Part shown: positions 1 through 64,000 of the stretch, piece after piece
Layout: the number at the start of each line of letters is the position of its first letter
Numbering within the stretch: position 1 is the first letter of the stretch
From: an uncultured Candidatus Bathyarchaeia archaeon
Lineage (GTDB): Archaea > Thermoproteota > Bathyarchaeia > RBG-16-48-13 > GCA-020345945
Reading direction: 5' to 3'
Length of the DNA: 64,000 nucleotides
Assembly (NCBI GenBank): GCA_964596985.1
Contig: CAZQWG010000001.1
Coordinates: 396,977-460,976, forward strand
Translations under genes and position numbers: made by a program
The notes under the pieces: model-generated
What the model was told of the DNA's origin: nothing
Databases searched by the model: none
Seen by the model: only the letters and a program-made list of their open reading frames with translations

Positions 1-414
1 CTTCAGCATCCCTGAATCCTTCATGAGCAGCCGGAGCGATTTCTCGTCCTTCTCAGCGACCTCGGCCCTGATCCTTCCGTCATCTACGAATACTGGGTCC
101 CCAACCTCCACTTGATCGTAGATATCGTAGTTAAAGCTGAACGATGGATCCCCGAAGCAGACCTCGGTTAAATCACCCTCCTTGAATTTTATCGATTTGG
201 TGATCTGGGTTCTAAGACCCGGACCATTCAGATCCATCAAAACAGGCATGTCTCCGATCCCTCGGACGTTCTCAAGGATTCCCCTGTATTGATCGAAGTC
301 GCCGAACACCGTGTTTATCCTTGCACCGTTCATTCCAGCCTCACGCATCTTCTTCATGACACGAGAGGAGAGGCTGGAAGGGCCTATCGTGCAGAGGATC
401 TTCGTCTTCTTCAT
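1..414 (-). CDS. pyk: pyruvate kinase, N-terminal part (rest lies off the left window edge)
   Basis: Manual minus-strand translation from ATG at 414: MKKTKILCTIGPSS..AGMNGARIN..LMDLNGPGLRT, the PK N-terminal signature. Absent from the ORF track because it runs off the window. Confidence 0.8.
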   Translation of the reverse strand, partial: MKKTKILCTIGPSSLSSRVMKKMREAGMNGARINTVFGDFDQYRGILENVRGIGDMPVLMDLNGPGLRTQITKSIKFKEGDLTEVCFGDPSFSFNYDIYDQVEVGDPVFVDDGRIRAEVAEKDEKSLRLLMKDSGMLK

Positions 415-550
415 CAAGCTACACCACGCCTCCTATACCCCACGAAGAGACCCCGCCGCCTCAATACGATACTACGGCACATTGAACTTAGATGCTGCAT
501 GATCGGAAAAATTATGCGTATTAATCTCAATTGGCAGAAGAGGTCTGCTG

Positions 551-1282
551 CTATCCGGGAAGCCTCGAACCCCCACCGCTGAGTAACGCTTCGGCGAAAA
601 CCTTGGGAAGCCCCTCTTTGTAGATCTCGCCGGCTACCTTTTCAACATCGTAATCGACGCGCTTGGAGTGCACCCGAAGATCCCCCGATATATCCAACAG
701 GGCAAAACAGGCTCTGGGGTCTCCGTCTTTGGGTTTCCCGACGCTCCCCGCGTTTATCATATGAACCTCACCGACGATCCTATGATAGGGGATGTGGGTG
801 TGTCCGAAGACCAAGACGTCTACACCTAAAGGTTCAAGCATCCTCCTCAGACTACTTGCTGGACGGTCTTCGAACAAGTACTCGTTTATCCGCCTAGGGC
901 TACCGTGCACGAACATCGTCCTCAATCCCCCCTGTTCCTCTACTATGGATCGAGGAAGATTCTTGAGGTAGGCTTTGTTTCTGCCCGTAACCCGGTTCTT
1001 GGTCCAGTTCAGCGAGATCTTCCCGTTTCTCACTTCCTCTTTGGTGACGTAGGCGCACCCACAGTCATCCCTCTCGAACCCCACCCCGTCGTCGTAGTTG
1101 CCGAGTGTCACGGGAATATTTCTCTCGCCCAGGAGGTCGATTACCTCGTTTGGTCTGGGACCGTATCCGACCAGATCACCGGTACATATGGTTCAATCAA
1201 CACCGATGCCGCCGATCTCTCTTAGAACCTCTTCCAAAGCCACTATATTCGAGTGTATATCTGAGATTACTGCGACTTTCAC
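551..1282 (-). pseudogene. metallophosphoesterase (MJ0936/YfcE-like) interrupted by an in-frame TGA
   Basis: Listed ORF 551..1111 has GHTHIPY and GSVG motifs. Upstream in the same frame from GTG 1282 reads VKVAVISDIHSN..GVD*TICTGDLVGYGP, with TGA at 1193-1195 separating the first metal-binding motifs from the rest. Confidence 0.6.
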
Positions 1283-1562
1283 CTTACATCAACCTCGTCT
1301 TCCCAGCATAGATGACTGATGCAAGGCTTTCTAAGGCTAGCCCTGAAGTCACCCTCATCAAAGAGTTTCAATATACGACTGATGCGTGGTCTGCGCTAAA
1401 CATCTTCCCCAAGGATGTCCTCACACCTATATGTGAAAACCATCTTCGGCTAGACAAGCCGCCCAAGAACACTGACAGGAGTATCGAATCGGCAGAACCG
1501 CTAAACGGCTCGGATAATATGCGTCTCTCGAAGACCGCGGCACCTGTGTTGGGGGGTTAACG

Positions 1563-2237
1563 TTATCGCAGCAATCCTTTCCGCCTCAGCACATCGTCGA
1601 CGCCCAGAATCTCCGAGAGCCTCCTGCCAGCCTTCATCTCCTCGACTATCCCCGACTCAAGACCCTTCTTTGCTTTCGCAGCCTCCAAGACCCTACTGCC
1701 TTGCTCCTTCGGGACAACGATGACGCCGCTGTCGTCCCCTAACACTATGTCCCCTGGCTTAATCTCGGCTCCCCCACAGAATATCGGAACATTCACGTCG
1801 CCATCTAGGGGTTTTCTTACCATCGTACGAGGCGTTACGGCCCTGGCGAAGACCGGAAGCCCGGTCTCTTTGATCTCTATGATGTCACAGACGGCGCCAT
1901 CAACAACAACCCCTTCTAGGCCCTTGAGCTTAGCTGACAAAGACATCAGCCCTCCCCAACACGCGTACCCGATGCCCCCCTCGGCGGAGACGACAAGCAC
2001 GTCCCCGGGCTCTGCAAAATCTATGGCTTTGTGAAGCACAGTGTTGTCCATCGCCGGTAACCTAGCAGTGATGGCTGGACCGGTGATCCTCATTCTTTCA
2101 TCGATGGGCCGGACCCCGGGGTCAAGGACACCGAAGGATACGGACTCCCAGAGATGCCCGATCGTGGCCGTATCCACATCCTTGAACTGCTCAACGAGTT
2201 CTCGCCTTGGTCTCCCGACAAGTCTCTCTATTACCAA
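1563..2237 (-). CDS. RraA-family protein (4-hydroxy-4-methyl-2-oxoglutarate aldolase / RraA-like)
   Basis: 224 aa. TATIGH, GDVLVV, GGLMS and GDIVLGDDSGVIVVP are typical of the RraA/DlpA fold. Confidence 0.7.
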   Translation of the reverse strand: MVIERLVGRPRRELVEQFKDVDTATIGHLWESVSFGVLDPGVRPIDERMRITGPAITARLPAMDNTVLHKAIDFAEPGDVLVVSAEGGIGYACWGGLMSLSAKLKGLEGVVVDGAVCDIIEIKETGLPVFARAVTPRTMVRKPLDGDVNVPIFCGGAEIKPGDIVLGDDSGVIVVPKEQGSRVLEAAKAKKGLESGIVEEMKAGRRLSEILGVDDVLRRKGLLR

Positions 2238-2406
2238 TTCTCTTCCCGACGGGTCTATAGCCTGCTACGGATAAGTCTCTTCCGCCCCCATTAACCGAAG
2301 AACATTACCGATGGCGCACGCTTAATAGCGAAAGTATGGTAAGGTGAAGACACCGCCTTGATTAACCTACAGGCAAAGTGTATTCTAACACACAGGAGGA
2401 TGTAGA

Positions 2407-3114
2407 TTGAGAGTAGATTCTGAGAAGTGTATCGGCTGCGACAGATGCGTCCCCTATTGTACCGTGGGAGCGATAGAGTCGGACGGCAAGACCGTGTTTA
2501 TCGACCAAGAAGAGTGCGTTGAATGCGGGGTTTGTTTGAGGTCGGATGTATGCAAGGTCGACGCCATCTACCAGCCGGAACTGTCCTGGCCTCGAATACT
2601 CAGAGCCCAGTTCAGCGATCCAACGGTCAGACATCCTACCGGAGTCGCTGGCAGAGGAACGGAGGAGATGAAGACCAACGATGTAACCGGAAGGTTTGGA
2701 AGGGGAGAGGTGGGTCTAGCCTTCGAGTTCGGTAGACCCGGGATCGGAGCCACATTCAAGGATGTTGAGAAAGGGACTATGGCCCTTACAGGGCACGTCG
2801 AGTTTGAACCCCACAATCCTGTAACCCTCCTTATTAACCCGGAGACAGGGAGGCTCAAAGACGACGCCGTGAGGGAGGAGAGAGTGCTCTCCGCGATCAT
2901 AGAGTGTAAGACGAGCCAAGAGAAGGCTGTCGAAGTGATTGAGATAATGCGGGAAGCGGCCAGGGATGTGGACACTGTGTTTAGCGTAGATGTAGTCAAC
3001 AAGTGCGTAGAGGGAGAGATACCCGTGAAGAAGATTCTCGGCAAGGCAGGAATCGGTGTTAGGATCAACGGGAAGACCTGCATAGGGTTAGGGAGACCTC
3101 TCGCAAGAACGTAG
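2407..3114 (+). CDS. 4Fe-4S dicluster domain protein with uncharacterised C-terminal domain
   Basis: N-terminus has two CxxCxxCxxxC-type motifs (CIGCDRCVPYC, CVECGVCLRSDVC). TTG start. The remainder is not recognised. Confidence 0.55.
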   Translation: MRVDSEKCIGCDRCVPYCTVGAIESDGKTVFIDQEECVECGVCLRSDVCKVDAIYQPELSWPRILRAQFSDPTVRHPTGVAGRGTEEMKTNDVTGRFGRGEVGLAFEFGRPGIGATFKDVEKGTMALTGHVEFEPHNPVTLLINPETGRLKDDAVREERVLSAIIECKTSQEKAVEVIEIMREAARDVDTVFSVDVVNKCVEGEIPVKKILGKAGIGVRINGKTCIGLGRPLART

Positions 3115-3125
3115 GAAGTAGGAGG

Positions 3126-3803
3126 ATGACGCATACAAACCATAGGAGAGGCAGCAAGGAATCTCTGATGAGTGACTGGGTCCTCCTCGCTAGGACATCG
3201 AGAGAGGTACCAGAACAGAGGGAAAACGCGCCGCCTAGGTTCCGGAGGCTACTGGAGATATGCACGAAGCACAGTCCAGTATGTCTGATGGCGAGGGACA
3301 TATCAGAAGAAGGGCAGCACGGCATCACTGCTTGGGTCCCAGTACGATACTACATGGGCGCCGGAGAATCGCTTGTGGAGGTCACCAAGGCGAAGAAGCC
3401 TATGTACGCCCACGCCGTCTTCTCGAGGAGAGAGGATCTGGAAGCCACGCTTGAAGAGATAAAGGAAGCCAACCTAGGGATATCCGTGGTTGCGAGCGGC
3501 CTATTCGACGAGGTATTCGGGATCTGCGAGAGAATCTCAACCGGTCCTGACACGGTCAACATGTCCCTTGGAATCATGGGGAAGACGGATCTCCTCCCGG
3601 AGGAAGAGATCCTAGAGATCACTACCATGTGTGGTCACGCCATGATCTCGGAACACCTAACAGAGGCGATGATAGAGGGTGTGAGACAGGGCAAGACAGC
3701 CGCCGAGGAGGCCGCGATAGAACTCGCAAGACAGTGCGTCTGCAACGTTTTCAACCCAGCACGAGCAGCCCAACTGATCAAGAAGTATGTTTCCACCAGA
3801 TAG
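3126..3803 (+). CDS. conserved hypothetical protein, probably co-transcribed with the 4Fe-4S protein
   Basis: 225-aa ORF 11 nt downstream of the previous gene, with GGAGGA just upstream of the ATG. No recognisable motif. Confidence 0.4.
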   Translation: MTHTNHRRGSKESLMSDWVLLARTSREVPEQRENAPPRFRRLLEICTKHSPVCLMARDISEEGQHGITAWVPVRYYMGAGESLVEVTKAKKPMYAHAVFSRREDLEATLEEIKEANLGISVVASGLFDEVFGICERISTGPDTVNMSLGIMGKTDLLPEEEILEITTMCGHAMISEHLTEAMIEGVRQGKTAAEEAAIELARQCVCNVFNPARAAQLIKKYVSTR

Positions 3804-4021
3804 AGCCGACGAGTGTACGAAGCTAACCACCAGAGAACAACGGTGAAACTAGCGACCGAAGAGGCAACCTCAAGGTTTCTTACTGGACAGAATCCGAGAC
3901 AGGTCCATGACGAGGCACGAGCTTCCTGTCATAAGGATAGATTTCACGGCGAGACCTTCCAGCCGTTGCCATTGGAGGGATGCCACGTTCTCCTTATCCT
4001 TTCTTGCCGTTCTGATGAAGA

Positions 4022-4177
4022 TTAACCCGTGCCCGAAGATTTCTTCTTGAACTCCTCTGCACATCTCTCACAACAGAAGGCATGCTTCTCACCATTTCCA
4101 GTTTCTTGGACACTGGCAAACAGGCAACCCTCAGCCGAGATCGTAGACTTACAAAACTCACACTTCAATACCTTCAC
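4022..4177 (-). CDS. small Cys-rich TRASH/zinc-ribbon-like protein (51 aa, below the ORF-track cutoff)
   Basis: Manual translation gives VKVLKCEFCKSTISAEGCLFASVQETGNGEKHAFCCERCAEEFKKKSSGTG. The GTG start overlaps the IscU TGA stop as GTGA. The pattern is CxxC..CCxxC. Confidence 0.5.
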   Translation of the reverse strand: MKVLKCEFCKSTISAEGCLFASVQETGNGEKHAFCCERCAEEFKKKSSGTG

Positions 4178-4539
4178 CTCTTTTTCAAGTAGTCTTGAAT
4201 GGCTGCATGGAGGGCGTCTGCAGCAAGGTTTGAACAGTGCATTTTTATCGGAGGGAGACCATCGAGGGCGTCGGCAACGTCTTTCTTCGTGATCTCAAGC
4301 GCCTCTTCCAACGTCTTCCCTTTGGCAAGCTCGGTGATCATGCTGCTTGTGGCGATGGCAGCACCGCATCCGAAGGTCTTGAATTTTACGTCGACCAACT
4401 TGTCGTCATTCACCTTGATCGTTACGGTCATCATATCCCCACAGACAGGGTTGCCCACGGTCCCCACACCGTCGGCGTCGGGGATCTCTCCCACGTTTCT
4501 CGGATTTCGGAAGTGTTCCATCACTTTCTCGCTATACAT
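4174..4539 (-). CDS. iscU: Fe-S cluster scaffold protein IscU/NifU-like
   Basis: 121 aa. MYSEKVMEHFRNPRNVG, NPVCGD, FGCGAAIA and HCSNLA contain the three conserved Cys ligands. Confidence 0.85.
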   Translation of the reverse strand: MYSEKVMEHFRNPRNVGEIPDADGVGTVGNPVCGDMMTVTIKVNDDKLVDVKFKTFGCGAAIATSSMITELAKGKTLEEALEITKKDVADALDGLPPIKMHCSNLAADALHAAIQDYLKKR

Positions 4540-4540
4540 C

Positions 4541-5713
4541 TCACTCTTCTCCTTTAGGGGTGAGCGGAGACATCTCTCTCAGCCGTCGGATGATGCCCGG
4601 CAGTTCATTCAATACATAGTCGACTTCTTCTTCAGTGTTGTGTTTTCCTAAAGTGAAGAGAAGCGAACCTTGGGCTTCCGCGTGAGGAACCCCCAACGCA
4701 ATGAGAACGTGCGAGGGTTGTAGCGTCTTGGAGGTACACGCCGAGCTGGAGGAGGCTGCGACCCCGACCATCTCAAGGCTTAGCAATAGTGCTTCGCCTT
4801 CTATATAGTCGAACCGGAAATTGGCGTTGTTCGGTAGCCTCTTGGTAGGGTGACCGTTCAGATGCGAGTCGCCTATCTCACTCAATACGCCCGATATCAG
4901 CTTGTCCCGGAGCATCCGCAACCGGTTTCCTTCCTCCTCCATCTCTTCTGCAGCGATCTCTGCAGCCCTCCCCATTCCAACTATGCCCGCGACGTTCTCG
5001 GAGCCGGATCGCAGTCCCCTTTCCTGCCCCCCACCCAGTATGAGGGGGGCGATTCTCACCCCGCGCCTTATATACAGAGCCCCAACGCCCCTCGGCCCAT
5101 ACATGTCGTTCGAGGACACCGTCAGCATGTCTATGTTTTCGTCTTGGACGTTTACCGGGATCTTTCCGCAGGCAGCGGTCGCGTCGACGTGAAGAGTTAC
5201 CCCTTTCTCACGAGTGATCTTTCCGATCTCTCTGATTGGCTGGATTGTGCCGATCTCACCATTCGCGTACATTATCGATACGAGTACCGTATCCTCGGTG
5301 ATCTCCTCCCCCAATCTTTCGGTGTCGACGAAGCCTTCACGGTCCACGGGGAGATGAATGACTTCGTAGCCCAGTTTCTGTAGGTGTTTGCAGAGATTGA
5401 TGATAGACATATGCTCTATGCTGGACGTGATGATTCTTCTTCCTCCATCCCTATTCCTGCTCAGAAAGCCCATCAATGCGAGGTTGTTTGCTTCTGTGGC
5501 TCCCGAGGTGAAGACGAGTTCTTCAGGATCCTCGGCACCGATCAAACCAGCCAGACTTTCTCTCGCAGCTTTCACCGATTCTGCGGCCTCAAGTCCGAGT
5601 CTATGAAGGGACGAAGGGTTTCCGAACTTCGTCGAGTGGTATTCTGTCATTGCCTCCAGTACCCTTGGGTCCACTGGAGACGCTGCCGCGAAATCAAAAT
5701 AGACTCTCCTCAT
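4541..5713 (-). CDS. iscS: IscS/NifS-like class V aminotransferase-fold protein lacking the PLP-binding lysine
   Basis: 390 aa. It has GNPSS.H, FTSGATE.NN, the active-site loop SSSSACTS and a C-terminal RLREMSP. The expected S-G-H-K motif reads S-S-N-D (N202 D203, codons 5105-5110). Confidence 0.85.
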   Translation of the reverse strand: MRRVYFDFAAASPVDPRVLEAMTEYHSTKFGNPSSLHRLGLEAAESVKAARESLAGLIGAEDPEELVFTSGATEANNLALMGFLSRNRDGGRRIITSSIEHMSIINLCKHLQKLGYEVIHLPVDREGFVDTERLGEEITEDTVLVSIMYANGEIGTIQPIREIGKITREKGVTLHVDATAACGKIPVNVQDENIDMLTVSSNDMYGPRGVGALYIRRGVRIAPLILGGGQERGLRSGSENVAGIVGMGRAAEIAAEEMEEEGNRLRMLRDKLISGVLSEIGDSHLNGHPTKRLPNNANFRFDYIEGEALLLSLEMVGVAASSSSACTSKTLQPSHVLIALGVPHAEAQGSLLFTLGKHNTEEEVDYVLNELPGIIRRLREMSPLTPKGEE

Positions 5714-5825
5714 GGCTTTTTCCTTCCGTATCTGTTCTTCCCGATTTGTCCGTTCGACGGTTTCCGGGTAGTACTGGTCATGGCGGACTTTTTTCTATCT
5801 TTTGGATCGGGGATAAGGCTTCAAC

Positions 5826-6230
5826 CTATTCTTGGTGGAGGTGCAGGCTCTCGGTTTCGAGTATTCTGATGCAGACGTCGCACGAGTCTGGGAGTTCCTT
5901 GTCGAGTTCCCTGTGAAGCTTGCAGAAGTCTCCGCTCCTTCTCATGGAGATGCAGATCCGGCATGTCTCCTCTATGGTCAAAGATGGCGGCGAGTCACGG
6001 CTGGCAAGGTCTTTCGCGATCACCCTTATGTCGCGGACGAAATCGTCCGAGAGTTGCGTCCTGCTGCCCCGATTGGAGGCCATGTACCTGCTCATTGCCG
6101 ACTGCGTCATCCCGAGCTTCTTTGCCGCAGAGATTTGGGTGAAGTTGTGTTTCTCGATTAATTCTTTGGCTATCTGCGCCCTCACCGCTGGAAGGATATA
6201 GTTCGTCATGATCTCACATGGGGGTCTCAT
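5826..6230 (-). CDS. HTH transcriptional regulator with Cys-rich C-terminal domain
   Basis: XRE-like HTH FTQISAAKKLGMTQSAMSRY, followed by CRIC..C..CDVC. It lies between the E1-like gene and iscS on the same strand. The true start is possibly M8. Confidence 0.55.
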   Translation of the reverse strand: MRPPCEIMTNYILPAVRAQIAKELIEKHNFTQISAAKKLGMTQSAMSRYMASNRGSRTQLSDDFVRDIRVIAKDLASRDSPPSLTIEETCRICISMRRSGDFCKLHRELDKELPDSCDVCIRILETESLHLHQE

Positions 6231-6303
6231 CGTTCCTCACTCATCAGAGTATGATCACGGTGACCGGTTGATTCTGAGGCTTCGAAGCCTTAGGCGCTCG
6301 ATG

Positions 6304-7065
6304 TTATTCTCCTCCACAGACCGGGCAGTCGGGTCTTCTCGAAAGCTCGATTTCGGTGAATTTCATTAGCTCTCCGTCGTAGATCAGGAGTCTGTTTTCC
6401 AGTAGGCTTCCGATGCCTGTCAGGTACTTTATTGTTTCTGTGGCTTCGATCATCGCGATCAAGCCAGGGGAGACCCCTATTACCGGAAAGGTTTCGCTCG
6501 GTGGGGCTTCTGGGATCACGCAGCTCAAGCAAGCCGTCTTGAAGGGGATGATGGTGGTGGCTCTTCCTTCCAGCCCCCATATTCCTCCATGAACGAAAGG
6601 GATGTTGAGTTTGACTGCGGCCTTGTTGAGTAGGTATCTTGTCGGGAAATTGTCCATCGCATCCACGATGACATCAGATCCCTCAATCATCTCAAGGAAG
6701 TTCTCTTCATCGATCTCGACGCAGTCCGCTTCGACTTCGATATCTGGGTTAATTCTTCTGAGCTTCTCCTGAATGGACTCCGCCTTCATCTTTCCTATGT
6801 CGTCGTCCCAGTGTAGTACTTGTCTATTCAGATTGCTCAGCTCGACGGTGTCCTTGTCAACAATCCTTAGCGTTCCCACTCCGGCGACAGACAAGTAGAC
6901 CGCGATAGGACACCCCAGTCCCCCAGCACCCGCCAAGAAGACTTTTGAAGACTTGAGTCTTCGCTGTCCTTCCAACCCTAAGCCAGGGATCATGATCTGC
7001 CTGTCGTACCGCTCCATCTCTCTCTGTGTGAGCTTAACATCTGGATTCTTAGACTCATCTTCCAT
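6304..7065 (-). CDS. E1-like adenylyltransferase (ThiF/MoeB/UbaA family)
   Basis: YDRQI, the nucleotide loop GAGGLG, DxD..SNLNRQ, and two CxxC pairs (CLSC, CPVC). Confidence 0.85.
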   Translation of the reverse strand: MEDESKNPDVKLTQREMERYDRQIMIPGLGLEGQRRLKSSKVFLAGAGGLGCPIAVYLSVAGVGTLRIVDKDTVELSNLNRQVLHWDDDIGKMKAESIQEKLRRINPDIEVEADCVEIDEENFLEMIEGSDVIVDAMDNFPTRYLLNKAAVKLNIPFVHGGIWGLEGRATTIIPFKTACLSCVIPEAPPSETFPVIGVSPGLIAMIEATETIKYLTGIGSLLENRLLIYDGELMKFTEIELSRRPDCPVCGGE

Positions 7066-7369
7066 GGATCTCTCCTCCGCTGACCGCTGGAAGGATCAGT
7101 ATCTCATCGTTCTTCTTGAGCTTGGTCTCAAGCCCCTCAACAAACCTCATGTCCTTGCCGTTGATGTATATGTTGATGAAACTCTTGGGTTTTCCGTCTT
7201 TGTCGCATAATTTTCTTTTAAGCGCGTTTCCGTACCTTTGGATCAGATTGTCGAGGACCTCTCCGAGCGTGTCTCCTGTTGTCCACGTCTCTCTTTGATT
7301 GTTTGCTGCACTGACCAATGCATGTGATAATGTTACCTTGACTTTCACCATCTCTACTCCTTCCTCCAA
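7055..7369 (-). CDS. MoaD/ThiS/SAMP-type ubiquitin-like protein with a 5-residue extension after the diglycine
   Basis: C-terminus is DEILILPAVSGG-EIHGR. The ORF overlaps the E1-like gene start by 11 nt. The true start may be M7 (MVKVKV). Confidence 0.65.
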   Translation of the reverse strand: MEEGVEMVKVKVTLSHALVSAANNQRETWTTGDTLGEVLDNLIQRYGNALKRKLCDKDGKPKSFINIYINGKDMRFVEGLETKLKKNDEILILPAVSGGEIHGR

Positions 7370-7482
7370 TTGTGTCCGCGCATATGAGGCTGATTAAGGG
7401 GCGGATAAAGGTTTAAGTATCGTTTACGCAACCCCTTCTATGACGGTGTCATAGGAGTGGCTGCCGCGGACAAGGACTTAGA

Positions 7483-8004
7483 GTGAAGAATCTGAAACGA
7501 AGAATCGGAATAATCATCATCGTCATCTCTCTGTCGGTTGCGATTGGAGCGATGTTATCAGACTTCGTCTCTGAGACGGAGAACCAAAAGAGGCTTGCAT
7601 CAGATTTTGCTCTCACGGACTTAGACGGAGAACCTTTCAACCTCGGTGACTTCCGGGGCAACGTTGTGGTCCTCGATTTTATGGCGACCTGGTGCGACCC
7701 CTGCAGAACACAGATCGATTACTATAGGCCTCTATGGGAGAAATATGGCGGCAAGATGTTTCTGATCTCGATCAGTATTGATCCCTCCTCAGACAAGGGG
7801 GAGGTCCTACACGAGTTCAGAGGTCGATTCCCTTTCGCGACTTGGATTTGGGCGGTTGACACCGAACAAGTCGGCAAACTCTACACCGTTTCATCGATAC
7901 CAACAACAATCTTAATCGACAAGGATGGGTTTCTAGTCCAAAGGTACATCGGGGTTACTGATTCTGAAACCCTGATCCGAGACGTAGAGCACCTGCTTAC
8001 CTAG
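7483..8004 (+). CDS. membrane-anchored TlpA/redoxin-family thiol:disulfide oxidoreductase
   Basis: N-terminal TM segment, then VVVLDFMATWCDPC (CxxC) in a thioredoxin-fold context. Confidence 0.75.
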   Translation: MKNLKRRIGIIIIVISLSVAIGAMLSDFVSETENQKRLASDFALTDLDGEPFNLGDFRGNVVVLDFMATWCDPCRTQIDYYRPLWEKYGGKMFLISISIDPSSDKGEVLHEFRGRFPFATWIWAVDTEQVGKLYTVSSIPTTILIDKDGFLVQRYIGVTDSETLIRDVEHLLT

Positions 8005-8096
8005 AAAGGAAGAGCTATCCGAGACCGCACTGCATGTAGTCTGAGTCCTATTCGTATCCCAAGGAGGACTGCGTTATCCCGCTCTCAACCATAATC

Positions 8097-8732
8097 TTGG
8101 CGTTTGCAGGAGGGTTTGCCTCGATGCTCTCGCCTTGCAGCCTACCCTTGCTCCCTGGACTTGTTTCGTACTACCTCGGAGAAGATTTTCCCACGAAGAA
8201 GGCGGTCATCCTTGGAGTGGCATGCTCATCGGGAACAGCATCCATTCTACTCCTTACAGGATTGATCGGATCACTGGTTGGCAGCCTCCTATTCAGGCTT
8301 ATACCTTTCTTCAAGATCCTCACTGGACTCACCGCCATCGTCCTCGGTCTTGCCTTACTTACCGGGAGGAGTACGCTCGTGTTTTCGCTTCCGACCAAGA
8401 CGGGAAGAAGGAAAGACCTAATCGGCATGTTCCTCTTCGGCGTTAGCTATGGTATGGTTTCACTGGAATGCTCTGCACCTGTTTTCCTATCGATGTTGCT
8501 CTACGCCTCTGCTTCAGGCATACCTCTCGAAATCGCTCTGGTAGTCATCGCGTACACGCTAGGAGCGGGGATTCCCTTAGTTATCGCATGCCTTCTTGTT
8601 GCAGAGACCAAGGGGTTGATTCTACGGTATGCTGAAGGATTCTCCAAATATCTCCCCGGGATAGGCGGGGCGGCCATGGTAGGTGTAGGAGTCTACCTCA
8701 TACTACTGGGCATCTCGGGTTACAGCGAATAA
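8097..8732 (+). CDS. ccdA: cytochrome c biogenesis CcdA/DsbD-type transmembrane electron transporter
   Basis: Polytopic membrane protein with SPCSLPLLPG and a second SLECSAPV Cys motif. It sits adjacent to the TlpA-like gene. Confidence 0.75.
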   Translation: MAFAGGFASMLSPCSLPLLPGLVSYYLGEDFPTKKAVILGVACSSGTASILLLTGLIGSLVGSLLFRLIPFFKILTGLTAIVLGLALLTGRSTLVFSLPTKTGRRKDLIGMFLFGVSYGMVSLECSAPVFLSMLLYASASGIPLEIALVVIAYTLGAGIPLVIACLLVAETKGLILRYAEGFSKYLPGIGGAAMVGVGVYLILLGISGYSE

Positions 8733-9433
8733 CCAGAGAATTGGATAGGACGATGGCGAGCCTCCGGTCTTCTCGACGGAGACACGGCTGGATCACAGTA
8801 TGATGTTCCAACATACTTGCCTATCGGAAACGAACAGTCCGCACTCACGAAATCGTCAAGTGAGTCCAGGACAAGGGAATCGATAGACTCCTGACACAGT
8901 GGTCGATGTTCTCATCCCCTCTGAGTCTCGTCCAGCGCTGAATCCTGTACTAGCGATTCTCCCCGGGACAACTCGACGAGTTCGACCTCTGCGTCACATG
9001 AACGAACACAGTCTTTCTCGTTCGTCTCTCGGACATACGTCCTCTATTGTTACACAAACGATGGGCGCCCTGAAGCCGTATTCGCACGTACCTTGCGAGG
9101 TAATCTTGACGCGTTCTCTTTCTAGCTCCAGGCACCCAGCCCCCGGCTCAGAGGAATTGTAGCTTAACTCTGCGGTCAAACGATTTATGTCTTACCCCCT
9201 TCCCCTACCTGACGACGGGTAGCAAGCGGTGTGCTTCGAGTCAACGGGTGCACAGGGGCTTGCAGCCGGAAGTCTACAGCAACAGTCCTCGGGTGCACGA
9301 GTCGACCTCACGAACCCACTCCTAACTCTCCTCAATATCCTATTCTTGAAGCGTCTCAAGTGCGCATATGTCGCATATTCAACATTAAACTCTATATCAT
9401 AGTCGCCGGAATAGTGTTGTCCAGTGATATTCG

Positions 9434-10291
9434 ATGACTCTTGTTACGATGGGAACCCTCTTGAAGAGGGCATACGAGGAGAAGTATGCTATTCCAGCAT
9501 TCAACTTCTTCAACACAGATGCTATCCGGACTGTAATAGAAGTCGCCGAGGAGGAGAGTTCTCCTGCGATTCTACAGGTACATAAAATGCTTCCTGGACC
9601 CGAAGATCTCTTCGACTGGTGGTGCTCGATTGCAAGAGCAGCGATTGAGAGAACCGAGATCCCGATCGCACTCCACCTAGATCACGGAGACGACTTCGAT
9701 ATAGCAGTGAAAGCGATTGTATGCGGCTGCTCATCAGTGATGATAGACAAGTCCAAGCTACCGATGGCAGAGAACATAGCGATAACAAGGAAGGTGGGAG
9801 ACGTGGCGCGGGTGGCAGGAGTAACTTTGGAGGCAGAGCTAGGTCATATGACTAGAGCTGAGAAGGGAGAATCAGGTGGACTGGACGAATCGGTATTCAC
9901 GGTCCCAGAAGAAGCCGTGACATTCGTGAGAGAAACAGGTGTCGACGCCCTTGCAGCCTCTGTGGGAACCGTTCATGGGCTCTATCGCGGAAAGGCAGAG
10001 ATAGACTTCGAGAGACTAGAGAAGATAAACGAGTTAGTGAATACACCGCTAGTTCTACATGGAGGAACCGGTATACCTGACGACTCTCTCAAGAAGACAA
10101 GCAAGTTCGGTGTTACAAAGGTGAACGTTGCCACCGCTCTTGGGGTAAGCTATTACACAGGAATCCGGGAAGCAATGGAAAAAGAGAAGGAGACGAAGAG
10201 CTTCTTCGGGTTCACAGAACCTGGACGAGAAGCCTTGAAAGAGACGATAAGACAGAAGATCAAGCTTCTTGGATGCAACAACAGGTTATAG
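9434..10291 (+). CDS. class II ketose-bisphosphate aldolase family protein (FBA/tagatose-bisphosphate aldolase type)
   Basis: AIPAFN, HLDHG, GTVHG and LVLHGGTG metal and phosphate motifs. Confidence 0.8.
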   Translation: MTLVTMGTLLKRAYEEKYAIPAFNFFNTDAIRTVIEVAEEESSPAILQVHKMLPGPEDLFDWWCSIARAAIERTEIPIALHLDHGDDFDIAVKAIVCGCSSVMIDKSKLPMAENIAITRKVGDVARVAGVTLEAELGHMTRAEKGESGGLDESVFTVPEEAVTFVRETGVDALAASVGTVHGLYRGKAEIDFERLEKINELVNTPLVLHGGTGIPDDSLKKTSKFGVTKVNVATALGVSYYTGIREAMEKEKETKSFFGFTEPGREALKETIRQKIKLLGCNNRL

Positions 10292-10367
10292 ACGCAGACG
10301 AAGAACCCGCTATTTCAGTAGGCTGCTGCAGCCGGCCAATAGTCTAGTTCCAGGGAGGAACCCCGAT

Positions 10368-11066
10368 ATGTGGAAAGCCATCGCATGCGACATAGATGGA
10401 ACGTTGACCGACCAAGATCATCTACTTAGCTTGGAGGCCTTGACCATGATGAGAACGGCTGAGAGAGCGGGATTAATAATTATCCTCTCAAGCGCTAGGA
10501 CGAGACTCGAACTGAGAATGGTGTCCAGCCTTTTTGGCGCCACTGGACCAGTAGTAGCAGAGAATGGAGGAATCGTCTGGTATCGCTCAACCGGTGAAGA
10601 AAAGGTCTTGGGTAACCTGGGAAAGGCGCAAGAAGCCTATGAAGCCGCCTCATCCCGCATTTCCGATCTACAGGTCTTGCAAGAGGGGTTCCGAGAGACA
10701 GACGTAATGGTTCGAGGTAGAAGAGCTACAGAGATTAAGCCGATTGTGGAGGCTGAAGGCCTGAGTGTCCATCTCTTTGAGAGTGCCCACGTGACATGCA
10801 TCGCAGCCTCCTCCGCGAGCAAGGGCCTCGGTCTGAGGGCCGCCTCGGAGATGATCTGTATCGATCCATCTCATGTTGCTGCCATCGGAGACGCCCAGAA
10901 CGATGTCACACTCTTCGAGACCGCTGGCGCCGGCTACGCGGTCGGCAATGCAGATCAGAGATTGAGGGATGTGGCGTCAAAGGTTATGAGTAGACCTTAT
11001 GGCGGGGGATGCGCCGACGCGATCAGAGAGATCATAGAAGAGCAACGGAAGGCTCTGAGGAGCTGA
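10368..11066 (+). CDS. HAD-IIB phosphatase (archaeal phosphoglycolate phosphatase / SPP-like)
   Basis: Start moved to ATG 10368 (GGGAGGAA 8 nt upstream). Motifs are ACDIDGTLTD, the SAR motif and GDAQNDV. Confidence 0.7.
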   Translation: MWKAIACDIDGTLTDQDHLLSLEALTMMRTAERAGLIIILSSARTRLELRMVSSLFGATGPVVAENGGIVWYRSTGEEKVLGNLGKAQEAYEAASSRISDLQVLQEGFRETDVMVRGRRATEIKPIVEAEGLSVHLFESAHVTCIAASSASKGLGLRAASEMICIDPSHVAAIGDAQNDVTLFETAGAGYAVGNADQRLRDVASKVMSRPYGGGCADAIREIIEEQRKALRS

Positions 11067-11260
11067 CTACTAAAATTGAGTTGTGCACTGGTAGAATCCT
11101 GTGCGGACCTCATATCCTTCTTCTAATGGAAAAGGGAAAGTAGTTTCCAATACATCCGTCAGCCTGACTGGTTGACCAGCCTTTGCCCTAGACACAGCAA
11201 AAAATTAGCGGGGACAAGGATCAGAGAACGCAGTTAGACCACACAGTCCCCTCACCGGGT

Positions 11261-11491
11261 TCAGAAACGTGCACTGGGCTGGATCACTTTGTCGATCCCA
11301 TACTCAACGTCTTCTGCGTCAACTGTAACTCTCTTTCTCTCTTGCGCGTGAGACAAAGCCTGCTCAGCGATTTTAGTCCCCGAGCGCTCCAGCGACTCCA
11401 TTAGGCTCCTTGCCGCGTCTTCCGAGACACGGCGAGCCCCGGCTTCACGAAGTATCCTTTTACAGGCTGCTAAAGTTATGTTTCCTGGCAT
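11261..11491 (-). CDS. archaeal histone (HMf/CBF-NFY fold)
   Basis: RILREAGARRVSEDA...HAQERKRVTVDAEDV matches the histone fold. The start is taken at the internal M (MPGNITL); the listed ORF extends to 11542. Confidence 0.7.
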   Translation of the reverse strand: MPGNITLAACKRILREAGARRVSEDAARSLMESLERSGTKIAEQALSHAQERKRVTVDAEDVEYGIDKVIQPSARF

Positions 11492-11587
11492 ATCAAATCG
11501 AACCTTGGTTCTACGAAAGACCATAAAAGCTTTCCTTAACATTAAGAGACAAGGCTCGACGACAAGAATATCGCGCTGGACTCTCCT

Positions 11588-12325
11588 TCAGTCGCTTTTA
11601 TAGTAGAGCGATTCGTAGGCGCGAACCGCATAGGTTGAGGCTTCTACCCTGGCCCCAGAGACTATCAGGGACCCGGCTTTTTCATAATCTTTTCTTGCCT
11701 CTTCGATACGGCCGCTCTTAGAGACTTTCAGAAGCTGGCTTACAAGGAGCATGAATTCGTCGAGGATATCCGCATTCAAGAACGGCAGTGACTGGTAGTA
11801 CCTAGTGGCATTATCTAGGTTCTGAAACGGTTTCCTCTCCCTTGAGAGCAGTGCAAGCCTACGACCCGAGGCGGTTAATCCCTTGACGGCCTCCTCGAGG
11901 TTAAATCTTGAGACAGGGGTCGGAGTGATACCTCTCATCCTCTTGTGGAAGAAGAAATGGTATATGCTCTGAATACCCGAGAGAAGACCCTTCCCTGTTC
12001 CCCCTGCGATAGAGATGCCGATCGCAGGTTTGCCATCTGCGTTGGGGATACTAACAGTTTCCATGAAAGACTTGGTTAGACCACTCACGTCACCCCAGTA
12101 TACGGGTGAGCCTAAGACTATTGCGTCAGCGTCTTCGCACAGACGGTTCAGATCTTCTGGACAGATCTCCCGAACCCCAACATAAGGCTTCACATCGAAG
12201 TCCACCAGATAGACTTTCTCGACCTCAACGCCCCCCTGCTTTGCCCCTTCCAGCGTGGCGTCGACTAGTCGGCTCGTCAACCCATTCTTACGTGGGCTAC
12301 CTACTATACCAACGATCACAATCAA
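11588..12325 (-). CDS. flavodoxin-like NAD(P)H-dependent FMN reductase with helical C-terminal extension
   Basis: IVGIVGSPRKNGLT and LGSPVYWGDVSG are typical of the NADPH-dependent FMN reductase / iron-sulfur flavoprotein family. Confidence 0.65.
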   Translation of the reverse strand: MIVIVGIVGSPRKNGLTSRLVDATLEGAKQGGVEVEKVYLVDFDVKPYVGVREICPEDLNRLCEDADAIVLGSPVYWGDVSGLTKSFMETVSIPNADGKPAIGISIAGGTGKGLLSGIQSIYHFFFHKRMRGITPTPVSRFNLEEAVKGLTASGRRLALLSRERKPFQNLDNATRYYQSLPFLNADILDEFMLLVSQLLKVSKSGRIEEARKDYEKAGSLIVSGARVEASTYAVRAYESLYYKSD

Positions 12326-12460
12326 TCCACCATACCTTGTATCCTATTTCCAGTATTATGACTCTTGCCTAGCCATGATCCTTGTTCTCATGGATGACGT
12401 AAACCTTCAATAGGTTGAGGCGTATGCCGGTCATATACCGAAGGAGGGAGGGCTTTAATC

Positions 12461-12844
12461 ATGAATGACGTGGGAAACAGGCTCTTGATAGCATCGATGG
12501 ATGAATGGAGGAGCAGGGTACTGAAATCGGATCTTCCCGTAGTGGTGGAGTTCTATTCCCCTACCTGTCCACATTGCGCCAGGCTGACACCGATCTTTCA
12601 GAGGCTTTCAACCGAGTACGGTGATAAGATGACCTTTGCGATCGTGAACGTTGTTGAAAGCCGAGATCTAGCTGAAGGATACGGAATCATGGGAGTGCCG
12701 ACGGTGAAGTTCTTCTGCGACGGTAGACCGATCAATGAAATCGTGGGATTCAGACCCGAAGAAGAACTGAGGGGGAAGATAGAGGAGGGAGTCCTGCAAA
12801 CGTACAAGAGATGCATCTCCCAAAGCTCTCCGATATACGTCTAG
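12461..12844 (+). CDS. trx: thioredoxin
   Basis: VVVEFYSPTCPHC and GIMGVPTVKFF motifs. Confidence 0.8.
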   Translation: MNDVGNRLLIASMDEWRSRVLKSDLPVVVEFYSPTCPHCARLTPIFQRLSTEYGDKMTFAIVNVVESRDLAEGYGIMGVPTVKFFCDGRPINEIVGFRPEEELRGKIEEGVLQTYKRCISQSSPIYV

Positions 12845-13058
12845 CCAAGATCTACTACTGGCCTCAACAACCCACACCACCGCCACCTCACCTTCGGCTG
12901 TACGTATGCTACTTCGCCGAGAAAAGGTGTAACATAATCGTCCCAGAACCCGTGCATAAGATATCGATCGGTGTACACTCTCTGAACACAGGGAGAAAAG
13001 CCGTCTTTATGTAGACTGTATTAAGATAGATGACCGTATGGATTGTCAGGGATAACCT

Positions 13059-14390
13059 ATGGAATCTTACAAAGAACAGGTTGTCAGTCTCATCGACAGT
13101 ATGAAGGAAACCATGGTGAAGGATTCCGATACGGTATGGGAATACGCTGAACCAGGGCTTATCGAATTCAAATCCTCTACACTCTTGATGAAAAGGCTTC
13201 GAGACAACGGTTTCGAGGTCTTGAGTGGGATCGGGGACATGAAGACAGCATTCGTCGGTTCCTGGGGATCGGGTACACCGATCGTAGGCTTGTTGGCGGA
13301 GTATGACGCCCTGGAAACTTGCGGTCCACCCATCGGTGAACCCGGACACGGTTGCGGTCACAATCTTCTGGGAACCGCACTAGTCTATGCAGCGATCGTC
13401 TTGAAGAAGATCATGCAAGAACACGGCTTAGAGGGAGGGATAAAGCTCTTCGGCTGCCCGGCAGAAGAGAAGTTGCTTGGCAAGGTCTACATGGCAAGAG
13501 ACGGCGCCTTCGAAGGAGTGGATGCAGTCATCGCATGGCACCCGGGCAGATACAACTGCGCCACTACGGCTAGTAGGAATGCCCTCGATTCTTTCTCTTT
13601 CCATTTCATAGGTCAGACAGCACACTCCGCGGTCGACCCGTGGAACGGGAGGAGCGCACTGGATGCGGTCGAGGTGATGAATTGTGCCGTAAATATGATG
13701 AGAGAGCATATCCCCGAGTCTGCGAGAATCCACTATGTGATCACCGATGGCGGGGGGCAACCCAACGTCGTTCCACCCGAAGCGAGAAGCTGGTACTTCA
13801 TACGAGCCGACAAACGGAAGGGAAAGGATGGTTTGGAGGAGATCTCCGAGAGGGTCAGGAAATGCGCCGAGGCAGCAGCCCTGGCTACAGGAACCAAGGT
13901 CGAGATCAAACACCTCACGGCAGTCTACGAGAGCCTAACGAACAGGTCAGGCGCAGAACTGGTGCAGAAGAATCTTGAGTTGATAGGGTCCCCCAAGTTC
14001 ACTGACGAGGAGAAAGCATACACTAGAGAGATCGGGCTCAAGGGAGATCTAGATGAAACCGTATCTCCCATCAAGACCCAGCAGCGAAGAGCCACCAATG
14101 ATTATGGAACGGTGAGTTGGCTAGTGCCCCTGTTGCATTGCAACATAACCTGCGCCACGACGGATACACCAGGCCATCATTATCTTGGGGCCTTGCAGTA
14201 CAAGTCCAGCATAGGACACAAAGGGATGACGACCGCAGCAAAGGTTGTCGCATGCACCATCATCGATCTCCTGACGAAACCCGAAGAACTAGCCAAGATT
14301 AGAGGAGAGTTCGAAGAGAAGACGAGGCGCTTCGTATTCGACCCCATCATACCGAAGGGACAGAAACCGTCGGGCAGGGACGGATACTAG
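13059..14390 (+). CDS. M20-family amidohydrolase (AbgB-like)
   Basis: 443 aa. GHGCGHNLLG, the PAEE motif and HSA..PW..GRSALDA are typical of M20D/AbgB peptidases. Confidence 0.75.
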   Translation: MESYKEQVVSLIDSMKETMVKDSDTVWEYAEPGLIEFKSSTLLMKRLRDNGFEVLSGIGDMKTAFVGSWGSGTPIVGLLAEYDALETCGPPIGEPGHGCGHNLLGTALVYAAIVLKKIMQEHGLEGGIKLFGCPAEEKLLGKVYMARDGAFEGVDAVIAWHPGRYNCATTASRNALDSFSFHFIGQTAHSAVDPWNGRSALDAVEVMNCAVNMMREHIPESARIHYVITDGGGQPNVVPPEARSWYFIRADKRKGKDGLEEISERVRKCAEAAALATGTKVEIKHLTAVYESLTNRSGAELVQKNLELIGSPKFTDEEKAYTREIGLKGDLDETVSPIKTQQRRATNDYGTVSWLVPLLHCNITCATTDTPGHHYLGALQYKSSIGHKGMTTAAKVVACTIIDLLTKPEELAKIRGEFEEKTRRFVFDPIIPKGQKPSGRDGY

Positions 14391-14430
14391 ACAACCTTTC
14401 AGCCGGCTCCAACCTCCTTTCTGAGGGGGC

Positions 14431-14988
14431 TCACAGTCTTACGCTTACTTCTACCCCGTCCCCGTCTACCCCTATGAACCTGCTCTCGTATTTACCCGAG
14501 TTTCTCACGTAGTCGAGGTATTCTCTCATCGAGGAGGCGTATGCCCCTGCGTTATCCGCCACGACCAGGCTCCCCTTTTTAAGCTTGTCTTCAAGAAGAC
14601 CCAGACATTCGAAGTACTTGCCCTTAGCGGCATCCAAGAAGATCAGATCGAACTCCCCCTCAAGGTTTGGGATAACATCCAACGCGTCTCCGACCAACAC
14701 TCTCACCCTAGGTGTGACCTCGGCTCTCCGAGCATTCTCCTTTGCCAGTTCCGCCTCATCTTCGTCGATTTCGATCGTGACGATCTCAGCCTCGTTCCCA
14801 AGTTCCTTAGCCATCAGGATCGTTGAATACCCCAACAGAGTCCCGACCTCAAGTACGCGTCTAGGCTTGACCCTACGGACCAGGCTGGCCAGAACCTCTC
14901 CCCTTACAGGCCCTATTATAGGCAGATATCTGCGCTCAGCAAGCCGCTCTATGCTGCGAAGAACCTCGCCAGCCTTATCGGAAGCCAC
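14431..14988 (-). CDS. class I SAM-dependent O-methyltransferase (COG4122-like)
   Basis: VLEVGTLLGYS, the acidic IEID motif and DLIFLDA motifs. Confidence 0.75.
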   Translation of the reverse strand: MASDKAGEVLRSIERLAERRYLPIIGPVRGEVLASLVRRVKPRRVLEVGTLLGYSTILMAKELGNEAEIVTIEIDEDEAELAKENARRAEVTPRVRVLVGDALDVIPNLEGEFDLIFLDAAKGKYFECLGLLEDKLKKGSLVVADNAGAYASSMREYLDYVRNSGKYESRFIGVDGDGVEVSVRL

Positions 14989-15201
14989 ACCGCGTCACCA
15001 ACAGCTTCTCGGGGAATGTACCACGCATCTAGGACACGAAAAGGTTCGTGTATACGATAGATACAACCAAGTTTTAGGGAAGAGGTTAAGAGGTTATCCT
15101 TGATCTGCAATTACCCGTCGTCAAGGATGATGAACAGAGAAGATGAGGGTCGGGATTGGAATCCTGATAGGGGAGGCGACTCACGTTTGAGTGATCTTGG
15201 C

Positions 15202-15956
15202 GTGAACCTGATTGACGCCCATTGCCACCTCCAAGACGAGGCTTTCAACGAGGATAGGGACGAGGTAGTGAGGAGAGCCCGACAAGCTGGCGTCACGTCC
15301 ATCGTCACTTCAAGCCTCGGTCTCGTCGACGCCTCGAGGATGTAGAGATCACCGAGATATTTCATGACCATGTGTATGCGTGCATCGGACTGGACCCCGG
15401 CAGCCTCGAACCCGAGGAGGCAGAAGAAGTCCGGAAGTCCATTGCAGCTAACAAGGATCTCATCGTTGGGATAGGGGAGGTAGGACTGGACTACTATTGG
15501 GTCAGAGAGGAGAGCGGCAGGGAACGGCAGAAACGGCTCTTCCGGGAATGGATTGAATTAGCCGAAAAGCTACACCTTCCATTGGTCGTCCACTCCAGGA
15601 GCGCAGGAAAATATGCGATTCGAATCCTCTTGGAGAGCGGGTTCAGACGGGTTCTAATGCACGCCTACGATGGACGCGTAGGTTGGGCAATGAAGGCAGC
15701 CGAAGAGGGCGTACACTTCTCGATACCAACCTCGGTCTGGCATTCCAGGCAGAAACAGAAGCTAGCCAAGACGCTACCCTTGGAATGCCTCGTCGTAGAG
15801 AGTGATGCCCCAGTGCTATCCCCTATAAGGGGAGAACGAAACGAACCGGCTAACCTAGTCTACGCCGTAAGGAAAATCGCGGAATTGAAGGGCCTATCGG
15901 AAAAGAAAGTGGCTATCACCACCACTGAAAATGCTAGGAGGCTATTTGGACTATAA
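15202..15956 (+). pseudogene. TatD-family metal-dependent hydrolase, reading frame broken near 15330-15345
   Basis: The N-terminal piece (VNLIDAHCHL..GVTSIVTSS) ends at TAG 15343. The remainder (..LEDVEITEIFHDHVYACIGLDP..GEVGLDYYW..HSR..ESDAP) continues in the -1 frame. Confidence 0.6.
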
Positions 15957-16194
15957 GCCTAGTGACTTTCAAGGAGAGTATTGAGGCAAAAGCTGAGGAT
16001 GAGTAGGTGTAATGCTCTATCGTCCCAAGGCTCTATGAACCACGATTCGAGTATTCTTAGACCCCTCAAAAGCCGTCTCAGACAGTTTTTATTGACGAAT
16101 CCCCGTTTAAACACGCCAAACGAAAGATTCAAATAGGCATAGTTCCCGAGACGGGGCAAACCACCGATGGTGGGGACCAAAAGGGTGAGTAGAA

Positions 16195-17295
16195 GTGAAG
16201 AGATACTTCATTCTTCTGACAGCGCTTCTACTTCTTGCTCAGATCCCGATTGTTCAAGGAGACCAAGAGCCTAGCCTCATCGTCACAATTTCTGAAGACT
16301 CAGTCAACGTGAAATGGGAGATCAAACTCCTATTCGAGGACCTACAAAGCTACGAATTGAAGGTTGACGAGATCCGTAGAGCCTACGAGAATAACTACGA
16401 TAGGAGGCTCGAAGCGCTCCTCGAAGGGTTTCTGACCGGGGAATTCTCACGTCACATAGACAAGACGGTCCAGATCACGGATCTGGAGATCGACCTACAG
16501 GGTAGTGGGTCACACTGGTCGGAGTGGATGGAAGTCTCCACCCAATTCACAGTCAAGGGACTCGAAAACCGAGACGGAGACAAACTATACGTTAATCTAT
16601 CCTGGCTGACCTTGAAGCTCTCCGATAGAAAAGTCGATTTCGAGGATAAGGATGACCCTGAGATTGTATACTCATTCTACCCGAAATACCTGCTCGCGGT
16701 CAATTGGGCGAACTGCTTCAATTGGGATCTCACCGCACGTACCCCAGAGCAGAACACGGACAGCCTGGTCCTCATACTTCCATCGAGACACGAATACAAA
16801 CCGTTCCAAGAATACTCAGAGGTCCGCGTCGACCCTGAGAAACCCATGCTCAAGATACGATTGATGGATTCAGAAGGAAACTTTGAGGCGAAACGCGCCG
16901 TCATACCCATCCCACCGAAACCTCTGACGTTTCAAGAGCACACAATTAAGCTCCTAGTAGACAATTGGGTGACAGCCGTTGTGTCCGTAGTCGCCGTCTG
17001 CGGCATCACCCTCTTCGGCCGATACCAAGTCAGAAGGAGGGCGAAGCTTCTCGTCGAGAAGCAGAGAGAGCAGCAAGCCATCGAACAACTCAAACCACTC
17101 AGCAACGAGTTACGAAGTGAATATGGAACCAGGAAAGTATCTTTAACACCAACCAAAATGAGGCATTCCACAAAGAATGTCAAGGTTTCAAGACGGATGA
17201 GCGAACGCCTCTTCGGCAAATCAGATTCTGAAGACTGGCACTCCATTCTCGGCGAGTTAAAACGGTCACTTGCCAAGATCTGCAGAAGAGACTGA
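16195..17295 (+). CDS. secreted/membrane-anchored hypothetical protein, likely in an operon with the FtsZ-like gene
   Basis: N-terminal signal-like segment, one TM (WVTAVVSVVAVCGITLF) and a basic C-terminal tail. It ends 24 nt before the next gene. Confidence 0.5.
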   Translation: MKRYFILLTALLLLAQIPIVQGDQEPSLIVTISEDSVNVKWEIKLLFEDLQSYELKVDEIRRAYENNYDRRLEALLEGFLTGEFSRHIDKTVQITDLEIDLQGSGSHWSEWMEVSTQFTVKGLENRDGDKLYVNLSWLTLKLSDRKVDFEDKDDPEIVYSFYPKYLLAVNWANCFNWDLTARTPEQNTDSLVLILPSRHEYKPFQEYSEVRVDPEKPMLKIRLMDSEGNFEAKRAVIPIPPKPLTFQEHTIKLLVDNWVTAVVSVVAVCGITLFGRYQVRRRAKLLVEKQREQQAIEQLKPLSNELRSEYGTRKVSLTPTKMRHSTKNVKVSRRMSERLFGKSDSEDWHSILGELKRSLAKICRRD

Positions 17296-17319
17296 AGGAG
17301 ACTCAAAGGAGGGAGAAGT

Positions 17320-18270
17320 TTGTTCAAGACAACCATCGTCGGCGTCGGTGGGTCCGGCTGCAACACAGTAACACGGTATCTGGATAGGGTCGGAAGACTG
17401 AAGGGCATTAGAACTGTTGCCGTCAACACAGATCGCCTAGCTCTAAGAGAGAACGCGAAAGCAGACAAGAAGATCCTTCTAGGCGACGGAATGGGGGCTG
17501 GCATGGATGTCGTATACGGCATGAAGGCTATGAAGGAAGGACTACCGAAGGTCCTCAACGCAATAGGAGACCCAGAAGTCGCCATCGTCACCTGCGGCCT
17601 CGGCGGTGGAACCGGCAGCGGCGGGATCCTAGAGATATGTAGGATACTACGCCAGAAACCCTCCACGTTCAGGATAGCGTTGGTAACCTTACCGTTTGAA
17701 GACGAAGGACCTGTTCAGAAAGGCATTGCAAAACGGATCCTACCCCTCGTAATCGACCAATCCGACCTCACCATCGTGCAGAGCAACGAGATTCTACTCC
17801 AAGCTGCCAAGGATAGTCGGAAGGATATACCCCTCGAAGAGGGGTACCGAGCGATGGATATGAAGCTGGTGGACATAATAATGAACTTCATGGATCTAAC
17901 GACACGAGGCGGAATCCAGAACATCGACTTCCGGGACTTCTACAATCTCCTAAGAGAGAGCGGGCTTGGACACATCGGGACTGGAGAGGGAGAAAACCTC
18001 GTAGAAGCCCTACACGAAGCCGAAAGAGACCAGTTGTTGGACGTAGACTACACAAACGCACGGGCCTGCCTCATAAACATAACCGGGAACGCCGGATTAA
18101 GAGAGTGTGGACACGTAATCAAGAACTTCACGAACGACCACGGAATCAAACGGTTCAGGTTCGGTCTACGAGACTCCTCAGGTCCCATCCGCTGCATGAT
18201 TGCGGTCGGCGGGGTAAGATCCCCCTATCTTGAGAGTTTTCTCGGGGCGAAAATGAAGTATCTTGATTAG
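17320..18270 (+). CDS. short divergent FtsZ/tubulin-family GTPase
   Basis: IVGVGGSGCN, AVNTD, the tubulin signature GLGGGTGSGG, and TLPFEDEG. At 316 aa it has no C-terminal linker or tail. Confidence 0.8.
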   Translation: MFKTTIVGVGGSGCNTVTRYLDRVGRLKGIRTVAVNTDRLALRENAKADKKILLGDGMGAGMDVVYGMKAMKEGLPKVLNAIGDPEVAIVTCGLGGGTGSGGILEICRILRQKPSTFRIALVTLPFEDEGPVQKGIAKRILPLVIDQSDLTIVQSNEILLQAAKDSRKDIPLEEGYRAMDMKLVDIIMNFMDLTTRGGIQNIDFRDFYNLLRESGLGHIGTGEGENLVEALHEAERDQLLDVDYTNARACLINITGNAGLRECGHVIKNFTNDHGIKRFRFGLRDSSGPIRCMIAVGGVRSPYLESFLGAKMKYLD

Positions 18271-18356
18271 ATTAGAGGAGACGCAGAGTTCCCATCCATC
18301 ATGCATCTCGAAACACTTCTAAATTCCTCGCCCAACCTCTTCACAGGCGGAGAATA

Positions 18357-19061
18357 ATGGAGCCTGTTGAAGCCGTAGTCTTCGACTACGATGGAACATT
18401 GAGCCTCTGGGACAACGACAAGGCAGTATCTGAAACATTCCATGTTGTGAACAGGCATCTAAGGAAGGAGTATGGGACAGAGATATTCGTCGGAACCGAC
18501 GAGTTCTATGAGATCGGCAGACGCACGAAGACATCACCCTACGTACATCGGATAACGAGGCAAGTCGTGCAAGCCAAAGGTTTCGAGATTCCAGACGAGG
18601 TCGCGGTAGACGCTTGGAGAGCGTGGTGGCATGTCATGCTGACCACCGCCAAACGACCCGAAGGCGCGATCCCGGTTCTGGGATCCCTCCGAGAAGAGGG
18701 TAAACGGCTCGCGATCTTCACCAGCCTCGATGATTTCCCCGGATGGAAGAGGAAGAGGATTCAAGAGGAAGGAGCCGACATCAAGAACCTCTTTGATGCG
18801 ATCGTGATCTGCGGCGTCGATACACCTGAGACAAAACTCAGCCTCTCAGAGGAGAACTACTTCTTCTGCCTAGAGAAGATACGGTCAACCCCGGATCAAG
18901 CCGTGATGATAGGAGACAACCCTCACTCTGATTTAGAGCCGGCGAGAAAGCTCGGGATGCGAACGATTCTCTTCGGACGTAACTCGGATCCGGTCTATCC
19001 TTGTGCAACCGACTTCTTCCAGATCCTAGAGATAATCAGGGACTTCGAAAGGAGGCCGTAG
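18357..19061 (+). CDS. HAD-superfamily hydrolase
   Basis: VVFDYDGTL and IGDNPHSDLEPARKLGM motifs. Confidence 0.7.
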   Translation: MEPVEAVVFDYDGTLSLWDNDKAVSETFHVVNRHLRKEYGTEIFVGTDEFYEIGRRTKTSPYVHRITRQVVQAKGFEIPDEVAVDAWRAWWHVMLTTAKRPEGAIPVLGSLREEGKRLAIFTSLDDFPGWKRKRIQEEGADIKNLFDAIVICGVDTPETKLSLSEENYFFCLEKIRSTPDQAVMIGDNPHSDLEPARKLGMRTILFGRNSDPVYPCATDFFQILEIIRDFERRP

Positions 19062-19259
19062 AGGCATATTACTAGTGGTTTGTGGAACGCCTACGTTTGA
19101 TACCTCGAATCAGATAGATCAAACCAAAGGAGGCTACGACAACCACACCGACCACCACGATGAATCCCGCCCCGAGCTACCTGTCTCCATAAATTTGTAT
19201 CAGCCTCGACATATCGATCAATAGGGGCTTCGTCTTGCCGTGGCTGTCAGAAAACGGTC

Positions 19260-19907
19260 TCAGGACAGCGTGAAGGCTGAAGGACATAGCTCGTTCAGAA
19301 CGCAGCCACCGCAGTCTGGTGTCCTGGCTATGCAGACGTTTCTTCCATGAGCTATCAGCAGATTCGAGAACTCGAACCAATATTCTCGGGGTACGATCTT
19401 CATCAGATCCTCTTCTACCTTCTCTCTGATCTTGTTCTTGCTGAGTCCGAGTCTTCTCGACAGCCTGAGGACATGGGTGTCCACGGCGATACCTTCGACC
19501 ACCCCAAACGCGTTCGACAGCACAATGTTGGCTGTCTTCCTGGCGACGCCTTCAAGACTCGTCAACTCTTTCATCGTACGAGGTACCTCGGAGTTGAACC
19601 GTTCCACAAGAGTCTTGGAGGCTCGCCTTATGAAGCGGGCTTTTCTTCGGTAGAATCCGGTCGGTTTGACGACCTCCTCCAGATCCTCAAGCTCAGCGTA
19701 CACGTAGTCCTCGGGCTTACGGTGGGTCTTAAAGAGGACCTCGGTCACTTCGTTTACTTTCTCGTCTGTGCATTGAGCCGACAGTATGGTTGCCACCAAA
19801 AGGTCGAGTGGGGTCTCGTAGTTGAGGTGGGTTCCCCTCACGTCAGGGTAGGCTTGCCTGAGAAGCACGATTATCTCTGCTACCTTCTCCTCGGCTTCCA
19901 TCCTCAA
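19260..19907 (-). CDS. nth: endonuclease III (HhH-GPD DNA glycosylase/lyase with 4Fe-4S cluster)
   Basis: LVATILSAQCTD, LEGVARKTANIV, VDTHV and a C-terminal Cx6CxxCx5C. Confidence 0.85.
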   Translation of the reverse strand: MRMEAEEKVAEIIVLLRQAYPDVRGTHLNYETPLDLLVATILSAQCTDEKVNEVTEVLFKTHRKPEDYVYAELEDLEEVVKPTGFYRRKARFIRRASKTLVERFNSEVPRTMKELTSLEGVARKTANIVLSNAFGVVEGIAVDTHVLRLSRRLGLSKNKIREKVEEDLMKIVPREYWFEFSNLLIAHGRNVCIARTPDCGGCVLNELCPSAFTLS

Positions 19908-19938
19908 CGCACCGGCAAGCTAAACGAAGACGTGTTGG

Positions 19939-20385
19939 CTAGTCTCCGCATCTAAAGAGAAGCCAGTTGTTCTTCTCCTTCTTGAACTTGATCAAACAGT
20001 ACCTTCCGTTGAGCCTATTTCCTCTGATGTGGACGATTATCTCCTCATCCCCCCATTTCTCGGGTCGGTAGGTACCGTTGTCCCATATCTCGACCGTCCC
20101 CGCGCCGTATTCCCCTTCAGGAATCATGCCTTCAAAACCAGCGTATTCGACCGGGTGGTCTTCCACTTGCACCGCCAGTCTCTTGACACCCTTCTCTAGT
20201 GGAGGCTCTTTCGGGACCGCCCAACTCTTGAGGACCCCGTCCTTCTCAAGTCTGAGATCGTAGTGGAGGTGCCTTGCATCATGCTTCTGGATAACGTATT
20301 TCCCGCCGTGGCTGGAGGAGATTCCTCCTTCGGGTTCCCCGGTCTTCGCAAAGTCCCTCTTCTTCCGATACTCCGTCAGACCCAT
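19939..20385 (-). CDS. stand-alone LigD-type 3'-phosphoesterase domain protein
   Basis: [44 protein letters not shown] and VEDHPVEY. The start is taken at the internal M (MGLTEY), which removes the overlap with argF. Confidence 0.8.
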
Positions 20386-20452
20386 GTTACGTAATGGTTC
20401 CTCCAAGGTAATATGAATTGTACGCGAACGGAAAACGGGATCTTCGAGGAGA

Positions 20453-21382
20453 CTATCCGAGAATTTCAGCAAGGAGGGCTTTCTGGGTGTGGAGTCGGTT
20501 CTCGGCTTGATCCCACACTATGGACCTTGGACCATCGAGTACTTCGGATGTCACCTCCTGTCCCCTATGAGCCGGCAGACAGTGCATGAACAAGACGTCT
20601 TTCTTCGCCAACTCGAGAATCTGCCTATTGACCTGGTATTCCGGCAGGAAAGCCTTCTCCCTTACCTCTCGCTCCTCCTCCATGCCGGCTGAAACGAAGG
20701 TATCCGTATAGACGGCGTCCGCGTCCCTTACTGCGACTCGGGGCTCCCTGGTCAGCTCGATCCTAGAGCCTTGCTCCTCTGCGCTGTCTCTGCCTCTCCT
20801 GAGAACATCCTCCCCGGGTTCATACCCTTTAGGGCAAGAGACGACCATATCTATTCCGAGTTTTCCGCAGCCTAGGATGAGCGAGGAGCAGACGTTGTTG
20901 CCGTCACCCACCCAAGCAAGCTTCAGCCCGCGGACCCTATCTTTCTTCTCCCATATGGAGAAGATATCTGAGAGGGCTTGGCACGGGTGAAACCTGTCTG
21001 ACAAACCGTTTAGAATAGGGATCCCCGCTGAACTCGCCAGCCTCTGAAGATATTCGTGTCTTGTAACGCGGGCGACAACGGCGTCAACGTACATATCGAG
21101 GACCCTGGCAGTGTCTTCCAAGGTCTCTCCCCTGGAGAGTTGTAGGTCCCCCCAATTCAGGGTTATGACATCCCCGCCCAGACGCCTCATAGCTACCTCA
21201 AAGGAGACCCGTGTTCTAGTCGAGGGGATCTCGAATATCATAGCGAGCGTCTTTCCGTCGAGTAGCCCACGTAGGCTCTGAACATCTCTCCCCTTCAGCT
21301 TCTTGCACTTCCGGAGGAGAGACCAGAGTTCCTCGGTGGAGAAGTCTTGCAGACTAAGGAAATCCCGTCCTCGAAGCAACAT
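20453..21382 (-). CDS. argF: ornithine carbamoyltransferase
   Basis: STRTR, HPCQ, DGNNV and HCLPA motifs. Confidence 0.85.
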
Positions 21383-21530
21383 CAGACCTCAAAGTTATTT
21401 CGTTCATTCCGAAGGACTAGTAAAAATACGATAGGACAACTGATAGAATCCCATTCCTCGTAGGTATCATTCAAGGTATGCTAGGACAAAGCGGTGAGGA
21501 ACCGTAGAGACGAAGGGTACGTGCCGGATA

Positions 21531-22787
21531 TTAATCCAAGACAGGATAGGTTTCTCCTCCATCGGTTAGGACGTTTATCTTCGAGTCGGAGCCATATCTA
21601 CGTGTAAGCGTATCGACAGCTTCCTGAACGCTATCGTACTTCTGAAATCCCATCTTCTCAGCCTGCTTGTCGGATATGCCTTGCGAGAATATGCAAACCG
21701 GATGCTTCTCCCGCACGTGCGCAACGTTCAAAGCCAGACCCAAGGCTACATAATCTTCGATCTTTCCGGTCCGGTACATCTCTGTCAGCTCCTCTGTACC
21801 GTACTGTAGGTACTCAATCCATTTCGGATGCATCACCGATACCCCCTCCGGGCAGGGTGTGGCCTCCACTATGCCACCGTCGACCCTTGTTGCAAGGTCG
21901 GCGGAGAACAGCCCCTTCAAGCCCTGCCAGTACTCGATGTCCGCCGGGTGGCTGCTGGAGACCGTGATATCCGCCAAGCCCTTCGCCGGTACACTGTAGA
22001 CCTGCTTTGCATGTTCAATCCCACGGCGATGAGCCTTGACGAAGTGACCCGTGTACACCCCAATTATCTCGCTACGGCGTGTTACCACGGAGTTTATCAG
22101 CAGGTGGATCTTCACCCTCTCAGCGAAGGCGTCTATCAGCCTTCGCGTCGGATTCTCTTCCATCCCAAGCCCGTTAGGGGTTGTCATAGCCGAGTGGACA
22201 TGCATCCTTCCTACGGTCTCCTCTCCAGCCAGCCCAGGGAGAAGGATCTTCGCTCCGGCCCCCCAACCGGCGTTGAAATGGGGGATTATGTTTCCTGTGA
22301 CTATTCGAATATCGGCTTCGACAAACCCCTTGTTGATCCAGACTGGGACGCCTTCGGTCATATCCCCGATGTATTTGAGTTGCGATTCGTCGTCGAAGGC
22401 ATGGTTGACGAACTCGTACTCCTCGACGACCCCAGACCCATACTTCTCTTTCATCTCGGACTCGGTCATTCGTCGGTGGGTGCCAAGCGCCACGAAAACC
22501 TTGATTCTATCCTTGCTCGCACCCGCCTTCTTCAGGCTCTCCAAGACAGGGGGGAGAAGCAGGTTCGTGGGGGTCGTACGGGTTATATCGTCCACCGCTA
22601 TAGCCACGGTCTTGCCTTTCGGCGCCAACTCCTCGACAGTCGGTCCGTCCAACGGTGCTTTCAGAGCCTTTTCAACCTCTAGGGTAGGATTCTTTGCGGG
22701 CGTTATTTCTGAGGGGGTTATGACCCCCAGTAGGCGATCAGGGTCGATGTCGAATTCGATTTCGCTCTTGCCGTAAGGAAGCTTCAT
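21531..22787 (-). CDS. larA: LarA-like nickel-dependent lactate racemase family protein
   Basis: The N-terminus MKLPYGKSEIEFDI..., DITRTTP, GTHR and the overall length are typical of LarA/DUF2088. The start is taken at M13 of the listed ORF. Confidence 0.7.
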   Translation of the reverse strand: MKLPYGKSEIEFDIDPDRLLGVITPSEITPAKNPTLEVEKALKAPLDGPTVEELAPKGKTVAIAVDDITRTTPTNLLLPPVLESLKKAGASKDRIKVFVALGTHRRMTESEMKEKYGSGVVEEYEFVNHAFDDESQLKYIGDMTEGVPVWINKGFVEADIRIVTGNIIPHFNAGWGAGAKILLPGLAGEETVGRMHVHSAMTTPNGLGMEENPTRRLIDAFAERVKIHLLINSVVTRRSEIIGVYTGHFVKAHRRGIEHAKQVYSVPAKGLADITVSSSHPADIEYWQGLKGLFSADLATRVDGGIVEATPCPEGVSVMHPKWIEYLQYGTEELTEMYRTGKIEDYVALGLALNVAHVREKHPVCIFSQGISDKQAEKMGFQKYDSVQEAVDTLTRRYGSDSKINVLTDGGETYPVLD

Positions 22788-22911
22788 GAACAACCATTTC
22801 CTCTGCACTCTAATCTGTGACAAGGTTCCTAATAGCTACTTAGATGCTACGCGATAGCTCAAAGAGGGATTCTTGGAAGACGTTCTCAGCCGGTGCGCCA
22901 TTACAAGAACT

Positions 22912-24081
22912 CTAGGAGAGTTTTATCGGGTATTTCCCGAATTCATGACCGGTCCTCGTCATGGCGAGGCAGTTTTCTAGTCTGCAGTGAGTGTACCAAC
23001 TGTTGCTACTGGACAGTATGAATCCTCCGCCGGGTGCAACTTTTCTAATGCACTCCTTGGTTTCCTCGACGACTTCTCGTGCGGTCTTGAGTGCGAGGCT
23101 GTCGACGGCGATATTACCCATCAAGAAGATCTTGTCACCCCATTCTTCCTTGACTTTCCCGATGTCCAGTCCAGCACTGGGATCCAAGGAATGAAGTCCG
23201 TCTACCCGCGATACGTTTACTAAGCCAGGTATCAACGTTCTTACGTCGCCATCGGTATGTTTCACGTATTTGATGCCTGCCTTGTGCGCCGCTTCCACTT
23301 CTCGACGCATTTCTTTGGCGAAAAACTCGTCATACAGTGCGGGTCTTAGGTGTGGCCCATCCCTGTGCGCAATGTCCCCTCCGCTTATGACTAGATCGCA
23401 CCCTAGTTCACCGTATTGTTTGACGGCTTCACAGTTATAGTCGGTATACGCCTTCACCGCTTTCCGCATGAATTCTGGTTGTTCGAGTTGCAGTCGATAG
23501 TAGGTCGCGATTGGGAAGGCTTCAAAAAGTGTGGCGAAGGGCGCACGAACTCGTCCTGCCGAAGCCATTTCATGTTCTTGGGCTAGTCTAACTGCGATCT
23601 TCACCGCCTCGTCCCGACCCTCAGCCCAAGGGTCCGGAAAGGTTTCAGACCATTCTTCCCACTGTTCCACAGAGGTAATCGTCCCGTACTGCTGAACCCA
23701 GACGCGGCACTTGGGATCGTATACGGTTCCCCTTCCCCACTCGTCCACGAAGGTTCCAACAGTCGAGAATAGCCCGGTTTCCTTCCTCATTTTTTTCGCT
23801 TCCCTCTCAGAGAGGACGTGGGCCGACCAGCCTGCTGGCGCGGTCAGCCGCGTCACCGCTATCGAAAATCCGATTCTGTCCAGGCATCTCAACTGTACTT
23901 CTGCGTTGTGTTTGAGGAGTCCCATTCTCTCTGAGGCTGGTCTATCCTGAGGAGACCAGAACCGTTCAGGGAACATGAGGACCTCTACGTGTGGGGGATC
24001 GATTCTCAGCTCAAATATCGGAACCTTTTCTGGCTCCCTGTGCTCCATCGTATTCAGGACGTCGTTTCTTCTGTTACCCAT
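22912..24081 (-). CDS. uroporphyrinogen-decarboxylase-fold methyltransferase (MtaA/MtbA/CmuA-like, corrinoid-dependent)
   Basis: URO-D family length with a C-terminal GGGFILSSSN-type motif. It lies immediately downstream of a corrinoid protein. The start is taken at internal M30, giving an 8-nt overlap. Confidence 0.7.
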   Translation of the reverse strand: MGNRRNDVLNTMEHREPEKVPIFELRIDPPHVEVLMFPERFWSPQDRPASERMGLLKHNAEVQLRCLDRIGFSIAVTRLTAPAGWSAHVLSEREAKKMRKETGLFSTVGTFVDEWGRGTVYDPKCRVWVQQYGTITSVEQWEEWSETFPDPWAEGRDEAVKIAVRLAQEHEMASAGRVRAPFATLFEAFPIATYYRLQLEQPEFMRKAVKAYTDYNCEAVKQYGELGCDLVISGGDIAHRDGPHLRPALYDEFFAKEMRREVEAAHKAGIKYVKHTDGDVRTLIPGLVNVSRVDGLHSLDPSAGLDIGKVKEEWGDKIFLMGNIAVDSLALKTAREVVEETKECIRKVAPGGGFILSSSNSWYTHCRLENCLAMTRTGHEFGKYPIKLS

Positions 24082-24730
24082 CCGACTTTCCACCGACCCA
24101 TCCCATGACCAGCTGCACGGCGTCGACAGCGGTTTCACCAAACGCGTCGGCACCGATCTGCCTGGCAAAGACCTCGTTCACCGCTCTGCCGCCGATCATG
24201 ACCTTCACTTCGTCCCTTAATCCCTCGCTTCTGAGTGTGTCTATCACCTTCTGCATCTCGTCGACAACAATCGTGAGAAGCCCTGACATAGCTAGAACGT
24301 CAGGTTTCTCTCTCCTGACGGCCTCCACAAAGCTGGTGCATGGGACATCAACCCCGAGATCTATCACATCCAGACCCTGCGACATCAGCATCGTAATCAC
24401 GATGTCTTTTCCGATGTAATGTAGGTCTCCCTGAACGGTGCCGATGACTACCTTCCCTTTGGAAAGGGATTTAGTCTTCTTCAATTCCGGTTTGATCATG
24501 TCCATGATCTCGGCAGCCGTGTTGCCAGCTAAGGTGAGTTCCATGAGGAAGTACTCCTTTGAATCGTATAGTTCTCCGACCTTGTCAAGCGCCACTTTGA
24601 CGACGTCGACTATTTCAAGAGGCCCTGCCCCAGCGTCCAAAGCCTTTCTCGCTAATCCCTTGGCTTCTTCTAGCCTAACGCATTCGATTACGGCTGACCT
24701 CAGTTCCTCTAGGATATCGTCCTTTTCCAT
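24074..24730 (-). CDS. corrinoid (B12-binding) protein of a methyltransferase system
   Basis: N-terminal helical cap followed by a Rossmann domain with the DxHxxG motif (GDLHYIGK) and the SGLLT motif. Confidence 0.85.
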   Translation of the reverse strand: MEKDDILEELRSAVIECVRLEEAKGLARKALDAGAGPLEIVDVVKVALDKVGELYDSKEYFLMELTLAGNTAAEIMDMIKPELKKTKSLSKGKVVIGTVQGDLHYIGKDIVITMLMSQGLDVIDLGVDVPCTSFVEAVRREKPDVLAMSGLLTIVVDEMQKVIDTLRSEGLRDEVKVMIGGRAVNEVFARQIGADAFGETAVDAVQLVMGWVGGKSDG

Positions 24731-24813
24731 ACCTTATTCCCTTCGATAGAATGATGAAATGCCAACATATCGTATATTGGACTTCTGCTGGAGCATCTTT
24801 CGGTTCACGGACT

Positions 24814-25635
24814 CTATCTAATTCGGTATGATGGCTCTTGAAGGATGGTCTTCATTCCAGTCTTCAAGATCTTACCTTCTCGTTCGAGTTCCTCTATGAT
24901 CCTAGGACCCATCACAGGGAAGGCGTTCATCTTCTGCGCCAGCTCGCTCGGTGTCAGTTCGTCTTCGAGCAGACCAAGGGCTTTCTCAAGCATAGTACTG
25001 GTTGTTGTAATATATTCCCGGATTCTTTTATTTCCATTCCGGATTGGCATTCCGTGCCCAGGCAGAAGAAAGTCGACTTCAAGCTCCGAAAGTCGCCTCA
25101 ATGAGTCTACATAGGTCTCGAAGCTACCTCTGATTATGGGTGCTTGGATCTCCCTGTCGTATCGAGCGTGGTAGAAGGCTGGCATGACGACGTCACCAGT
25201 GAAGAGTAGACGTTGATCACGGTAGTAGATACAGGTGCTTCCTGGGGTGTGACCAGGCGTAGGAATCAATTCCAACTCAATGCCACCGATAACAAGTTCC
25301 CGTTCTTCTTGGAAGACCACGTCAGGTCTTGAGGGCGCTATCGGCGGTATAGGATTGGACACGTTTTCGGCATCACCTTCATTGACGACGATCTCGGTGC
25401 CTAACTCGGTTTGCAATCTGCTGAGTCCACCGATATGGTCTCGATCAGAGTGGGTAACCAGCACATATTTCAGCTCTTCTGGGTGAACAACGAGACTCAG
25501 GTACGAGAGGATCATTTCAACGGTTTCATCGGTCCATCCAGCGTCTACGAGTGCGGCCTCACCCTCTCCCTTGATTATACCTGTATTGGCACCATTCAAA
25601 CCACACAGGAAGTAGATGTCGTCAAAGATTCTCAT
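24814..25635 (-). CDS. MBL-fold metallo-hydrolase
   Basis: THSDRDHIGG (HxHxDH variant), GHTPGS and a downstream PGHG. Confidence 0.8.
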   Translation of the reverse strand: MRIFDDIYFLCGLNGANTGIIKGEGEAALVDAGWTDETVEMILSYLSLVVHPEELKYVLVTHSDRDHIGGLSRLQTELGTEIVVNEGDAENVSNPIPPIAPSRPDVVFQEERELVIGGIELELIPTPGHTPGSTCIYYRDQRLLFTGDVVMPAFYHARYDREIQAPIIRGSFETYVDSLRRLSELEVDFLLPGHGMPIRNGNKRIREYITTTSTMLEKALGLLEDELTPSELAQKMNAFPVMGPRIIEELEREGKILKTGMKTILQEPSYRIR

Positions 25636-25899
25636 TCGGTAGCCCCCTCCCTCGGTATTGGGGTTGCCTGGGAGATAGATGAGGAATATGCTTAATATTT
25701 GTGCAGCCAGCTTTCAGAGTGAAGGACCAGTTGGAGATATTGAGGGAGAAAGTCACCATCCTATTTCCTAGATCGCAGCCTTATCGGAGATAAGGAATGT
25801 GCAAGTACTGGATTGAACTTCAGATCTGGAAGGCGACAAAACTACTGGGTGCAAATGGTTACCGACCAGTCTGTCTTGGAGCGCACGGACAGTCACCTA

Positions 25900-26496
25900 T
25901 TAGCGTTTTTCAGCGAGCGGAGTCTTTCCTTTAAGGGATTCTAAGTATATGGCTATCGCAGTATCGTATCTGGCGGTATGGTCAAAGGCTTTCCACGCTA
26001 GATGAAGACGCTCTTCGTATGAGAGACCTTTTCTTCTGCTCAGCGAATCTGCGGTCCAACCATAGTCTGATGGCTCTGTTACGACGATGACGTTCGTATA
26101 GTTCTTGGCTGCGGCCCGGATCAGCGTAACGCCTCCGATATCAATACTCTCGATCGCCTCCGAGAGATCATGTTCTCTGGAAGTTGTCTCGACGAACGGG
26201 TAGAGATTCACGACAACCATGTCCACACGGGTCAAGCCGTGTCTCAGCATATCCTCAGAGTCAGCTTCACCGCGAGCAAGGACACCGCCTAGGAGCCTCG
26301 GATGCAACGTCTTGACGCGCCCACCAAGAATCTCAGGAAATCCGGTCAGCTCAGAAACGAGTTTAGTTTCCACCCCGCCTAGTCTGAGGGTTAAGGCGGT
26401 TCCCCCTGTCGAGTAGATCTGAAACAGGCTATCGATGCGTCTACAGAAGTCAACTAGTCCAGTCTTATCGCTACAACTCACGATCGCAGTCTTCAA
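25900..26496 (-). CDS. purH: stand-alone IMP cyclohydrolase domain (PurH N-terminal MGS-like domain)
   Basis: SCSDKTGLV, STGGTA, GGRVKTLHP, VVVNLYPF and DIGGVTLIRAAAKN. TTG start. There is no AICAR transformylase domain. Confidence 0.8.
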   Translation of the reverse strand: MKTAIVSCSDKTGLVDFCRRIDSLFQIYSTGGTALTLRLGGVETKLVSELTGFPEILGGRVKTLHPRLLGGVLARGEADSEDMLRHGLTRVDMVVVNLYPFVETTSREHDLSEAIESIDIGGVTLIRAAAKNYTNVIVVTEPSDYGWTADSLSRRKGLSYEERLHLAWKAFDHTARYDTAIAIYLESLKGKTPLAEKR

Positions 26497-26718
26497 CCGT
26501 GAAACCCTCCAACTACAAAACTAGGCGAGTACCCCATTCAAAATCCTATTGGTAGCCAGAGACAATGAAGATGCCTAGATAGGTATAACCTGGACATGAG
26601 AGAACACCCGTTCCAGTGATCGAAGTAGGTCTGGGACTGAGGGCTTGCTTTGCACTAACCTTTATTTTTCACTCGTTATTATCTATGGGGAACATATGGA
26701 TAGGGGGATACATATACG

Positions 26719-27132
26719 ATGATGAGTGTGGAAGAACTAGCCTTAGGCTCCATAGAAGAGATGAAGAAAATCTTTCCTGCTTTCTTCGTCGTCACTCTGT
26801 TATCTGTAATATTTGAGACTTACGTGCCCATGGGAATCACACGCGCAATACTTGGGAAGAACCAGTTGTTGTCGATCCCATTAGCGACGGCCATAGGCAT
26901 CATTCTCCCCATTCCGAGATATGCAACATATCCAATAGCTTTCTCCCTACTTCAACAAGGAGCTAGCATGGGAGCCATCTTTTCTCTGATCGCCGGGGAA
27001 GTCATCATAGGATCCCCGGATAGAGATGTGATGGAATTCAAGTACTTCGGGTGGAAGGCCTTCACATTGCGTCTAGTTCTCTGTATGGTATTTGTCATGT
27101 TGGGAGGATTCTTAGTGGAGGTCTTCTTTTGA
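26719..27132 (+). CDS. permease half-protein (COG0701-like two-part permease), first part
   Basis: 137-aa polytopic membrane ORF directly followed by a second similar half. Confidence 0.5.
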   Translation: MMSVEELALGSIEEMKKIFPAFFVVTLLSVIFETYVPMGITRAILGKNQLLSIPLATAIGIILPIPRYATYPIAFSLLQQGASMGAIFSLIAGEVIIGSPDRDVMEFKYFGWKAFTLRLVLCMVFVMLGGFLVEVFF

Positions 27133-27158
27133 CCATCGAGATAATCCATCTTGCAGTG

Positions 27159-27545
27159 ATGAGGTTCTTGAAGTACGTGCCCATTCTTATACTCGCCTGT
27201 ATGGCAGCTACATTTCTTAGCTCATACACCTCAGGGAAGAAGATTAACAAGCTCCTCAGGAAGAAGAGAAGAAACATACTTGTGGCTTCGTCGATTGGGT
27301 TAGTGAGCCCAGGACCCTTAGCCCCCTACATGCCCCTTCTGAAGGTGTTGAATAGGAAAGGGTTGCCACTCAGTGTAGTAGCTGCATTTATCACAAGTCA
27401 AACCCTAGTAGGGCCACTCCGTGCCTTCTTGGAAGTAGAGATGTTTGGGCTGGCCTTCTTCTTATTTAGGGTATTCATCTCGTTCGTTATTGCCATCAGC
27501 ATCGGAGTATGCTTCCAGCTGCTTGAGAAACATATAGCACAATAG
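27159..27545 (+). CDS. permease half-protein, second part
   Basis: Start taken at the internal M (MRFLKYVPIL). About 4 TM segments. Confidence 0.45.
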   Translation: MRFLKYVPILILACMAATFLSSYTSGKKINKLLRKKRRNILVASSIGLVSPGPLAPYMPLLKVLNRKGLPLSVVAAFITSQTLVGPLRAFLEVEMFGLAFFLFRVFISFVIAISIGVCFQLLEKHIAQ

Positions 27546-27669
27546 CGCCTGCAATTGTTTCTCCCAGATTCGAGATAACAATCTCGGTGCTTCGTGAACC
27601 CGCTGCCAAAGATTAAAGAGCACCTCAAAAAGGTGATTGGATAAACATTTGATAGGTGTCTGTTGAGAG

Positions 27670-28677
27670 TTGAGTGAACAGATAAGGATAGTTCAGTACG
27701 GACTCGGACCGATCAGCTGCGAGATTGCGAGACTTGTCCTACAAAAGAAGACCCTAAGATTGGTTGGTGGAGTTGACATCGATCCCGACAAGGCAGGGAA
27801 GGACATTGGAAGACTGCTGGGATTGGACCACGACATTGGCGTGGTAGTGGAGGAAGATACCTCCAAGGTCCTCTCAAGAACGGGCGCAGACGTTATCCTA
27901 CATTCCACATCTTCCTCACTCACACACGTCAAAGATCAGATCCTGTCCTGCATCGATGCCGGCACTCACGTAGTCTCAACCACAGAGGAGCTCTCATACC
28001 CTTTTTCGCGTTCATGTGAGCCTGCGAGGTTAATAGACAAAGAAGCCAAATCAAGAGGTGTATCAGTGTTGGGAACCGGGGTCAACCCTGGCTTCGTAAT
28101 GGACACTCTCCCCATCTTTCTGAGTACAGCATGCCAACAGGTTAAGTCTGTAGAGGTAACTCGCATTCTCGACGCTTCTACTCGAAGGCTACCTCTTCAA
28201 AGGAAGATCGGAGCAGGATTGACTGTGGAGGAGTTCAAGAGAGGCGTCCAAGAAGGAGGACTGGGACATGTCGGATTGCTGGAGTCTATTGCGATGTTAT
28301 CTGAAGGCCTAGGACTCGAAGTCGATCACTCAGAACAGATAGTGGAACCAGTGATTGCAGAGAAGGACCTCAAGACGCAATACTTGTCTGTCAAGAAGAA
28401 TGAAGTGGCAGGCATAAGGAACATCGGACAAGGATACAGAGGACAAGATCTCGTCGTCCTTCTTAGACTAGAGATGTACATAGGGGCGAACAATTCTAGA
28501 GACAGAGTCAGCATCAAGGGAAGTCCGAACATGGATTTCGTGGTGGAAGGGGGAACCCCAGGCGATCCTGCCACAGTAGCAATGATCGTCAACGCGATAC
28601 CCAAAGTGATCGAAGCTAGACCTGGACTTCTATCGATGATGGACCTACGCCTACCGTCGATCCTAGTCGACAAGTAG
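27670..28677 (+). CDS. NAD(P)-binding DapB-like oxidoreductase / amine dehydrogenase family protein
   Basis: N-terminal Rossmann segment IRIVQYGLGPIS..VGGVD and GTGVNPG are typical of the dihydrodipicolinate-reductase-like family. Confidence 0.55.
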   Translation: MSEQIRIVQYGLGPISCEIARLVLQKKTLRLVGGVDIDPDKAGKDIGRLLGLDHDIGVVVEEDTSKVLSRTGADVILHSTSSSLTHVKDQILSCIDAGTHVVSTTEELSYPFSRSCEPARLIDKEAKSRGVSVLGTGVNPGFVMDTLPIFLSTACQQVKSVEVTRILDASTRRLPLQRKIGAGLTVEEFKRGVQEGGLGHVGLLESIAMLSEGLGLEVDHSEQIVEPVIAEKDLKTQYLSVKKNEVAGIRNIGQGYRGQDLVVLLRLEMYIGANNSRDRVSIKGSPNMDFVVEGGTPGDPATVAMIVNAIPKVIEARPGLLSMMDLRLPSILVDK

Positions 28678-28826
28678 CAGCAACCAGCCCCTATTCTCTT
28701 TCTTCTATTGCCAAGCTCATTTGTTTCTTCTTCCCCCCGGTCAATCTTCGTGGGGATTGAGAAAAAGCCATAATAGGTTAGGAAAAACTACAATTACAGA
28801 GTTGAGATTAAAGAGAGTGAATTATT

Positions 28827-29357
28827 ATGGCAAGTGTACAAGAAGGGTTGTGGATCGAACGAGACTACTTGAAATGCACGGGTTGCAGAAGATGCGAGAT
28901 TGCTTGCAGCCTCTTCCACGAGGGCAAGATCTGGCCCGAAGCATCCAGAATAAGGGTTTTCATGCTTATCCCGGGAGTAGAGATTCCTCATTTCTGTTCC
29001 CAATGCCACGACTATCCATGCATTGAAAGCTGCCCATTCGACGCGCTTTCCATCGACGAGAAGACCTCTGCAGTAAAGGTTGACGAGGAGAAGTGCACAG
29101 CATGCGGCATATGCATAAACGCATGTCCAGGGAAGGTACCTCACCTGCACCCCCAAGAGGAGAAGATCCTGATCTGCGATCTCTGCGACGGAGAACCGCA
29201 ATGCGTCAAGGCATGCACTAAAGCTAACTATGACGCGCTGGGTCTCAGCAGGGAGGCGAAACCTTTCTCTCACAAGTTGTTCTCCAAGACGCCAGAAGAA
29301 CTCACAGAGATGGTAGCTGAGAACCTGTACGCCGAGAAGGCAAAGGAGTTGATATAA
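28827..29357 (+). CDS. four-cluster 4Fe-4S ferredoxin (DmsB/NrfC-like), AOR partner
   Basis: Four Cys clusters: CTGCRRCEIAC, CSQCHDYPC, CTACGICINAC and CDLCDGEPQCVKAC. It ends 1 nt before the AOR gene. Confidence 0.8.
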   Translation: MASVQEGLWIERDYLKCTGCRRCEIACSLFHEGKIWPEASRIRVFMLIPGVEIPHFCSQCHDYPCIESCPFDALSIDEKTSAVKVDEEKCTACGICINACPGKVPHLHPQEEKILICDLCDGEPQCVKACTKANYDALGLSREAKPFSHKLFSKTPEELTEMVAENLYAEKAKELI

Positions 29358-29358
29358 G

Positions 29359-31227
29359 ATGGTAGGAGGATACGCAGGAAAGTTCTTGGACGTCGATCTC
29401 TCCGCTGGAAAGACGAAGGAGACACAATTTTCAGAAGAAATCCTCAGCCAGTATATCGGTGGAAGGGGACTCGCCGCACGGATACTGTGGGACAGGGTAG
29501 GCTCAAAATGGGAGTCGATAGACCCTCTCGGCCCAGAGAATCTCTTCCTCACATTGGCCGGCCCCCTCACAGGATACTTTCACGGCGCGAGGATCTGCGC
29601 AACAGGCAAGTCGCCTCAAAGCAACGGAATCGTCGGTTCCACGGTCAGCGGGGAATTCCCGATCGAACTCAAGTGCGCAGGCTGGGATGGGGTCATAGTC
29701 TCTGGGAAGGCTGAATCACCAGTCTACCTATTGATAGACAACGAGAACGTGGAGATAAGAGACGCAAAACACCTTTGGGGCCTAGAAGGCAAGGAGACGC
29801 TCAAGACCCTTACGAAAGGGGTGAAGGAAGAACTCGACAAACGCTACAAACGGCTCGGCATACAGAAGGAGCCAGCGATGCTCTATATCGGCCCAGCAGG
29901 AGAGAACAGTATCAGAACCGCCGCGGTCCTCCAGAAATGGAGCCACGCCGCAGGGTACGGAGGATACGGGGCTGTGATGGGATCCAAGAATCTGAAGGCA
30001 ATAGTAGCCAAAGGAACCGGCCCCCTACCCGAAGTCGCGAAGCCAGTACAGGTTCTTAGACTTATGGAGGAGACGGAAGAACTCTCCTACACGAGAAGAC
30101 GTCTACGCCGTTGGGGAACAGGATACGCAGGATACGAGGTCGGGGCAGACAGGAACTCAGAGCCGGTGAGAAACTGGCAAGAGGAATGGCACGACGAAAA
30201 GTCGATGGGAGGCACCAACTTCGACCTCAGACACTGGGTGAAACGCTACTGGGCAGACTACGGATGCGCGATCTCCTGCATGAAGCTCGCAGTGGTCAAG
30301 GTGGGTCCCTACAAAGGAGCCATCTCGGACAACCCCGACTATGAGTTGGAGGCCTATCTTGGACCAAACCTCGGCGTCTTCGACCCAGCAGCTGTACTAT
30401 ACCTTTCATCCCTCATAGAGGAGCTCGGATACTCAGGGATCAACGGACCCAACACACTGGCCTTCGCCATCGAACTCTACCAGCGCGGAATCCTGACAAA
30501 GGAGGATCTGGGAGGATTGGAGTTGAAGTGGGGAGACGTCAAATCCATCGAAGAACTGGCAAGAGGAATAGTGACGAGGGAAGGGAAGTTCTTTGACGCC
30601 CTCGCCGAGGGAACGTATAGGGCAGCCTTGAAGATATCTGAGATGAAAGGGGTAGACGTTACACCCTACGCGGTCACCGTCAAGGGAGTGGAGGTAGGTG
30701 CCCACGGAACACGGAGCAACCTAGACTACACAAAGGACATCTGCTACGCATGCTCGGTCCAAGGAGGCGACCATACATCTACAATCTCCGACGGCTATAA
30801 CGACCTCGAAACGGTGTTCGCGGACTCAGCCGTCTACTGCAATGTCATTGGATGGGGAGGAGGACTGGAAGATCTCCAATGGAGGTTCCTCCGAGCAGTC
30901 ACAGGATGGAACACGACAGACGAAGACTGGAAGACGACTCTAGGACCCCGAATCGTACACATTCAGAGAGCCGCGGAACTCATCGGGGGACCCGATGTCA
31001 ACTGGCGACCACCCAAAGACGACGACAACCCCAAGAGATTCTATGAGCCACTACCGTCCGGACCCTACAAGGGGCAGACAACAGACCGCGAATTCGTGGA
31101 CCAAAGAAGACTCGAATACTACGAGGCTATCGGATGGGACAAGAACGGAATACCTAAACCTGATGTCTTGAAGAAACTAGGATTGCAGGATGTGGACAAA
31201 GCACTAGACAAAGTAAGGGGCAAGTGA
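29359..31227 (+). CDS. aor: tungsten-dependent aldehyde:ferredoxin oxidoreductase family protein
   Basis: 622 aa. GGRGLAARILW, SPQSNG, GYGGYGAVMGSKNLKAI and DxxxC motifs are typical of the AOR family. Confidence 0.9.
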   Translation: MVGGYAGKFLDVDLSAGKTKETQFSEEILSQYIGGRGLAARILWDRVGSKWESIDPLGPENLFLTLAGPLTGYFHGARICATGKSPQSNGIVGSTVSGEFPIELKCAGWDGVIVSGKAESPVYLLIDNENVEIRDAKHLWGLEGKETLKTLTKGVKEELDKRYKRLGIQKEPAMLYIGPAGENSIRTAAVLQKWSHAAGYGGYGAVMGSKNLKAIVAKGTGPLPEVAKPVQVLRLMEETEELSYTRRRLRRWGTGYAGYEVGADRNSEPVRNWQEEWHDEKSMGGTNFDLRHWVKRYWADYGCAISCMKLAVVKVGPYKGAISDNPDYELEAYLGPNLGVFDPAAVLYLSSLIEELGYSGINGPNTLAFAIELYQRGILTKEDLGGLELKWGDVKSIEELARGIVTREGKFFDALAEGTYRAALKISEMKGVDVTPYAVTVKGVEVGAHGTRSNLDYTKDICYACSVQGGDHTSTISDGYNDLETVFADSAVYCNVIGWGGGLEDLQWRFLRAVTGWNTTDEDWKTTLGPRIVHIQRAAELIGGPDVNWRPPKDDDNPKRFYEPLPSGPYKGQTTDREFVDQRRLEYYEAIGWDKNGIPKPDVLKKLGLQDVDKALDKVRGK

Positions 31228-31292
31228 AAACTCCACCCTTCCCCTTTATTCTTTGCTCGACCTAAGAATCTCATCTGAACCAGTAGCCCAAG

Positions 31293-32288
31293 TTAAAGTT
31301 CTAGATCTGATAAAGGTGGGGGAGCAGTAAGATCGACTAAGCTTTCTAAGATTGAACAAGCCTCACTTGGAGGAAGTACGTTAAGCTCTCTTTGGCAACT
31401 ATAGACAAGCTTCTTTATTGCTTTCTCATAGCCAACCAAGCCATCGGCTTCGTATGTGATTTTGAAGAGTTCCTTCGCCGCACCTTCCTGGATTTTCGAT
31501 CTGCGGAGTAGCGATTCTATTCTCTTCCTATTCGTTAGGTTATTCAATGCGTAGAGTATGGGTAGGGGTAAGTGTTCATACTTTATACGGTGTGGAAGTT
31601 CCCTTCTGAAGTCCAACATATCAGCGAGGTCATCTCTTAGTATAGCAATCATTCCAAGGGCTCTTCCATACCTTGCTAAAGCCTCTGTCTCTGTTTCTGA
31701 TCCTCCACCGAGAATCGACCCAATTCTCATATAGGCTTCAACGTCAGCAGCCTTCATTCGAGTTAGGCGAAGATACCTTCTGGGAGTTATATCTATCCTT
31801 CCACGGAGTTCAAGCTCTCCGGCTTCTGCATTGCTCAGCTCTAGCAGGAGGTTTTTAATCACAACCAAAATCGACTGAACTTTCCCAGGTGAGAGACCAC
31901 AGTCAATGAGGTTGGATGCTAGAGAGACAAAACCTTTCACGAATAGTATATCACCGAGAATTAAAGTGACCTCGATACCTCTCGCTCCCAGTACAGTCTG
32001 CCCATGATCCTTTCTTGGGGATTGGTCGATGATGTCATCGTGAATGTCGATTCCAGCACCTACAAGGATCAAGGAAGATGCTATGTCTTTGGTCAGTGTG
32101 GGATCTCCGCCTACCACCTCGCAAGCCAGAGACATTAATGCTGGTCTAGTGTAATCTTTCCAGTAAGAGAATAAATGTGAAAGTGCTGACCTACACATCT
32201 TATCGGAAACATTCTCTTTTGCCCACGATTCTGCTCGTCTCAATGATAATAGACTTCGCTCGGTGAGATTATCCTTAACTCTTGCCAT
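31293..32288 (-). CDS. polyprenyl (geranylgeranyl) diphosphate synthase family protein
   Basis: First Asp-rich motif IHDDIIDQS and second motif RDDLADM. Confidence 0.85.
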   Translation of the reverse strand: MARVKDNLTERSLLSLRRAESWAKENVSDKMCRSALSHLFSYWKDYTRPALMSLACEVVGGDPTLTKDIASSLILVGAGIDIHDDIIDQSPRKDHGQTVLGARGIEVTLILGDILFVKGFVSLASNLIDCGLSPGKVQSILVVIKNLLLELSNAEAGELELRGRIDITPRRYLRLTRMKAADVEAYMRIGSILGGGSETETEALARYGRALGMIAILRDDLADMLDFRRELPHRIKYEHLPLPILYALNNLTNRKRIESLLRRSKIQEGAAKELFKITYEADGLVGYEKAIKKLVYSCQRELNVLPPSEACSILESLVDLTAPPPLSDLEL

Positions 32289-32511
32289 GAAAATTCCTGC
32301 CTATTATATCATGTTTTCACAATGAAAAAGAAATAAGAAAAGACTGTCCCCTATTCGTTTGCCCTCGATGTTCTTGGCAATAAAGTGGAATGCTCTCTTG
32401 AAGTCTAAAGCTTCTAACCCCAGGGTCTTATGGGTGATTTGGTGAGCCATCTTGCTAAGGCTGAAATACTCATATGTTTTTCACCTCCCCACCAGTCTTC
32501 AAAATCTCGTT

Positions 32512-32531
32512 TGTATTCGTGTTGAACACAA
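32512..32531 (+). promoter_or_regulatory. 20-bp operator-like motif TGTATTCGTGTTGAACACAA, 44 nt upstream of the MFS ATG
   Basis: Exact copy, in gene-relative orientation, of the motif at 35620-35639. The core GTGTTGAACAC is a near-palindrome. Confidence 0.55.
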
Positions 32532-32574
32532 CTACAATAATGAAATATAAGGGTTGCTAAAGGATGATTTCATA

Positions 32575-33816
32575 ATGAGGATTCCTTACACAGAAGATAT
32601 TCAGGTATCTCGGGGCAGATTCATCATAGTTGCAAGCCTGATATCGAACTCCATTTCTTGGTACTACCTAATGGCTAACTACTTGGAATTGCTCCTGACC
32701 GACCCGAATCTTCCTTTCGACTACCTGCGGAATGAGACTATCCTTGCGAGTTTCCTTTTCTCAATACCTCTTTCGTCCATGATTGCAGAAATCATATTGG
32801 CAAGGGTCAAAACGAAAACCATTCTATTTTATTGGATTATTGTTGACATTGCTACATTGCTGTTGCCTAACCTTTTCAGATTAAGAGCCAACATTGAATT
32901 TTTGGTCTTCGCTGTATTGTTGGGTTTTTCTATCGGGTTCGGTTTTCCTCGATGTCTCACATACTTCAGTGATTCTACTTCAATGGAAGAGAGAGGACGC
33001 GTAGGAGGAATCATAATTTTCTTGACGTATGTTTTGACCCCCTTGATTCTTGCGGCAACTCAAAGTCTTGATTCTTCGGTACGTCTAATAGTATATTCGG
33101 GGTGGAGAGGACTAGGACTCGCTACAATACCCTTCATTGGGACGGCTGCATACAGCGAGCCGGTAGAGAATGCAACAACTGATAGATTACGAACCCCACA
33201 ATGGAGAAGACTCATCCTCTACCTTATTCCTTGGATGGCTTTCAGTCTTATTGATGGCGTAGACACACAGATCCTCAAGAATATCTATCCACAAGAGAAG
33301 TTTGAAATGGGGAGAATGCTGGCCTATATAACTGGTAGTTTTTCCGCGATATTAGGCGGAGTGGCAATAGATCTTATTGGTCGTCGGACAAGCATAATCT
33401 TTGCCATGGTTACTCTTGGTCTGGGATTCATTGCCGTGAGCCTAGCTCAAGCTTCCTTGGCATCATGGCTGGCATTCTGGATTGCTGAGGGTATTGCATG
33501 GGGTGTCTTATCCATCACATACGTCTTAGTCATTTGGGGGGACCTTGGATCAAAGGATGATATGGGGAAATACTATGCAATTGGAACGATCCCCTTTTTT
33601 CTCTCTCGGGCTCTAGGATTCGTTCTCAAACCTAAGTTTTCCCAATTCTCTTCAACACATCTTTTTTCAATAGTCATTCTTCTAAACTTTCTAGCAGTGA
33701 TTCCCCTACTTTTTGCAGAAGAGGTTCTGCCATCGAAGACTAGAGAGCAGAGAAAAATGAGGGAATATATAAGAAGTGCCAAACGGCTGGTGGAACAAGA
33801 CAAGGGGGGGAGTTAG
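32575..33816 (+). CDS. MFS-type transporter
   Basis: About 12 predicted TM segments with an MFS-like organisation. The start is taken at ATG 32575; the listed ORF starts at TTG 32554. Confidence 0.7.
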   Translation: MRIPYTEDIQVSRGRFIIVASLISNSISWYYLMANYLELLLTDPNLPFDYLRNETILASFLFSIPLSSMIAEIILARVKTKTILFYWIIVDIATLLLPNLFRLRANIEFLVFAVLLGFSIGFGFPRCLTYFSDSTSMEERGRVGGIIIFLTYVLTPLILAATQSLDSSVRLIVYSGWRGLGLATIPFIGTAAYSEPVENATTDRLRTPQWRRLILYLIPWMAFSLIDGVDTQILKNIYPQEKFEMGRMLAYITGSFSAILGGVAIDLIGRRTSIIFAMVTLGLGFIAVSLAQASLASWLAFWIAEGIAWGVLSITYVLVIWGDLGSKDDMGKYYAIGTIPFFLSRALGFVLKPKFSQFSSTHLFSIVILLNFLAVIPLLFAEEVLPSKTREQRKMREYIRSAKRLVEQDKGGS

Positions 33817-34583
33817 AACTTCTCGAGTTTCTCAACGACCGATGTCAAGTGCTTCACAATCGGATGGCTCGGGTGTTGCTGGACAAAGATCGACTCCCCA
33901 ACAAGAGAGAGGACGTCACAGCTACAAGGGATAGCCTCGATTACAGGGAACCTGAAGATCGAACCGAATTTCTTCACTGTTCGAGGGTCGACGTCTATCG
34001 AGGGTCCCCCCGTAGGCACCTTGTTGATTATGATTCCCGTCTTTCGTTCGAGGGTCTCATAGACCCCCTTTATCAATTCCGAGGTCCCTTCGACATCGCC
34101 TCTGTCAGGCGTTGTGACAAGCACGGCAACATCCGAGCTTATGATAGCGTTGACCGAGGAGTACTGAAATCCTGGACTCGTATCGAATATGACATAATCC
34201 ACCTCAAATTTCTTGGACAGGGTCTCTAAGGAATTGTTGATTAGACGAAGAGATTTCATCTGCCACTTTCTGTCTCTCGTTACAATTTCGCTTATTCCCT
34301 CGGTTGAAGGGTCTGCGAGTCCAACATAGAGCCTACCTGGAAGAGAGAGTTCTTCGGTAGCGTCGGAGATGGATGCGCCGATCTCGCATCGTCCATCCAA
34401 GAGGTCATTCAGCGAGAAATTGGCTCTGTCAACGTTGAAGAAGGAGTGGAGACTCGGGGCCCGGAAGTCGAAGTCAAGCAGACACACATTGCGTCCTTTC
34501 TTGGCGTAGAGGACGGCTAGATTCGTCGAGATGAATGTCTTCCCTGTTCCACCTTTGTAAGAATGGAATGCAAATGATTTCAA
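33813..34583 (-). CDS. ParA/MinD-family P-loop ATPase
   Basis: Deviant Walker A SYKGGTGKT, LLDFDFRAPS and FDTSPG. It starts 7 nt downstream of a wHTH gene. Confidence 0.85.
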   Translation of the reverse strand: MKSFAFHSYKGGTGKTFISTNLAVLYAKKGRNVCLLDFDFRAPSLHSFFNVDRANFSLNDLLDGRCEIGASISDATEELSLPGRLYVGLADPSTEGISEIVTRDRKWQMKSLRLINNSLETLSKKFEVDYVIFDTSPGFQYSSVNAIISSDVAVLVTTPDRGDVEGTSELIKGVYETLERKTGIIINKVPTGGPSIDVDPRTVKKFGSIFRFPVIEAIPCSCDVLSLVGESIFVQQHPSHPIVKHLTSVVEKLEKF

Positions 34584-34590
34584 TCTCTAC

Positions 34591-34977
34591 TCACTTCTCC
34601 ACGCGGAAATAGACATCCCTGCCTTTCCGCCTTTTTGTGACGTATCTCATCGTGTAGAGCTGGTTCAAGTAACCGCTCTCGACGGCTCTAGCCCTCCCAG
34701 TCTTCTCTGCAATCTGTTCGGCGGTCGCTTCGCCTTCCTTGCACAGCATCATCGCTGTCTTTCTGAGATGATCAGGAAGGGAGAGAAGGGTAACGACATC
34801 AAGCGGATAGTCCTTGAGATCTCCTGCCTCGATATAGTCTGATTTCCCCGACTCAAGACTGGAAAGTATCTCATCCTGTTTCTTGGAGAGCTTACCTAGA
34901 TTGCGATCAATCCTCTTCAGGCTCTCACTAATTTCTTCAAGGAGGTCCATCACATTGTCCTTTTGTCTCGTTCCCAT
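34591..34977 (-). CDS. coiled-coil + winged-helix DNA-binding protein (paralog 1)
   Basis: 128 aa. The C-terminal LLSLPDHLRKT..GEATAEQIAEKTGRARAVESGYLNQLYTMRYV..RKGR..YF is shared with 35181..35576. Confidence 0.6.
   Translation of the reverse strand: MGTRQKDNVMDLLEEISESLKRIDRNLGKLSKKQDEILSSLESGKSDYIEAGDLKDYPLDVVTLLSLPDHLRKTAMMLCKEGEATAEQIAEKTGRARAVESGYLNQLYTMRYVTKRRKGRDVYFRVEK
34640..34703 (-). repeat. 64-nt segment 62/64 identical to 35245-35308 inside the two wHTH paralogs
   Basis: Direct nucleotide comparison finds mismatches only at positions 15 and 48. The flanking coding sequence is much more diverged. Confidence 0.85.
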
Positions 34978-35180
34978 GTCCTCGACCAGACTTCCATCGA
35001 TAATGAATGAGGTCCTCGCCTAGGTTCCAATGAACTTATGTATTTAAGTTGAACTTATAAACTAAACTCAATCCCCGCACTAGCACAATCTCTCCGCTTT
35101 GAATCCTTTTTAATGCAAATGGCGGTCAGCAGAGAAGAAACTCGTTGAGCGAGATCCCTAATCAAAGCCAAAAGGGGGAC

Positions 35181-35576
35181 CTAATTACCTAAACAACAGT
35201 TGTGGACAGAAAAGTGGACAGAGCGGCCTTTCCGTTTCTTCTTAACGTATCTCATCGTATAGAGCTGGTTCAAGTAACCGCTCTCGACGGCCCTAGCCCT
35301 CCCAGTCTCTTTCGCGATTTCAGCAGCAGTCGCCTCCCCCCTTCCACGTAGTGCAATCACCGTTTTTCTAAGGTGATCCGGAAGAGAGAGAAGGGTATAG
35401 ATATCAGTCGAAGACATACCATCGACTTCGGCCTTGCCGGGAAGCAGAGCATCAGCCTCAGCTCTTTGAGGGGAGGCATATTGAGTATTGACAAGGTCAT
35501 CGATTCGATTGTCTAATCTTCTAAGGGTTTCTCGAATTTCCAGAAGAAGCAAAGGAAGTGAATCAGCGGTTCTCAT
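35181..35576 (-). CDS. coiled-coil + winged-helix DNA-binding protein (paralog 2)
   Basis: 131 aa with the same C-terminal wHTH module. The N-terminal halves have diverged. Confidence 0.6.
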   Translation of the reverse strand: MRTADSLPLLLLEIRETLRRLDNRIDDLVNTQYASPQRAEADALLPGKAEVDGMSSTDIYTLLSLPDHLRKTVIALRGRGEATAAEIAKETGRARAVESGYLNQLYTMRYVKKKRKGRSVHFSVHNCCLGN

Positions 35577-35619
35577 GGTTTGATCACAGTATTTTTTTCT
35601 TCTTCCTAGTTTTAAGTAT

Positions 35620-35639
35620 TTGTGTTCAACACGAATACA
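35620..35639 (-). promoter_or_regulatory. second exact copy of the 20-bp motif, 44 nt upstream of wHTH paralog 2
   Basis: The reverse complement of 35620-35639 equals 32512-32531, with the same spacing to the start codon. A degenerate copy (ATGTATTTAAGTTGAACTTAT) lies at 35038-35058. Confidence 0.55.
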
Positions 35640-35753
35640 GATATTGGTTTAGTGTGATGACTCGGATTCGCATGAATCAAGACAGTTCTTGACAAAAATG
35701 GCTAGTGGACCGTCCGGTCCACGAATAGATATTGGATTGCTTGCCCTCAAGAA

Positions 35754-36884
35754 CTACCACTCCAATTTCATCTGCTCAAGTCTTTCACTCTTCCCAGTCT
35801 CCAAGAATTCTCTTATCATTCCTGAAATGCTCTCTCCTACTCCAGGAATCGTTTTCAGCTCATTCTTCTTGTGCAGGTGTCGAATGCTCTGATCAAGCTT
35901 CTCAATGTTCTGGGCAGCCTTGTGATACGCCCAAGCAGCGTAAGTGTTCCCGGTCCTCATTTCCTTGAAGTAGGCGTAGAGCAAGAGCAGATTGGCGATG
36001 TCAAAATTCTCTCTCAAAGGCTTGTCGAAATTCGGTGGGGTAATATGCAATGGAATTTCGTATTCTTTGGACAGCGCGAAGAGCTTTCTGTTCATGTTGA
36101 CTACGTACTGACCGTTTGGACTCTGCGAATCACCGTAAAGCCTTTCATACTTCTCCATGAGATGCGGCCAGTTCTCCTTTAGAAGTCCAAGGAAACGGAT
36201 CTTCTGATTGCTTCTAAGAGTCATGCTTCCCGGAAGGATGTACTGGGCCTCGCTTTCGGAAGCCTGTCCAATCACGTCTCGCATATTCTCTTCGTTATCA
36301 CAGATGTAGGGTATGATGGGTGTGAAATCAACACCCGACCGAATGCCTAGACCCGATAATCTTCGAACGACTCCGAACCTCTTTTCCGGTGGTGGAGCAA
36401 AGGGCTCCAAGAAGGGAACCAGATTCTTGTCCTGTGTTATGATGGTGACAGAGACCGTGCACCACGAATTCCTCGATATCTCAGACAGGATATCTGCATC
36501 TCTCAGTATCAGATCCGATTTGGTGACTATGTGAACAGGAAAGCAGTGGTCCCTCATTATCTCAAGAATCCTTCTCGTAATTCTGTACTTCTTTTCGGCG
36601 GGTTGGTAGGCATCCGTCACACCTCCTAGCGAAATCACGTCCCTCTCCGCTGTCTTGAGTTCCCTCTCAAGCAGTTCTGGCGCGTTTGCCTTGACGTATA
36701 TTATCCTCGAGAAGTCCTCCCAGTCTTTGTGCACCAGATACTTCTCGGTGATGGCGTCGCAGTAGTTGCAGGCGAATTGGCATCCCCGGTAGGGGTTTAC
36801 GCTGTATCTACACCAGAACCAGTTGTCGCGGTATTTGTGCCTGTTCAGAACCTTCTTTGCTTTCAGTTCTCTGTATTCGACCAT
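35754..36884 (-). CDS. radical SAM protein (SplB / DNA-repair-photolyase-like, COG1533 type) fused to a PolX 8-kDa-like HhH domain
   Basis: The CQFACNYC cluster motif is near the N-terminus. The C-terminal ~110 aa (..AWAYHKAAQNIEKL..LKTIPGVGESISGMIREFLETGKSERLEQ) resembles the N-terminal 8-kDa domain of family X polymerases. Confidence 0.75.
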   Translation of the reverse strand: MVEYRELKAKKVLNRHKYRDNWFWCRYSVNPYRGCQFACNYCDAITEKYLVHKDWEDFSRIIYVKANAPELLERELKTAERDVISLGGVTDAYQPAEKKYRITRRILEIMRDHCFPVHIVTKSDLILRDADILSEISRNSWCTVSVTIITQDKNLVPFLEPFAPPPEKRFGVVRRLSGLGIRSGVDFTPIIPYICDNEENMRDVIGQASESEAQYILPGSMTLRSNQKIRFLGLLKENWPHLMEKYERLYGDSQSPNGQYVVNMNRKLFALSKEYEIPLHITPPNFDKPLRENFDIANLLLLYAYFKEMRTGNTYAAWAYHKAAQNIEKLDQSIRHLHKKNELKTIPGVGESISGMIREFLETGKSERLEQMKLEW

Positions 36885-37079
36885 TGTGAGACCGTTCCAA
36901 GTATCTGCGTCGGGCTTTTTGCTCTTTAGCTATCTGATAAGGGCGGTGATTTATGCTGCTGCACTTGAAATGGAAAGGAAAGGGGAGACTTCAGAATCTT
37001 TTTTGAAGGACATATGATTGTCAATATAGAAATGATCTATTATTGGTAGTAGTACAGATACTGACAAGGTGGATAACAT

Positions 37080-37571
37080 TTGGGAGATAGGGAACCGGAG
37101 ATTTCTGGTCATATAGAGATTAGTGGTAAGGGGCGCCTCGATTTCCAAGGCAATACAGACGAGGTAATGAGTGCTATTCTGAGATTCTTGTCTGAGATCT
37201 ATCCTGCCTACAAGGTTGTCTCTGATATTACAATCAGTCTGGATCTTGAAGAACTGATGCGGGTTTTGAAGGGATTTGTTGGCGTATCCGATGAGGGGGT
37301 GGTGATCCTGAGGACGGATCTATCTGCCGATATGGCGATTATGCTTTGCCTAGTTGGATCTTACGTTTCGAATAGAATTGGAAAAGCAGATAAGTCAACG
37401 TTGACGACCGCCGATATTGCCAAGCTGGTTGGAAAAGCCGCCAAGACGATAAGAAACGAGATGCCAAGTCTGCTGAGGAAAGGATGGATAGACCGCGTTG
37501 AAAGAGGAGAGTATAGGGCTACAACGAATGGTATCGTACAGTTGCAAGACAAGATTCGATCAGGATTCTAA
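37080..37571 (+). CDS. small protein with an N-terminal beta-rich module and a C-terminal wHTH (trio member A)
   Basis: HIEISGKGRLDFQGNTDEVMSAIL at the N-terminus and LTTADIAKLVG..LLRKGWIDRVERGEY at the C-terminus. The TTG start is uncertain. Confidence 0.5.
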   Translation: MGDREPEISGHIEISGKGRLDFQGNTDEVMSAILRFLSEIYPAYKVVSDITISLDLEELMRVLKGFVGVSDEGVVILRTDLSADMAIMLCLVGSYVSNRIGKADKSTLTTADIAKLVGKAAKTIRNEMPSLLRKGWIDRVERGEYRATTNGIVQLQDKIRSGF

Positions 37572-37583
37572 GGAGTAGATGGT

Positions 37584-38027
37584 ATGACGGAAGAACGTTT
37601 CTCGATGAGGGTGCGGATTGGGAACTGCGAGATCGAACTGGACGGAAAGAAAGATGAGGTTATGGCAACTCTAGATGAATTGCCTAGGATCGTGGAAATG
37701 GTTTCCAAGAGTTTCAAGATTGCTGGAAAGGAGAATGTTAGAATCGCTCCAATGGAAGACGAACTCAAACAGATCACGCTTGTTGAATCGCCGGAGATGA
37801 TCCCGACCATTCCCAAGCCATCAGGGCCGTCGGACGCGATAATAAAACTGCTATCGACAGAATGGGGAAGAAAGCCTCGTACCTGGCAAGAAATCAATGA
37901 AGCGCTAGTGACAAACGCGATCTACTATTCGAAAGGGTCGATTACAGGTACCTTGACGAATTTGACAAAGAAGAATAAGTTACGCAGAATAAGAACAGAG
38001 CAGGGATATGGCTACGTTCTAGCATAG
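37584..38027 (+). CDS. small protein with an N-terminal beta-rich module and a C-terminal wHTH (trio member B)
   Basis: MRVRIGNCEIELDGKKDEVMATL at the N-terminus and WQEINEAL..TGTLTNLTKKNKLRRI..GYGYVLA at the C-terminus. Confidence 0.5.
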   Translation: MTEERFSMRVRIGNCEIELDGKKDEVMATLDELPRIVEMVSKSFKIAGKENVRIAPMEDELKQITLVESPEMIPTIPKPSGPSDAIIKLLSTEWGRKPRTWQEINEALVTNAIYYSKGSITGTLTNLTKKNKLRRIRTEQGYGYVLA

Positions 38028-38102
38028 CATATGTCCAATCTTTGGAGAATTACCGTCCATACGGTAATGTAGGTGACTACCCCTGATGATCGATAGACTG
38101 CA

Positions 38103-38474
38103 TCAAGGCGGGGGTCTTTTTTGGACGTAGTGGTATTGTCGTGCTCCTCCTTGCCTAGTGAGCACTCCTTCCCTCACCAAGTCTACTAAGGTATGTGCGA
38201 CTGCTGTGCGGTCGTAGTGGTAGCCTTGTCGTGCCATCTCCTCGTGTACTTCTCCCAGGTTTCTAGATACGGAGAACCAACCTTCTTCCCAAAGCTCTGT
38301 GATTATCGTCTTGCAAGTCTGTTTCTTTGGGATAGTTTTCTGCGATTTTGAGATGTTGGATATCTTGGACAACGTCTCGCTCTGTTTTTGAAGCGCGGTT
38401 ACTAAATCCTCTACAGCTGACTGTAGTTGGGATTCTTCACACTCGATCTCAGCTTCGACTTCCCCGATCGTCAT
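38103..38474 (-). CDS. small protein with an N-terminal beta-rich module and a C-terminal wHTH (trio member C)
   Basis: The start is taken at the internal M (MTIGEVEAEIECEES). The C-terminus reads LGEVHEEM..VAHTLVDLVREGVLTR..QYHYVQK. It is divergent from the NurA-like gene. Confidence 0.5.
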   Translation of the reverse strand: MTIGEVEAEIECEESQLQSAVEDLVTALQKQSETLSKISNISKSQKTIPKKQTCKTIITELWEEGWFSVSRNLGEVHEEMARQGYHYDRTAVAHTLVDLVREGVLTRQGGARQYHYVQKRPPP

Positions 38475-38521
38475 CTTCAATCTGATCGGGGGTTTCTTCG
38501 ACAACGGACATGCCTCTATTG

Positions 38522-38611
38522 AATTGTGCAATATAATTGTGCAACACAACACTTAAATAGGCTCTCTCTGTTGTCATATTGTTGAATTGCACAATAAAAG
38601 CATTGTGTGCA
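38522..38611. promoter_or_regulatory. cluster of AATTGTGCAA-type repeats in the divergent promoter between trio member C and the NurA-like gene
   Basis: There are direct copies at 38522-38531 and 38535-38544, an inverted copy TTGCACAAT at 38587-38595, and a related ATTGTGTGCA at 38602-38611. Confidence 0.5.
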
Positions 38612-38622
38612 GGTGAGTCGAC

Positions 38623-39720
38623 ATGCAGGAGATAGGACATGTCTTTGAGTGTGATTTCAGCAACCAAGAATTCGAAGAGTTCGCCAGCCTCGCACGCATG
38701 TCCATTGAACACGCGGACAGGAACCTGAGCATAGACTATCCAGAGCCATCATGGAACCCCCTCACGAAACGGCATACCAGCAAGACCGAGACTAGCCTGA
38801 ACGAGCATAGAACCAGATACCTTACCGCAATCAAACTCAACCCTGTCAAGGACGGGTCACCCGTAGTAGCAGTCGACGTCTCCATACTCGGTCTAGGAGA
38901 AACCCAGTCAGGCACCATCTACGCGATCCGAGGGACAGCGGTCTCCAGGAAGGACGGGAGATACCAGTACAGCCGGCTAGGTCCCTTCCTTTTCCACATC
39001 AACGGCGACAACAACAGAAACATCGATGGAACCCCAACAGTCCGCTACCCGATACCGTCGGTGGATGCAAGAAAGCTGGGAGGACCATACGTGTACAGAG
39101 GGTTGTTGACCGTCTTCGAGACTATGCTGCGCGAGAAGGTGGCGAAGAAGTACAGTGGTGCCATCGTTCTCTGGGACGGGTCGCTCTCCATTCTCGCCAT
39201 GGAGGAGGAGATTAGAGCGAACAGACTGTTACTGGAGCTGGCGAGAGAAAGAGGAAACAGGATTGTAGGACTCTCGAAGAAGACGTACCTCTTCTCTCCT
39301 CAAGGGACTAAAGACCCCCTGAGGAAACACGCTGGACCGTGCCTGATCGACATCGATTGCGCAGTCCAGCGAACTAGAAGACTTCTCCTCTTGGGCAGAG
39401 TCTACGTCGCAAAGCTTGCCCGCAACGGACTCTCGTTTCGATTGGATGTCGACAAGGAAATCCCCAAGGCAGAGAGAATATCGACCGTAGAGAAGATGAT
39501 CGGGAACGATCTCACCAGAGACGGATACCCCGAGACCCTTCGCCTGGCCCACATATTCTCCAAGTTCAACGCAACAGAAGTGATCGGTATGCACCGATTC
39601 CTCGACGAGAACTACGGTCTCAGGGTCCTCGAGTACCCGAGTATCCGACAGATACTCTTCGGACCGTTCGCAGGACCCCACTCGAAGGAGCCAGACGCAA
39701 ACCATGTTAAACCTGTATAA
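38623..39720 (+). CDS. NurA-like nuclease
   Basis: VVAVDVS, IVLWDGSL, IVGLSKK and GYPETLRLAH match the conserved NurA-domain acidic/His motifs. Confidence 0.7.
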   Translation: MQEIGHVFECDFSNQEFEEFASLARMSIEHADRNLSIDYPEPSWNPLTKRHTSKTETSLNEHRTRYLTAIKLNPVKDGSPVVAVDVSILGLGETQSGTIYAIRGTAVSRKDGRYQYSRLGPFLFHINGDNNRNIDGTPTVRYPIPSVDARKLGGPYVYRGLLTVFETMLREKVAKKYSGAIVLWDGSLSILAMEEEIRANRLLLELARERGNRIVGLSKKTYLFSPQGTKDPLRKHAGPCLIDIDCAVQRTRRLLLLGRVYVAKLARNGLSFRLDVDKEIPKAERISTVEKMIGNDLTRDGYPETLRLAHIFSKFNATEVIGMHRFLDENYGLRVLEYPSIRQILFGPFAGPHSKEPDANHVKPV

Positions 39721-41206
39721 GATCGAGAACGGGGAGGTACAGATCATCAGCTGCCCTCCTCAAGGAATACGCAAGGGAGACTATCTCTCGATCGAAGACA
39801 CCTCGACCAAGAAGAGTCTGATCATACAGGTTGTAGAGATAGACTACGCGAACGTACCAGGCATACTCGAAGACATCCTACGAAGATCATCGATCCGCAA
39901 GGTGAACGGAGAGGATTTCGATCCTCTGGAAGTCAGGTCGTACGTCGAACTCGTCAAAGACGCAAAGGTTCTACGATGCAGGATACGAGGAGCCCTAGTA
40001 GAAGGCAAGTTCACGGACGACGTCTCCTGGATACCGGTAAGATCCAAATCAAGGGTGATCGGCATCCCGGATGAGACACTCCTCAAACTGATCAGCTCGG
40101 ACCAGCCCTTACCGATACATCTTGGGAAGACGCGTAAGAACGTGAACGTAGAAATCGACGCGAGAGCGATAGATGCCGGCCTCAACATAATCTCGGGTAA
40201 GAAGGGAACAGGAAAATCAAACCTCTCGAAAAACATGCTTCTCGGGCTGATGAGTCAGGGAGGTATCTGTCTCGTCTTCGATATCAACGGCGAGTATACT
40301 AGGCTAGGCTTCAAGTCCACCGGCGAGAAGAATCAACACTACGAAAGGATAAGAGTCCTAACTCCGGGCTTGAATTTCAAGACCGACCTGAAGTACGCTG
40401 GGCTGGGAAGCATTCTCTCGATAATGCGGTCGGTCATGGACACCCCTGGAACCTCAACGTGGGAGTTTCGACGCATCTGGAAGGAACTTGAGAGAAGAGG
40501 CGAGATATCTATCGGAAAGATCTTCAGGTCAATCGATGCGGTCAACCACGAATACGTCAGAGACGCCCTCTTCCGCAGGTTTCAAAGCCTGGTAGACACA
40601 GGGTTCTTCACTGACGACCCCAAGTCCACCACGGCCTTCGAGAGACTGTTCACCGAGATAGCTGGGGGAGGAACGATCGTCCTGGATATGAAGGATCTGC
40701 CTCCTATGGTTCGGAAGATCGTCGTCGAATTCGTTCTGAGCAAACTCTACCAGTTGCTGAAACGCCAGATAGTGAGAGCAGTATTCCTCTTTGCAGAAGA
40801 AGCCCACCTCTACCTCAGAGACACCTACTGGGAAGACATAGTAACCAGGATGAGGCACCTAGGGGTCTTCGTCACCTTCGTGACCAACCAGCCGGAGACC
40901 ATAAACCAGAACATCTTTCGGCAATCGGACAACATCTTCCTGTTCAACTTCACGAACGAGAACGACCTGAAGTCGATCTCCAGAGCCTCAAGAATAGACA
41001 CCTACACGATAGAGTCCATCACCCGAGAACTCCCGGCTTACCATTGTCTAGTATTCGGAAAAGTGACTAGAGACCTGCCACTCGTCGTCGGGATAGACCG
41101 GCTGGATGTCCAAACGCAGGGCGAAACCAGGTTCTTCTTTTCACCACCAGAAGACCACGCCAAATTGAAGACAGCGCCGATAAGCCCATACAACGCAACC
41201 GCTTGA
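39704..41206 (+). CDS. HerA-like (DUF87-type) ATPase, short form
   Basis: Barrel-like N-terminus, Walker A GKKGTGKS and Walker B VFLFAEEAH. It overlaps the NurA-like gene by 17 nt. Confidence 0.8.
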   Translation: MLNLYKIENGEVQIISCPPQGIRKGDYLSIEDTSTKKSLIIQVVEIDYANVPGILEDILRRSSIRKVNGEDFDPLEVRSYVELVKDAKVLRCRIRGALVEGKFTDDVSWIPVRSKSRVIGIPDETLLKLISSDQPLPIHLGKTRKNVNVEIDARAIDAGLNIISGKKGTGKSNLSKNMLLGLMSQGGICLVFDINGEYTRLGFKSTGEKNQHYERIRVLTPGLNFKTDLKYAGLGSILSIMRSVMDTPGTSTWEFRRIWKELERRGEISIGKIFRSIDAVNHEYVRDALFRRFQSLVDTGFFTDDPKSTTAFERLFTEIAGGGTIVLDMKDLPPMVRKIVVEFVLSKLYQLLKRQIVRAVFLFAEEAHLYLRDTYWEDIVTRMRHLGVFVTFVTNQPETINQNIFRQSDNIFLFNFTNENDLKSISRASRIDTYTIESITRELPAYHCLVFGKVTRDLPLVVGIDRLDVQTQGETRFFFSPPEDHAKLKTAPISPYNATA

Positions 41207-41327
41207 CGCTGCCATGGTTCAGAGAAAGAGTCTGAAGAAACTTCTGTCGACGAACTCGGCGTGGAAAACAAGCGTCGGAGAACCCCAAGAGATAAGTATC
41301 ACACTAAGGCAGAAGGGTACGACGAAG

Positions 41328-41648
41328 ATGGGAAAGAAGAAGGTTCTGTCGGAGGAAGACATGGCCAAGAGGCTTTACATCCCTTCAGAAGGCCAGGTTC
41401 TCGGTCGAGTCGTCCAACAGCTCGGATACGACCGCTTCAGGGTTCGCTGCCAAGACGGGGAAGAAAGGACTGTAAGGATTCGGGGCAAGCTGAAGCGGAG
41501 AGCCTGGACTAGGGTCGGCGACTGGGTTCTTGTGGAGCCTTGGGACTTCCAATCCGACCGCGGAAACATACTGTGGAGATATACGAGAGGCCAAGTTGAA
41601 CTCCTGAGGAGCAGGGGTTATATTCGGCAAGGAGGCTCGGAATCCTAA
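41328..41648 (+). CDS. eif1a: translation initiation factor aIF-1A
   Basis: S1-like OB core: GQVLGRVVQQLGYDRFRVRCQDGEERTVRIRGKLKRRAWTRVGDWVLVEPW. The start is taken at ATG 41328 (MGKKK). Confidence 0.85.
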   Translation: MGKKKVLSEEDMAKRLYIPSEGQVLGRVVQQLGYDRFRVRCQDGEERTVRIRGKLKRRAWTRVGDWVLVEPWDFQSDRGNILWRYTRGQVELLRSRGYIRQGGSES

Positions 41649-41737
41649 CCGTCAAGTCAAAATCATCGGGTGCGATGGTTTTTCTCTTTTCAGGGCGAGA
41701 TTTATAGTAGACACGTGTATACTGTATCTGACTCCCT

Positions 41738-42022
41738 ATGGGTCGACGATGGATATACCAAGACCTTTACAACTCGGTTCAACACCTGCAAAGCGACTCA
41801 AACCGATACCTGATAGTCTACGACTTCAAAGGCAAGGGTTCGGGGGACCTCCCCCAAATGTTCTACAGACATCTATCAAGAGGAGAGAAGGGGCTGGATA
41901 TCAATCGGGTACAGAAGTCGGTGTTTGAATGCGATCTGAGTGGAGCCACATTCTTGGAGAGGATCCTAGAGGATTTCGACGCAGCTTTCATCACCTATCA
42001 AGTAGTAAAGATCACATCTTGA
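41738..42022 (+). CDS. Cas2-like ferredoxin-fold small protein (orphan; assignment tentative)
   Basis: RYLIVYDF...NRVQKSVFECDL...FITYQV follows the Cas2 beta1 / beta2 (VQ.SVFE) / beta-strand pattern. No cas1 or CRISPR array is present in the window. Confidence 0.35.
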   Translation: MGRRWIYQDLYNSVQHLQSDSNRYLIVYDFKGKGSGDLPQMFYRHLSRGEKGLDINRVQKSVFECDLSGATFLERILEDFDAAFITYQVVKITS

Positions 42023-42182
42023 CACTACTGGTGAAAGATCAGCTGATATTCAGATAGAATACCGAGGAAAGAGAGGTCTAAGACAGGAAAGTGCTTCTTC
42101 GGAGTACACAGACAGCTTGGAAGTAGAACCCGGACTACCTAGACAGGGGATTCGACTCCCACTCGATCCTAGAGACAATACC

Positions 42183-43178
42183 TCAGGGAAGCCAGGGAGT
42201 TGTATTGAAGTTGATCTGCCACTTCGGCGGCTCTCCTCTGAGGTATCTCGTTACGTTCTCGCAGCCTCTTCTCGCGGTCTCGTTGAAAGTCGGTACGGTC
42301 GAGGAGCCTATGTGAGGGGTTAAGATGACATTGCCCAGTTTCAATAGAGGACTGCCGGGTTCTAGCGGCTCCTCCTCGAAGACATCGAGACCAGCCCCAC
42401 CTATTCTCTTGGACTTAAGGAGGCGGATCAACGCTTTCTGGTCGATTATCTTTCCTCTAGCCGTGTTCACCAGGAGCGCGGTCTCCTGCATCCCGCTCAT
42501 CTCCTTCTCTCCGATGAGGCCTTCTGTCTCCCGGGTTAAGGGGCAATTGATCGAAACCACGTCGGACTTAGACATCAGAGTCTGCAGATCGGTCATTCCG
42601 ACCCCGAACATTTGAGCCGTCTCGGCATCCACGTATGGGTCGTAGGCTATTATTCTCATGTCGAAGGCGTGTTTTCCTTTCAACGCAACCCTTCGACCTA
42701 TCCTTCCCAGACCCACTATTCCAAGAGTCTTCCCCCAGAGGTCTACGCCCATCAGCCCCAAGCGTTCGCGCATCAGCCTCGGCCAACCCCCACCGCGGAC
42801 TAGTTTGTCTCCTTCAACTATCTCCTTTGAGAGGGCGAGAATGAGCGCCCAAGCATGTTGAGCCACCGTCTCAGACATCACCTCGGGGACGTTACAGACT
42901 ATCACTCCTTTGTCCAGTGCAGCAAGGACATCTATATGGTTGAAGCCGACCGACACGGTCTGAATCATCCTCAACTTATCCGAGGAATCGATCATCTTCT
43001 TAGTAAACCGACCCCTTGTGAAAGCTACCTCGACGCCCTCCAGGTTCTTGATCCATTCCTCCCCATTCTCGGATTCGGCATAGACGACCTTGACATCTGG
43101 GACATCCACGATCATCTTCAAGGAAGATTCCAGATGGAATGGGGGTTTCTCATACGGTACCAAGACTAGTCGCTCCAT
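42183..43178 (-). CDS. D-isomer-specific 2-hydroxyacid dehydrogenase (glyoxylate reductase / PGDH-like)
   Basis: GIVGLGRIGRRVA, NTARG and LDVFEEEP motifs. Confidence 0.85.
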   Translation of the reverse strand: MERLVLVPYEKPPFHLESSLKMIVDVPDVKVVYAESENGEEWIKNLEGVEVAFTRGRFTKKMIDSSDKLRMIQTVSVGFNHIDVLAALDKGVIVCNVPEVMSETVAQHAWALILALSKEIVEGDKLVRGGGWPRLMRERLGLMGVDLWGKTLGIVGLGRIGRRVALKGKHAFDMRIIAYDPYVDAETAQMFGVGMTDLQTLMSKSDVVSINCPLTRETEGLIGEKEMSGMQETALLVNTARGKIIDQKALIRLLKSKRIGGAGLDVFEEEPLEPGSPLLKLGNVILTPHIGSSTVPTFNETARRGCENVTRYLRGEPPKWQINFNTTPWLP

Positions 43179-43280
43179 ACGAGCCCCTCAGACCATTCTT
43201 GTGATAACACTCTCAATATGTTTACGATGAGTCCGATCGTAAGAAGAGACGGGTGTGAACCCGCCTGGTAAACCCATCTT

Positions 43281-44444
43281 CTAGAGGGTTTCCACAGTCT
43301 TCTTTATGCCGTCCAAGGCCCGATCGATCTTCTCAACCGGGGTTGCATAGCAAAGCCTGAGATATCCCTCCCCGCATCTTCCGAAAGCGGTCCCAGGAAC
43401 CGTCGCCACCCTACCAGTTCTGAGGAGAGCCTCTGCAAACTCCATCGAAGACCGTCCAGCCTTCGATACGTTCGCGAAAACGTAGAATGCCCCCTTGGGA
43501 GACGCGCAGGAGAAGCGGTCTATCTCGTTAAGATGCTTCACCAGATGCCTCCGCCGCCGATCATACTCCCTCACCATCTCGGACACGAAGTCTTGGGGAC
43601 CCTCGATCGCGGCTAAGGCTGCCCTTTGAGCCACGGCAGGGGCATTTGCCACGGTGTTCTGCTGGATCTTCACCATCTCCCTCACGACATCGGCGGGTGC
43701 AACAGCGTAACCGACCCTCCAGCCGGTCATGGCGTAGGTCTTCGAGAAGCTGTTCACGGTTACCGTACGCTCCGCCATCTCAGGGAGCGCGCCGATACTG
43801 AGGTGCTTTGCTCCGTCATAGAGAAGTTTCTCGTAGACCTCGTCAGAGATCACAGCCAGATTGTTCTCGATCGCAACCTCTGCCAAACCTCTCAGATCCT
43901 CCTCCAACAGAACCGCGCCGGTAGGATTCTGAGGAGAGTTCAGGACAATACATCTAGTTCTCTTCGTCACGCGTTCCTCCACGTTGCAAGGCAATGTACG
44001 AAAGGAGTTCTCCTCCCTCACGGGAACAGGGATAGGCTTCGCTCCCGCCATTATGACGCACGGCGCATAGGTGACGAATCCAGGATCAGGGATCAGAACC
44101 TCGTCTCCAGGATTCAGAAGCACCGTTGCCGCCAGAAAGATAGCCCCGGCACCCCCGACAGTAACGATGACCTCGGTCTCAGGATCGGCTGTGACGTCAT
44201 TCTCTCTCCTCATCTTCTCAGCGATCGCAGCTCTAAGGTCGAGAAAACCGGCGTTCGGCGTGTAGTGGGTATACCCCTCGTCGAGTGCGTCCTTGGCTGC
44301 GTCAATCACGTGTTCCGGCGTCCGGTAGTCAGGCTCACCGATCCCGAGGCTTATGACGCCGGCGGTACTCTGGGCTAGGTCGAAGAGCCGACGAATACCT
44401 GAATGTCTGATAGATCTCACCCTACCACTAATATCGATCGCCAT
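43281..44444 (-). CDS. class I/II PLP-dependent (aspartate) aminotransferase
   Basis: LGIGEPD, NPQNPTG and SFSKTYAMTGWRVGY (PLP lysine). Confidence 0.85.
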   Translation of the reverse strand: MAIDISGRVRSIRHSGIRRLFDLAQSTAGVISLGIGEPDYRTPEHVIDAAKDALDEGYTHYTPNAGFLDLRAAIAEKMRRENDVTADPETEVIVTVGGAGAIFLAATVLLNPGDEVLIPDPGFVTYAPCVIMAGAKPIPVPVREENSFRTLPCNVEERVTKRTRCIVLNSPQNPTGAVLLEEDLRGLAEVAIENNLAVISDEVYEKLLYDGAKHLSIGALPEMAERTVTVNSFSKTYAMTGWRVGYAVAPADVVREMVKIQQNTVANAPAVAQRAALAAIEGPQDFVSEMVREYDRRRRHLVKHLNEIDRFSCASPKGAFYVFANVSKAGRSSMEFAEALLRTGRVATVPGTAFGRCGEGYLRLCYATPVEKIDRALDGIKKTVETL

Positions 44445-44564
44445 CAGATGTCCCCTGTTGAACGTGTACCAACTCTTCGGAATTATGAGGGTTTTTCATG
44501 TTTTCGATGAGACCTGCTTTCTGATCCGCCGTCCTATCCATAGTGTTTACAGGGTACCGATGAA

Positions 44565-45776
44565 CTATCTCCTTTCACCGGCTGCGACGATCTTGATGAC
44601 GTCCCGGTCACGTAGAGCATAGTCCTTTGGCAACCTGAGCCTCGTCCTCGCATCGATCGCGAATATCATCGTTTTCGCCAGGTCAGAGTGGATCTCGTAC
44701 GCAAGATCCTCTGCCGTGGATCCCGGGGGGAGGAGAAAGACGTCGGGGAGCACCCTCCCATCTTTGTCGCTCAGCTTCACCTCATCGTCCACAGGATACA
44801 CAGAATTCATCCTCAGCAGCTTGAAGGTGGTAATGTTCAGAGCCCTCTGTATTCCTGTACCCGACCAATGGGTGAAGACCCTCCGATCGACGTAGTCGAG
44901 AGCCTTCAGTTGCTCCTCGGATAGACTACGCTCATCGAATACCCGGAAGATCTCTCCGCCAGGAGTATACCGGATATACTTCTTCTCTTCGGCTCGCCTC
45001 AAGGCAAGTTCTGCCTCGGCGCTACAAGGAACAACGAAGTCGGTACCAAGCGTGTCGGTAAGTCGCTCAAGGTTATCGGTTGACCCGGGGAGATCCATCT
45101 TGTTCGCAACGAAGATAGTCGGTTTTGAGAGGGCCCGTATCTGCCGAGCAAAACGAATAAGGTCTGCCTCATCCCAATCCGAGAAGGCCTTTCCCGTAAG
45201 CTGAGCTCTACGTAAGGCTTCACCGATATGTTCTCTTCTCACCTTCTGACCGGCAAGGAAGCCATGCAGGACCCGGTCTAGCCTATCTTCCGACTGCAAG
45301 CCTCGTAGTATCGTGTCGCGATTGTTCTTTATTATCCTGACAAACCACATGACCAACTCGTTCTCAATATCCTCTACGTCATGAACCGGATCGCCGATCC
45401 CAGGGGCGGTCAGGTTGCCTTCGTCGTCTATGCTTCCAGAGGCGTCGACCACGTGCAGAAGGGCGTCTGCCTGAGAAACCACGCTCAAGAAGCGTGTACC
45501 AAGCCCTCTGCCCAGATACGCCTCCTTGATCAGCCCTGGCAGATCGATAATCTGAACAGGTACGAACCGCCAACCATCGATGCACGCGGAGTTTCTAGGG
45601 TTGTCCGACACCTCCAACTCCCGGCACACGCAGAGAGTGCGGACGTAGGCTATCCCCCGATACGGTTCTTTGGTCGAGAAAGCACGACCCGAGATCTCGG
45701 CGTTGAGCAGCGTCGCAGCATTGAAGAAAGTGGTCTTTCCAGTGTTCGTCTTCCCTACGAGGGCTATACGGATCAT
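44565..45776 (-). CDS. OBG/YchF-family GTPase with C-terminal TGS-like domain
   Basis: G1 motif VGKTNTGKTTFFNA, DLPGLI and NKMD. Confidence 0.8.
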   Translation of the reverse strand: MIRIALVGKTNTGKTTFFNAATLLNAEISGRAFSTKEPYRGIAYVRTLCVCRELEVSDNPRNSACIDGWRFVPVQIIDLPGLIKEAYLGRGLGTRFLSVVSQADALLHVVDASGSIDDEGNLTAPGIGDPVHDVEDIENELVMWFVRIIKNNRDTILRGLQSEDRLDRVLHGFLAGQKVRREHIGEALRRAQLTGKAFSDWDEADLIRFARQIRALSKPTIFVANKMDLPGSTDNLERLTDTLGTDFVVPCSAEAELALRRAEEKKYIRYTPGGEIFRVFDERSLSEEQLKALDYVDRRVFTHWSGTGIQRALNITTFKLLRMNSVYPVDDEVKLSDKDGRVLPDVFLLPPGSTAEDLAYEIHSDLAKTMIFAIDARTRLRLPKDYALRDRDVIKIVAAGERR

Positions 45777-45844
45777 CTGTTATCCAACCCTGAGGCGGCG
45801 GATCAGAAGAATCTGCCCCGGATCGGTTGGCAAGGGTGTTCCGA

Positions 45845-46102
45845 CTAGAGTCTGTAGACGACGTCGTTCGGTCTGACCCTGTTCTTTACCTTGATCCCTA
45901 CGGCTTGACCCTTGGAGACCGAGTCCACAGGGTTCCGATCGATCTCCATAGACTCTATCTCCTGAGTGAAGTCTGTCGTTGCCCCTTTGATCCTTATCTG
46001 GTCACCTTTGCTCAGGGTTCCCTTCTCGATCTGAACGGCGGCAACATTCACCTTCGAGAAGTAGTTGACTATCCTTCCAATCCTCTCCTCGGAACCAGAC
46101 AT
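45845..46102 (-). CDS. small EF-Tu-domain-2-like beta-barrel protein
   Basis: IGRIVNYFSKVNVAAVQIEKGTLSKGDQIRIKG...GQAVGIKV resembles translation-factor domain II. The start is taken at the internal M. Confidence 0.5.
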   Translation of the reverse strand: MSGSEERIGRIVNYFSKVNVAAVQIEKGTLSKGDQIRIKGATTDFTQEIESMEIDRNPVDSVSKGQAVGIKVKNRVRPNDVVYRL

Positions 46103-46279
46103 TGAAGCACCGAGTACTTCTTTCCCTAAGTTGAAAGATATTGTTTTTGGTCTGAGAGCCGAGGAAGCCGTCACGTCCCAGTACCAGGATACAAGCATGT
46201 GCCATAACGGCGTAGGCATCTACCTTAACCCTTGGATTCTTTAGACCATACGCTGTTCTTCGACTATCGTAGAGAAGAC

Positions 46280-46954
46280 TCAATCTACGATTCTCAGAAG
46301 ACTGCCGAAAAGACCGTATGCAACGAGAAGCAAGACAGTTATCGTCAGGTTCCTTTTCCATCGGCGACTCCAGCGGATGCCGAACGGGATGCCTACAAGG
46401 AAGCCGATCACATGGGCAACGTGGGCGACTGGGCTCTCCACCAGATACTGGAGTGCCGCCAGACTGTAAAGAAAGTATAGGATGGCGACGAGTCCTTGGG
46501 GGAGTAGAAAAAGGATAGAGAATTTCAATGGTTTTGTCAGCATCGTCACGGACGTCAACGTGAAGATCGCCCCGGAAGCCCCTACGATACTGGCTGTTGG
46601 TGGATACACGAGAAGGGCTAGGAGGGAAGAAGAGATACCTCCGAACAGAAACAGTATCAGGGTGCGAGCCTGCCCCAATTCCCTTTCCAAGGTCCGTCCG
46701 AAGACGTAGAGAAAGCACATGTTACCTATCAGATGGGTGGGGGACGCGTGAACAAAGATGGAGACGACTATCGTCCAGTATCTTCCGGAGGTCAAGTTTA
46801 CGAGGTTGAGCGCAAGGTTGTCTACGACGAAGGGGGAGGGCGCCGACCAAGAAATGACGCTGAGAGCGAACGATGTCACGAGGAGAAGGTTAACGATCAT
46901 CTTCCAACGACCATCTGCCGAACGAGTATCGAAACCAGTCAGAGACGTTACCAA
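46280..46954 (-). CDS. rhomboid-family intramembrane serine protease
   Basis: Six TM segments, HASPTHL, the catalytic GASGAIF, and the downstream His in HVAHVIGFLVG. Confidence 0.8.
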   Translation of the reverse strand: MVTSLTGFDTRSADGRWKMIVNLLLVTSFALSVISWSAPSPFVVDNLALNLVNLTSGRYWTIVVSIFVHASPTHLIGNMCFLYVFGRTLERELGQARTLILFLFGGISSSLLALLVYPPTASIVGASGAIFTLTSVTMLTKPLKFSILFLLPQGLVAILYFLYSLAALQYLVESPVAHVAHVIGFLVGIPFGIRWSRRWKRNLTITVLLLVAYGLFGSLLRIVD

Positions 46955-46979
46955 GAAATTCTAATGGTGATTCGCGCTA

Positions 46980-48023
46980 TTACTTTGCTTTTCTCAGGTC
47001 GTCCACAAAAGACTTCAGCTGATTCCTATACGGGAAAAGAGCCGGCGTTCCACCCGTATGGAAGAAGACGATAGTGTCGTCTTTTGAGAAGTAGCCGTTC
47101 TTGATCAGATCCAGCATTCCGTGCATCGCCTTCCCGGTGTAGACCGGGTCCAACAGTATGCCCTCCGTTTCAGCGAGCAACCTTATAGCGTCAGCTACCT
47201 CTCGGGTCAAGTATCCGTAGCCAGGTGGCACGTAGTCGTCTACCACTACGATGTCCCCTCTAGTCAGCGGGAGATCAATCCCAAGAAGCCTGCTTGAGCC
47301 CCGAACGATGTCCGTGATTCTCTCCGATAGATGGTTCTTGTCCGAGCTTACGCTGATCCCTATCACCTTGACGCCGGTGCTGAGCGCCAACGCCCCCAAG
47401 AGTAGACCCGACTGCGTCCCGCCGCCCCCGCAAGAGTGGACGATGTGGGTGACTCTGACCCCCAACTCGTTGGCCTGTTGCAGTAGTTCGAGGGCGGCGT
47501 TCGCGTATCCCAGCGCCCCGATTGCGTTCGATCCGCCCGACGGTATGATATATGGAGTCCTCCCCGCGTCCCTGAGCTCTCCGGCAACCTCCTCCATCGC
47601 CTTCTGCATGGCGCGACCTCGAGCCTTCGGGTCTTTCCCTACCTTTGGGTTGACTAGACGTATCTCCGCGTCGGTCAGAAAGTCGAGAAGCAGATTACCG
47701 TCGTAACCCCCCGGCTCGCTCTCTACCTCCCGCAGAACAAGGACAGATCTCATTCCTAGGCGTCTTGCCGCCGCGGCGGTCATCCTAGCGTGATTAGATT
47801 GGAGGGCACCAGTGGTTATCACGGTGTCAGCCCCCTCCTCCCTCGCGTCCGCCATCAGGAATTCGAGCTTCCTAGCCTTGTTCCCTCCGAAAGCCAGTCC
47901 TGTGTTGTCGTCTCTCTTCATTAGCACCCGAGGCCCTCCGACCCTCTTGCAGAAATTAGGGATCTCTTCGAGGGGGGTCGGAAGGCTCGCCAGTCTAACC
48001 CTGGAGAACTTCGATAACTGCAA
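46980..48023 (-). CDS. ACC deaminase / D-cysteine desulfhydrase family PLP enzyme
   Basis: GGNKARKLEFL (PLP lysine), GALQSNH and HSCGGGGT. Confidence 0.85.
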   Translation of the reverse strand: MQLSKFSRVRLASLPTPLEEIPNFCKRVGGPRVLMKRDDNTGLAFGGNKARKLEFLMADAREEGADTVITTGALQSNHARMTAAAARRLGMRSVLVLREVESEPGGYDGNLLLDFLTDAEIRLVNPKVGKDPKARGRAMQKAMEEVAGELRDAGRTPYIIPSGGSNAIGALGYANAALELLQQANELGVRVTHIVHSCGGGGTQSGLLLGALALSTGVKVIGISVSSDKNHLSERITDIVRGSSRLLGIDLPLTRGDIVVVDDYVPPGYGYLTREVADAIRLLAETEGILLDPVYTGKAMHGMLDLIKNGYFSKDDTIVFFHTGGTPALFPYRNQLKSFVDDLRKAK

Positions 48024-48120
48024 CCCAATACCCCCGCATCACTTAAGCCGAGAATCCTTTTGAGTTTATCATTAACCATATAGCCCACCCTGTGTATGTG
48101 AGGAAACGGGGTTCAGCCGC

Positions 48121-49284
48121 ATGCAAGTCGGGTTGATCTACGACTACAGGGACGAGGACTCGTTCGAGATCGAACTGGCAGCTCAGAGGAGAGGAATCGA
48201 GATCACCCCAATACAGTTCTCTAACATGACGATTCCCCTCACAGATATCCCGGAACTGCGCAGACGGTTCAACGGGCTCCGAGTAGCCACGAACAGATGC
48301 ACGGTGAAGGCGAGACGGGAATACGCCGCAATGCTCCTGCAGACACTGAACATACCAGTCATCAATCCGTTTCAAGTTGAGCGTGTCGTTAACAGCAAGA
48401 GAGACACCGTTCTCGTCCTCGCAGAGAAGGGTGTCGAGACCCCGAAGACCCTGTTCTTCCCCGAGAACGTCACCGAAAGAGCGAAGACAAAGGTCACGCA
48501 GATAGCCGACGCCATAGAAGCCGAACTTGGATACCCGGTCATCCTGAAGCCTGACAGGGGAAGCGAGGGTAGAAAGGTGACAAGGGCCGACGACCGAAGA
48601 GAACTCGAAGCCGGAATAGCCCGGATAAGAAGGGGTACCGCCAACCCGTTGGGGATCATAGCCCAAGAATTCTTCCGTAAAAGCTTCGATCTGAGGGTTG
48701 TCGTCTCGAAGGAGGCAGGCAAAGAACCCAGGTATCTGGGGACACTGGTCAGAGTCGCCCCTAAGAGAGGCGAATTCAGAACCAACACCTCTTTAGGAGG
48801 GTACCCGCTCAGCATCGACCTCCCGTCGAGGGTTAGAGGGAACGCGCTGAGAGTGGTCGATGCAATCAACGAGAAAGCCTTAGAGGAGGGGCTTCGACCT
48901 TCCTGGTCGTCCTTCATACTCGGGATCGATATGATGCCCAAGGTTGGACAGGAAGATGACGAAGAGATCAGAAACCTGTCCCAACCACTGGGTCAATGCC
49001 TTGACGAGATCAGGGAGATAAAGCAGGAGCCCTCATACGTATCCAAACAGGAGATGTTTGAGGATCGGCGGAAGAGGATCGAGGATGCCTACAAGCAGTA
49101 TAGAGAGGAAGAGGCCTTTGTAGACGTCGCCCGCAAGATCCAAGACGTAGTCGACAGGAAGACCACGACCATCCTACCCCACGAAGTGAACTCAGGATTG
49201 GACTACTGGTTCAACACGAAGAACATGATCGACGTCAACCTTGCCGAGATCTACGTGGACTGCATGTTGAGCACCACGAGCTAG
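48121..49284 (+). CDS. ATP-grasp (RimK/LysX-like) ligase with ~100-aa acidic C-terminal extension
   Basis: ATP-grasp core YPVILKPDRGSEG and LRVVV. The C-terminal region is not recognised. Confidence 0.7.
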   Translation: MQVGLIYDYRDEDSFEIELAAQRRGIEITPIQFSNMTIPLTDIPELRRRFNGLRVATNRCTVKARREYAAMLLQTLNIPVINPFQVERVVNSKRDTVLVLAEKGVETPKTLFFPENVTERAKTKVTQIADAIEAELGYPVILKPDRGSEGRKVTRADDRRELEAGIARIRRGTANPLGIIAQEFFRKSFDLRVVVSKEAGKEPRYLGTLVRVAPKRGEFRTNTSLGGYPLSIDLPSRVRGNALRVVDAINEKALEEGLRPSWSSFILGIDMMPKVGQEDDEEIRNLSQPLGQCLDEIREIKQEPSYVSKQEMFEDRRKRIEDAYKQYREEEAFVDVARKIQDVVDRKTTTILPHEVNSGLDYWFNTKNMIDVNLAEIYVDCMLSTTS

Positions 49285-49355
49285 AAAGCCGGCAGAGAAA
49301 CCCCTCTATACGCATCGGTTTCATGTTCAACCGACAGGTGGGTCGACGGTCTCCA

Positions 49356-49706
49356 CTAGATCGGGGTTACGTGGATCTTCCCGCTCTGCTCCACGGTAAC
49401 CTGAACCTCATCGCCAAAATGGTACTTCTTCGGCAGGCGATCCCACTCTTGGGCTGTGAAGTAAAGAACCAGTCGGTTACTGTAGATTCTCGACTGAGGG
49501 AAGATCTTGGGGATCTGACTGATTATAGGCATGACCATCGACATCTCCTTGGGGGCATTGGTAGGCATCGAGATCACGTTAGGTGGTCTCTGAGCTTCCA
49601 TCGCGAACTCCACGCAGACAAATTCGTTGCTGAAGGGGTCAAAGAACGGGTGAACCGAAGTAACCTTGCAGCTGAAGGAGAGCCCGCCGAGATCAGACAT
49701 ACCCAA
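49356..49706 (-). CDS. hypothetical protein
   Basis: 116-aa ORF filling an otherwise empty interval. No motif is recognised. Confidence 0.3.
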   Translation of the reverse strand: MGMSDLGGLSFSCKVTSVHPFFDPFSNEFVCVEFAMEAQRPPNVISMPTNAPKEMSMVMPIISQIPKIFPQSRIYSNRLVLYFTAQEWDRLPKKYHFGDEVQVTVEQSGKIHVTPI

Positions 49707-49794
49707 ACCTCATGACCGGTGGAGTCAGATAAACCGAATACGCATTCAAGAGGAAGGAGTCTGAGGCTTAAGTCTTCCGCTAAGAGTAAGAAAC

Positions 49795-50688
49795 CTAGAC
49801 CCGTGCCATGAAGGCTTCAAGTTCTTCCCTGGTTGGACTTCCCCGAGTGACAGGCTTGGTCACCTTGAAGGCCCCTGCAGCATTGGCGCGTAGAAGGCAG
49901 TCGTGATCTGACTGACCAAGGGATTTATACGCGGCGAAGACGCCTAGGAACGCGTCGCCGGCACCTACAGTGTTGACGGCCTGCAGTCCCATCCCCCTCA
50001 GGTCTATGCCAGGAACGCGAAATACCTGACCGCTCTCCGATCCGATTAGAACACATCCATCGGCACCGAGCTTCGAAACCAGGTTACAGGTAACACCTTC
50101 GCTTTCCAGCGCCTCGGAGGCTTCGACTGGGTCGCTTTTTCCGGTCAGGTTCTCGATCTCTACGGAGTTCAAGACAACGTAGTCCACATTCCTCAGAACA
50201 CCCCTAAGCCCGGATAGCCCCATTGTACTCCTCACCCCAGGATCGAAGATCACAACCTTTCCGAGAGATCTACCCAATCTCGCGAGGGCTAGGAGAGAGT
50301 CAGGTCTTGGATCGATTATGACGACGATCTTGGACCTCTCGACCAGAGAGCGTCTAGCCTCATCCATAAGATCTGCCGGGGTGAATTCCAGATTCGCCCC
50401 GAACAGAGTGAATATCATATTCTGGCCTTCGGCGTCTATCGTAATGTAGGCTTGACCTGATTCGATCCCTTCTACGATCCTTATCCCAGAGGTTTCTACC
50501 CCCTCGGCATCTAGGATCTCGATCTGTTCCCTTCCAATCGCGTCAGCCCCCAGACCCCCGAGGATGGCTACCTTTTCTCTGCCTAGAATCCTTGACGCCG
50601 CGACCGAGACGTTTGCTCCCTTCCCTCCAGGTATTCGAGTCAACTTCTCAACCGCGATCTCCTCCCCGCTCTTCGGGAACTGCTGCAC
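49795..50688 (-). CDS. PfkB-family sugar kinase (ribokinase-like); the conserved N-terminal strand lies upstream of the first canonical start
   Basis: GGKGAN, DPR and the C-terminal NTVGAGDAF motif. Upstream, the in-frame sequence EVVVCGAINLDINLF (50689-50733) has no ATG/GTG/TTG. Confidence 0.8.
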   Translation of the reverse strand: MQQFPKSGEEIAVEKLTRIPGGKGANVSVAASRILGREKVAILGGLGADAIGREQIEILDAEGVETSGIRIVEGIESGQAYITIDAEGQNMIFTLFGANLEFTPADLMDEARRSLVERSKIVVIIDPRPDSLLALARLGRSLGKVVIFDPGVRSTMGLSGLRGVLRNVDYVVLNSVEIENLTGKSDPVEASEALESEGVTCNLVSKLGADGCVLIGSESGQVFRVPGIDLRGMGLQAVNTVGAGDAFLGVFAAYKSLGQSDHDCLLRANAAGAFKVTKPVTRGSPTREELEAFMARV

Positions 50689-50981
50689 GAACAGGTTGAT
50701 GTCCAGGTTGATGGCTCCACAGACAACTACCTCAGACAGACAGTTACACCTCTCAAAGCCAACTCAAGCGGAACCCAAACACCGATCGAGTCTCTACTCT
50801 TCTGGAAGAACGTTGAAGAGGCTTCAGCTATTAAGATCTTGGAAAGCCCGGGATTATAATCTCTACGAGAGAAGTCTCTGAAGGAGAGAATCTTGAAGCC
50901 GGGGATACCCTGTGAGAGAACGGGAACCGAGATGAAACCAATCATATACGAATCCGAGATCATTGGAACAGAGCAGAATGA

Positions 50982-51076
50982 TGGCGGGCCCGAAGGGATT
51001 CGAACCCCCGACTTCAGGCTCCGAAGGCTTTCGCGGTGATAAACCACTGCGCCCTATCCGACTAGGCTACGGGCCC
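50982..51076 (-). tRNA. tRNA-Arg(UCG) with one 18-nt intron at non-canonical position ~29/30; CCA encoded
   Basis: Manual fold: acceptor GGGCCCG/CGGGCCC and T-arm GGGGG-TTCGAAT-CCCTT. After removing TGGTTTATCACCGCGAAA, the anticodon arm is CAGGC-CTTCGGA-GCCTG. Confidence 0.75.
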
Positions 51077-51276
51077 AACAGGTCCGTGAAATAGATAACC
51101 GATTAAAGAAGCTTCCTATAAATCCCTCCAAGAGAGAGTGAAGTCGCGGTCAAGGCGAAGGAGAAACGGGAACCCGTGGAAGGCTAGAAAGATACATATT
51201 CTTATGAGGACATCTTATGACGACATAAAGACAACACTCTTACATTTTCATGATATTAAGAGAGAAGGAAAAACAG

Positions 51277-52020
51277 ATGAGTTCTCAAACACACCTCCAC
51301 GATCTCAAGTTCAGGATGATGACCATCGATCTTCTCAGGATGGCGAAGGAACGATACACCTACCGAGAACTAGCCCAACACACAGACCTCCCAGTGACGG
51401 TCTTAAGCAGATACGTGAAAGGCCACGTATTACCGACAACGAACAGGGCTAAGAGCATATGGAACTCGTTGGAGAAACTCGTAAGCCTAGAGAACGAGTT
51501 CAGAAATAGGATAACCTTCGACGACTCCGGCTATTTTGATAATACAAGCATCGTCTGCAACATATCCCTCCTCTCGCAAGGAGCCCAACACGCCCTCTCG
51601 AAATTTGCCGGCCGTAGAATAACCAAGGTGATTACCGCGGCGGTGGACGGCGTTCCTCTGGCTACAATGATCGCAGAGGCTTTCGGGGTCAACCTGGTAC
51701 TGGCGAAGAACACGAAGGAGGTTGGAATCCACGACTTCATCGAGGAGAGCTACATCCCAAGCGGCTCAGCGGTAAGGATGGTATTGTACATACCGAAGAA
51801 AGCGATCAAGAGGGGAGACAGCGTCCTGATAGTCGACGACGTCATCAGGTCGGGAGAGACCCAGAGGGCGTTGATCAACCTAGTCGGAAAAGCCCGGGCT
51901 GAGGTAGCAGGAATCTACGCGCTGGTTGGAGTAGGGAAGAATTGGAGAGAGAAGATACCCACCCCATCCAACTGTCCTTGTGAAGTAATCCTGACCCTGC
52001 CATTGAAGAACGGGGAATAG
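51277..52020 (+). CDS. HTH + phosphoribosyltransferase-domain regulator (GfcR/PyrE-like)
   Basis: N-terminal HTH (YTYRELAQHTDLPVTVLSRYVKG) and the PRTase motif VLIVDDVIRSGET. The start is taken at ATG 51277. Confidence 0.65.
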   Translation: MSSQTHLHDLKFRMMTIDLLRMAKERYTYRELAQHTDLPVTVLSRYVKGHVLPTTNRAKSIWNSLEKLVSLENEFRNRITFDDSGYFDNTSIVCNISLLSQGAQHALSKFAGRRITKVITAAVDGVPLATMIAEAFGVNLVLAKNTKEVGIHDFIEESYIPSGSAVRMVLYIPKKAIKRGDSVLIVDDVIRSGETQRALINLVGKARAEVAGIYALVGVGKNWREKIPTPSNCPCEVILTLPLKNGE

Positions 52021-52062
52021 GCGGCCGAGAGCAGAGAAGCCAGATCCTTTGATATTCGATCT

Positions 52063-53103
52063 TCAACGTCTGGAAAACAGTCTACCTAGACTTCTCCCGA
52101 AAGGCGGGAATACTACATCGCTCTCCGTCACTATTGCAGTCACATACTGGGGCGGCGTAACATCGAAGGCAGGATTCAACGCAGGTATACCCGTAGGCGC
52201 GGTACGTATCCCGTGGAAGCCGAGAACCTCCACCTCGTCCCTCAACTCTATCTCGACATCCTTCGACTCGGTCTTCAGATCGACCGTGGAGAGCGGGGAA
52301 GCAACATAGAAAGGGATCCTATGGATGCTTGAGAGAACTGCAATCGTGTAGGTTCCAATCTTGTTGATTACAGAGCCGTCTCCAAGAACCCGGTCAGCGC
52401 CTACGATCACCTTGTCCACCATCCCCTCTGCCAACACGTATCCAACGGCGCTGTCAACAATCAGGGTGACAGGAATCCCAGCCCTCTGAAGCTCGAAGGT
52501 TGTCAACCTCGCCCCCTGTAACCTGGGTCTCGTCTCGGTTGCAATCACCCGCACCCTCTTCCCAGACTCAGCCGCCGCCTTCACGATCCCGAGCGCAGTC
52601 CCGTAGCCCACAGTGCCAAACCCCCCTGCGTTGCAGTGTGTGAGAACCGCGTCACCATCATCAAGTAGGGAAGCCCCGTTCCTACCTATCGCCAAGTTCA
52701 CTTGCAGATCTTCCTCAGCCAACCTCAGTGCGGCATCAAGCGTCATCTTCTTCAGCGTCTCGACGGTCCCCTTACCGCCTCGAACCGTGTCCAAGACACG
52801 GTCGATCGCCCAAAAAAGGTTCACAGCGGTCGGCCTAGTCGATCTCAGCCGATGCGCCGAAAGTTCCAAGTCACCTAAGAGCTCTTTCTTGGAGACCGCT
52901 TTGGAGGATAAGGCTGTAAGAGCAAGACCGAAGGCGGCAGCAACGCCTATGACCGGGGCTCCACGGATCTTCATGTTCTGAATTGCTTCGGCGATCTGGC
53001 TGGAACCCCGAAGCCTGAGCTCGACGAGCTCATGGGGAAGCCTTGACTGATCGTAGGTGACGACGACACCGTCCTCCCATCTTATCGTCCGGAAAACACT
53101 CAT
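52063..53103 (-). CDS. mtnA: methylthioribose-1-phosphate isomerase / eIF-2B alpha-beta-delta family
   Basis: N-terminal DQSRLPHE, IRGAPVIG, THCNAG, the ETRP motif and GADRV. Confidence 0.85.
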   Translation of the reverse strand: MSVFRTIRWEDGVVVTYDQSRLPHELVELRLRGSSQIAEAIQNMKIRGAPVIGVAAAFGLALTALSSKAVSKKELLGDLELSAHRLRSTRPTAVNLFWAIDRVLDTVRGGKGTVETLKKMTLDAALRLAEEDLQVNLAIGRNGASLLDDGDAVLTHCNAGGFGTVGYGTALGIVKAAAESGKRVRVIATETRPRLQGARLTTFELQRAGIPVTLIVDSAVGYVLAEGMVDKVIVGADRVLGDGSVINKIGTYTIAVLSSIHRIPFYVASPLSTVDLKTESKDVEIELRDEVEVLGFHGIRTAPTGIPALNPAFDVTPPQYVTAIVTESDVVFPPFGRSLGRLFSRR

Positions 53104-53654
53104 TCCCCCACTTCCAAGAATGCGGAAAGGATATCCTGTGAGAGATCCCGGGCAGTCTTAGCCAGTTCAGGAGTCATCTCCATCCCTAACCCAATATTCT
53201 TCGGTTGAACGCCGAGGAAAAGAACCTTAGCGCCGATCCCCGAGGTAATGTACTCGGAGAGAATCGACAGGGACAAGGCGTGTGTACTGGAGGCTGATTC
53301 AAGAATAGACTCCGAGTTGACAACACGTGTCTCGCCAGGATCCAAGCCCATCTCTGCAGCATCGATTATCAGGACGTGGCTAGGAGCCATCCTCCTAAGA
53401 GGACCGGTGAAACTCTCGGGCACGGTCTCGCAGTCGAAGAGCTCCACGTAACTTGGCACCCGCCCCTTCAAGCGATCAACTATGACCGAGCCGACAGCGT
53501 CATCTCCCCTAATCCGGCTGCCCACACCCAGCACGGCGATCTTTGTGGCCCCTCGAAGCCATCTCCTCAATTCCGGAAACACAGTCAACTCAGACTTGAG
53601 TTCTACACTACACGAATATGAAAGTGTTGGATAGGGAATGCTTATCCCCAACAC
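53100..53654 (-). CDS. hydrogenase maturation endopeptidase (HycI/HyaD family)
   Basis: IAVLGVGSRIRGDDAVG and the downstream IIDA motif. The true start is probably internal. There is a 4-nt overlap with mtnA. Confidence 0.6.
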   Translation of the reverse strand: MLGISIPYPTLSYSCSVELKSELTVFPELRRWLRGATKIAVLGVGSRIRGDDAVGSVIVDRLKGRVPSYVELFDCETVPESFTGPLRRMAPSHVLIIDAAEMGLDPGETRVVNSESILESASSTHALSLSILSEYITSGIGAKVLFLGVQPKNIGLGMEMTPELAKTARDLSQDILSAFLEVGE

Positions 53655-53736
53655 GAATCACCGGCGACGATAGCCGAAACCTACATAAAGAGAAGACATT
53701 TGGCAATAGGTTGAACCCCAAGAGGAGACATGTACA

Positions 53737-54270
53737 TTGCAGAGAGAGATAATAGAAGCCAGATACCAAGAAGACAAAGTCAACGTCTATGAGGAAGACG
53801 CCGTCAGCTTTCTCAACGAGAGGGGATACGGAGAACTCGACAAGGAAAGCCACGTTCTCACCCTAACCCCTTACGAGGTCCTATACCTTGCCCTAGACAA
53901 GAAGCTGAAGGTACTGGATTCTGACGCAGAGTCGCAACTGGGCTCCCCTGAACTCCTTGAAAAGTTCCGTCTGAAGGACCCAGAGATATGGACGAGATAC
54001 CTAGTATACCGAGACCTCAGAGACAGGGGATACGTCTTGAGAGAAGGCTTCGGGTTTGGAGTAGACTTCAGGGTATACGACAGAGGGGAATACGGGAAGA
54101 AAGCCGCCAAGTACATAGTCTTCGGAATAAACGAGGGAGGCCCTATCCCAATCAGCAGGATAGCTCAACTCTTGAACCAAGTGAAGAGCTTGAAGAGAGA
54201 ACTGATCCTAGCCGTCATAGACAGGAGAGGCGAGGTCGTCTACTACTCCGTCTTCCAAATGGTGCCATAG
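53737..54270 (+). CDS. endA: tRNA-splicing endonuclease, catalytic-type subunit (177 aa)
   Basis: YLVYRDLRDRGYVLREGFGFGVDFRVY and the C-terminal catalytic domain pattern. Confidence 0.85.
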   Translation: MQREIIEARYQEDKVNVYEEDAVSFLNERGYGELDKESHVLTLTPYEVLYLALDKKLKVLDSDAESQLGSPELLEKFRLKDPEIWTRYLVYRDLRDRGYVLREGFGFGVDFRVYDRGEYGKKAAKYIVFGINEGGPIPISRIAQLLNQVKSLKRELILAVIDRRGEVVYYSVFQMVP

Positions 54271-54272
54271 AC

Positions 54273-55127
54273 ATGAGGAAACTCTGGGGTTTCTTTGCTA
54301 TTATCAGACCAGTCAACTCCTTAATGATGGGGCTTAGCGTCCTGATAGGACAGCTGATAGCCGAGAACAGCATCCCGGTTCTCTCGACCGCTTTCCTAGG
54401 CTTCACGACAGCCTTCTCGTTCACGGCTGCAGCGATGGTGATCAACGACTACTACGATCGCGACATCGACGCGATAAATGAGCCGCAGAGACCAATCCCA
54501 AGCGGATTAATATCCCCAAATGAGGCCTTGGTCTACGCAGTCCTCCTAGAGATAGTCGGTCTTGCAGCCGCGGCCTTCACCAACCTCACCTGTCTGCTCA
54601 TAACCATCACTACGATAGTACTGTCGATCCTATACACCACAAAGGGCAAAGAGACCGGGCTTCCAGGAAACCTCATGGTCAGCGCATGCGTCTCAATGCC
54701 TTTCGTCTACGCGGGTTACCTCGTAGGAAGAGAGCCGAGTCAGCTTCTCTGGACCTTCGGATTCATGGCGTTCCTAGCAAACACTGGACGCGAAATAACC
54801 AAAGGAATAGTCGACATAGAAGGGGATAGAACCCGAAACGTTAGGACAATAGCCGTGAGCTCCGGACCCGAAAAAGCAGCATTCTCAGCTGCCCTATTCT
54901 ATCTCTCCTCAGTAGTCCTGAGTGCACTACCGGTATGGAACGGAGAGGTTTCAGCATACTACCTTCCCGTGGTTGCAATAACCGATATCGGTTTGATAGA
55001 ATCATCCTTATCACTGATCAGAAAACCGGGCAGGGAAAACGCTAGAAGAGTGAAACAACGGGTGTTAGTCTACATGCTAGTCGGAATGATAGCTTTCCTA
55101 GCAGGCAACCTTCCTGGAGAGCGATGA
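54273..55127 (+). CDS. UbiA-family prenyltransferase, digeranylgeranylglyceryl phosphate synthase-like
   Basis: NDYYDRDIDAINEPQRPIPSG and a second Asp-rich motif. It is polytopic. The start is taken at ATG 54273. Confidence 0.8.
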   Translation: MRKLWGFFAIIRPVNSLMMGLSVLIGQLIAENSIPVLSTAFLGFTTAFSFTAAAMVINDYYDRDIDAINEPQRPIPSGLISPNEALVYAVLLEIVGLAAAAFTNLTCLLITITTIVLSILYTTKGKETGLPGNLMVSACVSMPFVYAGYLVGREPSQLLWTFGFMAFLANTGREITKGIVDIEGDRTRNVRTIAVSSGPEKAAFSAALFYLSSVVLSALPVWNGEVSAYYLPVVAITDIGLIESSLSLIRKPGRENARRVKQRVLVYMLVGMIAFLAGNLPGER

Positions 55128-55128
55128 T

Positions 55129-56415
55129 ATGCCCGGATTTCAGACCCTAAGGGGAATGAGAGACTTCCTGCCAGAAGACCTCAGGAAAAGGAGACAAGTG
55201 GAGGATACGATTCGACGGCTCTTCACCCTCTACGGCTATGAGGAGATCGAAACCCCAACCGTCGAGTCAATGCAACTATTGACCGCAAAGGCAGGAGACG
55301 AGATAAGACACAGAATGTACGCCTTCAGAGACCTAGGCGACAGAGAGGTCGCTCTAAGACCCGAGATGACCGCCTCGGTTGCAAGGATGGTCGTAAACAA
55401 CCTGAGATACTCAACGAAACCGTTGAGACTAGGCTACGTATCCAACTGCTTCCGCTACGACGAACCACAAAAGGGAAGGTATAGAGAATTCTGGCAGGGA
55501 GGATACGAGCTGTTCGGGTCCTCTAGACCAGAGGCCGACGTAGAGATACTCACCATCGCCAACCAGCTAATGGGGGCTCTAGGCTTCAACAGGTATGAGA
55601 TGAAAGTAGGTCACGTGGGAATACTCAGAGGAGTCTTGGAACAGGAAGGAATCGGCGAACAAACCCAAAATAAAACTGTAGCCTTTATGGATAAGGGTGA
55701 ATACGACAATGCAATAGCCCTACTGGAACAGAATAGAATCCCAAGCGAGTGCATCGAAGTATCCAGAGAACTATTCGAAGTGAAAACAGACTCCATCACA
55801 GAGGCATTAGAAGAGGGAAGGAAGCTGCTTGAGAACTATGGGAAAGCGCTTCAATCCCTCGACAACCTAGGAAGCATCATCAGGATCTTAACAGATAGCG
55901 GATTGGATATCCCTCTGACAGTCGACCTTGGTTTCGGAAGAGGGCTGGAATACTACACAGGAATGGTCTTCGAGGTTTTTGTACCGGACCTTGATGTAGC
56001 CTTAAACGGTGGCGGCAGATACGACCGACTGATAGAAACATTCGGGGGAGAACCTACCCCTGCAGTGGGATGCGCACCTGGAATCGATCGGATCGTCCTC
56101 GCCATGGAGAAGGAGAACCTCTTCAAGAAAGAAGAGGAAACCCCCAAGATTCTAATAGTAGCCCTAGAGGACAGGCTTCACAGCAGAGCGTTGGAAGTCG
56201 CACAGAGACTAAGAAACAGAGGTTACCGTACAGAAGTCGAAGTAACGGGTAGAAAGCTGAGGAAAGCACTCTCGTTCGCGTCCAACGCGAAACACACCCA
56301 TACAGTAATAATCGGACAGAGAGAACTGTCGAGAGGTCTAGTCATCGTTAGAAATATGGCGAGAAATGAGCAGACAGAAGTCAAGATAGATGCCATCCAA
56401 GATCAAATAGTGTGA
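55129..56415 (+). CDS. hisS: histidine--tRNA ligase
   Basis: Class II motifs: RGMRDFLP, ALRPEMT, FRYDEPQKGRYREF and GGGRYD. Confidence 0.9.
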   Translation: MPGFQTLRGMRDFLPEDLRKRRQVEDTIRRLFTLYGYEEIETPTVESMQLLTAKAGDEIRHRMYAFRDLGDREVALRPEMTASVARMVVNNLRYSTKPLRLGYVSNCFRYDEPQKGRYREFWQGGYELFGSSRPEADVEILTIANQLMGALGFNRYEMKVGHVGILRGVLEQEGIGEQTQNKTVAFMDKGEYDNAIALLEQNRIPSECIEVSRELFEVKTDSITEALEEGRKLLENYGKALQSLDNLGSIIRILTDSGLDIPLTVDLGFGRGLEYYTGMVFEVFVPDLDVALNGGGRYDRLIETFGGEPTPAVGCAPGIDRIVLAMEKENLFKKEEETPKILIVALEDRLHSRALEVAQRLRNRGYRTEVEVTGRKLRKALSFASNAKHTHTVIIGQRELSRGLVIVRNMARNEQTEVKIDAIQDQIV

Positions 56416-56467
56416 AAGCCGACCTTCGTCGACCAGGACGACACCCCAAGAGAGTACGCCTTTGAGG

Positions 56468-56579
56468 TGGCGGGCCCGGTGGGATTTGAACCCACGACCT
56501 ACGACTCTCACCACGGGTTTAGGAGGCCGCCGCTTTGGATGGGCTGTACACCCCTCTATCCAGGCTGAGCCACGGGCCC
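56468..56579 (-). tRNA. tRNA-Arg(CCU) with two introns (about 21 nt in the D-arm 3' strand, 13 nt at canonical 37/38); CCA encoded
   Basis: Manual fold: acceptor GGGCCCG/CGGGCCC, T-arm GTGGG-TTCAAAT-CCCAC and anticodon arm GCGGC-CTCCTAA-GTCGT. D stem GCTC..GAGC is restored only after removing GGGTGTACAGCCCATCCAAAG. Confidence 0.8.
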
Positions 56580-56671
56580 GGTCTATACGTAGACCTATTA
56601 CATCTCCTCAAGGTCCCTATAATAAAAGTGTGGAAGACTTATCAGTGGAGAGAACATCTGCAAGATAGGTC

Positions 56672-56829
56672 GCGGGGGTTACCGAGTTAGGTCAAAGAAA
56701 ACCCCTATGGGACGAGGGGTTTGTGAAAGTGCAGGACTTAAGAACCCTATACCAAGGACCGAGTCTGGGCCAGATTGAGAGATCCTGTGGCGTAGGCCTT
56801 CGCGGGTTCGAGTCCCGCCCCCCGCACCA
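56672..56829 (+). tRNA. tRNA-Leu(UAA) with two introns (31 nt in the D-arm, 39 nt at 37/38); CCA encoded
   Basis: Acceptor GCGGGGG/CCCCCGC, anticodon arm CAGGA-CTTAAGA-TCCTG, long variable arm TGGCGTAGGCCTTC and T-arm GCGGG-TTCGAGT-CCCGC. The D-arm intron is 56698-56728 and the canonical intron 56743-56781. Confidence 0.85.
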
Positions 56830-56831
56830 TT

Positions 56832-57170
56832 TTACCCAGTAAGGCAGTTCGCGAGGTGTGGTTGAAGCACCGCCATGCCGGCCTTCATAGCCTCAGCAGC
56901 CATCAACAGCTCAGCAAGGAATACCTCGAACCTCCCGTACTTCTCGCCGATCCCCCTAATCGTCCCTATCAGCGCCCTACTGGCTTCGATCGGATCGACA
57001 CTTCCTCCATACACTCTTTCATCGCTTCCTCGACTCGGTCGGCTTCGTACGTGTCCAGCCCCCCACAGTTTCTCAAGGGGATTCATCCACTTCCTCACCT
57101 TGGCAATATCTAGCGTGCTGCAACCTTGAATATTGAGCAACGACACCGCACAGACAGCCGAGCCTCTCAA
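56832..57170 (-). pseudogene. fragment of a corrinoid-protein gene (N-terminal cap domain only), ending 3 nt from tRNA-Leu
   Basis: GEKYGRFEVFLAELLMAAEAMKAGMAVLQPHL parallels GELYDSKEYFLMELTLAGNTAAEIMDMIKPEL of 24074..24730. There is no DxHxxG Rossmann domain. Confidence 0.35.
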
Positions 57171-57189
57171 GCATCCAACAGGAGTCGGG

Positions 57190-58383
57190 CTACTTCGATC
57201 TCATACGATAAGCCAGGGAGAACGAGATCACAGCCATGCAGACTAGATGGACGAACACAAAGGCATAGAAGCCGATTCCGCCGACAAGCCAGGTCCACCC
57301 GAACCTAGGTCTGTACCGATGGTAATGGAAGAAAACCGGGAACTCAAGGTACACAGACACCTGGAGAAGCCAGTAGGGGACCCAGTATCTTCTCCTCCAG
57401 ATCTGCATCAGAAGAAACGGAGTAAACCAGGCAATGAATTGGGGGGAGAAGACCTTCGAGAAGAAAATCAGGTTCATCAAGGAGATTGCACAGCACGCCA
57501 GCAGATCCTCTCTTCGACGGCAAGGCAGTAAGAGAACAAGAGCGTAACCAAGGATTTGAAGTGCCCAGAATACTGTGAGTTCGATATCAGCCATCGGATT
57601 ACCCCACAATACCACTGAAAGCAAGCCGGGTAGACTCTGAGGTGTCTGCCTCCTAGAGAGATGATACCCGTAAGCCCCCCTGAAGAAAGAGTGGGCGTCC
57701 ACAGCCAAGAATGGAAATGTATACAAGAAACATAGGGCAACCGCGCCTGCCGCTAATGCGGCGATTGACCTGTGGCCCCGATCGTTCTTGTGCAAGAACT
57801 TTACAAACAGCGGGAGGAGAACGATGGGATACCATTTGAACATAGCCCCTGCACCGAGAAGTAGACCAGCAGAGAGACCCATCCCCCGGAACAGCAGAAA
57901 GGCCGCCAACACGGTGAGAAACGTGGGAATACAATCGTACCGACTCATCCAGGTGTAGAGAATCATAGGACTCAGATTGTATGCGAACGCGCAAGTCAGC
58001 GCCTTCCTTCTCCCGAGCAATTCTCTTCCCATCCTGAATATGAGAAGAGAAGTCAAGAGCTCTAGGGGAAGCTGCACAAGATTCAACATCAACGCAAAAA
58101 CATTCTCCTCACGGCCTGTGACGAGTGAGATCAGGATGAACAGGTAGCTTGCAGCCTGAGGGTACTCGATCGGCATGACGACATACGGGAGACGGGAAGG
58201 AGCGTCTTTTGCAATCTCGAAATACTTGTCGATATCACCGAAACTGCGAATGGCAAAGTTGAAGTCGTGAAAGAGGAAGAGCTGCCCACCACGGAGAAGA
58301 GCGAGACCCAAGAAGAACAAGCGGATCATGAGGGCGCATGCCAGGATACGGGTCTCGTCACCAAACTCTTTGATCGAAGGCAA
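57190..58383 (-). CDS. polytopic membrane glycosyltransferase-like protein (GT-C / DUF2029-like)
   Basis: 397 aa with about 10 TM segments. The assignment rests on architecture only. Confidence 0.5.
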   Translation of the reverse strand: MPSIKEFGDETRILACALMIRLFFLGLALLRGGQLFLFHDFNFAIRSFGDIDKYFEIAKDAPSRLPYVVMPIEYPQAASYLFILISLVTGREENVFALMLNLVQLPLELLTSLLIFRMGRELLGRRKALTCAFAYNLSPMILYTWMSRYDCIPTFLTVLAAFLLFRGMGLSAGLLLGAGAMFKWYPIVLLPLFVKFLHKNDRGHRSIAALAAGAVALCFLYTFPFLAVDAHSFFRGAYGYHLSRRQTPQSLPGLLSVVLWGNPMADIELTVFWALQILGYALVLLLPCRRREDLLACCAISLMNLIFFSKVFSPQFIAWFTPFLLMQIWRRRYWVPYWLLQVSVYLEFPVFFHYHRYRPRFGWTWLVGGIGFYAFVFVHLVCMAVISFSLAYRMRSK

Positions 58384-58528
58384 CCGATTCTCAACTACTG
58401 CAAGAGGACTCGAATAGGATAGCTGTATCGTACTTGCTTACGGGATTGTATACCACACACTACTGCCACCTCATTGCATAGAAAAGATTTATTTTAGGTT
58501 CACGGACAGCTGATACTGCCTCGGCAAT

Positions 58529-58664
58529 GCCTCGGTTCCGTGGAAAAACGGCGAGACAGCTCAGACTGGCCAAACACACGCGTTGGGTCAAAGCGCGACC
58601 TTGGTAAGGTCGAGATCGCGGGTTCGAAACGCCGAGAAGCGCGAACATCCCGCCCGAGGCTCCA
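58529..58664 (+). tRNA. tRNA-Thr(GGU) with three non-canonical introns (after pos 8, D-loop, T-loop) and none at 37/38; CCA encoded
   Basis: Acceptor GCCTCGG/CCGAGGC, uninterrupted anticodon arm CGACC-TTGGTAA-GGTCG, and T-arm GCGGG-TTCGA[19 nt]AT-CCCGC. Introns are about 58537-58557, 58570-58586 and 58628-58646. Confidence 0.75.
58628..58646 (+). repeat. T-loop intron copy 1 (AACGCCGAGAAGCGCGAAC) in tRNA-Thr(GGU)
   Basis: Identical 19-mer at the same T-loop position in three tRNA genes. Confidence 0.8.
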
Positions 58665-58779
58665 CACAAATGACCTCCAGACAAGGCTATGCTTCTTAAG
58701 TAAATGTGAAGATACTAATAACAAAGTCAAACGACGATATACCTCGAAGAGAAGGTATTCCGATCTCGAGGAGATACGG

Positions 58780-59505
58780 GTGCTACAAGTAACAACCCTC
58801 CAAGACCTAGTTGATTTCTTACCCTGGTTCGTTGCAGCTTGTTCCTTGGTGGCGTTGGCATTCATCGTATTCCAATCCTTTCCTCCAACAACTGCACGAA
58901 GAGTTGAGAAGCCCAAACCGAGTCTGAAGCCCCACGTGCAGACCCCTTTAAGGAATACGATAAGCGACCTGAAACTTGAAGAGGCACAAAAAGAGTTGAA
59001 TACGCTACGCATAGAGAGGGACATAGTCAGCTACGCCCTGACAACACTGTTCGAGGCTGAGGCTCAAGGAAAAATAACCGACAGGGAAAGGGACCGACTG
59101 ATCCAGAAGTACAAGGAAGACATGAGGCAGCTAGAGAAGGATATCGAAGAGAAAGAACTGGTCGTCAACCTCCACAAACTGGAAGGTATGCAGACAAACC
59201 TCCTTGAGATGTTCCAGAAACGGTTCGACGAGGTAAGCAGCCGAATAGAAGAGGTCAGATCCAGGCTTAAACTGGAAACCGAGCCCCCCCAGGGGACTCT
59301 CGTCGAGAAGCCGGGAGTGGAAGCAGAGGAAGAAGAAACAGAGCCTGATACTACAGGATTTGATACTACGGAATCCCCGGTAGAAGAAAAGCTCAAAGAG
59401 ATTCAAGAAGAAGTGATGAGGGAACTAGAGAGGCTGAAGCAGATGGAGGCTGAAGAAGGATACGATGAATTGGATCAACACGATGAAGAAGAAGGTAGCG
59501 ATTGA
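58780..59505 (+). CDS. membrane-anchored coiled-coil protein with acidic C-terminus
   Basis: The listed ORF 58540.. overlaps the tRNA. A plausible start is GTG 58780 (GGAG upstream). One TM (FLPWFVAACSLVALAFIVF) is followed by a heptad-rich region. Confidence 0.4.
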   Translation: MLQVTTLQDLVDFLPWFVAACSLVALAFIVFQSFPPTTARRVEKPKPSLKPHVQTPLRNTISDLKLEEAQKELNTLRIERDIVSYALTTLFEAEAQGKITDRERDRLIQKYKEDMRQLEKDIEEKELVVNLHKLEGMQTNLLEMFQKRFDEVSSRIEEVRSRLKLETEPPQGTLVEKPGVEAEEEETEPDTTGFDTTESPVEEKLKEIQEEVMRELERLKQMEAEEGYDELDQHDEEEGSD

Positions 59506-60157
59506 AGCAGTTCAAGAGGTCAAGAACGGATCCATTGTCGGTCTTGGAAGCGGGAGTACCGTAGCGTACGTCATCGAAGAGCTGGGCCGTAGGGTCAAAG
59601 AAGAAGAATTGGAGATCCAAGGCATCCCAACCTCCTACGAGACGATGAAACTCGCGGTACAATACGGCGTACCCCTCACAACCCTCAACGAACATCCAAA
59701 ACCAGACATGGACATAGACGGAGCAGACCAAGTCAACGGAGAACTCAACCTAGTAAAAGGTCTGGGAGGAGCCCTGACAAGAGAAAAGATCGTAGGCAAG
59801 GCGTCGAAGAGGCTCATAATAGTAGTCGACGAGAGAAAATTAACCGACAGACTAGGCGCCGACCAGGTCGTACCGATAGAGGTCATACCGATCGCCACGA
59901 CGGTCGTGACGAACGCACTACGTTCGTTCAACGGGAAAAGCACCCTCAGAAGAATAGGGAACGACGACCTCCAATTCATCACAGACAACGGAAACTTCAT
60001 ACTGGACGTAGACTTCGGGATCATAGAAAACCCGAGAGAACTAGAGAGAAAGCTACAAACCGTAACAGGCATCGTAGAGAACGGACTATTCCTAGACATG
60101 ACCCATAAAGTCTACGTGGGACACAAAGACGGTACAGTCAAGACCCTACACAAGTAA
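59483..60157 (+). CDS. rpiA: ribose-5-phosphate isomerase A
   Basis: GLGSGSTV, DGADQV and KGLGGALTREK. Confidence 0.85.
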   Translation: MKKKVAIEAVQEVKNGSIVGLGSGSTVAYVIEELGRRVKEEELEIQGIPTSYETMKLAVQYGVPLTTLNEHPKPDMDIDGADQVNGELNLVKGLGGALTREKIVGKASKRLIIVVDERKLTDRLGADQVVPIEVIPIATTVVTNALRSFNGKSTLRRIGNDDLQFITDNGNFILDVDFGIIENPRELERKLQTVTGIVENGLFLDMTHKVYVGHKDGTVKTLHK

Positions 60158-60240
60158 GAAGCAGAGGGAGCCGTTGACCTCCCGAGAGAACCGATTCTCC
60201 AGAAGACTTTAAAGAGAAGGTAAGAATTCAACAAGAATAT

Positions 60241-60403
60241 GCCGAGGAAAACTGGTGCCAGAACTCAGCAGAAATGCTGAGACCACTAAGGGGTAGCTCA
60301 GTCTGGTCATGAGCGCCGGACTCATAAGGGAATGAACCGCCTGGAGAAATCCGGAGATCCCGGGTTCGAAACGCCGAGAAGCGCGAACATCCCGGCCTCG
60401 GCA
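60241..60403 (+). tRNA. tRNA-Met/Ile2(CAU), elongator-type, with three introns (46 nt between acceptor stem and pos 8, 22 nt at 37/38, 19 nt in the T-loop)
   Basis: Acceptor GCCGAGG/CCTCGGC, D-arm GCTC..GAGC, anticodon arm CCGGA-CTCATAA-TCCGG and T-arm CCGGG-TTCGA[19]AT-CCCGG. Introns are 60248-60293, 60327-60348 and 60370-60388. CCA is not encoded. Confidence 0.8.
60370..60388 (+). repeat. T-loop intron copy 2 in tRNA-Met(CAU)
   Basis: Identical 19-mer AACGCCGAGAAGCGCGAAC. Confidence 0.8.
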
Positions 60404-60464
60404 TCCTATTCCACGCATCCTACAAACATCTTTTAAGATCCCGCCAAGTTTCAGAGATAGCACT

Positions 60465-60582
60465 GCCTCGGTGGCTCAGCTGGCAGAGCGATAGCCTTGT
60501 ACCCGACTATGAAATGGTCGGTAGGAGAGCTATTGGTCGCGGGTTCGAAACGCCGAGAAGCGCGAACATCCCGCCCGAGGCT
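60465..60582 (+). tRNA. tRNA-Thr(UGU) with two introns (26 nt at 37/38, 19 nt in the T-loop)
   Basis: Acceptor GCCTCGG/CCGAGGC, D-arm GCTC-AGCTGGCA-GAGC and anticodon arm ATAGC-CTTGTAA-GCTAT after removing 60502-60527. The T-loop intron is 60549-60567. Confidence 0.85.
60549..60567 (+). repeat. T-loop intron copy 3 in tRNA-Thr(UGU)
   Basis: Identical 19-mer AACGCCGAGAAGCGCGAAC. Confidence 0.8.
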
Positions 60583-60692
60583 CCTCTTCTTGAAGAACCG
60601 ATGCTGAGAGGCAAAAGCCTGAAGAACAAGGGAGAAAAGAAAACCTAGATATTCGAGCGAAACCCAGCTAGATAGCTGATCTTCACAGAATT

Positions 60693-60784
60693 GGGGTCGT
60701 CGGCTAGCATGGTCTAGGCTATGTGGCTTGGGCCCACGTGACCGGAGAACCTCGAACGGAGTTCAAATCTCCGCGACCCCACCA
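60693..60784 (+). tRNA. tRNA-Pro(UGG) with one 14-nt intron at the variable-loop/T-stem junction; CCA encoded
   Basis: Acceptor GGGGTCG/CGACCCC, anticodon arm TGTGG-CTTGGGC-CCACG and T-arm CGGAG-TTCAAAT-CTCCG. An extra CGGAGAACCTCGAA (60743-60756) duplicates the T-stem 5' strand. Confidence 0.8.
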
Positions 60785-60883
60785 CACAAAGAGATACAAC
60801 ATGTACGGGTACTCGAAACAAAAAGTTTTACAATTCGAAAATCCTTAGGGCATCAAGTACCGCCAGTGTTTGCGGCATCACAT

Positions 60884-60958
60884 GCCAGGATGGCTGAGCG
60901 GATAAGCGAGCGGCTGCAGACCGCTTACACGCAGGTTCAAATCCTGCTCCTGGCTCCA
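60884..60958 (+). tRNA. tRNA-Cys(GCA), intron-less; CCA encoded
   Basis: Standard 75-nt cloverleaf: GCCAGGA..AGCGG-CTGCAGA-CCGCT..GCAGG-TTCAAAT-CCTGC-TCCTGGC-T-CCA. Confidence 0.9.
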
Positions 60959-61029
60959 AGTCACTCACTCAGGTTTACAGAGGGTCACTTGAGATCAACC
61001 TAGCTCGGAAGTCGAGCATCCGTTCAGGT

Positions 61030-61320
61030 TCATACTAGGTTCATTTCACGAAAAGCCTTGACGAGTGTCTTTACATTTCTTGCCTCAAGATTCAGCGCGT
61101 ATAGAGAGATTTCACCGTAGAGCACCTTCTCCACTAGTTTTTCTTCAACAAGTATCCCAATGTTCCTGTTGATCGTTGACCTCCCAAGACCGCTTTGTCT
61201 ACCTATTTTGTAGATTGTAAGTGGCGTCGAGGATCTAGCCAATGTAAGCAGAATCTTTAACCTAGCCCGGTTGCCGAGTGCCTCTATTAGTCTCTCTTTG
61301 CTATCACGGTTTCTGGTCAA
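61030..61320 (-). CDS. ArsR-like winged-helix transcriptional regulator
   Basis: RLKILLTLARSSTPLTIYKIGRQSGLGRSTINRNIGILVEEKLV. Confidence 0.6.
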   Translation of the reverse strand: MTRNRDSKERLIEALGNRARLKILLTLARSSTPLTIYKIGRQSGLGRSTINRNIGILVEEKLVEKVLYGEISLYALNLEARNVKTLVKAFREMNLV

Positions 61321-61326
61321 GACTGA

Positions 61327-62490
61327 TCAAGGCTTCCTTAGATGATCCACGAGGACTCTTTCAAGAACATCAACCTTTATTCCGGGTAGACCAAGTTCTT
61401 CTGTGTTTTCTCCGGGGGCATCGACGATCACGGCATCCCTCAGCCTTCCGACGAATCCTTGAAATGAGACCTCCCCAACAGGTTCGAAACGATACTCCTC
61501 TGAAAGAGCAGCGTACATCTGATACACATTCGTTATTGGCACATAGACAGATTCCTTCTCCTTCTTCAATTCTCTCGCCAAGGCAAGTAGAATATGTTTC
61601 TCTGTTGGGGAGAAGGCGTATATTTCCTCAGTACGTGACTTAGGATCGACCCAGGATTGTGCTTCTCTGACAGCATCAGGCATCACATATGGTGAGCCCT
61701 CGCGTTCAGCTACAAGACCAGCCATGGTAAGCAATTCAAGGGCGTATCTCGCATCCCCACGTCCGTATTCACAGACATTCCGCACGATGAAGCCGAGTAT
61801 CTCGGAGGGGACTGCGTTCTCTCTGAATGCTTCGTCGATTCTTGCGCCGAGGATATCTCTGATCTCATGTTCCTTGTACAACGGGAACTCGACTGTCGTC
61901 TTTACAAAGGTGCTGAGTGTTGAGGAGTCGAATAGGTTCCGGAAAGAATAGTCTCTTGCTATGAGGATCAGGTGAATGCGTTGAGGAACGTCCTGTACCG
62001 AGTCTGCCAAACGCGTCAGATTGTACACTATGTCTTCTCCAGTAGATCTAATGAAGTAGTCGATCTCGTCAAGAACGAGAAGAAGATATCTATCCTTCTT
62101 GTTCAAGTAGTCCCGGAGACCTCTCAGCAACTCATCTGACCCGTACCCTCTAAGGGGCAACTCAGGCGCTGCTTTACGAATTAGGGCCTGAACTAGACTG
62201 AACCCACTAGGAGTCATCCTGCAATTCAGGTACACGAATTCAAGTTGGATTTCATTCTTCTCTGCAATCCTCTTCAGAATAGCGCCGACTCGCTTGGCGG
62301 TAACAGTCTTACCTGCACCACTTTCCCCAACGAGAAGGATCTTCCTCGACAGGACCGCCGGGGTTCTGAATGCAACCTGGAAGAACCCCACAAGCCTTTG
62401 AACGTGGTCTTCTCGATGTGGAAGACGCCTCGGGACATAACTGTAGGAGAGCTTCTCGATACCGTCCTCCCTGAATATTCTACTAGGCAC
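61327..62490 (-). CDS. cdc6: Orc1/Cdc6 replication initiator (AAA+ with C-terminal winged helix)
   Basis: YVPRRLPHRE, Walker A GESGAGKT, Walker B LVLDEID, and a C-terminal wHTH. Confidence 0.9.
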   Translation of the reverse strand: MPSRIFREDGIEKLSYSYVPRRLPHREDHVQRLVGFFQVAFRTPAVLSRKILLVGESGAGKTVTAKRVGAILKRIAEKNEIQLEFVYLNCRMTPSGFSLVQALIRKAAPELPLRGYGSDELLRGLRDYLNKKDRYLLLVLDEIDYFIRSTGEDIVYNLTRLADSVQDVPQRIHLILIARDYSFRNLFDSSTLSTFVKTTVEFPLYKEHEIRDILGARIDEAFRENAVPSEILGFIVRNVCEYGRGDARYALELLTMAGLVAEREGSPYVMPDAVREAQSWVDPKSRTEEIYAFSPTEKHILLALARELKKEKESVYVPITNVYQMYAALSEEYRFEPVGEVSFQGFVGRLRDAVIVDAPGENTEELGLPGIKVDVLERVLVDHLRKP

Positions 62491-62608
62491 TTTGCATCAC
62501 CCTATCCTGAGAGAGCCTGTGAAAAGAATTTTACTCACAGACGGGAAAAAGTGGTTGAGTGACGTGAAACTCTATATAGTGCTCAGCAGGAATATGTTTA
62601 GGTCTGAT

Positions 62609-62813
62609 GGGGGCGTAGTCTAGAGAAGAGGCGAACCCTTCTTCGGAGAACTAGGTATGACAACGGGCTCCAGAGGTCCGTGAAGAGCCATAATACGGGT
62701 ATGCTGACCAGATGGGATGAAGAACTTCCGGAGCGCGAAGAAACCCGTAGGTCGAGAACCGATAGGTTATCGACATGTCGGTCGATAGGGTTCAAGTCCC
62801 TTCGCCCCCACCA
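62609..62813 (+). tRNA. tRNA-Trp(CCA) with three introns (about 27 nt in the D-loop, 69 nt at 37/38, 32 nt in the T-stem); CCA encoded
   Basis: Acceptor GGGGGCG/CGCCCCC, anticodon arm ACGGG-CTCCAGA-CCCGT after removing 62674-62742, and T-arm GAGGG-TTCAAGT-CCCTT after removing 62755-62786. Confidence 0.8.
62674..62742 (+). ncRNA. C/D-box guide RNA embedded in the tRNA-Trp canonical intron
   Basis: C-like GTGAAGA (62680-86), D' CTGA (62704-07), C'-like ATGAAGA (62717-23) and a degenerate D (CGAA/GCGA, 62735-39). The guides are complementary to tRNA positions 38-44 and 31-37. Confidence 0.6.
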
Positions 62814-62867
62814 AAACGCTTCATTTCGAGCCTGTTTCAGGAAAAGAATAGATTTTTCAGCTCTTTT

Positions 62868-64000
62868 TCAGGTTTCTGCCTTCTTGAGGTGGATGTCGAA
62901 TCTTGTTCCTTTCTTCGTGTCTTTCAGTTCGATGGTTCCTTCACTTGTGTCGATGATCCTCTTGACTAAGTAAAGACCGAGACCGCTTCCCATACTTTCT
63001 ACTCTTTTGATTCCTCTCTCGAATAGCTTGTCACTTACTGATGGGGGTATGCCTTTTCCATCGTCTTGGAATGTGACTCGGTAATGGTCTTTCAGTTCAC
63101 GTACTGTGATCTTGATCTTCCTGCATTCAGCGTGATTGATGCTATTGTTCATAAGGTTCGAAAACGCATTCTTCAGTAAAGGATTAGCCAGCACTATTGT
63201 GTCTGTTTTTCCCCTGTAGGTGACTGCAATCCCTTGCTCCTCAGCTTTCAGCGAATTATCTTCAATTGCATCGCTTATCGCCAGGTTGAGATCAATTCTG
63301 ACAGTTTCCCCAGCGAGTTCTTCGACTGTGGAGAGGGCTTGAATCTTATCTATCAGCTCGTTTGCTGTTCCACATATCTCCTTAAGATTTCTCACGTACT
63401 CTTTCTGTTTCTCTAAGAGCTGTGTACGGTTCAGCAGCTCAAGATACCCATAGCCACCTTGAAGCTTGTTTCTTAGATCGTGTCTGAGAAGGGAGTGGAG
63501 GAGCCGCTCTCGTTCTTCAATTCTCTTAAGTCCGCTGATGTCTGTGAATATGCAGATGGCTGGTGCAGATTCCGTACGATCTTCCGGATTGATGGAGGAT
63601 ACTGAAAGAATGGTGTACAGTGTTGAGCCGTCCCTCCTGACGAGTCTCCTCTCACGCGTATCTGCCGTACCAGATTCAAGACGCGACTTTCTTCTTGTCC
63701 TGTAGCCTTCTCTATCGTCTGGATGCACAAAGTCTCTATAGTTCTTTCCTACTAACTCCTCTACAGTGTATCCAAGCATATCAGCCATCTTTTGGTTAGC
63801 AAATGCAATCGTGCGTTCTGGTCCAGTGGTTAGCATGATCCCGTCATGAGCCAGCTCGACCAACGTACGGTACCTTTTCTCCGACTCCCCTAGAGCTTCC
63901 TCCGTTCTCTTCCGTTGGGTGATGTCTGTGAAGAATAGGTGTGCCCCTGCGTACTCGTTTTCCTTGTTGAAGTGGGGGGATATCGATAATAGTAGTGTGA
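62868..64000 (-). CDS. PAS-domain sensor histidine kinase (N-terminus off the right window edge)
   Basis: PAS modules, HisKA H-box LLRHDLRNKL, and HATPase N/G boxes (NLMNNSINH, DDGKGI, GSGLGL). The frame stays open upstream of the listed M to position 64000. Confidence 0.8.
   Translation of the reverse strand, partial: TLLLSISPHFNKENEYAGAHLFFTDITQRKRTEEALGESEKRYRTLVELAHDGIMLTTGPERTIAFANQKMADMLGYTVEELVGKNYRDFVHPDDREGYRTRRKSRLESGTADTRERRLVRRDGSTLYTILSVSSINPEDRTESAPAICIFTDISGLKRIEERERLLHSLLRHDLRNKLQGGYGYLELLNRTQLLEKQKEYVRNLKEICGTANELIDKIQALSTVEELAGETVRIDLNLAISDAIEDNSLKAEEQGIAVTYRGKTDTIVLANPLLKNAFSNLMNNSINHAECRKIKITVRELKDHYRVTFQDDGKGIPPSVSDKLFERGIKRVESMGSGLGLYLVKRIIDTSEGTIELKDTKKGTRFDIHLKKAET

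Follow-up and report, generated by a model that had tools for sequence, protein, structure and literature searches.

Canonical bulge-helix-bulge introns at position 59/60 of three neighbouring tRNA genes in Bathyarchaeia, with copies most likely homogenised by short-tract gene conversion

Described introns and the tRNA locus

Non-canonical bulge-helix-bulge (BHB) introns at position 59/60 of archaeal tRNA genes have already been described (Marck and Grosjean 2003 and Sugahara 2008, as cited in the review PMC4090602), and rich sources of such introns are Crenarchaeota, especially Thermoproteales, Nanoarchaeota and Thaumarchaeota (PMC4090602, PMC8450103). The initial annotation of the present DNA had pointed to the gain and transposition of introns between paralogous and non-paralogous tRNAs that has been proposed for Thermoproteales; such sharing is described in the reviews PMC4090602 and PMC4033280, which cite Fujishima 2010 and state the mechanism in Thermoproteales as unknown. 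For eukaryotic tRNA gene families, those of yeast, intergenic gene conversion has been proposed to equalise the copies, introns included (PMC4090602, section 18). An intron at a non-standard position of the A. pernix pre-tRNA-Thr is cut by (alpha-beta)2 EndA without other factors (Hirata et al. 2011, PMC3241643).

We analysed a 64-kb window (the whole stretch of DNA under study) from an uncultured Bathyarchaeia archaeon. Three neighbouring tRNA genes less than 2 kb apart, tRNA-Thr(GGU), tRNA-Met(CAU) and tRNA-Thr(UGU), contain eight introns in total. The T-loop introns among them are similar to the known 59/60 introns in their hBHBh' geometry, their site and their co-occurrence with further introns, canonical or not, up to three per gene, but differ in being found in Bathyarchaeia, for which a limited literature search returned no describing paper; the parallel with Thermoproteales holds for the kind of sharing and not for the host. 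With the transposed introns of Fujishima 2010, as the reviews present them, they have in common that near-identical introns occur in tRNA genes of different, not closest-related isoacceptors. In contrast to those, the present copies occupy one homologous position, have near-identical flanks, are ancestral to the clade, change in concert and include mosaic tracts. As in yeast, the copies cluster within a genome, introns included, and the explanation proposed is conversion between tRNA genes that are short and highly similar; however, the converted yeast genes are of the same isodecoder, whereas here the T-arm and its intron alone are involved, across isoacceptors and across the Thr/Met identity. 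The A. pernix case is likewise a BHB intron of tRNA-Thr outside the anticodon loop and offers an experimental precedent for the mechanism proposed below, but the intron tested there sits in the D-loop rather than in the T-loop, and the enzyme of our organism is a prediction from sequence. The type of the intron, its position and its occurrence in several isoacceptors all have precedents in the literature, and the evolutionary twist is concerted evolution.

The 19-mer AACGCCGAGAAGCGCGAAC has exactly three matches on the + strand of the window, at 58628-58646, 60370-60388 and 60549-60567, just as initially annotated; all features given below lie on the same strand. No match is expected by chance (100 shuffles), and no further copy was found in the window at up to three mismatches on either strand. 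Every insert is flanked by the TTCGA and AT of the T-loop and by a 5-bp T-stem, and after its removal the T-loop reads TTCGAAT. While the insertion in the T-loop was correctly recognised initially, its boundaries, drawn as TTCGAAACGCCGAGAAGCGCGAACAT, had to be revised: the BHB cleavage rule moves the intron by one base in the 3' direction, giving ACGCCGAGAAGCGCGAACA at position 59/60, and the mature sequence is the same with either boundary. The three 19-nt copies accordingly span 58629-58647 in tRNA-Thr(GGU), 60371-60389 in tRNA-Met and 60550-60568 in tRNA-Thr(UGU), with the flanks GGGTTCGAA/TCCC(G). The 60 single exact 19-mer matches in public genomes, from unrelated bacteria and one haloarchaeon, were set aside as coincidental, the genomes being GC-rich.

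A 12-kb stretch contains at least nine tRNA genes, most of them missed by standard tRNA finders. On the raw DNA, neither ARAGORN nor Rfam called any of the three intron-bearing genes, while in-silico removal of all introns resulted in clean ARAGORN cloverleafs for each. The tRNA-Thr(GGU) gene (58529-58661, 133 nt, three introns) gives a mature tRNA of 75 nt called as tRNA-Thr(ggt) and is directly followed by a genomic CCA (58662-58664). The tRNA-Met(CAU) gene (60257-60403, mature tRNA 76 nt) is an elongator tRNA-Met by its ARAGORN call and may alternatively be tRNA-Ile2. Its 5' end was tentatively modelled at the GCC at 60257; the 5' exon may alternatively be the GCCGAGG at 60241-60247, yet no canonical BHB using GCCGAGG as exon 1 was found, and a model with an intron at 3/4 was the only BHB-compatible one. 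The tRNA-Thr(UGU) gene (60465-60582, 118 nt, two introns, mature tRNA 73 nt) was obtained with the strict BHB splicer and called as tRNA-Thr(tgt) by ARAGORN. Each of the three genes has a TATA-like box of its own about 30 nt upstream.

Within tRNA-Thr(GGU), the strict BHB search also recovered an intron of 21 nt at position 8/9 (58537-58557), with a central helix CTCG/CGAG, bulges GTT and ACA and an inner helix CCGT/ACGG; the fold around it shows the central helix, a bulge and the inner helix. This intron is variable among relatives, and the exons of the gene are invariant. An 18-nt intron at about 22/23, the D-loop/D-stem junction (58574-58591; boundaries tentative within flanking AAA runs), has the central helix GGCC/GGTC, which has undergone a compensatory change to GGCT/AGCC in the relative L067. 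Both variants fold with the central helix, and removal of the 18 nt results in a mature tRNA whose D-arm is normal. Because the compensatory change supports it, this model was preferred to a 22-nt D-loop intron with the helix GACT/GGTC; there the D-stem is perfect, but only 6 nt remain in the D-loop and the helix is broken in L067. In tRNA-Met, the relaxed BHB search yielded a tentative 30-nt intron at position 3/4 (60260-60289) with a GGTG/CACT central helix and an inner hairpin CTCAGC/GCTGAG; relatives have CACC or CGCC, with the pairing to GGTG kept, and MFE folding did not reproduce this BHB. The same search, together with splicing, placed a 22-nt canonical intron (37/38) at 60327-60348, which is highly variable among relatives, and the strict search and splicing placed a 26-nt canonical intron (37/38) at 60502-60527 of tRNA-Thr(UGU) (fold z = -4.98). 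For long genes at 56.7 kb and 62.7 kb, the relaxed search produced many spurious solutions. Upstream of tRNA-Thr(GGU) and tRNA-Met, the leader contains an invariant copy of the 5' acceptor strand; more speculatively, these copies may act as surrogates that keep the 3' acceptor strand paired as long as the true 5' strand sits in the BHB.

Structure and predicted splicing of the T-loop intron

MFE folding of the T-arm with its insert gave helices of 5 bp and 4 bp, a 3-nt bulge, a hairpin of 3-4 bp and a second 3-nt bulge, and the structure (((((((((...(((......)))))))...))))) was obtained for the window copies and for all 16 variants from relatives. The two bulges lie on opposite strands with the 4-bp helix between them, as the hBHBh' motif requires, and the flanking helices, the 5-bp T-stem outside and 3-4 bp inside, contain the required two or more Watson-Crick pairs. 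With 15 distinct variants aligned, pairing in the BHB register is seen in 96.9% of cells compared with 29-57% when the partners are slid, four BHB pairs are changed on both sides, and the covariation score was reached by none of 500 shuffles. The inner helix occurs in the window and its relatives as CGC/GCG, CGCC/GGCG, CGTC/GACG, CACC/GGTG and CAT/ATG. Across the variants, the bases assigned to the exons (TTCGAA and T) are constant and those assigned to the intron vary. The pairings proposed initially, TTCG with CGAA and CGC with GCG, were recovered, but the description of the structure as relaxed was not, for the predicted fold is the strict canonical hBHBh' motif. As modelled, the inserts are archaeal protein-spliced introns of the BHB type, canonical rather than relaxed.

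In the pre-tRNA, the T-stem would serve as the outer helix of the BHB, and the central helix of 4 bp would consist of T-loop bases 54-57 (UUCG) paired with CGAA of the intron. The two 3-nt bulges would then be AAA and CAU, and CGC/GCG with a 6-nt loop the inner helix. Judging from the known action of the enzyme family, the splicing endonuclease would cut after the second base of each bulge, predicted as AA/A and CA/U in the minimal substrate GCGGGUUCGAAACGCCGAGAAGCGCGAACAUCCCGC (the T-arm with its intron), and a ligase would join the exons to restore the T-loop UUCGAAU. We infer that the 19-nt inserts are spliced in this way in vivo, which the difference in constraint between exons and introns (below) supports indirectly.

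The window contains a gene for an EndA-family tRNA-splicing endonuclease subunit of 177 aa at 53737-54270 (PF01974, 88 bits; PF02778), the product of which scores 81.5 bits against TIGR00324 (cut-off 59.6). When aligned to the M. jannaschii enzyme (1a79), Tyr115 is kept, His125 is replaced by Ala and Lys156 by Arg; the catalytic His is absent throughout the Bathyarchaeia/Nitrososphaeria EndA subfamily. Because of this absence, the protein probably has the structural, beta-type role in the endonuclease acting on the introns of these genes. A catalytic EndA alpha subunit and a ligase were not found in the 64 kb. The endonuclease would probably be an (alpha-beta)2 heterotetramer with one subunit encoded here, a form known as the broad-specificity enzyme of TACK archaea (PMC3241643, PMC7714728).

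Age and concerted change of the intron copies

The two tRNA-Thr genes share an exact block of 48 nt, to which tRNA-Met is 88% identical with an exact core of 34 nt. Duplication, offered initially as the explanation for the two tRNA-Thr genes, is insufficient, as they differ outside the 48-nt block and in their other introns (8/9 and about 22/23 versus 37/38). The tRNA-Met gene had been described as having the same intron at the same position in different stems; the site is indeed the same, but its T-stem differs from that of the tRNA-Thr genes by a single base pair (49:65).

For comparison, the syntenic loci of seven related lineages with rpiA 71-83% identical were used; synteny was lost in relatives with rpiA at 60-64% identity (L068-L070, L078), which were uninformative. 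On the relatives' contigs, every T-arm present from these genes carries the intron at 59/60, and no intron-less orthologue was seen. The exons diverge by 0-2.7% between genomes versus 10-26% for the introns, so that constraint is about tenfold stronger on the exons, and the T-loop intron ranges from 16 to 19 nt in length among lineages. The same gene arrangement recurs in assemblies made independently of one another (ENA, JGI and Logan). A metagenome scan with the stems fixed to the window version gave no matches, and a looser pattern gave four. Two of these are strain variants (L072 and L073), while the other two, in tRNA-Ala(UGC) of an unrelated archaeon, were rejected as not homologous, most of the resemblance being forced by the pattern and the UUCG pairing. 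Because the same site is occupied in the same three genes in all lineages examined, the sequence comparison indicates that the T-loop intron is ancestral to this Bathyarchaeia clade in all three genes.

The intron copies differ on average by 0.83 within a genome versus 4.17 between orthologues, and parsimony required 12 steps on a by-genome tree versus 27 on an orthology tree. Only one of 576 label permutations was as extreme as the observed arrangement; the signal of concerted change comes from only about eight variable sites. When tRNA-Met and tRNA-Thr(UGU) were compared in six genomes, four of the six pairs were identical, and 1 of 720 permutations was as extreme. Exact three-way identity was also found in L067, L076 and L077. 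The identity in the window is thus explained by copies evolving in concert within each genome. Such homogenisation is not universal, since the two tRNA-Thr introns of L075 differ (19 vs 16 nt); the copies are likewise non-identical in L062 and L064. In these last two genomes the copies appear mosaic, the loop block grouping by genome and the 3' block by gene at few sites: L064 has the loop AAGGAA in all three copies, yet its tRNA-Met keeps CGGA-CA like the tRNA-Met gene of L062. In the L062 population (L062, L063, L072 and L073), loop and 3' blocks reassort. With so few sites, parallel mutation could in principle also give rise to the mosaic pattern. The gene-specific pair 49:65, which adjoins the intron, is never overwritten.

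The cross-genome pattern suggests gene conversion as the most likely cause. The intron sequence would drift freely so long as the BHB is kept, and the copies within a genome would be made alike again and again. The most likely process is short-tract gene conversion between near-identical T-arms, the partners having 34-48 nt of identity and lying in genes within 2 kb. A single position, near-identical flanks, ancestry and apparent mosaics together point to such conversion and not to movement to new sites. Our main reading, canonical BHB introns at 59/60 that are ancestral to the clade and whose copies are homogenised most likely by short-tract gene conversion, is held with a probability of about 0.8.

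Alternative readings and significance

The exact three-way identity in the window, L067, L076 and L077 could also reflect recent transposition, in which one intron copy was newly inserted into the other two genes of each lineage or replaced their introns whole. This would occur either at the RNA level (the endonuclease and ligase running splicing in reverse, followed by reverse transcription and recombination) or by a dedicated mobility mechanism, along the lines proposed for Thermoproteales. Transposition has been invoked before for resemblances between introns of different isoacceptors (PMC4090602, PMC4033280), and the locus had been expected to be a clean local example of gain or transposition. 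However, no gain was seen: the relatives include neither an orthologue without the intron nor one with it at a different position, as gain of the kind described by Fujishima 2010 would entail, and no new site was colonised. Whole-intron replacement does not predict mosaic breakpoints inside 19 nt, and with near-identical flanks plain homologous conversion suffices. Moreover, nothing indicative of a reverse transcriptase or a mobile element was noticed in the vicinity of the genes, and a test of the mobile-element att-site origin model (PMC3293823) gave 0 matches to viral contigs. We therefore regard recent transposition as unlikely.

A sequence-specific function of the excised intron, linear or circular, or of the pre-tRNA T-arm could place the identity under selection if all copies had to match and to co-evolve with a trans-acting partner. 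The copies do change together within a genome, and excised archaeal introns are known to persist as circular RNAs (PMC3326292). Against such a function, the loop, the helix (with compensation) and the length of 16-19 nt are free to vary between lineages, the copies of L062, L064 and L075 are not identical, and no complementary target was found in the window at up to three mismatches. To our knowledge, 19 nt is also below the size of known guide-RNA architectures, and we consider this explanation very improbable. Slightly less probable still is that we are dealing with pseudogenes or artefacts of assembly whose insert is meaningless and stays in place, as might be suspected from genes uncalled by standard tRNA finders and from a relative's contig (L065) with an apparent tRNA-Met/tRNA-Thr(UGU) chimera across the repeat. 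The tenfold exon constraint, the perfect cloverleafs of the mature products and the compensatory evolution in the BHB speak against it, as do the agreement of the three independent assembly sources and the length of the repeat, which at 48 nt or less fits within a sequencing read.

With this locus, very heavy loads of tRNA introns are seen in Bathyarchaeia as well. ARAGORN and Rfam seriously underestimate the tRNA complements of such MAGs, which affects inferences on completeness and codon usage. The locus and its relatives form a compact natural experiment on how archaeal tRNA introns multiply, as a single intron family occupies the same position in three genes for two amino acids and can be followed through about seven diverging lineages. 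The whole and partial homogenisation events support a DNA-level, homology-driven process. It is conceivable, though doubtful, that what has been called transposition of archaeal tRNA introns in conserved arms is short-tract gene conversion of DNA seeded by the near-universal T-arm, of which this clade would display whole and partial tracts, from Thr to Met, with the identity base pair untouched.

The T-loop intron and its predicted splicing motif

The sequence AACGCCGAGAAGCGCGAAC was found as an exact match on the + strand of the window at 58628, 60370 and 60549, in the genes of tRNA-Thr(GGU), tRNA-Met(CAU) and tRNA-Thr(UGU), respectively, which confirms the identical insert that the initial annotation had described. 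No further copy was present in the window with up to three mismatches allowed, and dinucleotide-preserving shuffles of the window gave 0 matches. In all three genes the insert interrupts the T-loop (TTCGA/AT) inside the 5-bp T-stem. When T-stem, T-loop and insert were folded together, the MFE and centroid structures were the same, (((((((((...(((......)))))))...))))). The outer helix is the T-stem (5 bp), the central helix pairs UUCG of the T-loop with CGAA of the intron (4 bp), and the inner helix (3 bp, CGC/GCG) closes the loop CGAGAA; the bulges are 3 nt each, AAA on the 5′ strand and CAU on the 3′ strand. As modelled, the motif is a strict bulge-helix-bulge (hBHBh′) as defined in PMC4090602 and PMC7714728, and not the relaxed structure proposed earlier.

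Cleavage was placed after base 2 of each bulge, a rule that restored the 7-nt anticodon loop when tried on the canonical 37/38 intron of tRNA-Thr(UGU). The T-loop intron then reads ACGCCGAGAAGCGCGAACA, at 58629-58647, 60371-60389 and 60550-60568. The boundaries given in the initial annotation yield the same mature sequence, although they lie one base too far to the left by this rule. Its basic reading of the inserts as tRNA introns is correct; the feature is real and of a known kind, and the position, 59/60, is among the published non-canonical ones (PMC4090602).

The three multi-intron genes and their surroundings

Run on the raw DNA, both ARAGORN and Rfam missed the three tRNA genes. In silico removal of the 19 nt resulted in an ARAGORN tRNA at all three places, two of them mislabelled because more introns remain. 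Gene models were obtained with a BHB-aware splicer, ARAGORN and comparative alignments. tRNA-Thr(GGU) (58529-58661) carries introns at 8/9 (21 nt), ~22/23 (18 nt) and 59/60 (19 nt), tRNA-Met(CAU) (60257-60403) at 3/4 (30 nt, tentative), 37/38 (22 nt) and 59/60 (19 nt), and tRNA-Thr(UGU) (60465-60582) at 37/38 (26 nt) and 59/60 (19 nt). Spliced in silico, all three mature sequences (75, 76 and 73 nt, respectively) form clean cloverleafs. The D-loop intron of tRNA-Thr(GGU) was modelled on account of a compensatory change of its helix, from GGCC/GGTC to GGCT/AGCC, in the relative L067. The 3/4 intron of tRNA-Met was the sole BHB-compatible solution found, and it is marked tentative because folding lends it no support. 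TATA-like boxes, as read from the sequence, lie ~30 nt upstream of tRNA-Thr(GGU) (TTTATTTTA, 58488-58496), tRNA-Met (CTTTAAAG, 60207-60214) and tRNA-Thr(UGU) (CTTTTAAG, 60430-60437).

Two of the leaders contain short copies of the 5′ acceptor strand: GCCTCGG at 58518-58524, 4 nt upstream of the tRNA-Thr(GGU) 5′ end, and GCCGAGG at 60241-60247, 10 nt upstream of the modelled tRNA-Met 5′ end. The latter is perfectly complementary to the 3′ acceptor strand of tRNA-Met. Both are located at the transcription start predicted from the TATA-like boxes and are fixed in all relatives, while the adjoining spacer is variable. tRNA-Thr(UGU) has neither such a copy nor an intron near the acceptor strand. 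The copies could possibly serve as a surrogate strand for pairing or be a trace left by the gain of an intron; that of tRNA-Met could also be the true exon 1.

The genes belong to a tRNA-rich stretch (50940-62830) with at least nine tRNA genes, although a search of the whole window with Rfam brings only tRNA-Cys (60884-60955) above its threshold and ARAGORN detects three tRNAs. Further multi-intron genes lie at ~56470-56580 (-), 56672-56830 (+, ~160 nt) and 62609-62815 (+, ~207 nt, probably at least three introns). ARAGORN's "tRNA-Ile(tat)" at 50982-51076 (-) was rejected as a mis-call: removal of the 18-nt BHB-like intron TGGTTTATCACCGCGAAA leaves a normal 77-nt tRNA-Arg(UCG), CCA included. 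In tRNA-Pro(UGG) (60693-60784), the Rfam alignment places a 15-nt insert at 60740-60754, in the variable region; this stretch is unlike in every relative, as would be expected for another non-canonical intron. The ORF at 58780-59505 (+), between tRNA-Thr(GGU) and the protein gene rpiA, encodes a protein that is hydrophobic in an N-terminal segment and, beyond it, charged and coiled-coil-like; Pfam gave no match to this ORF, and its position is conserved in all relatives.

Related loci, host and splicing endonuclease

Syntenic loci were fetched through homologues of rpiA, which lies between the tRNA genes, with identities of 83% (L062/L063), 79% (L064/L065/L066), 77% (L067), 74% (L076), 73% (L077) and 71% (L075); the strain variants L072 and L073 were added by a metagenome pattern scan. 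Every T-arm of these genes present on the relatives' contigs has an intron at 59/60. Divergence between genomes was 0-2.7% in exons versus 10-26% in introns, the T-loop intron included, from which we infer that the three genes are functional and the parts assigned to introns free to drift. The T-loop intron is 16-19 nt long. Its inner helix occurs as CGC/GCG, CGCC/GGCG, CGTC/GACG, CACC/GGTG or CAT/ATG, and its central-helix strand as CGAA, CGGA or CGAG, each pairing with the fixed exon UUCG. When 15 distinct variants were aligned, the share of paired cells was 96.9% versus 29-57% for slid partners, four pairs had changed on both sides, and 0 of 500 shuffles reached the covariation score. Judged from this alignment, the BHB is conserved via compensatory evolution.

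Two contigs deviate in tRNA-Met. In L065 (JGI 3300009373, 4270-4450), its 5′ part is joined to the tRNA-Thr(UGU) 3′ part through the shared T-arm and intron, deleting ~180 bp; both genes are intact in the sister contigs L064 and L066. Either the assembler collapsed the repeat or the population contains a real recombinant. In the more distant relative L075 (JGI 3300041077, 4795-4907), the gene keeps its conserved 5′ part with the 3/4 intron, then the D-arm and the anticodon arm with the 37/38 intron, and ends after the anticodon stem with no T-arm next. Possible readings are a split tRNA gene with its 3′ half elsewhere, or a decaying copy. Outside these relatives, L071 (6030-6125) and L074 (3440-3535), from an unrelated archaeon of higher GC, carry tRNA-Ala(UGC) with an 18-nt BHB intron, TCGCATCGCGCGCGAAAA, at 59/60, probably of independent origin; the neighbouring protein's nearest named relatives are Aenigmarchaeota (~45% identity).

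The named relatives of rpiA are exclusively Candidatus Bathyarchaeia, which places the host, by gene relationship, in the uncultured Bathyarchaeia and not in Thermoproteales. The window DNA is also present in the assembly of SRR14802573. An EndA-family protein is encoded at 53737-54270 (+; PF01974, 88 bits; TIGR00324, 81.5 bits, cut-off 59.6). In an alignment to the M. jannaschii enzyme, the catalytic Tyr115 is retained, the catalytic His125 is replaced by Ala and Lys156 by Arg. All 20 aligned Bathyarchaeia and Nitrososphaeria homologues likewise have the catalytic Tyr but have lost the catalytic His, which suggests a conserved non-catalytic subunit. The product would fit the structural, beta-type role in an (alpha-beta)2 endonuclease, the type for which cleavage of introns beyond the anticodon loop has been shown (PMC3241643, PMC5829648, PMC7714728). 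Since a catalytic EndA partner is absent from the 64-kb window, this assignment is one that we infer.

Uniformity of the intron copies

Within the window all three genes share ACGCCGAGAAGCGCGAACA, and in L067 all three share CCGCCGAGAGGCGCGGAAA. tRNA-Met and tRNA-Thr(UGU) share ACGTCAAGAGACGCGAATA in L076, where tRNA-Thr(GGU) is off the contig, and ACGGAGACAGCGCGAAAA in L077, where tRNA-Thr(GGU) was not found upstream. L064 has the loop AAGGAA in all three genes, with the 3′ part CGAA-TA in both Thr genes and CGGA-CA in tRNA-Met. In L062 the loop is TAAGAA in the Thr genes and CAAGAA in tRNA-Met, and the 3′ parts are CGGA-TA (Thr(GGU)), CGGA-CA (Met) and CGAA-TA (Thr(UGU)). In L075, where the 3′ half of tRNA-Met is absent, the two Thr introns, ACACCATAAGGTGCGAGAA in tRNA-Thr(GGU) and ACATGAAATGCGGAAA in tRNA-Thr(UGU), differ in length and sequence, so intron identity is dispensable for function. 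On average, introns showed 0.83 differences between genes of one genome versus 4.17 between orthologues of different genomes, and parsimony took 12 steps on a by-genome tree versus 27 on a by-gene tree. Only 1 of 576 labellings, the observed one, gave within-genome similarity as high, and for tRNA-Met versus tRNA-Thr(UGU) in six genomes 1 of 720 permutations was as extreme. By these comparisons, the intron copies are under concerted evolution.

In this clade the T-loop intron is old, its copies being homogenised time and again inside each genome. The copies in L062 and L064 look like mosaics, in which the loop block tracks the genome and the 3′ block the gene, although the sites involved are few and parallel mutation may have given the same pattern. 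The gene-specific 49:65 base pair adjoining the intron was never overwritten. Both observations suggest short DNA conversion tracts, ending inside the intron or at its edge, rather than whole-intron replacement through an RNA intermediate. An evident substrate would be the 48 bases identical between the two Thr genes and the 34-base core that tRNA-Met has in common with them, in genes all within 2 kb.

The initial annotation had seen here a clean example of transposition. Recent transposition among the three genes would account for the identity inside one genome, but it is unlikely, as it explains neither the apparent mosaic copies nor why no new site was ever occupied; with the 59/60 intron present in the relatives, it should give way to the reading that the intron goes back to the ancestor of the clade and that concerted evolution keeps its copies alike. 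Selection for one specific intron sequence is very improbable, being contradicted by the free variation between lineages. Even less credible are pseudogenes or assembly artefacts, because the exons are constrained, the BHB has changed in a compensatory manner and independent assemblies show the same arrangement. An origin from a mobile-element att site (the model of PMC3293823) found no support, the 0 matches in viral contigs being weak negative evidence.

Introns of this type and position, multi-intron tRNA genes and similar introns across isoacceptors have been described in Crenarchaeota, chiefly Thermoproteales, and Thaumarchaeota (PMC4090602, PMC4033280, PMC8450103). The window is alike in all these respects, whereas its host is a member of the Bathyarchaeia. 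In yeast isodecoder families, gene conversion equalises tRNA genes, introns included (PMC4090602); introns would be equalised likewise here, but across Thr and Met genes. A limited literature search found no earlier description of such a case in Bathyarchaeia, although the primary intron-transposition paper may hold comparable analyses. What appears to be new is the host lineage, the very high tRNA intron load, and a data set in which a single intron, present in both Thr and Met genes, can be traced through several diverging lineages as its copies are homogenised. The three-gene intron as such is unsurprising to a specialist; it yields concrete, testable evidence on how tRNA introns spread and are maintained.
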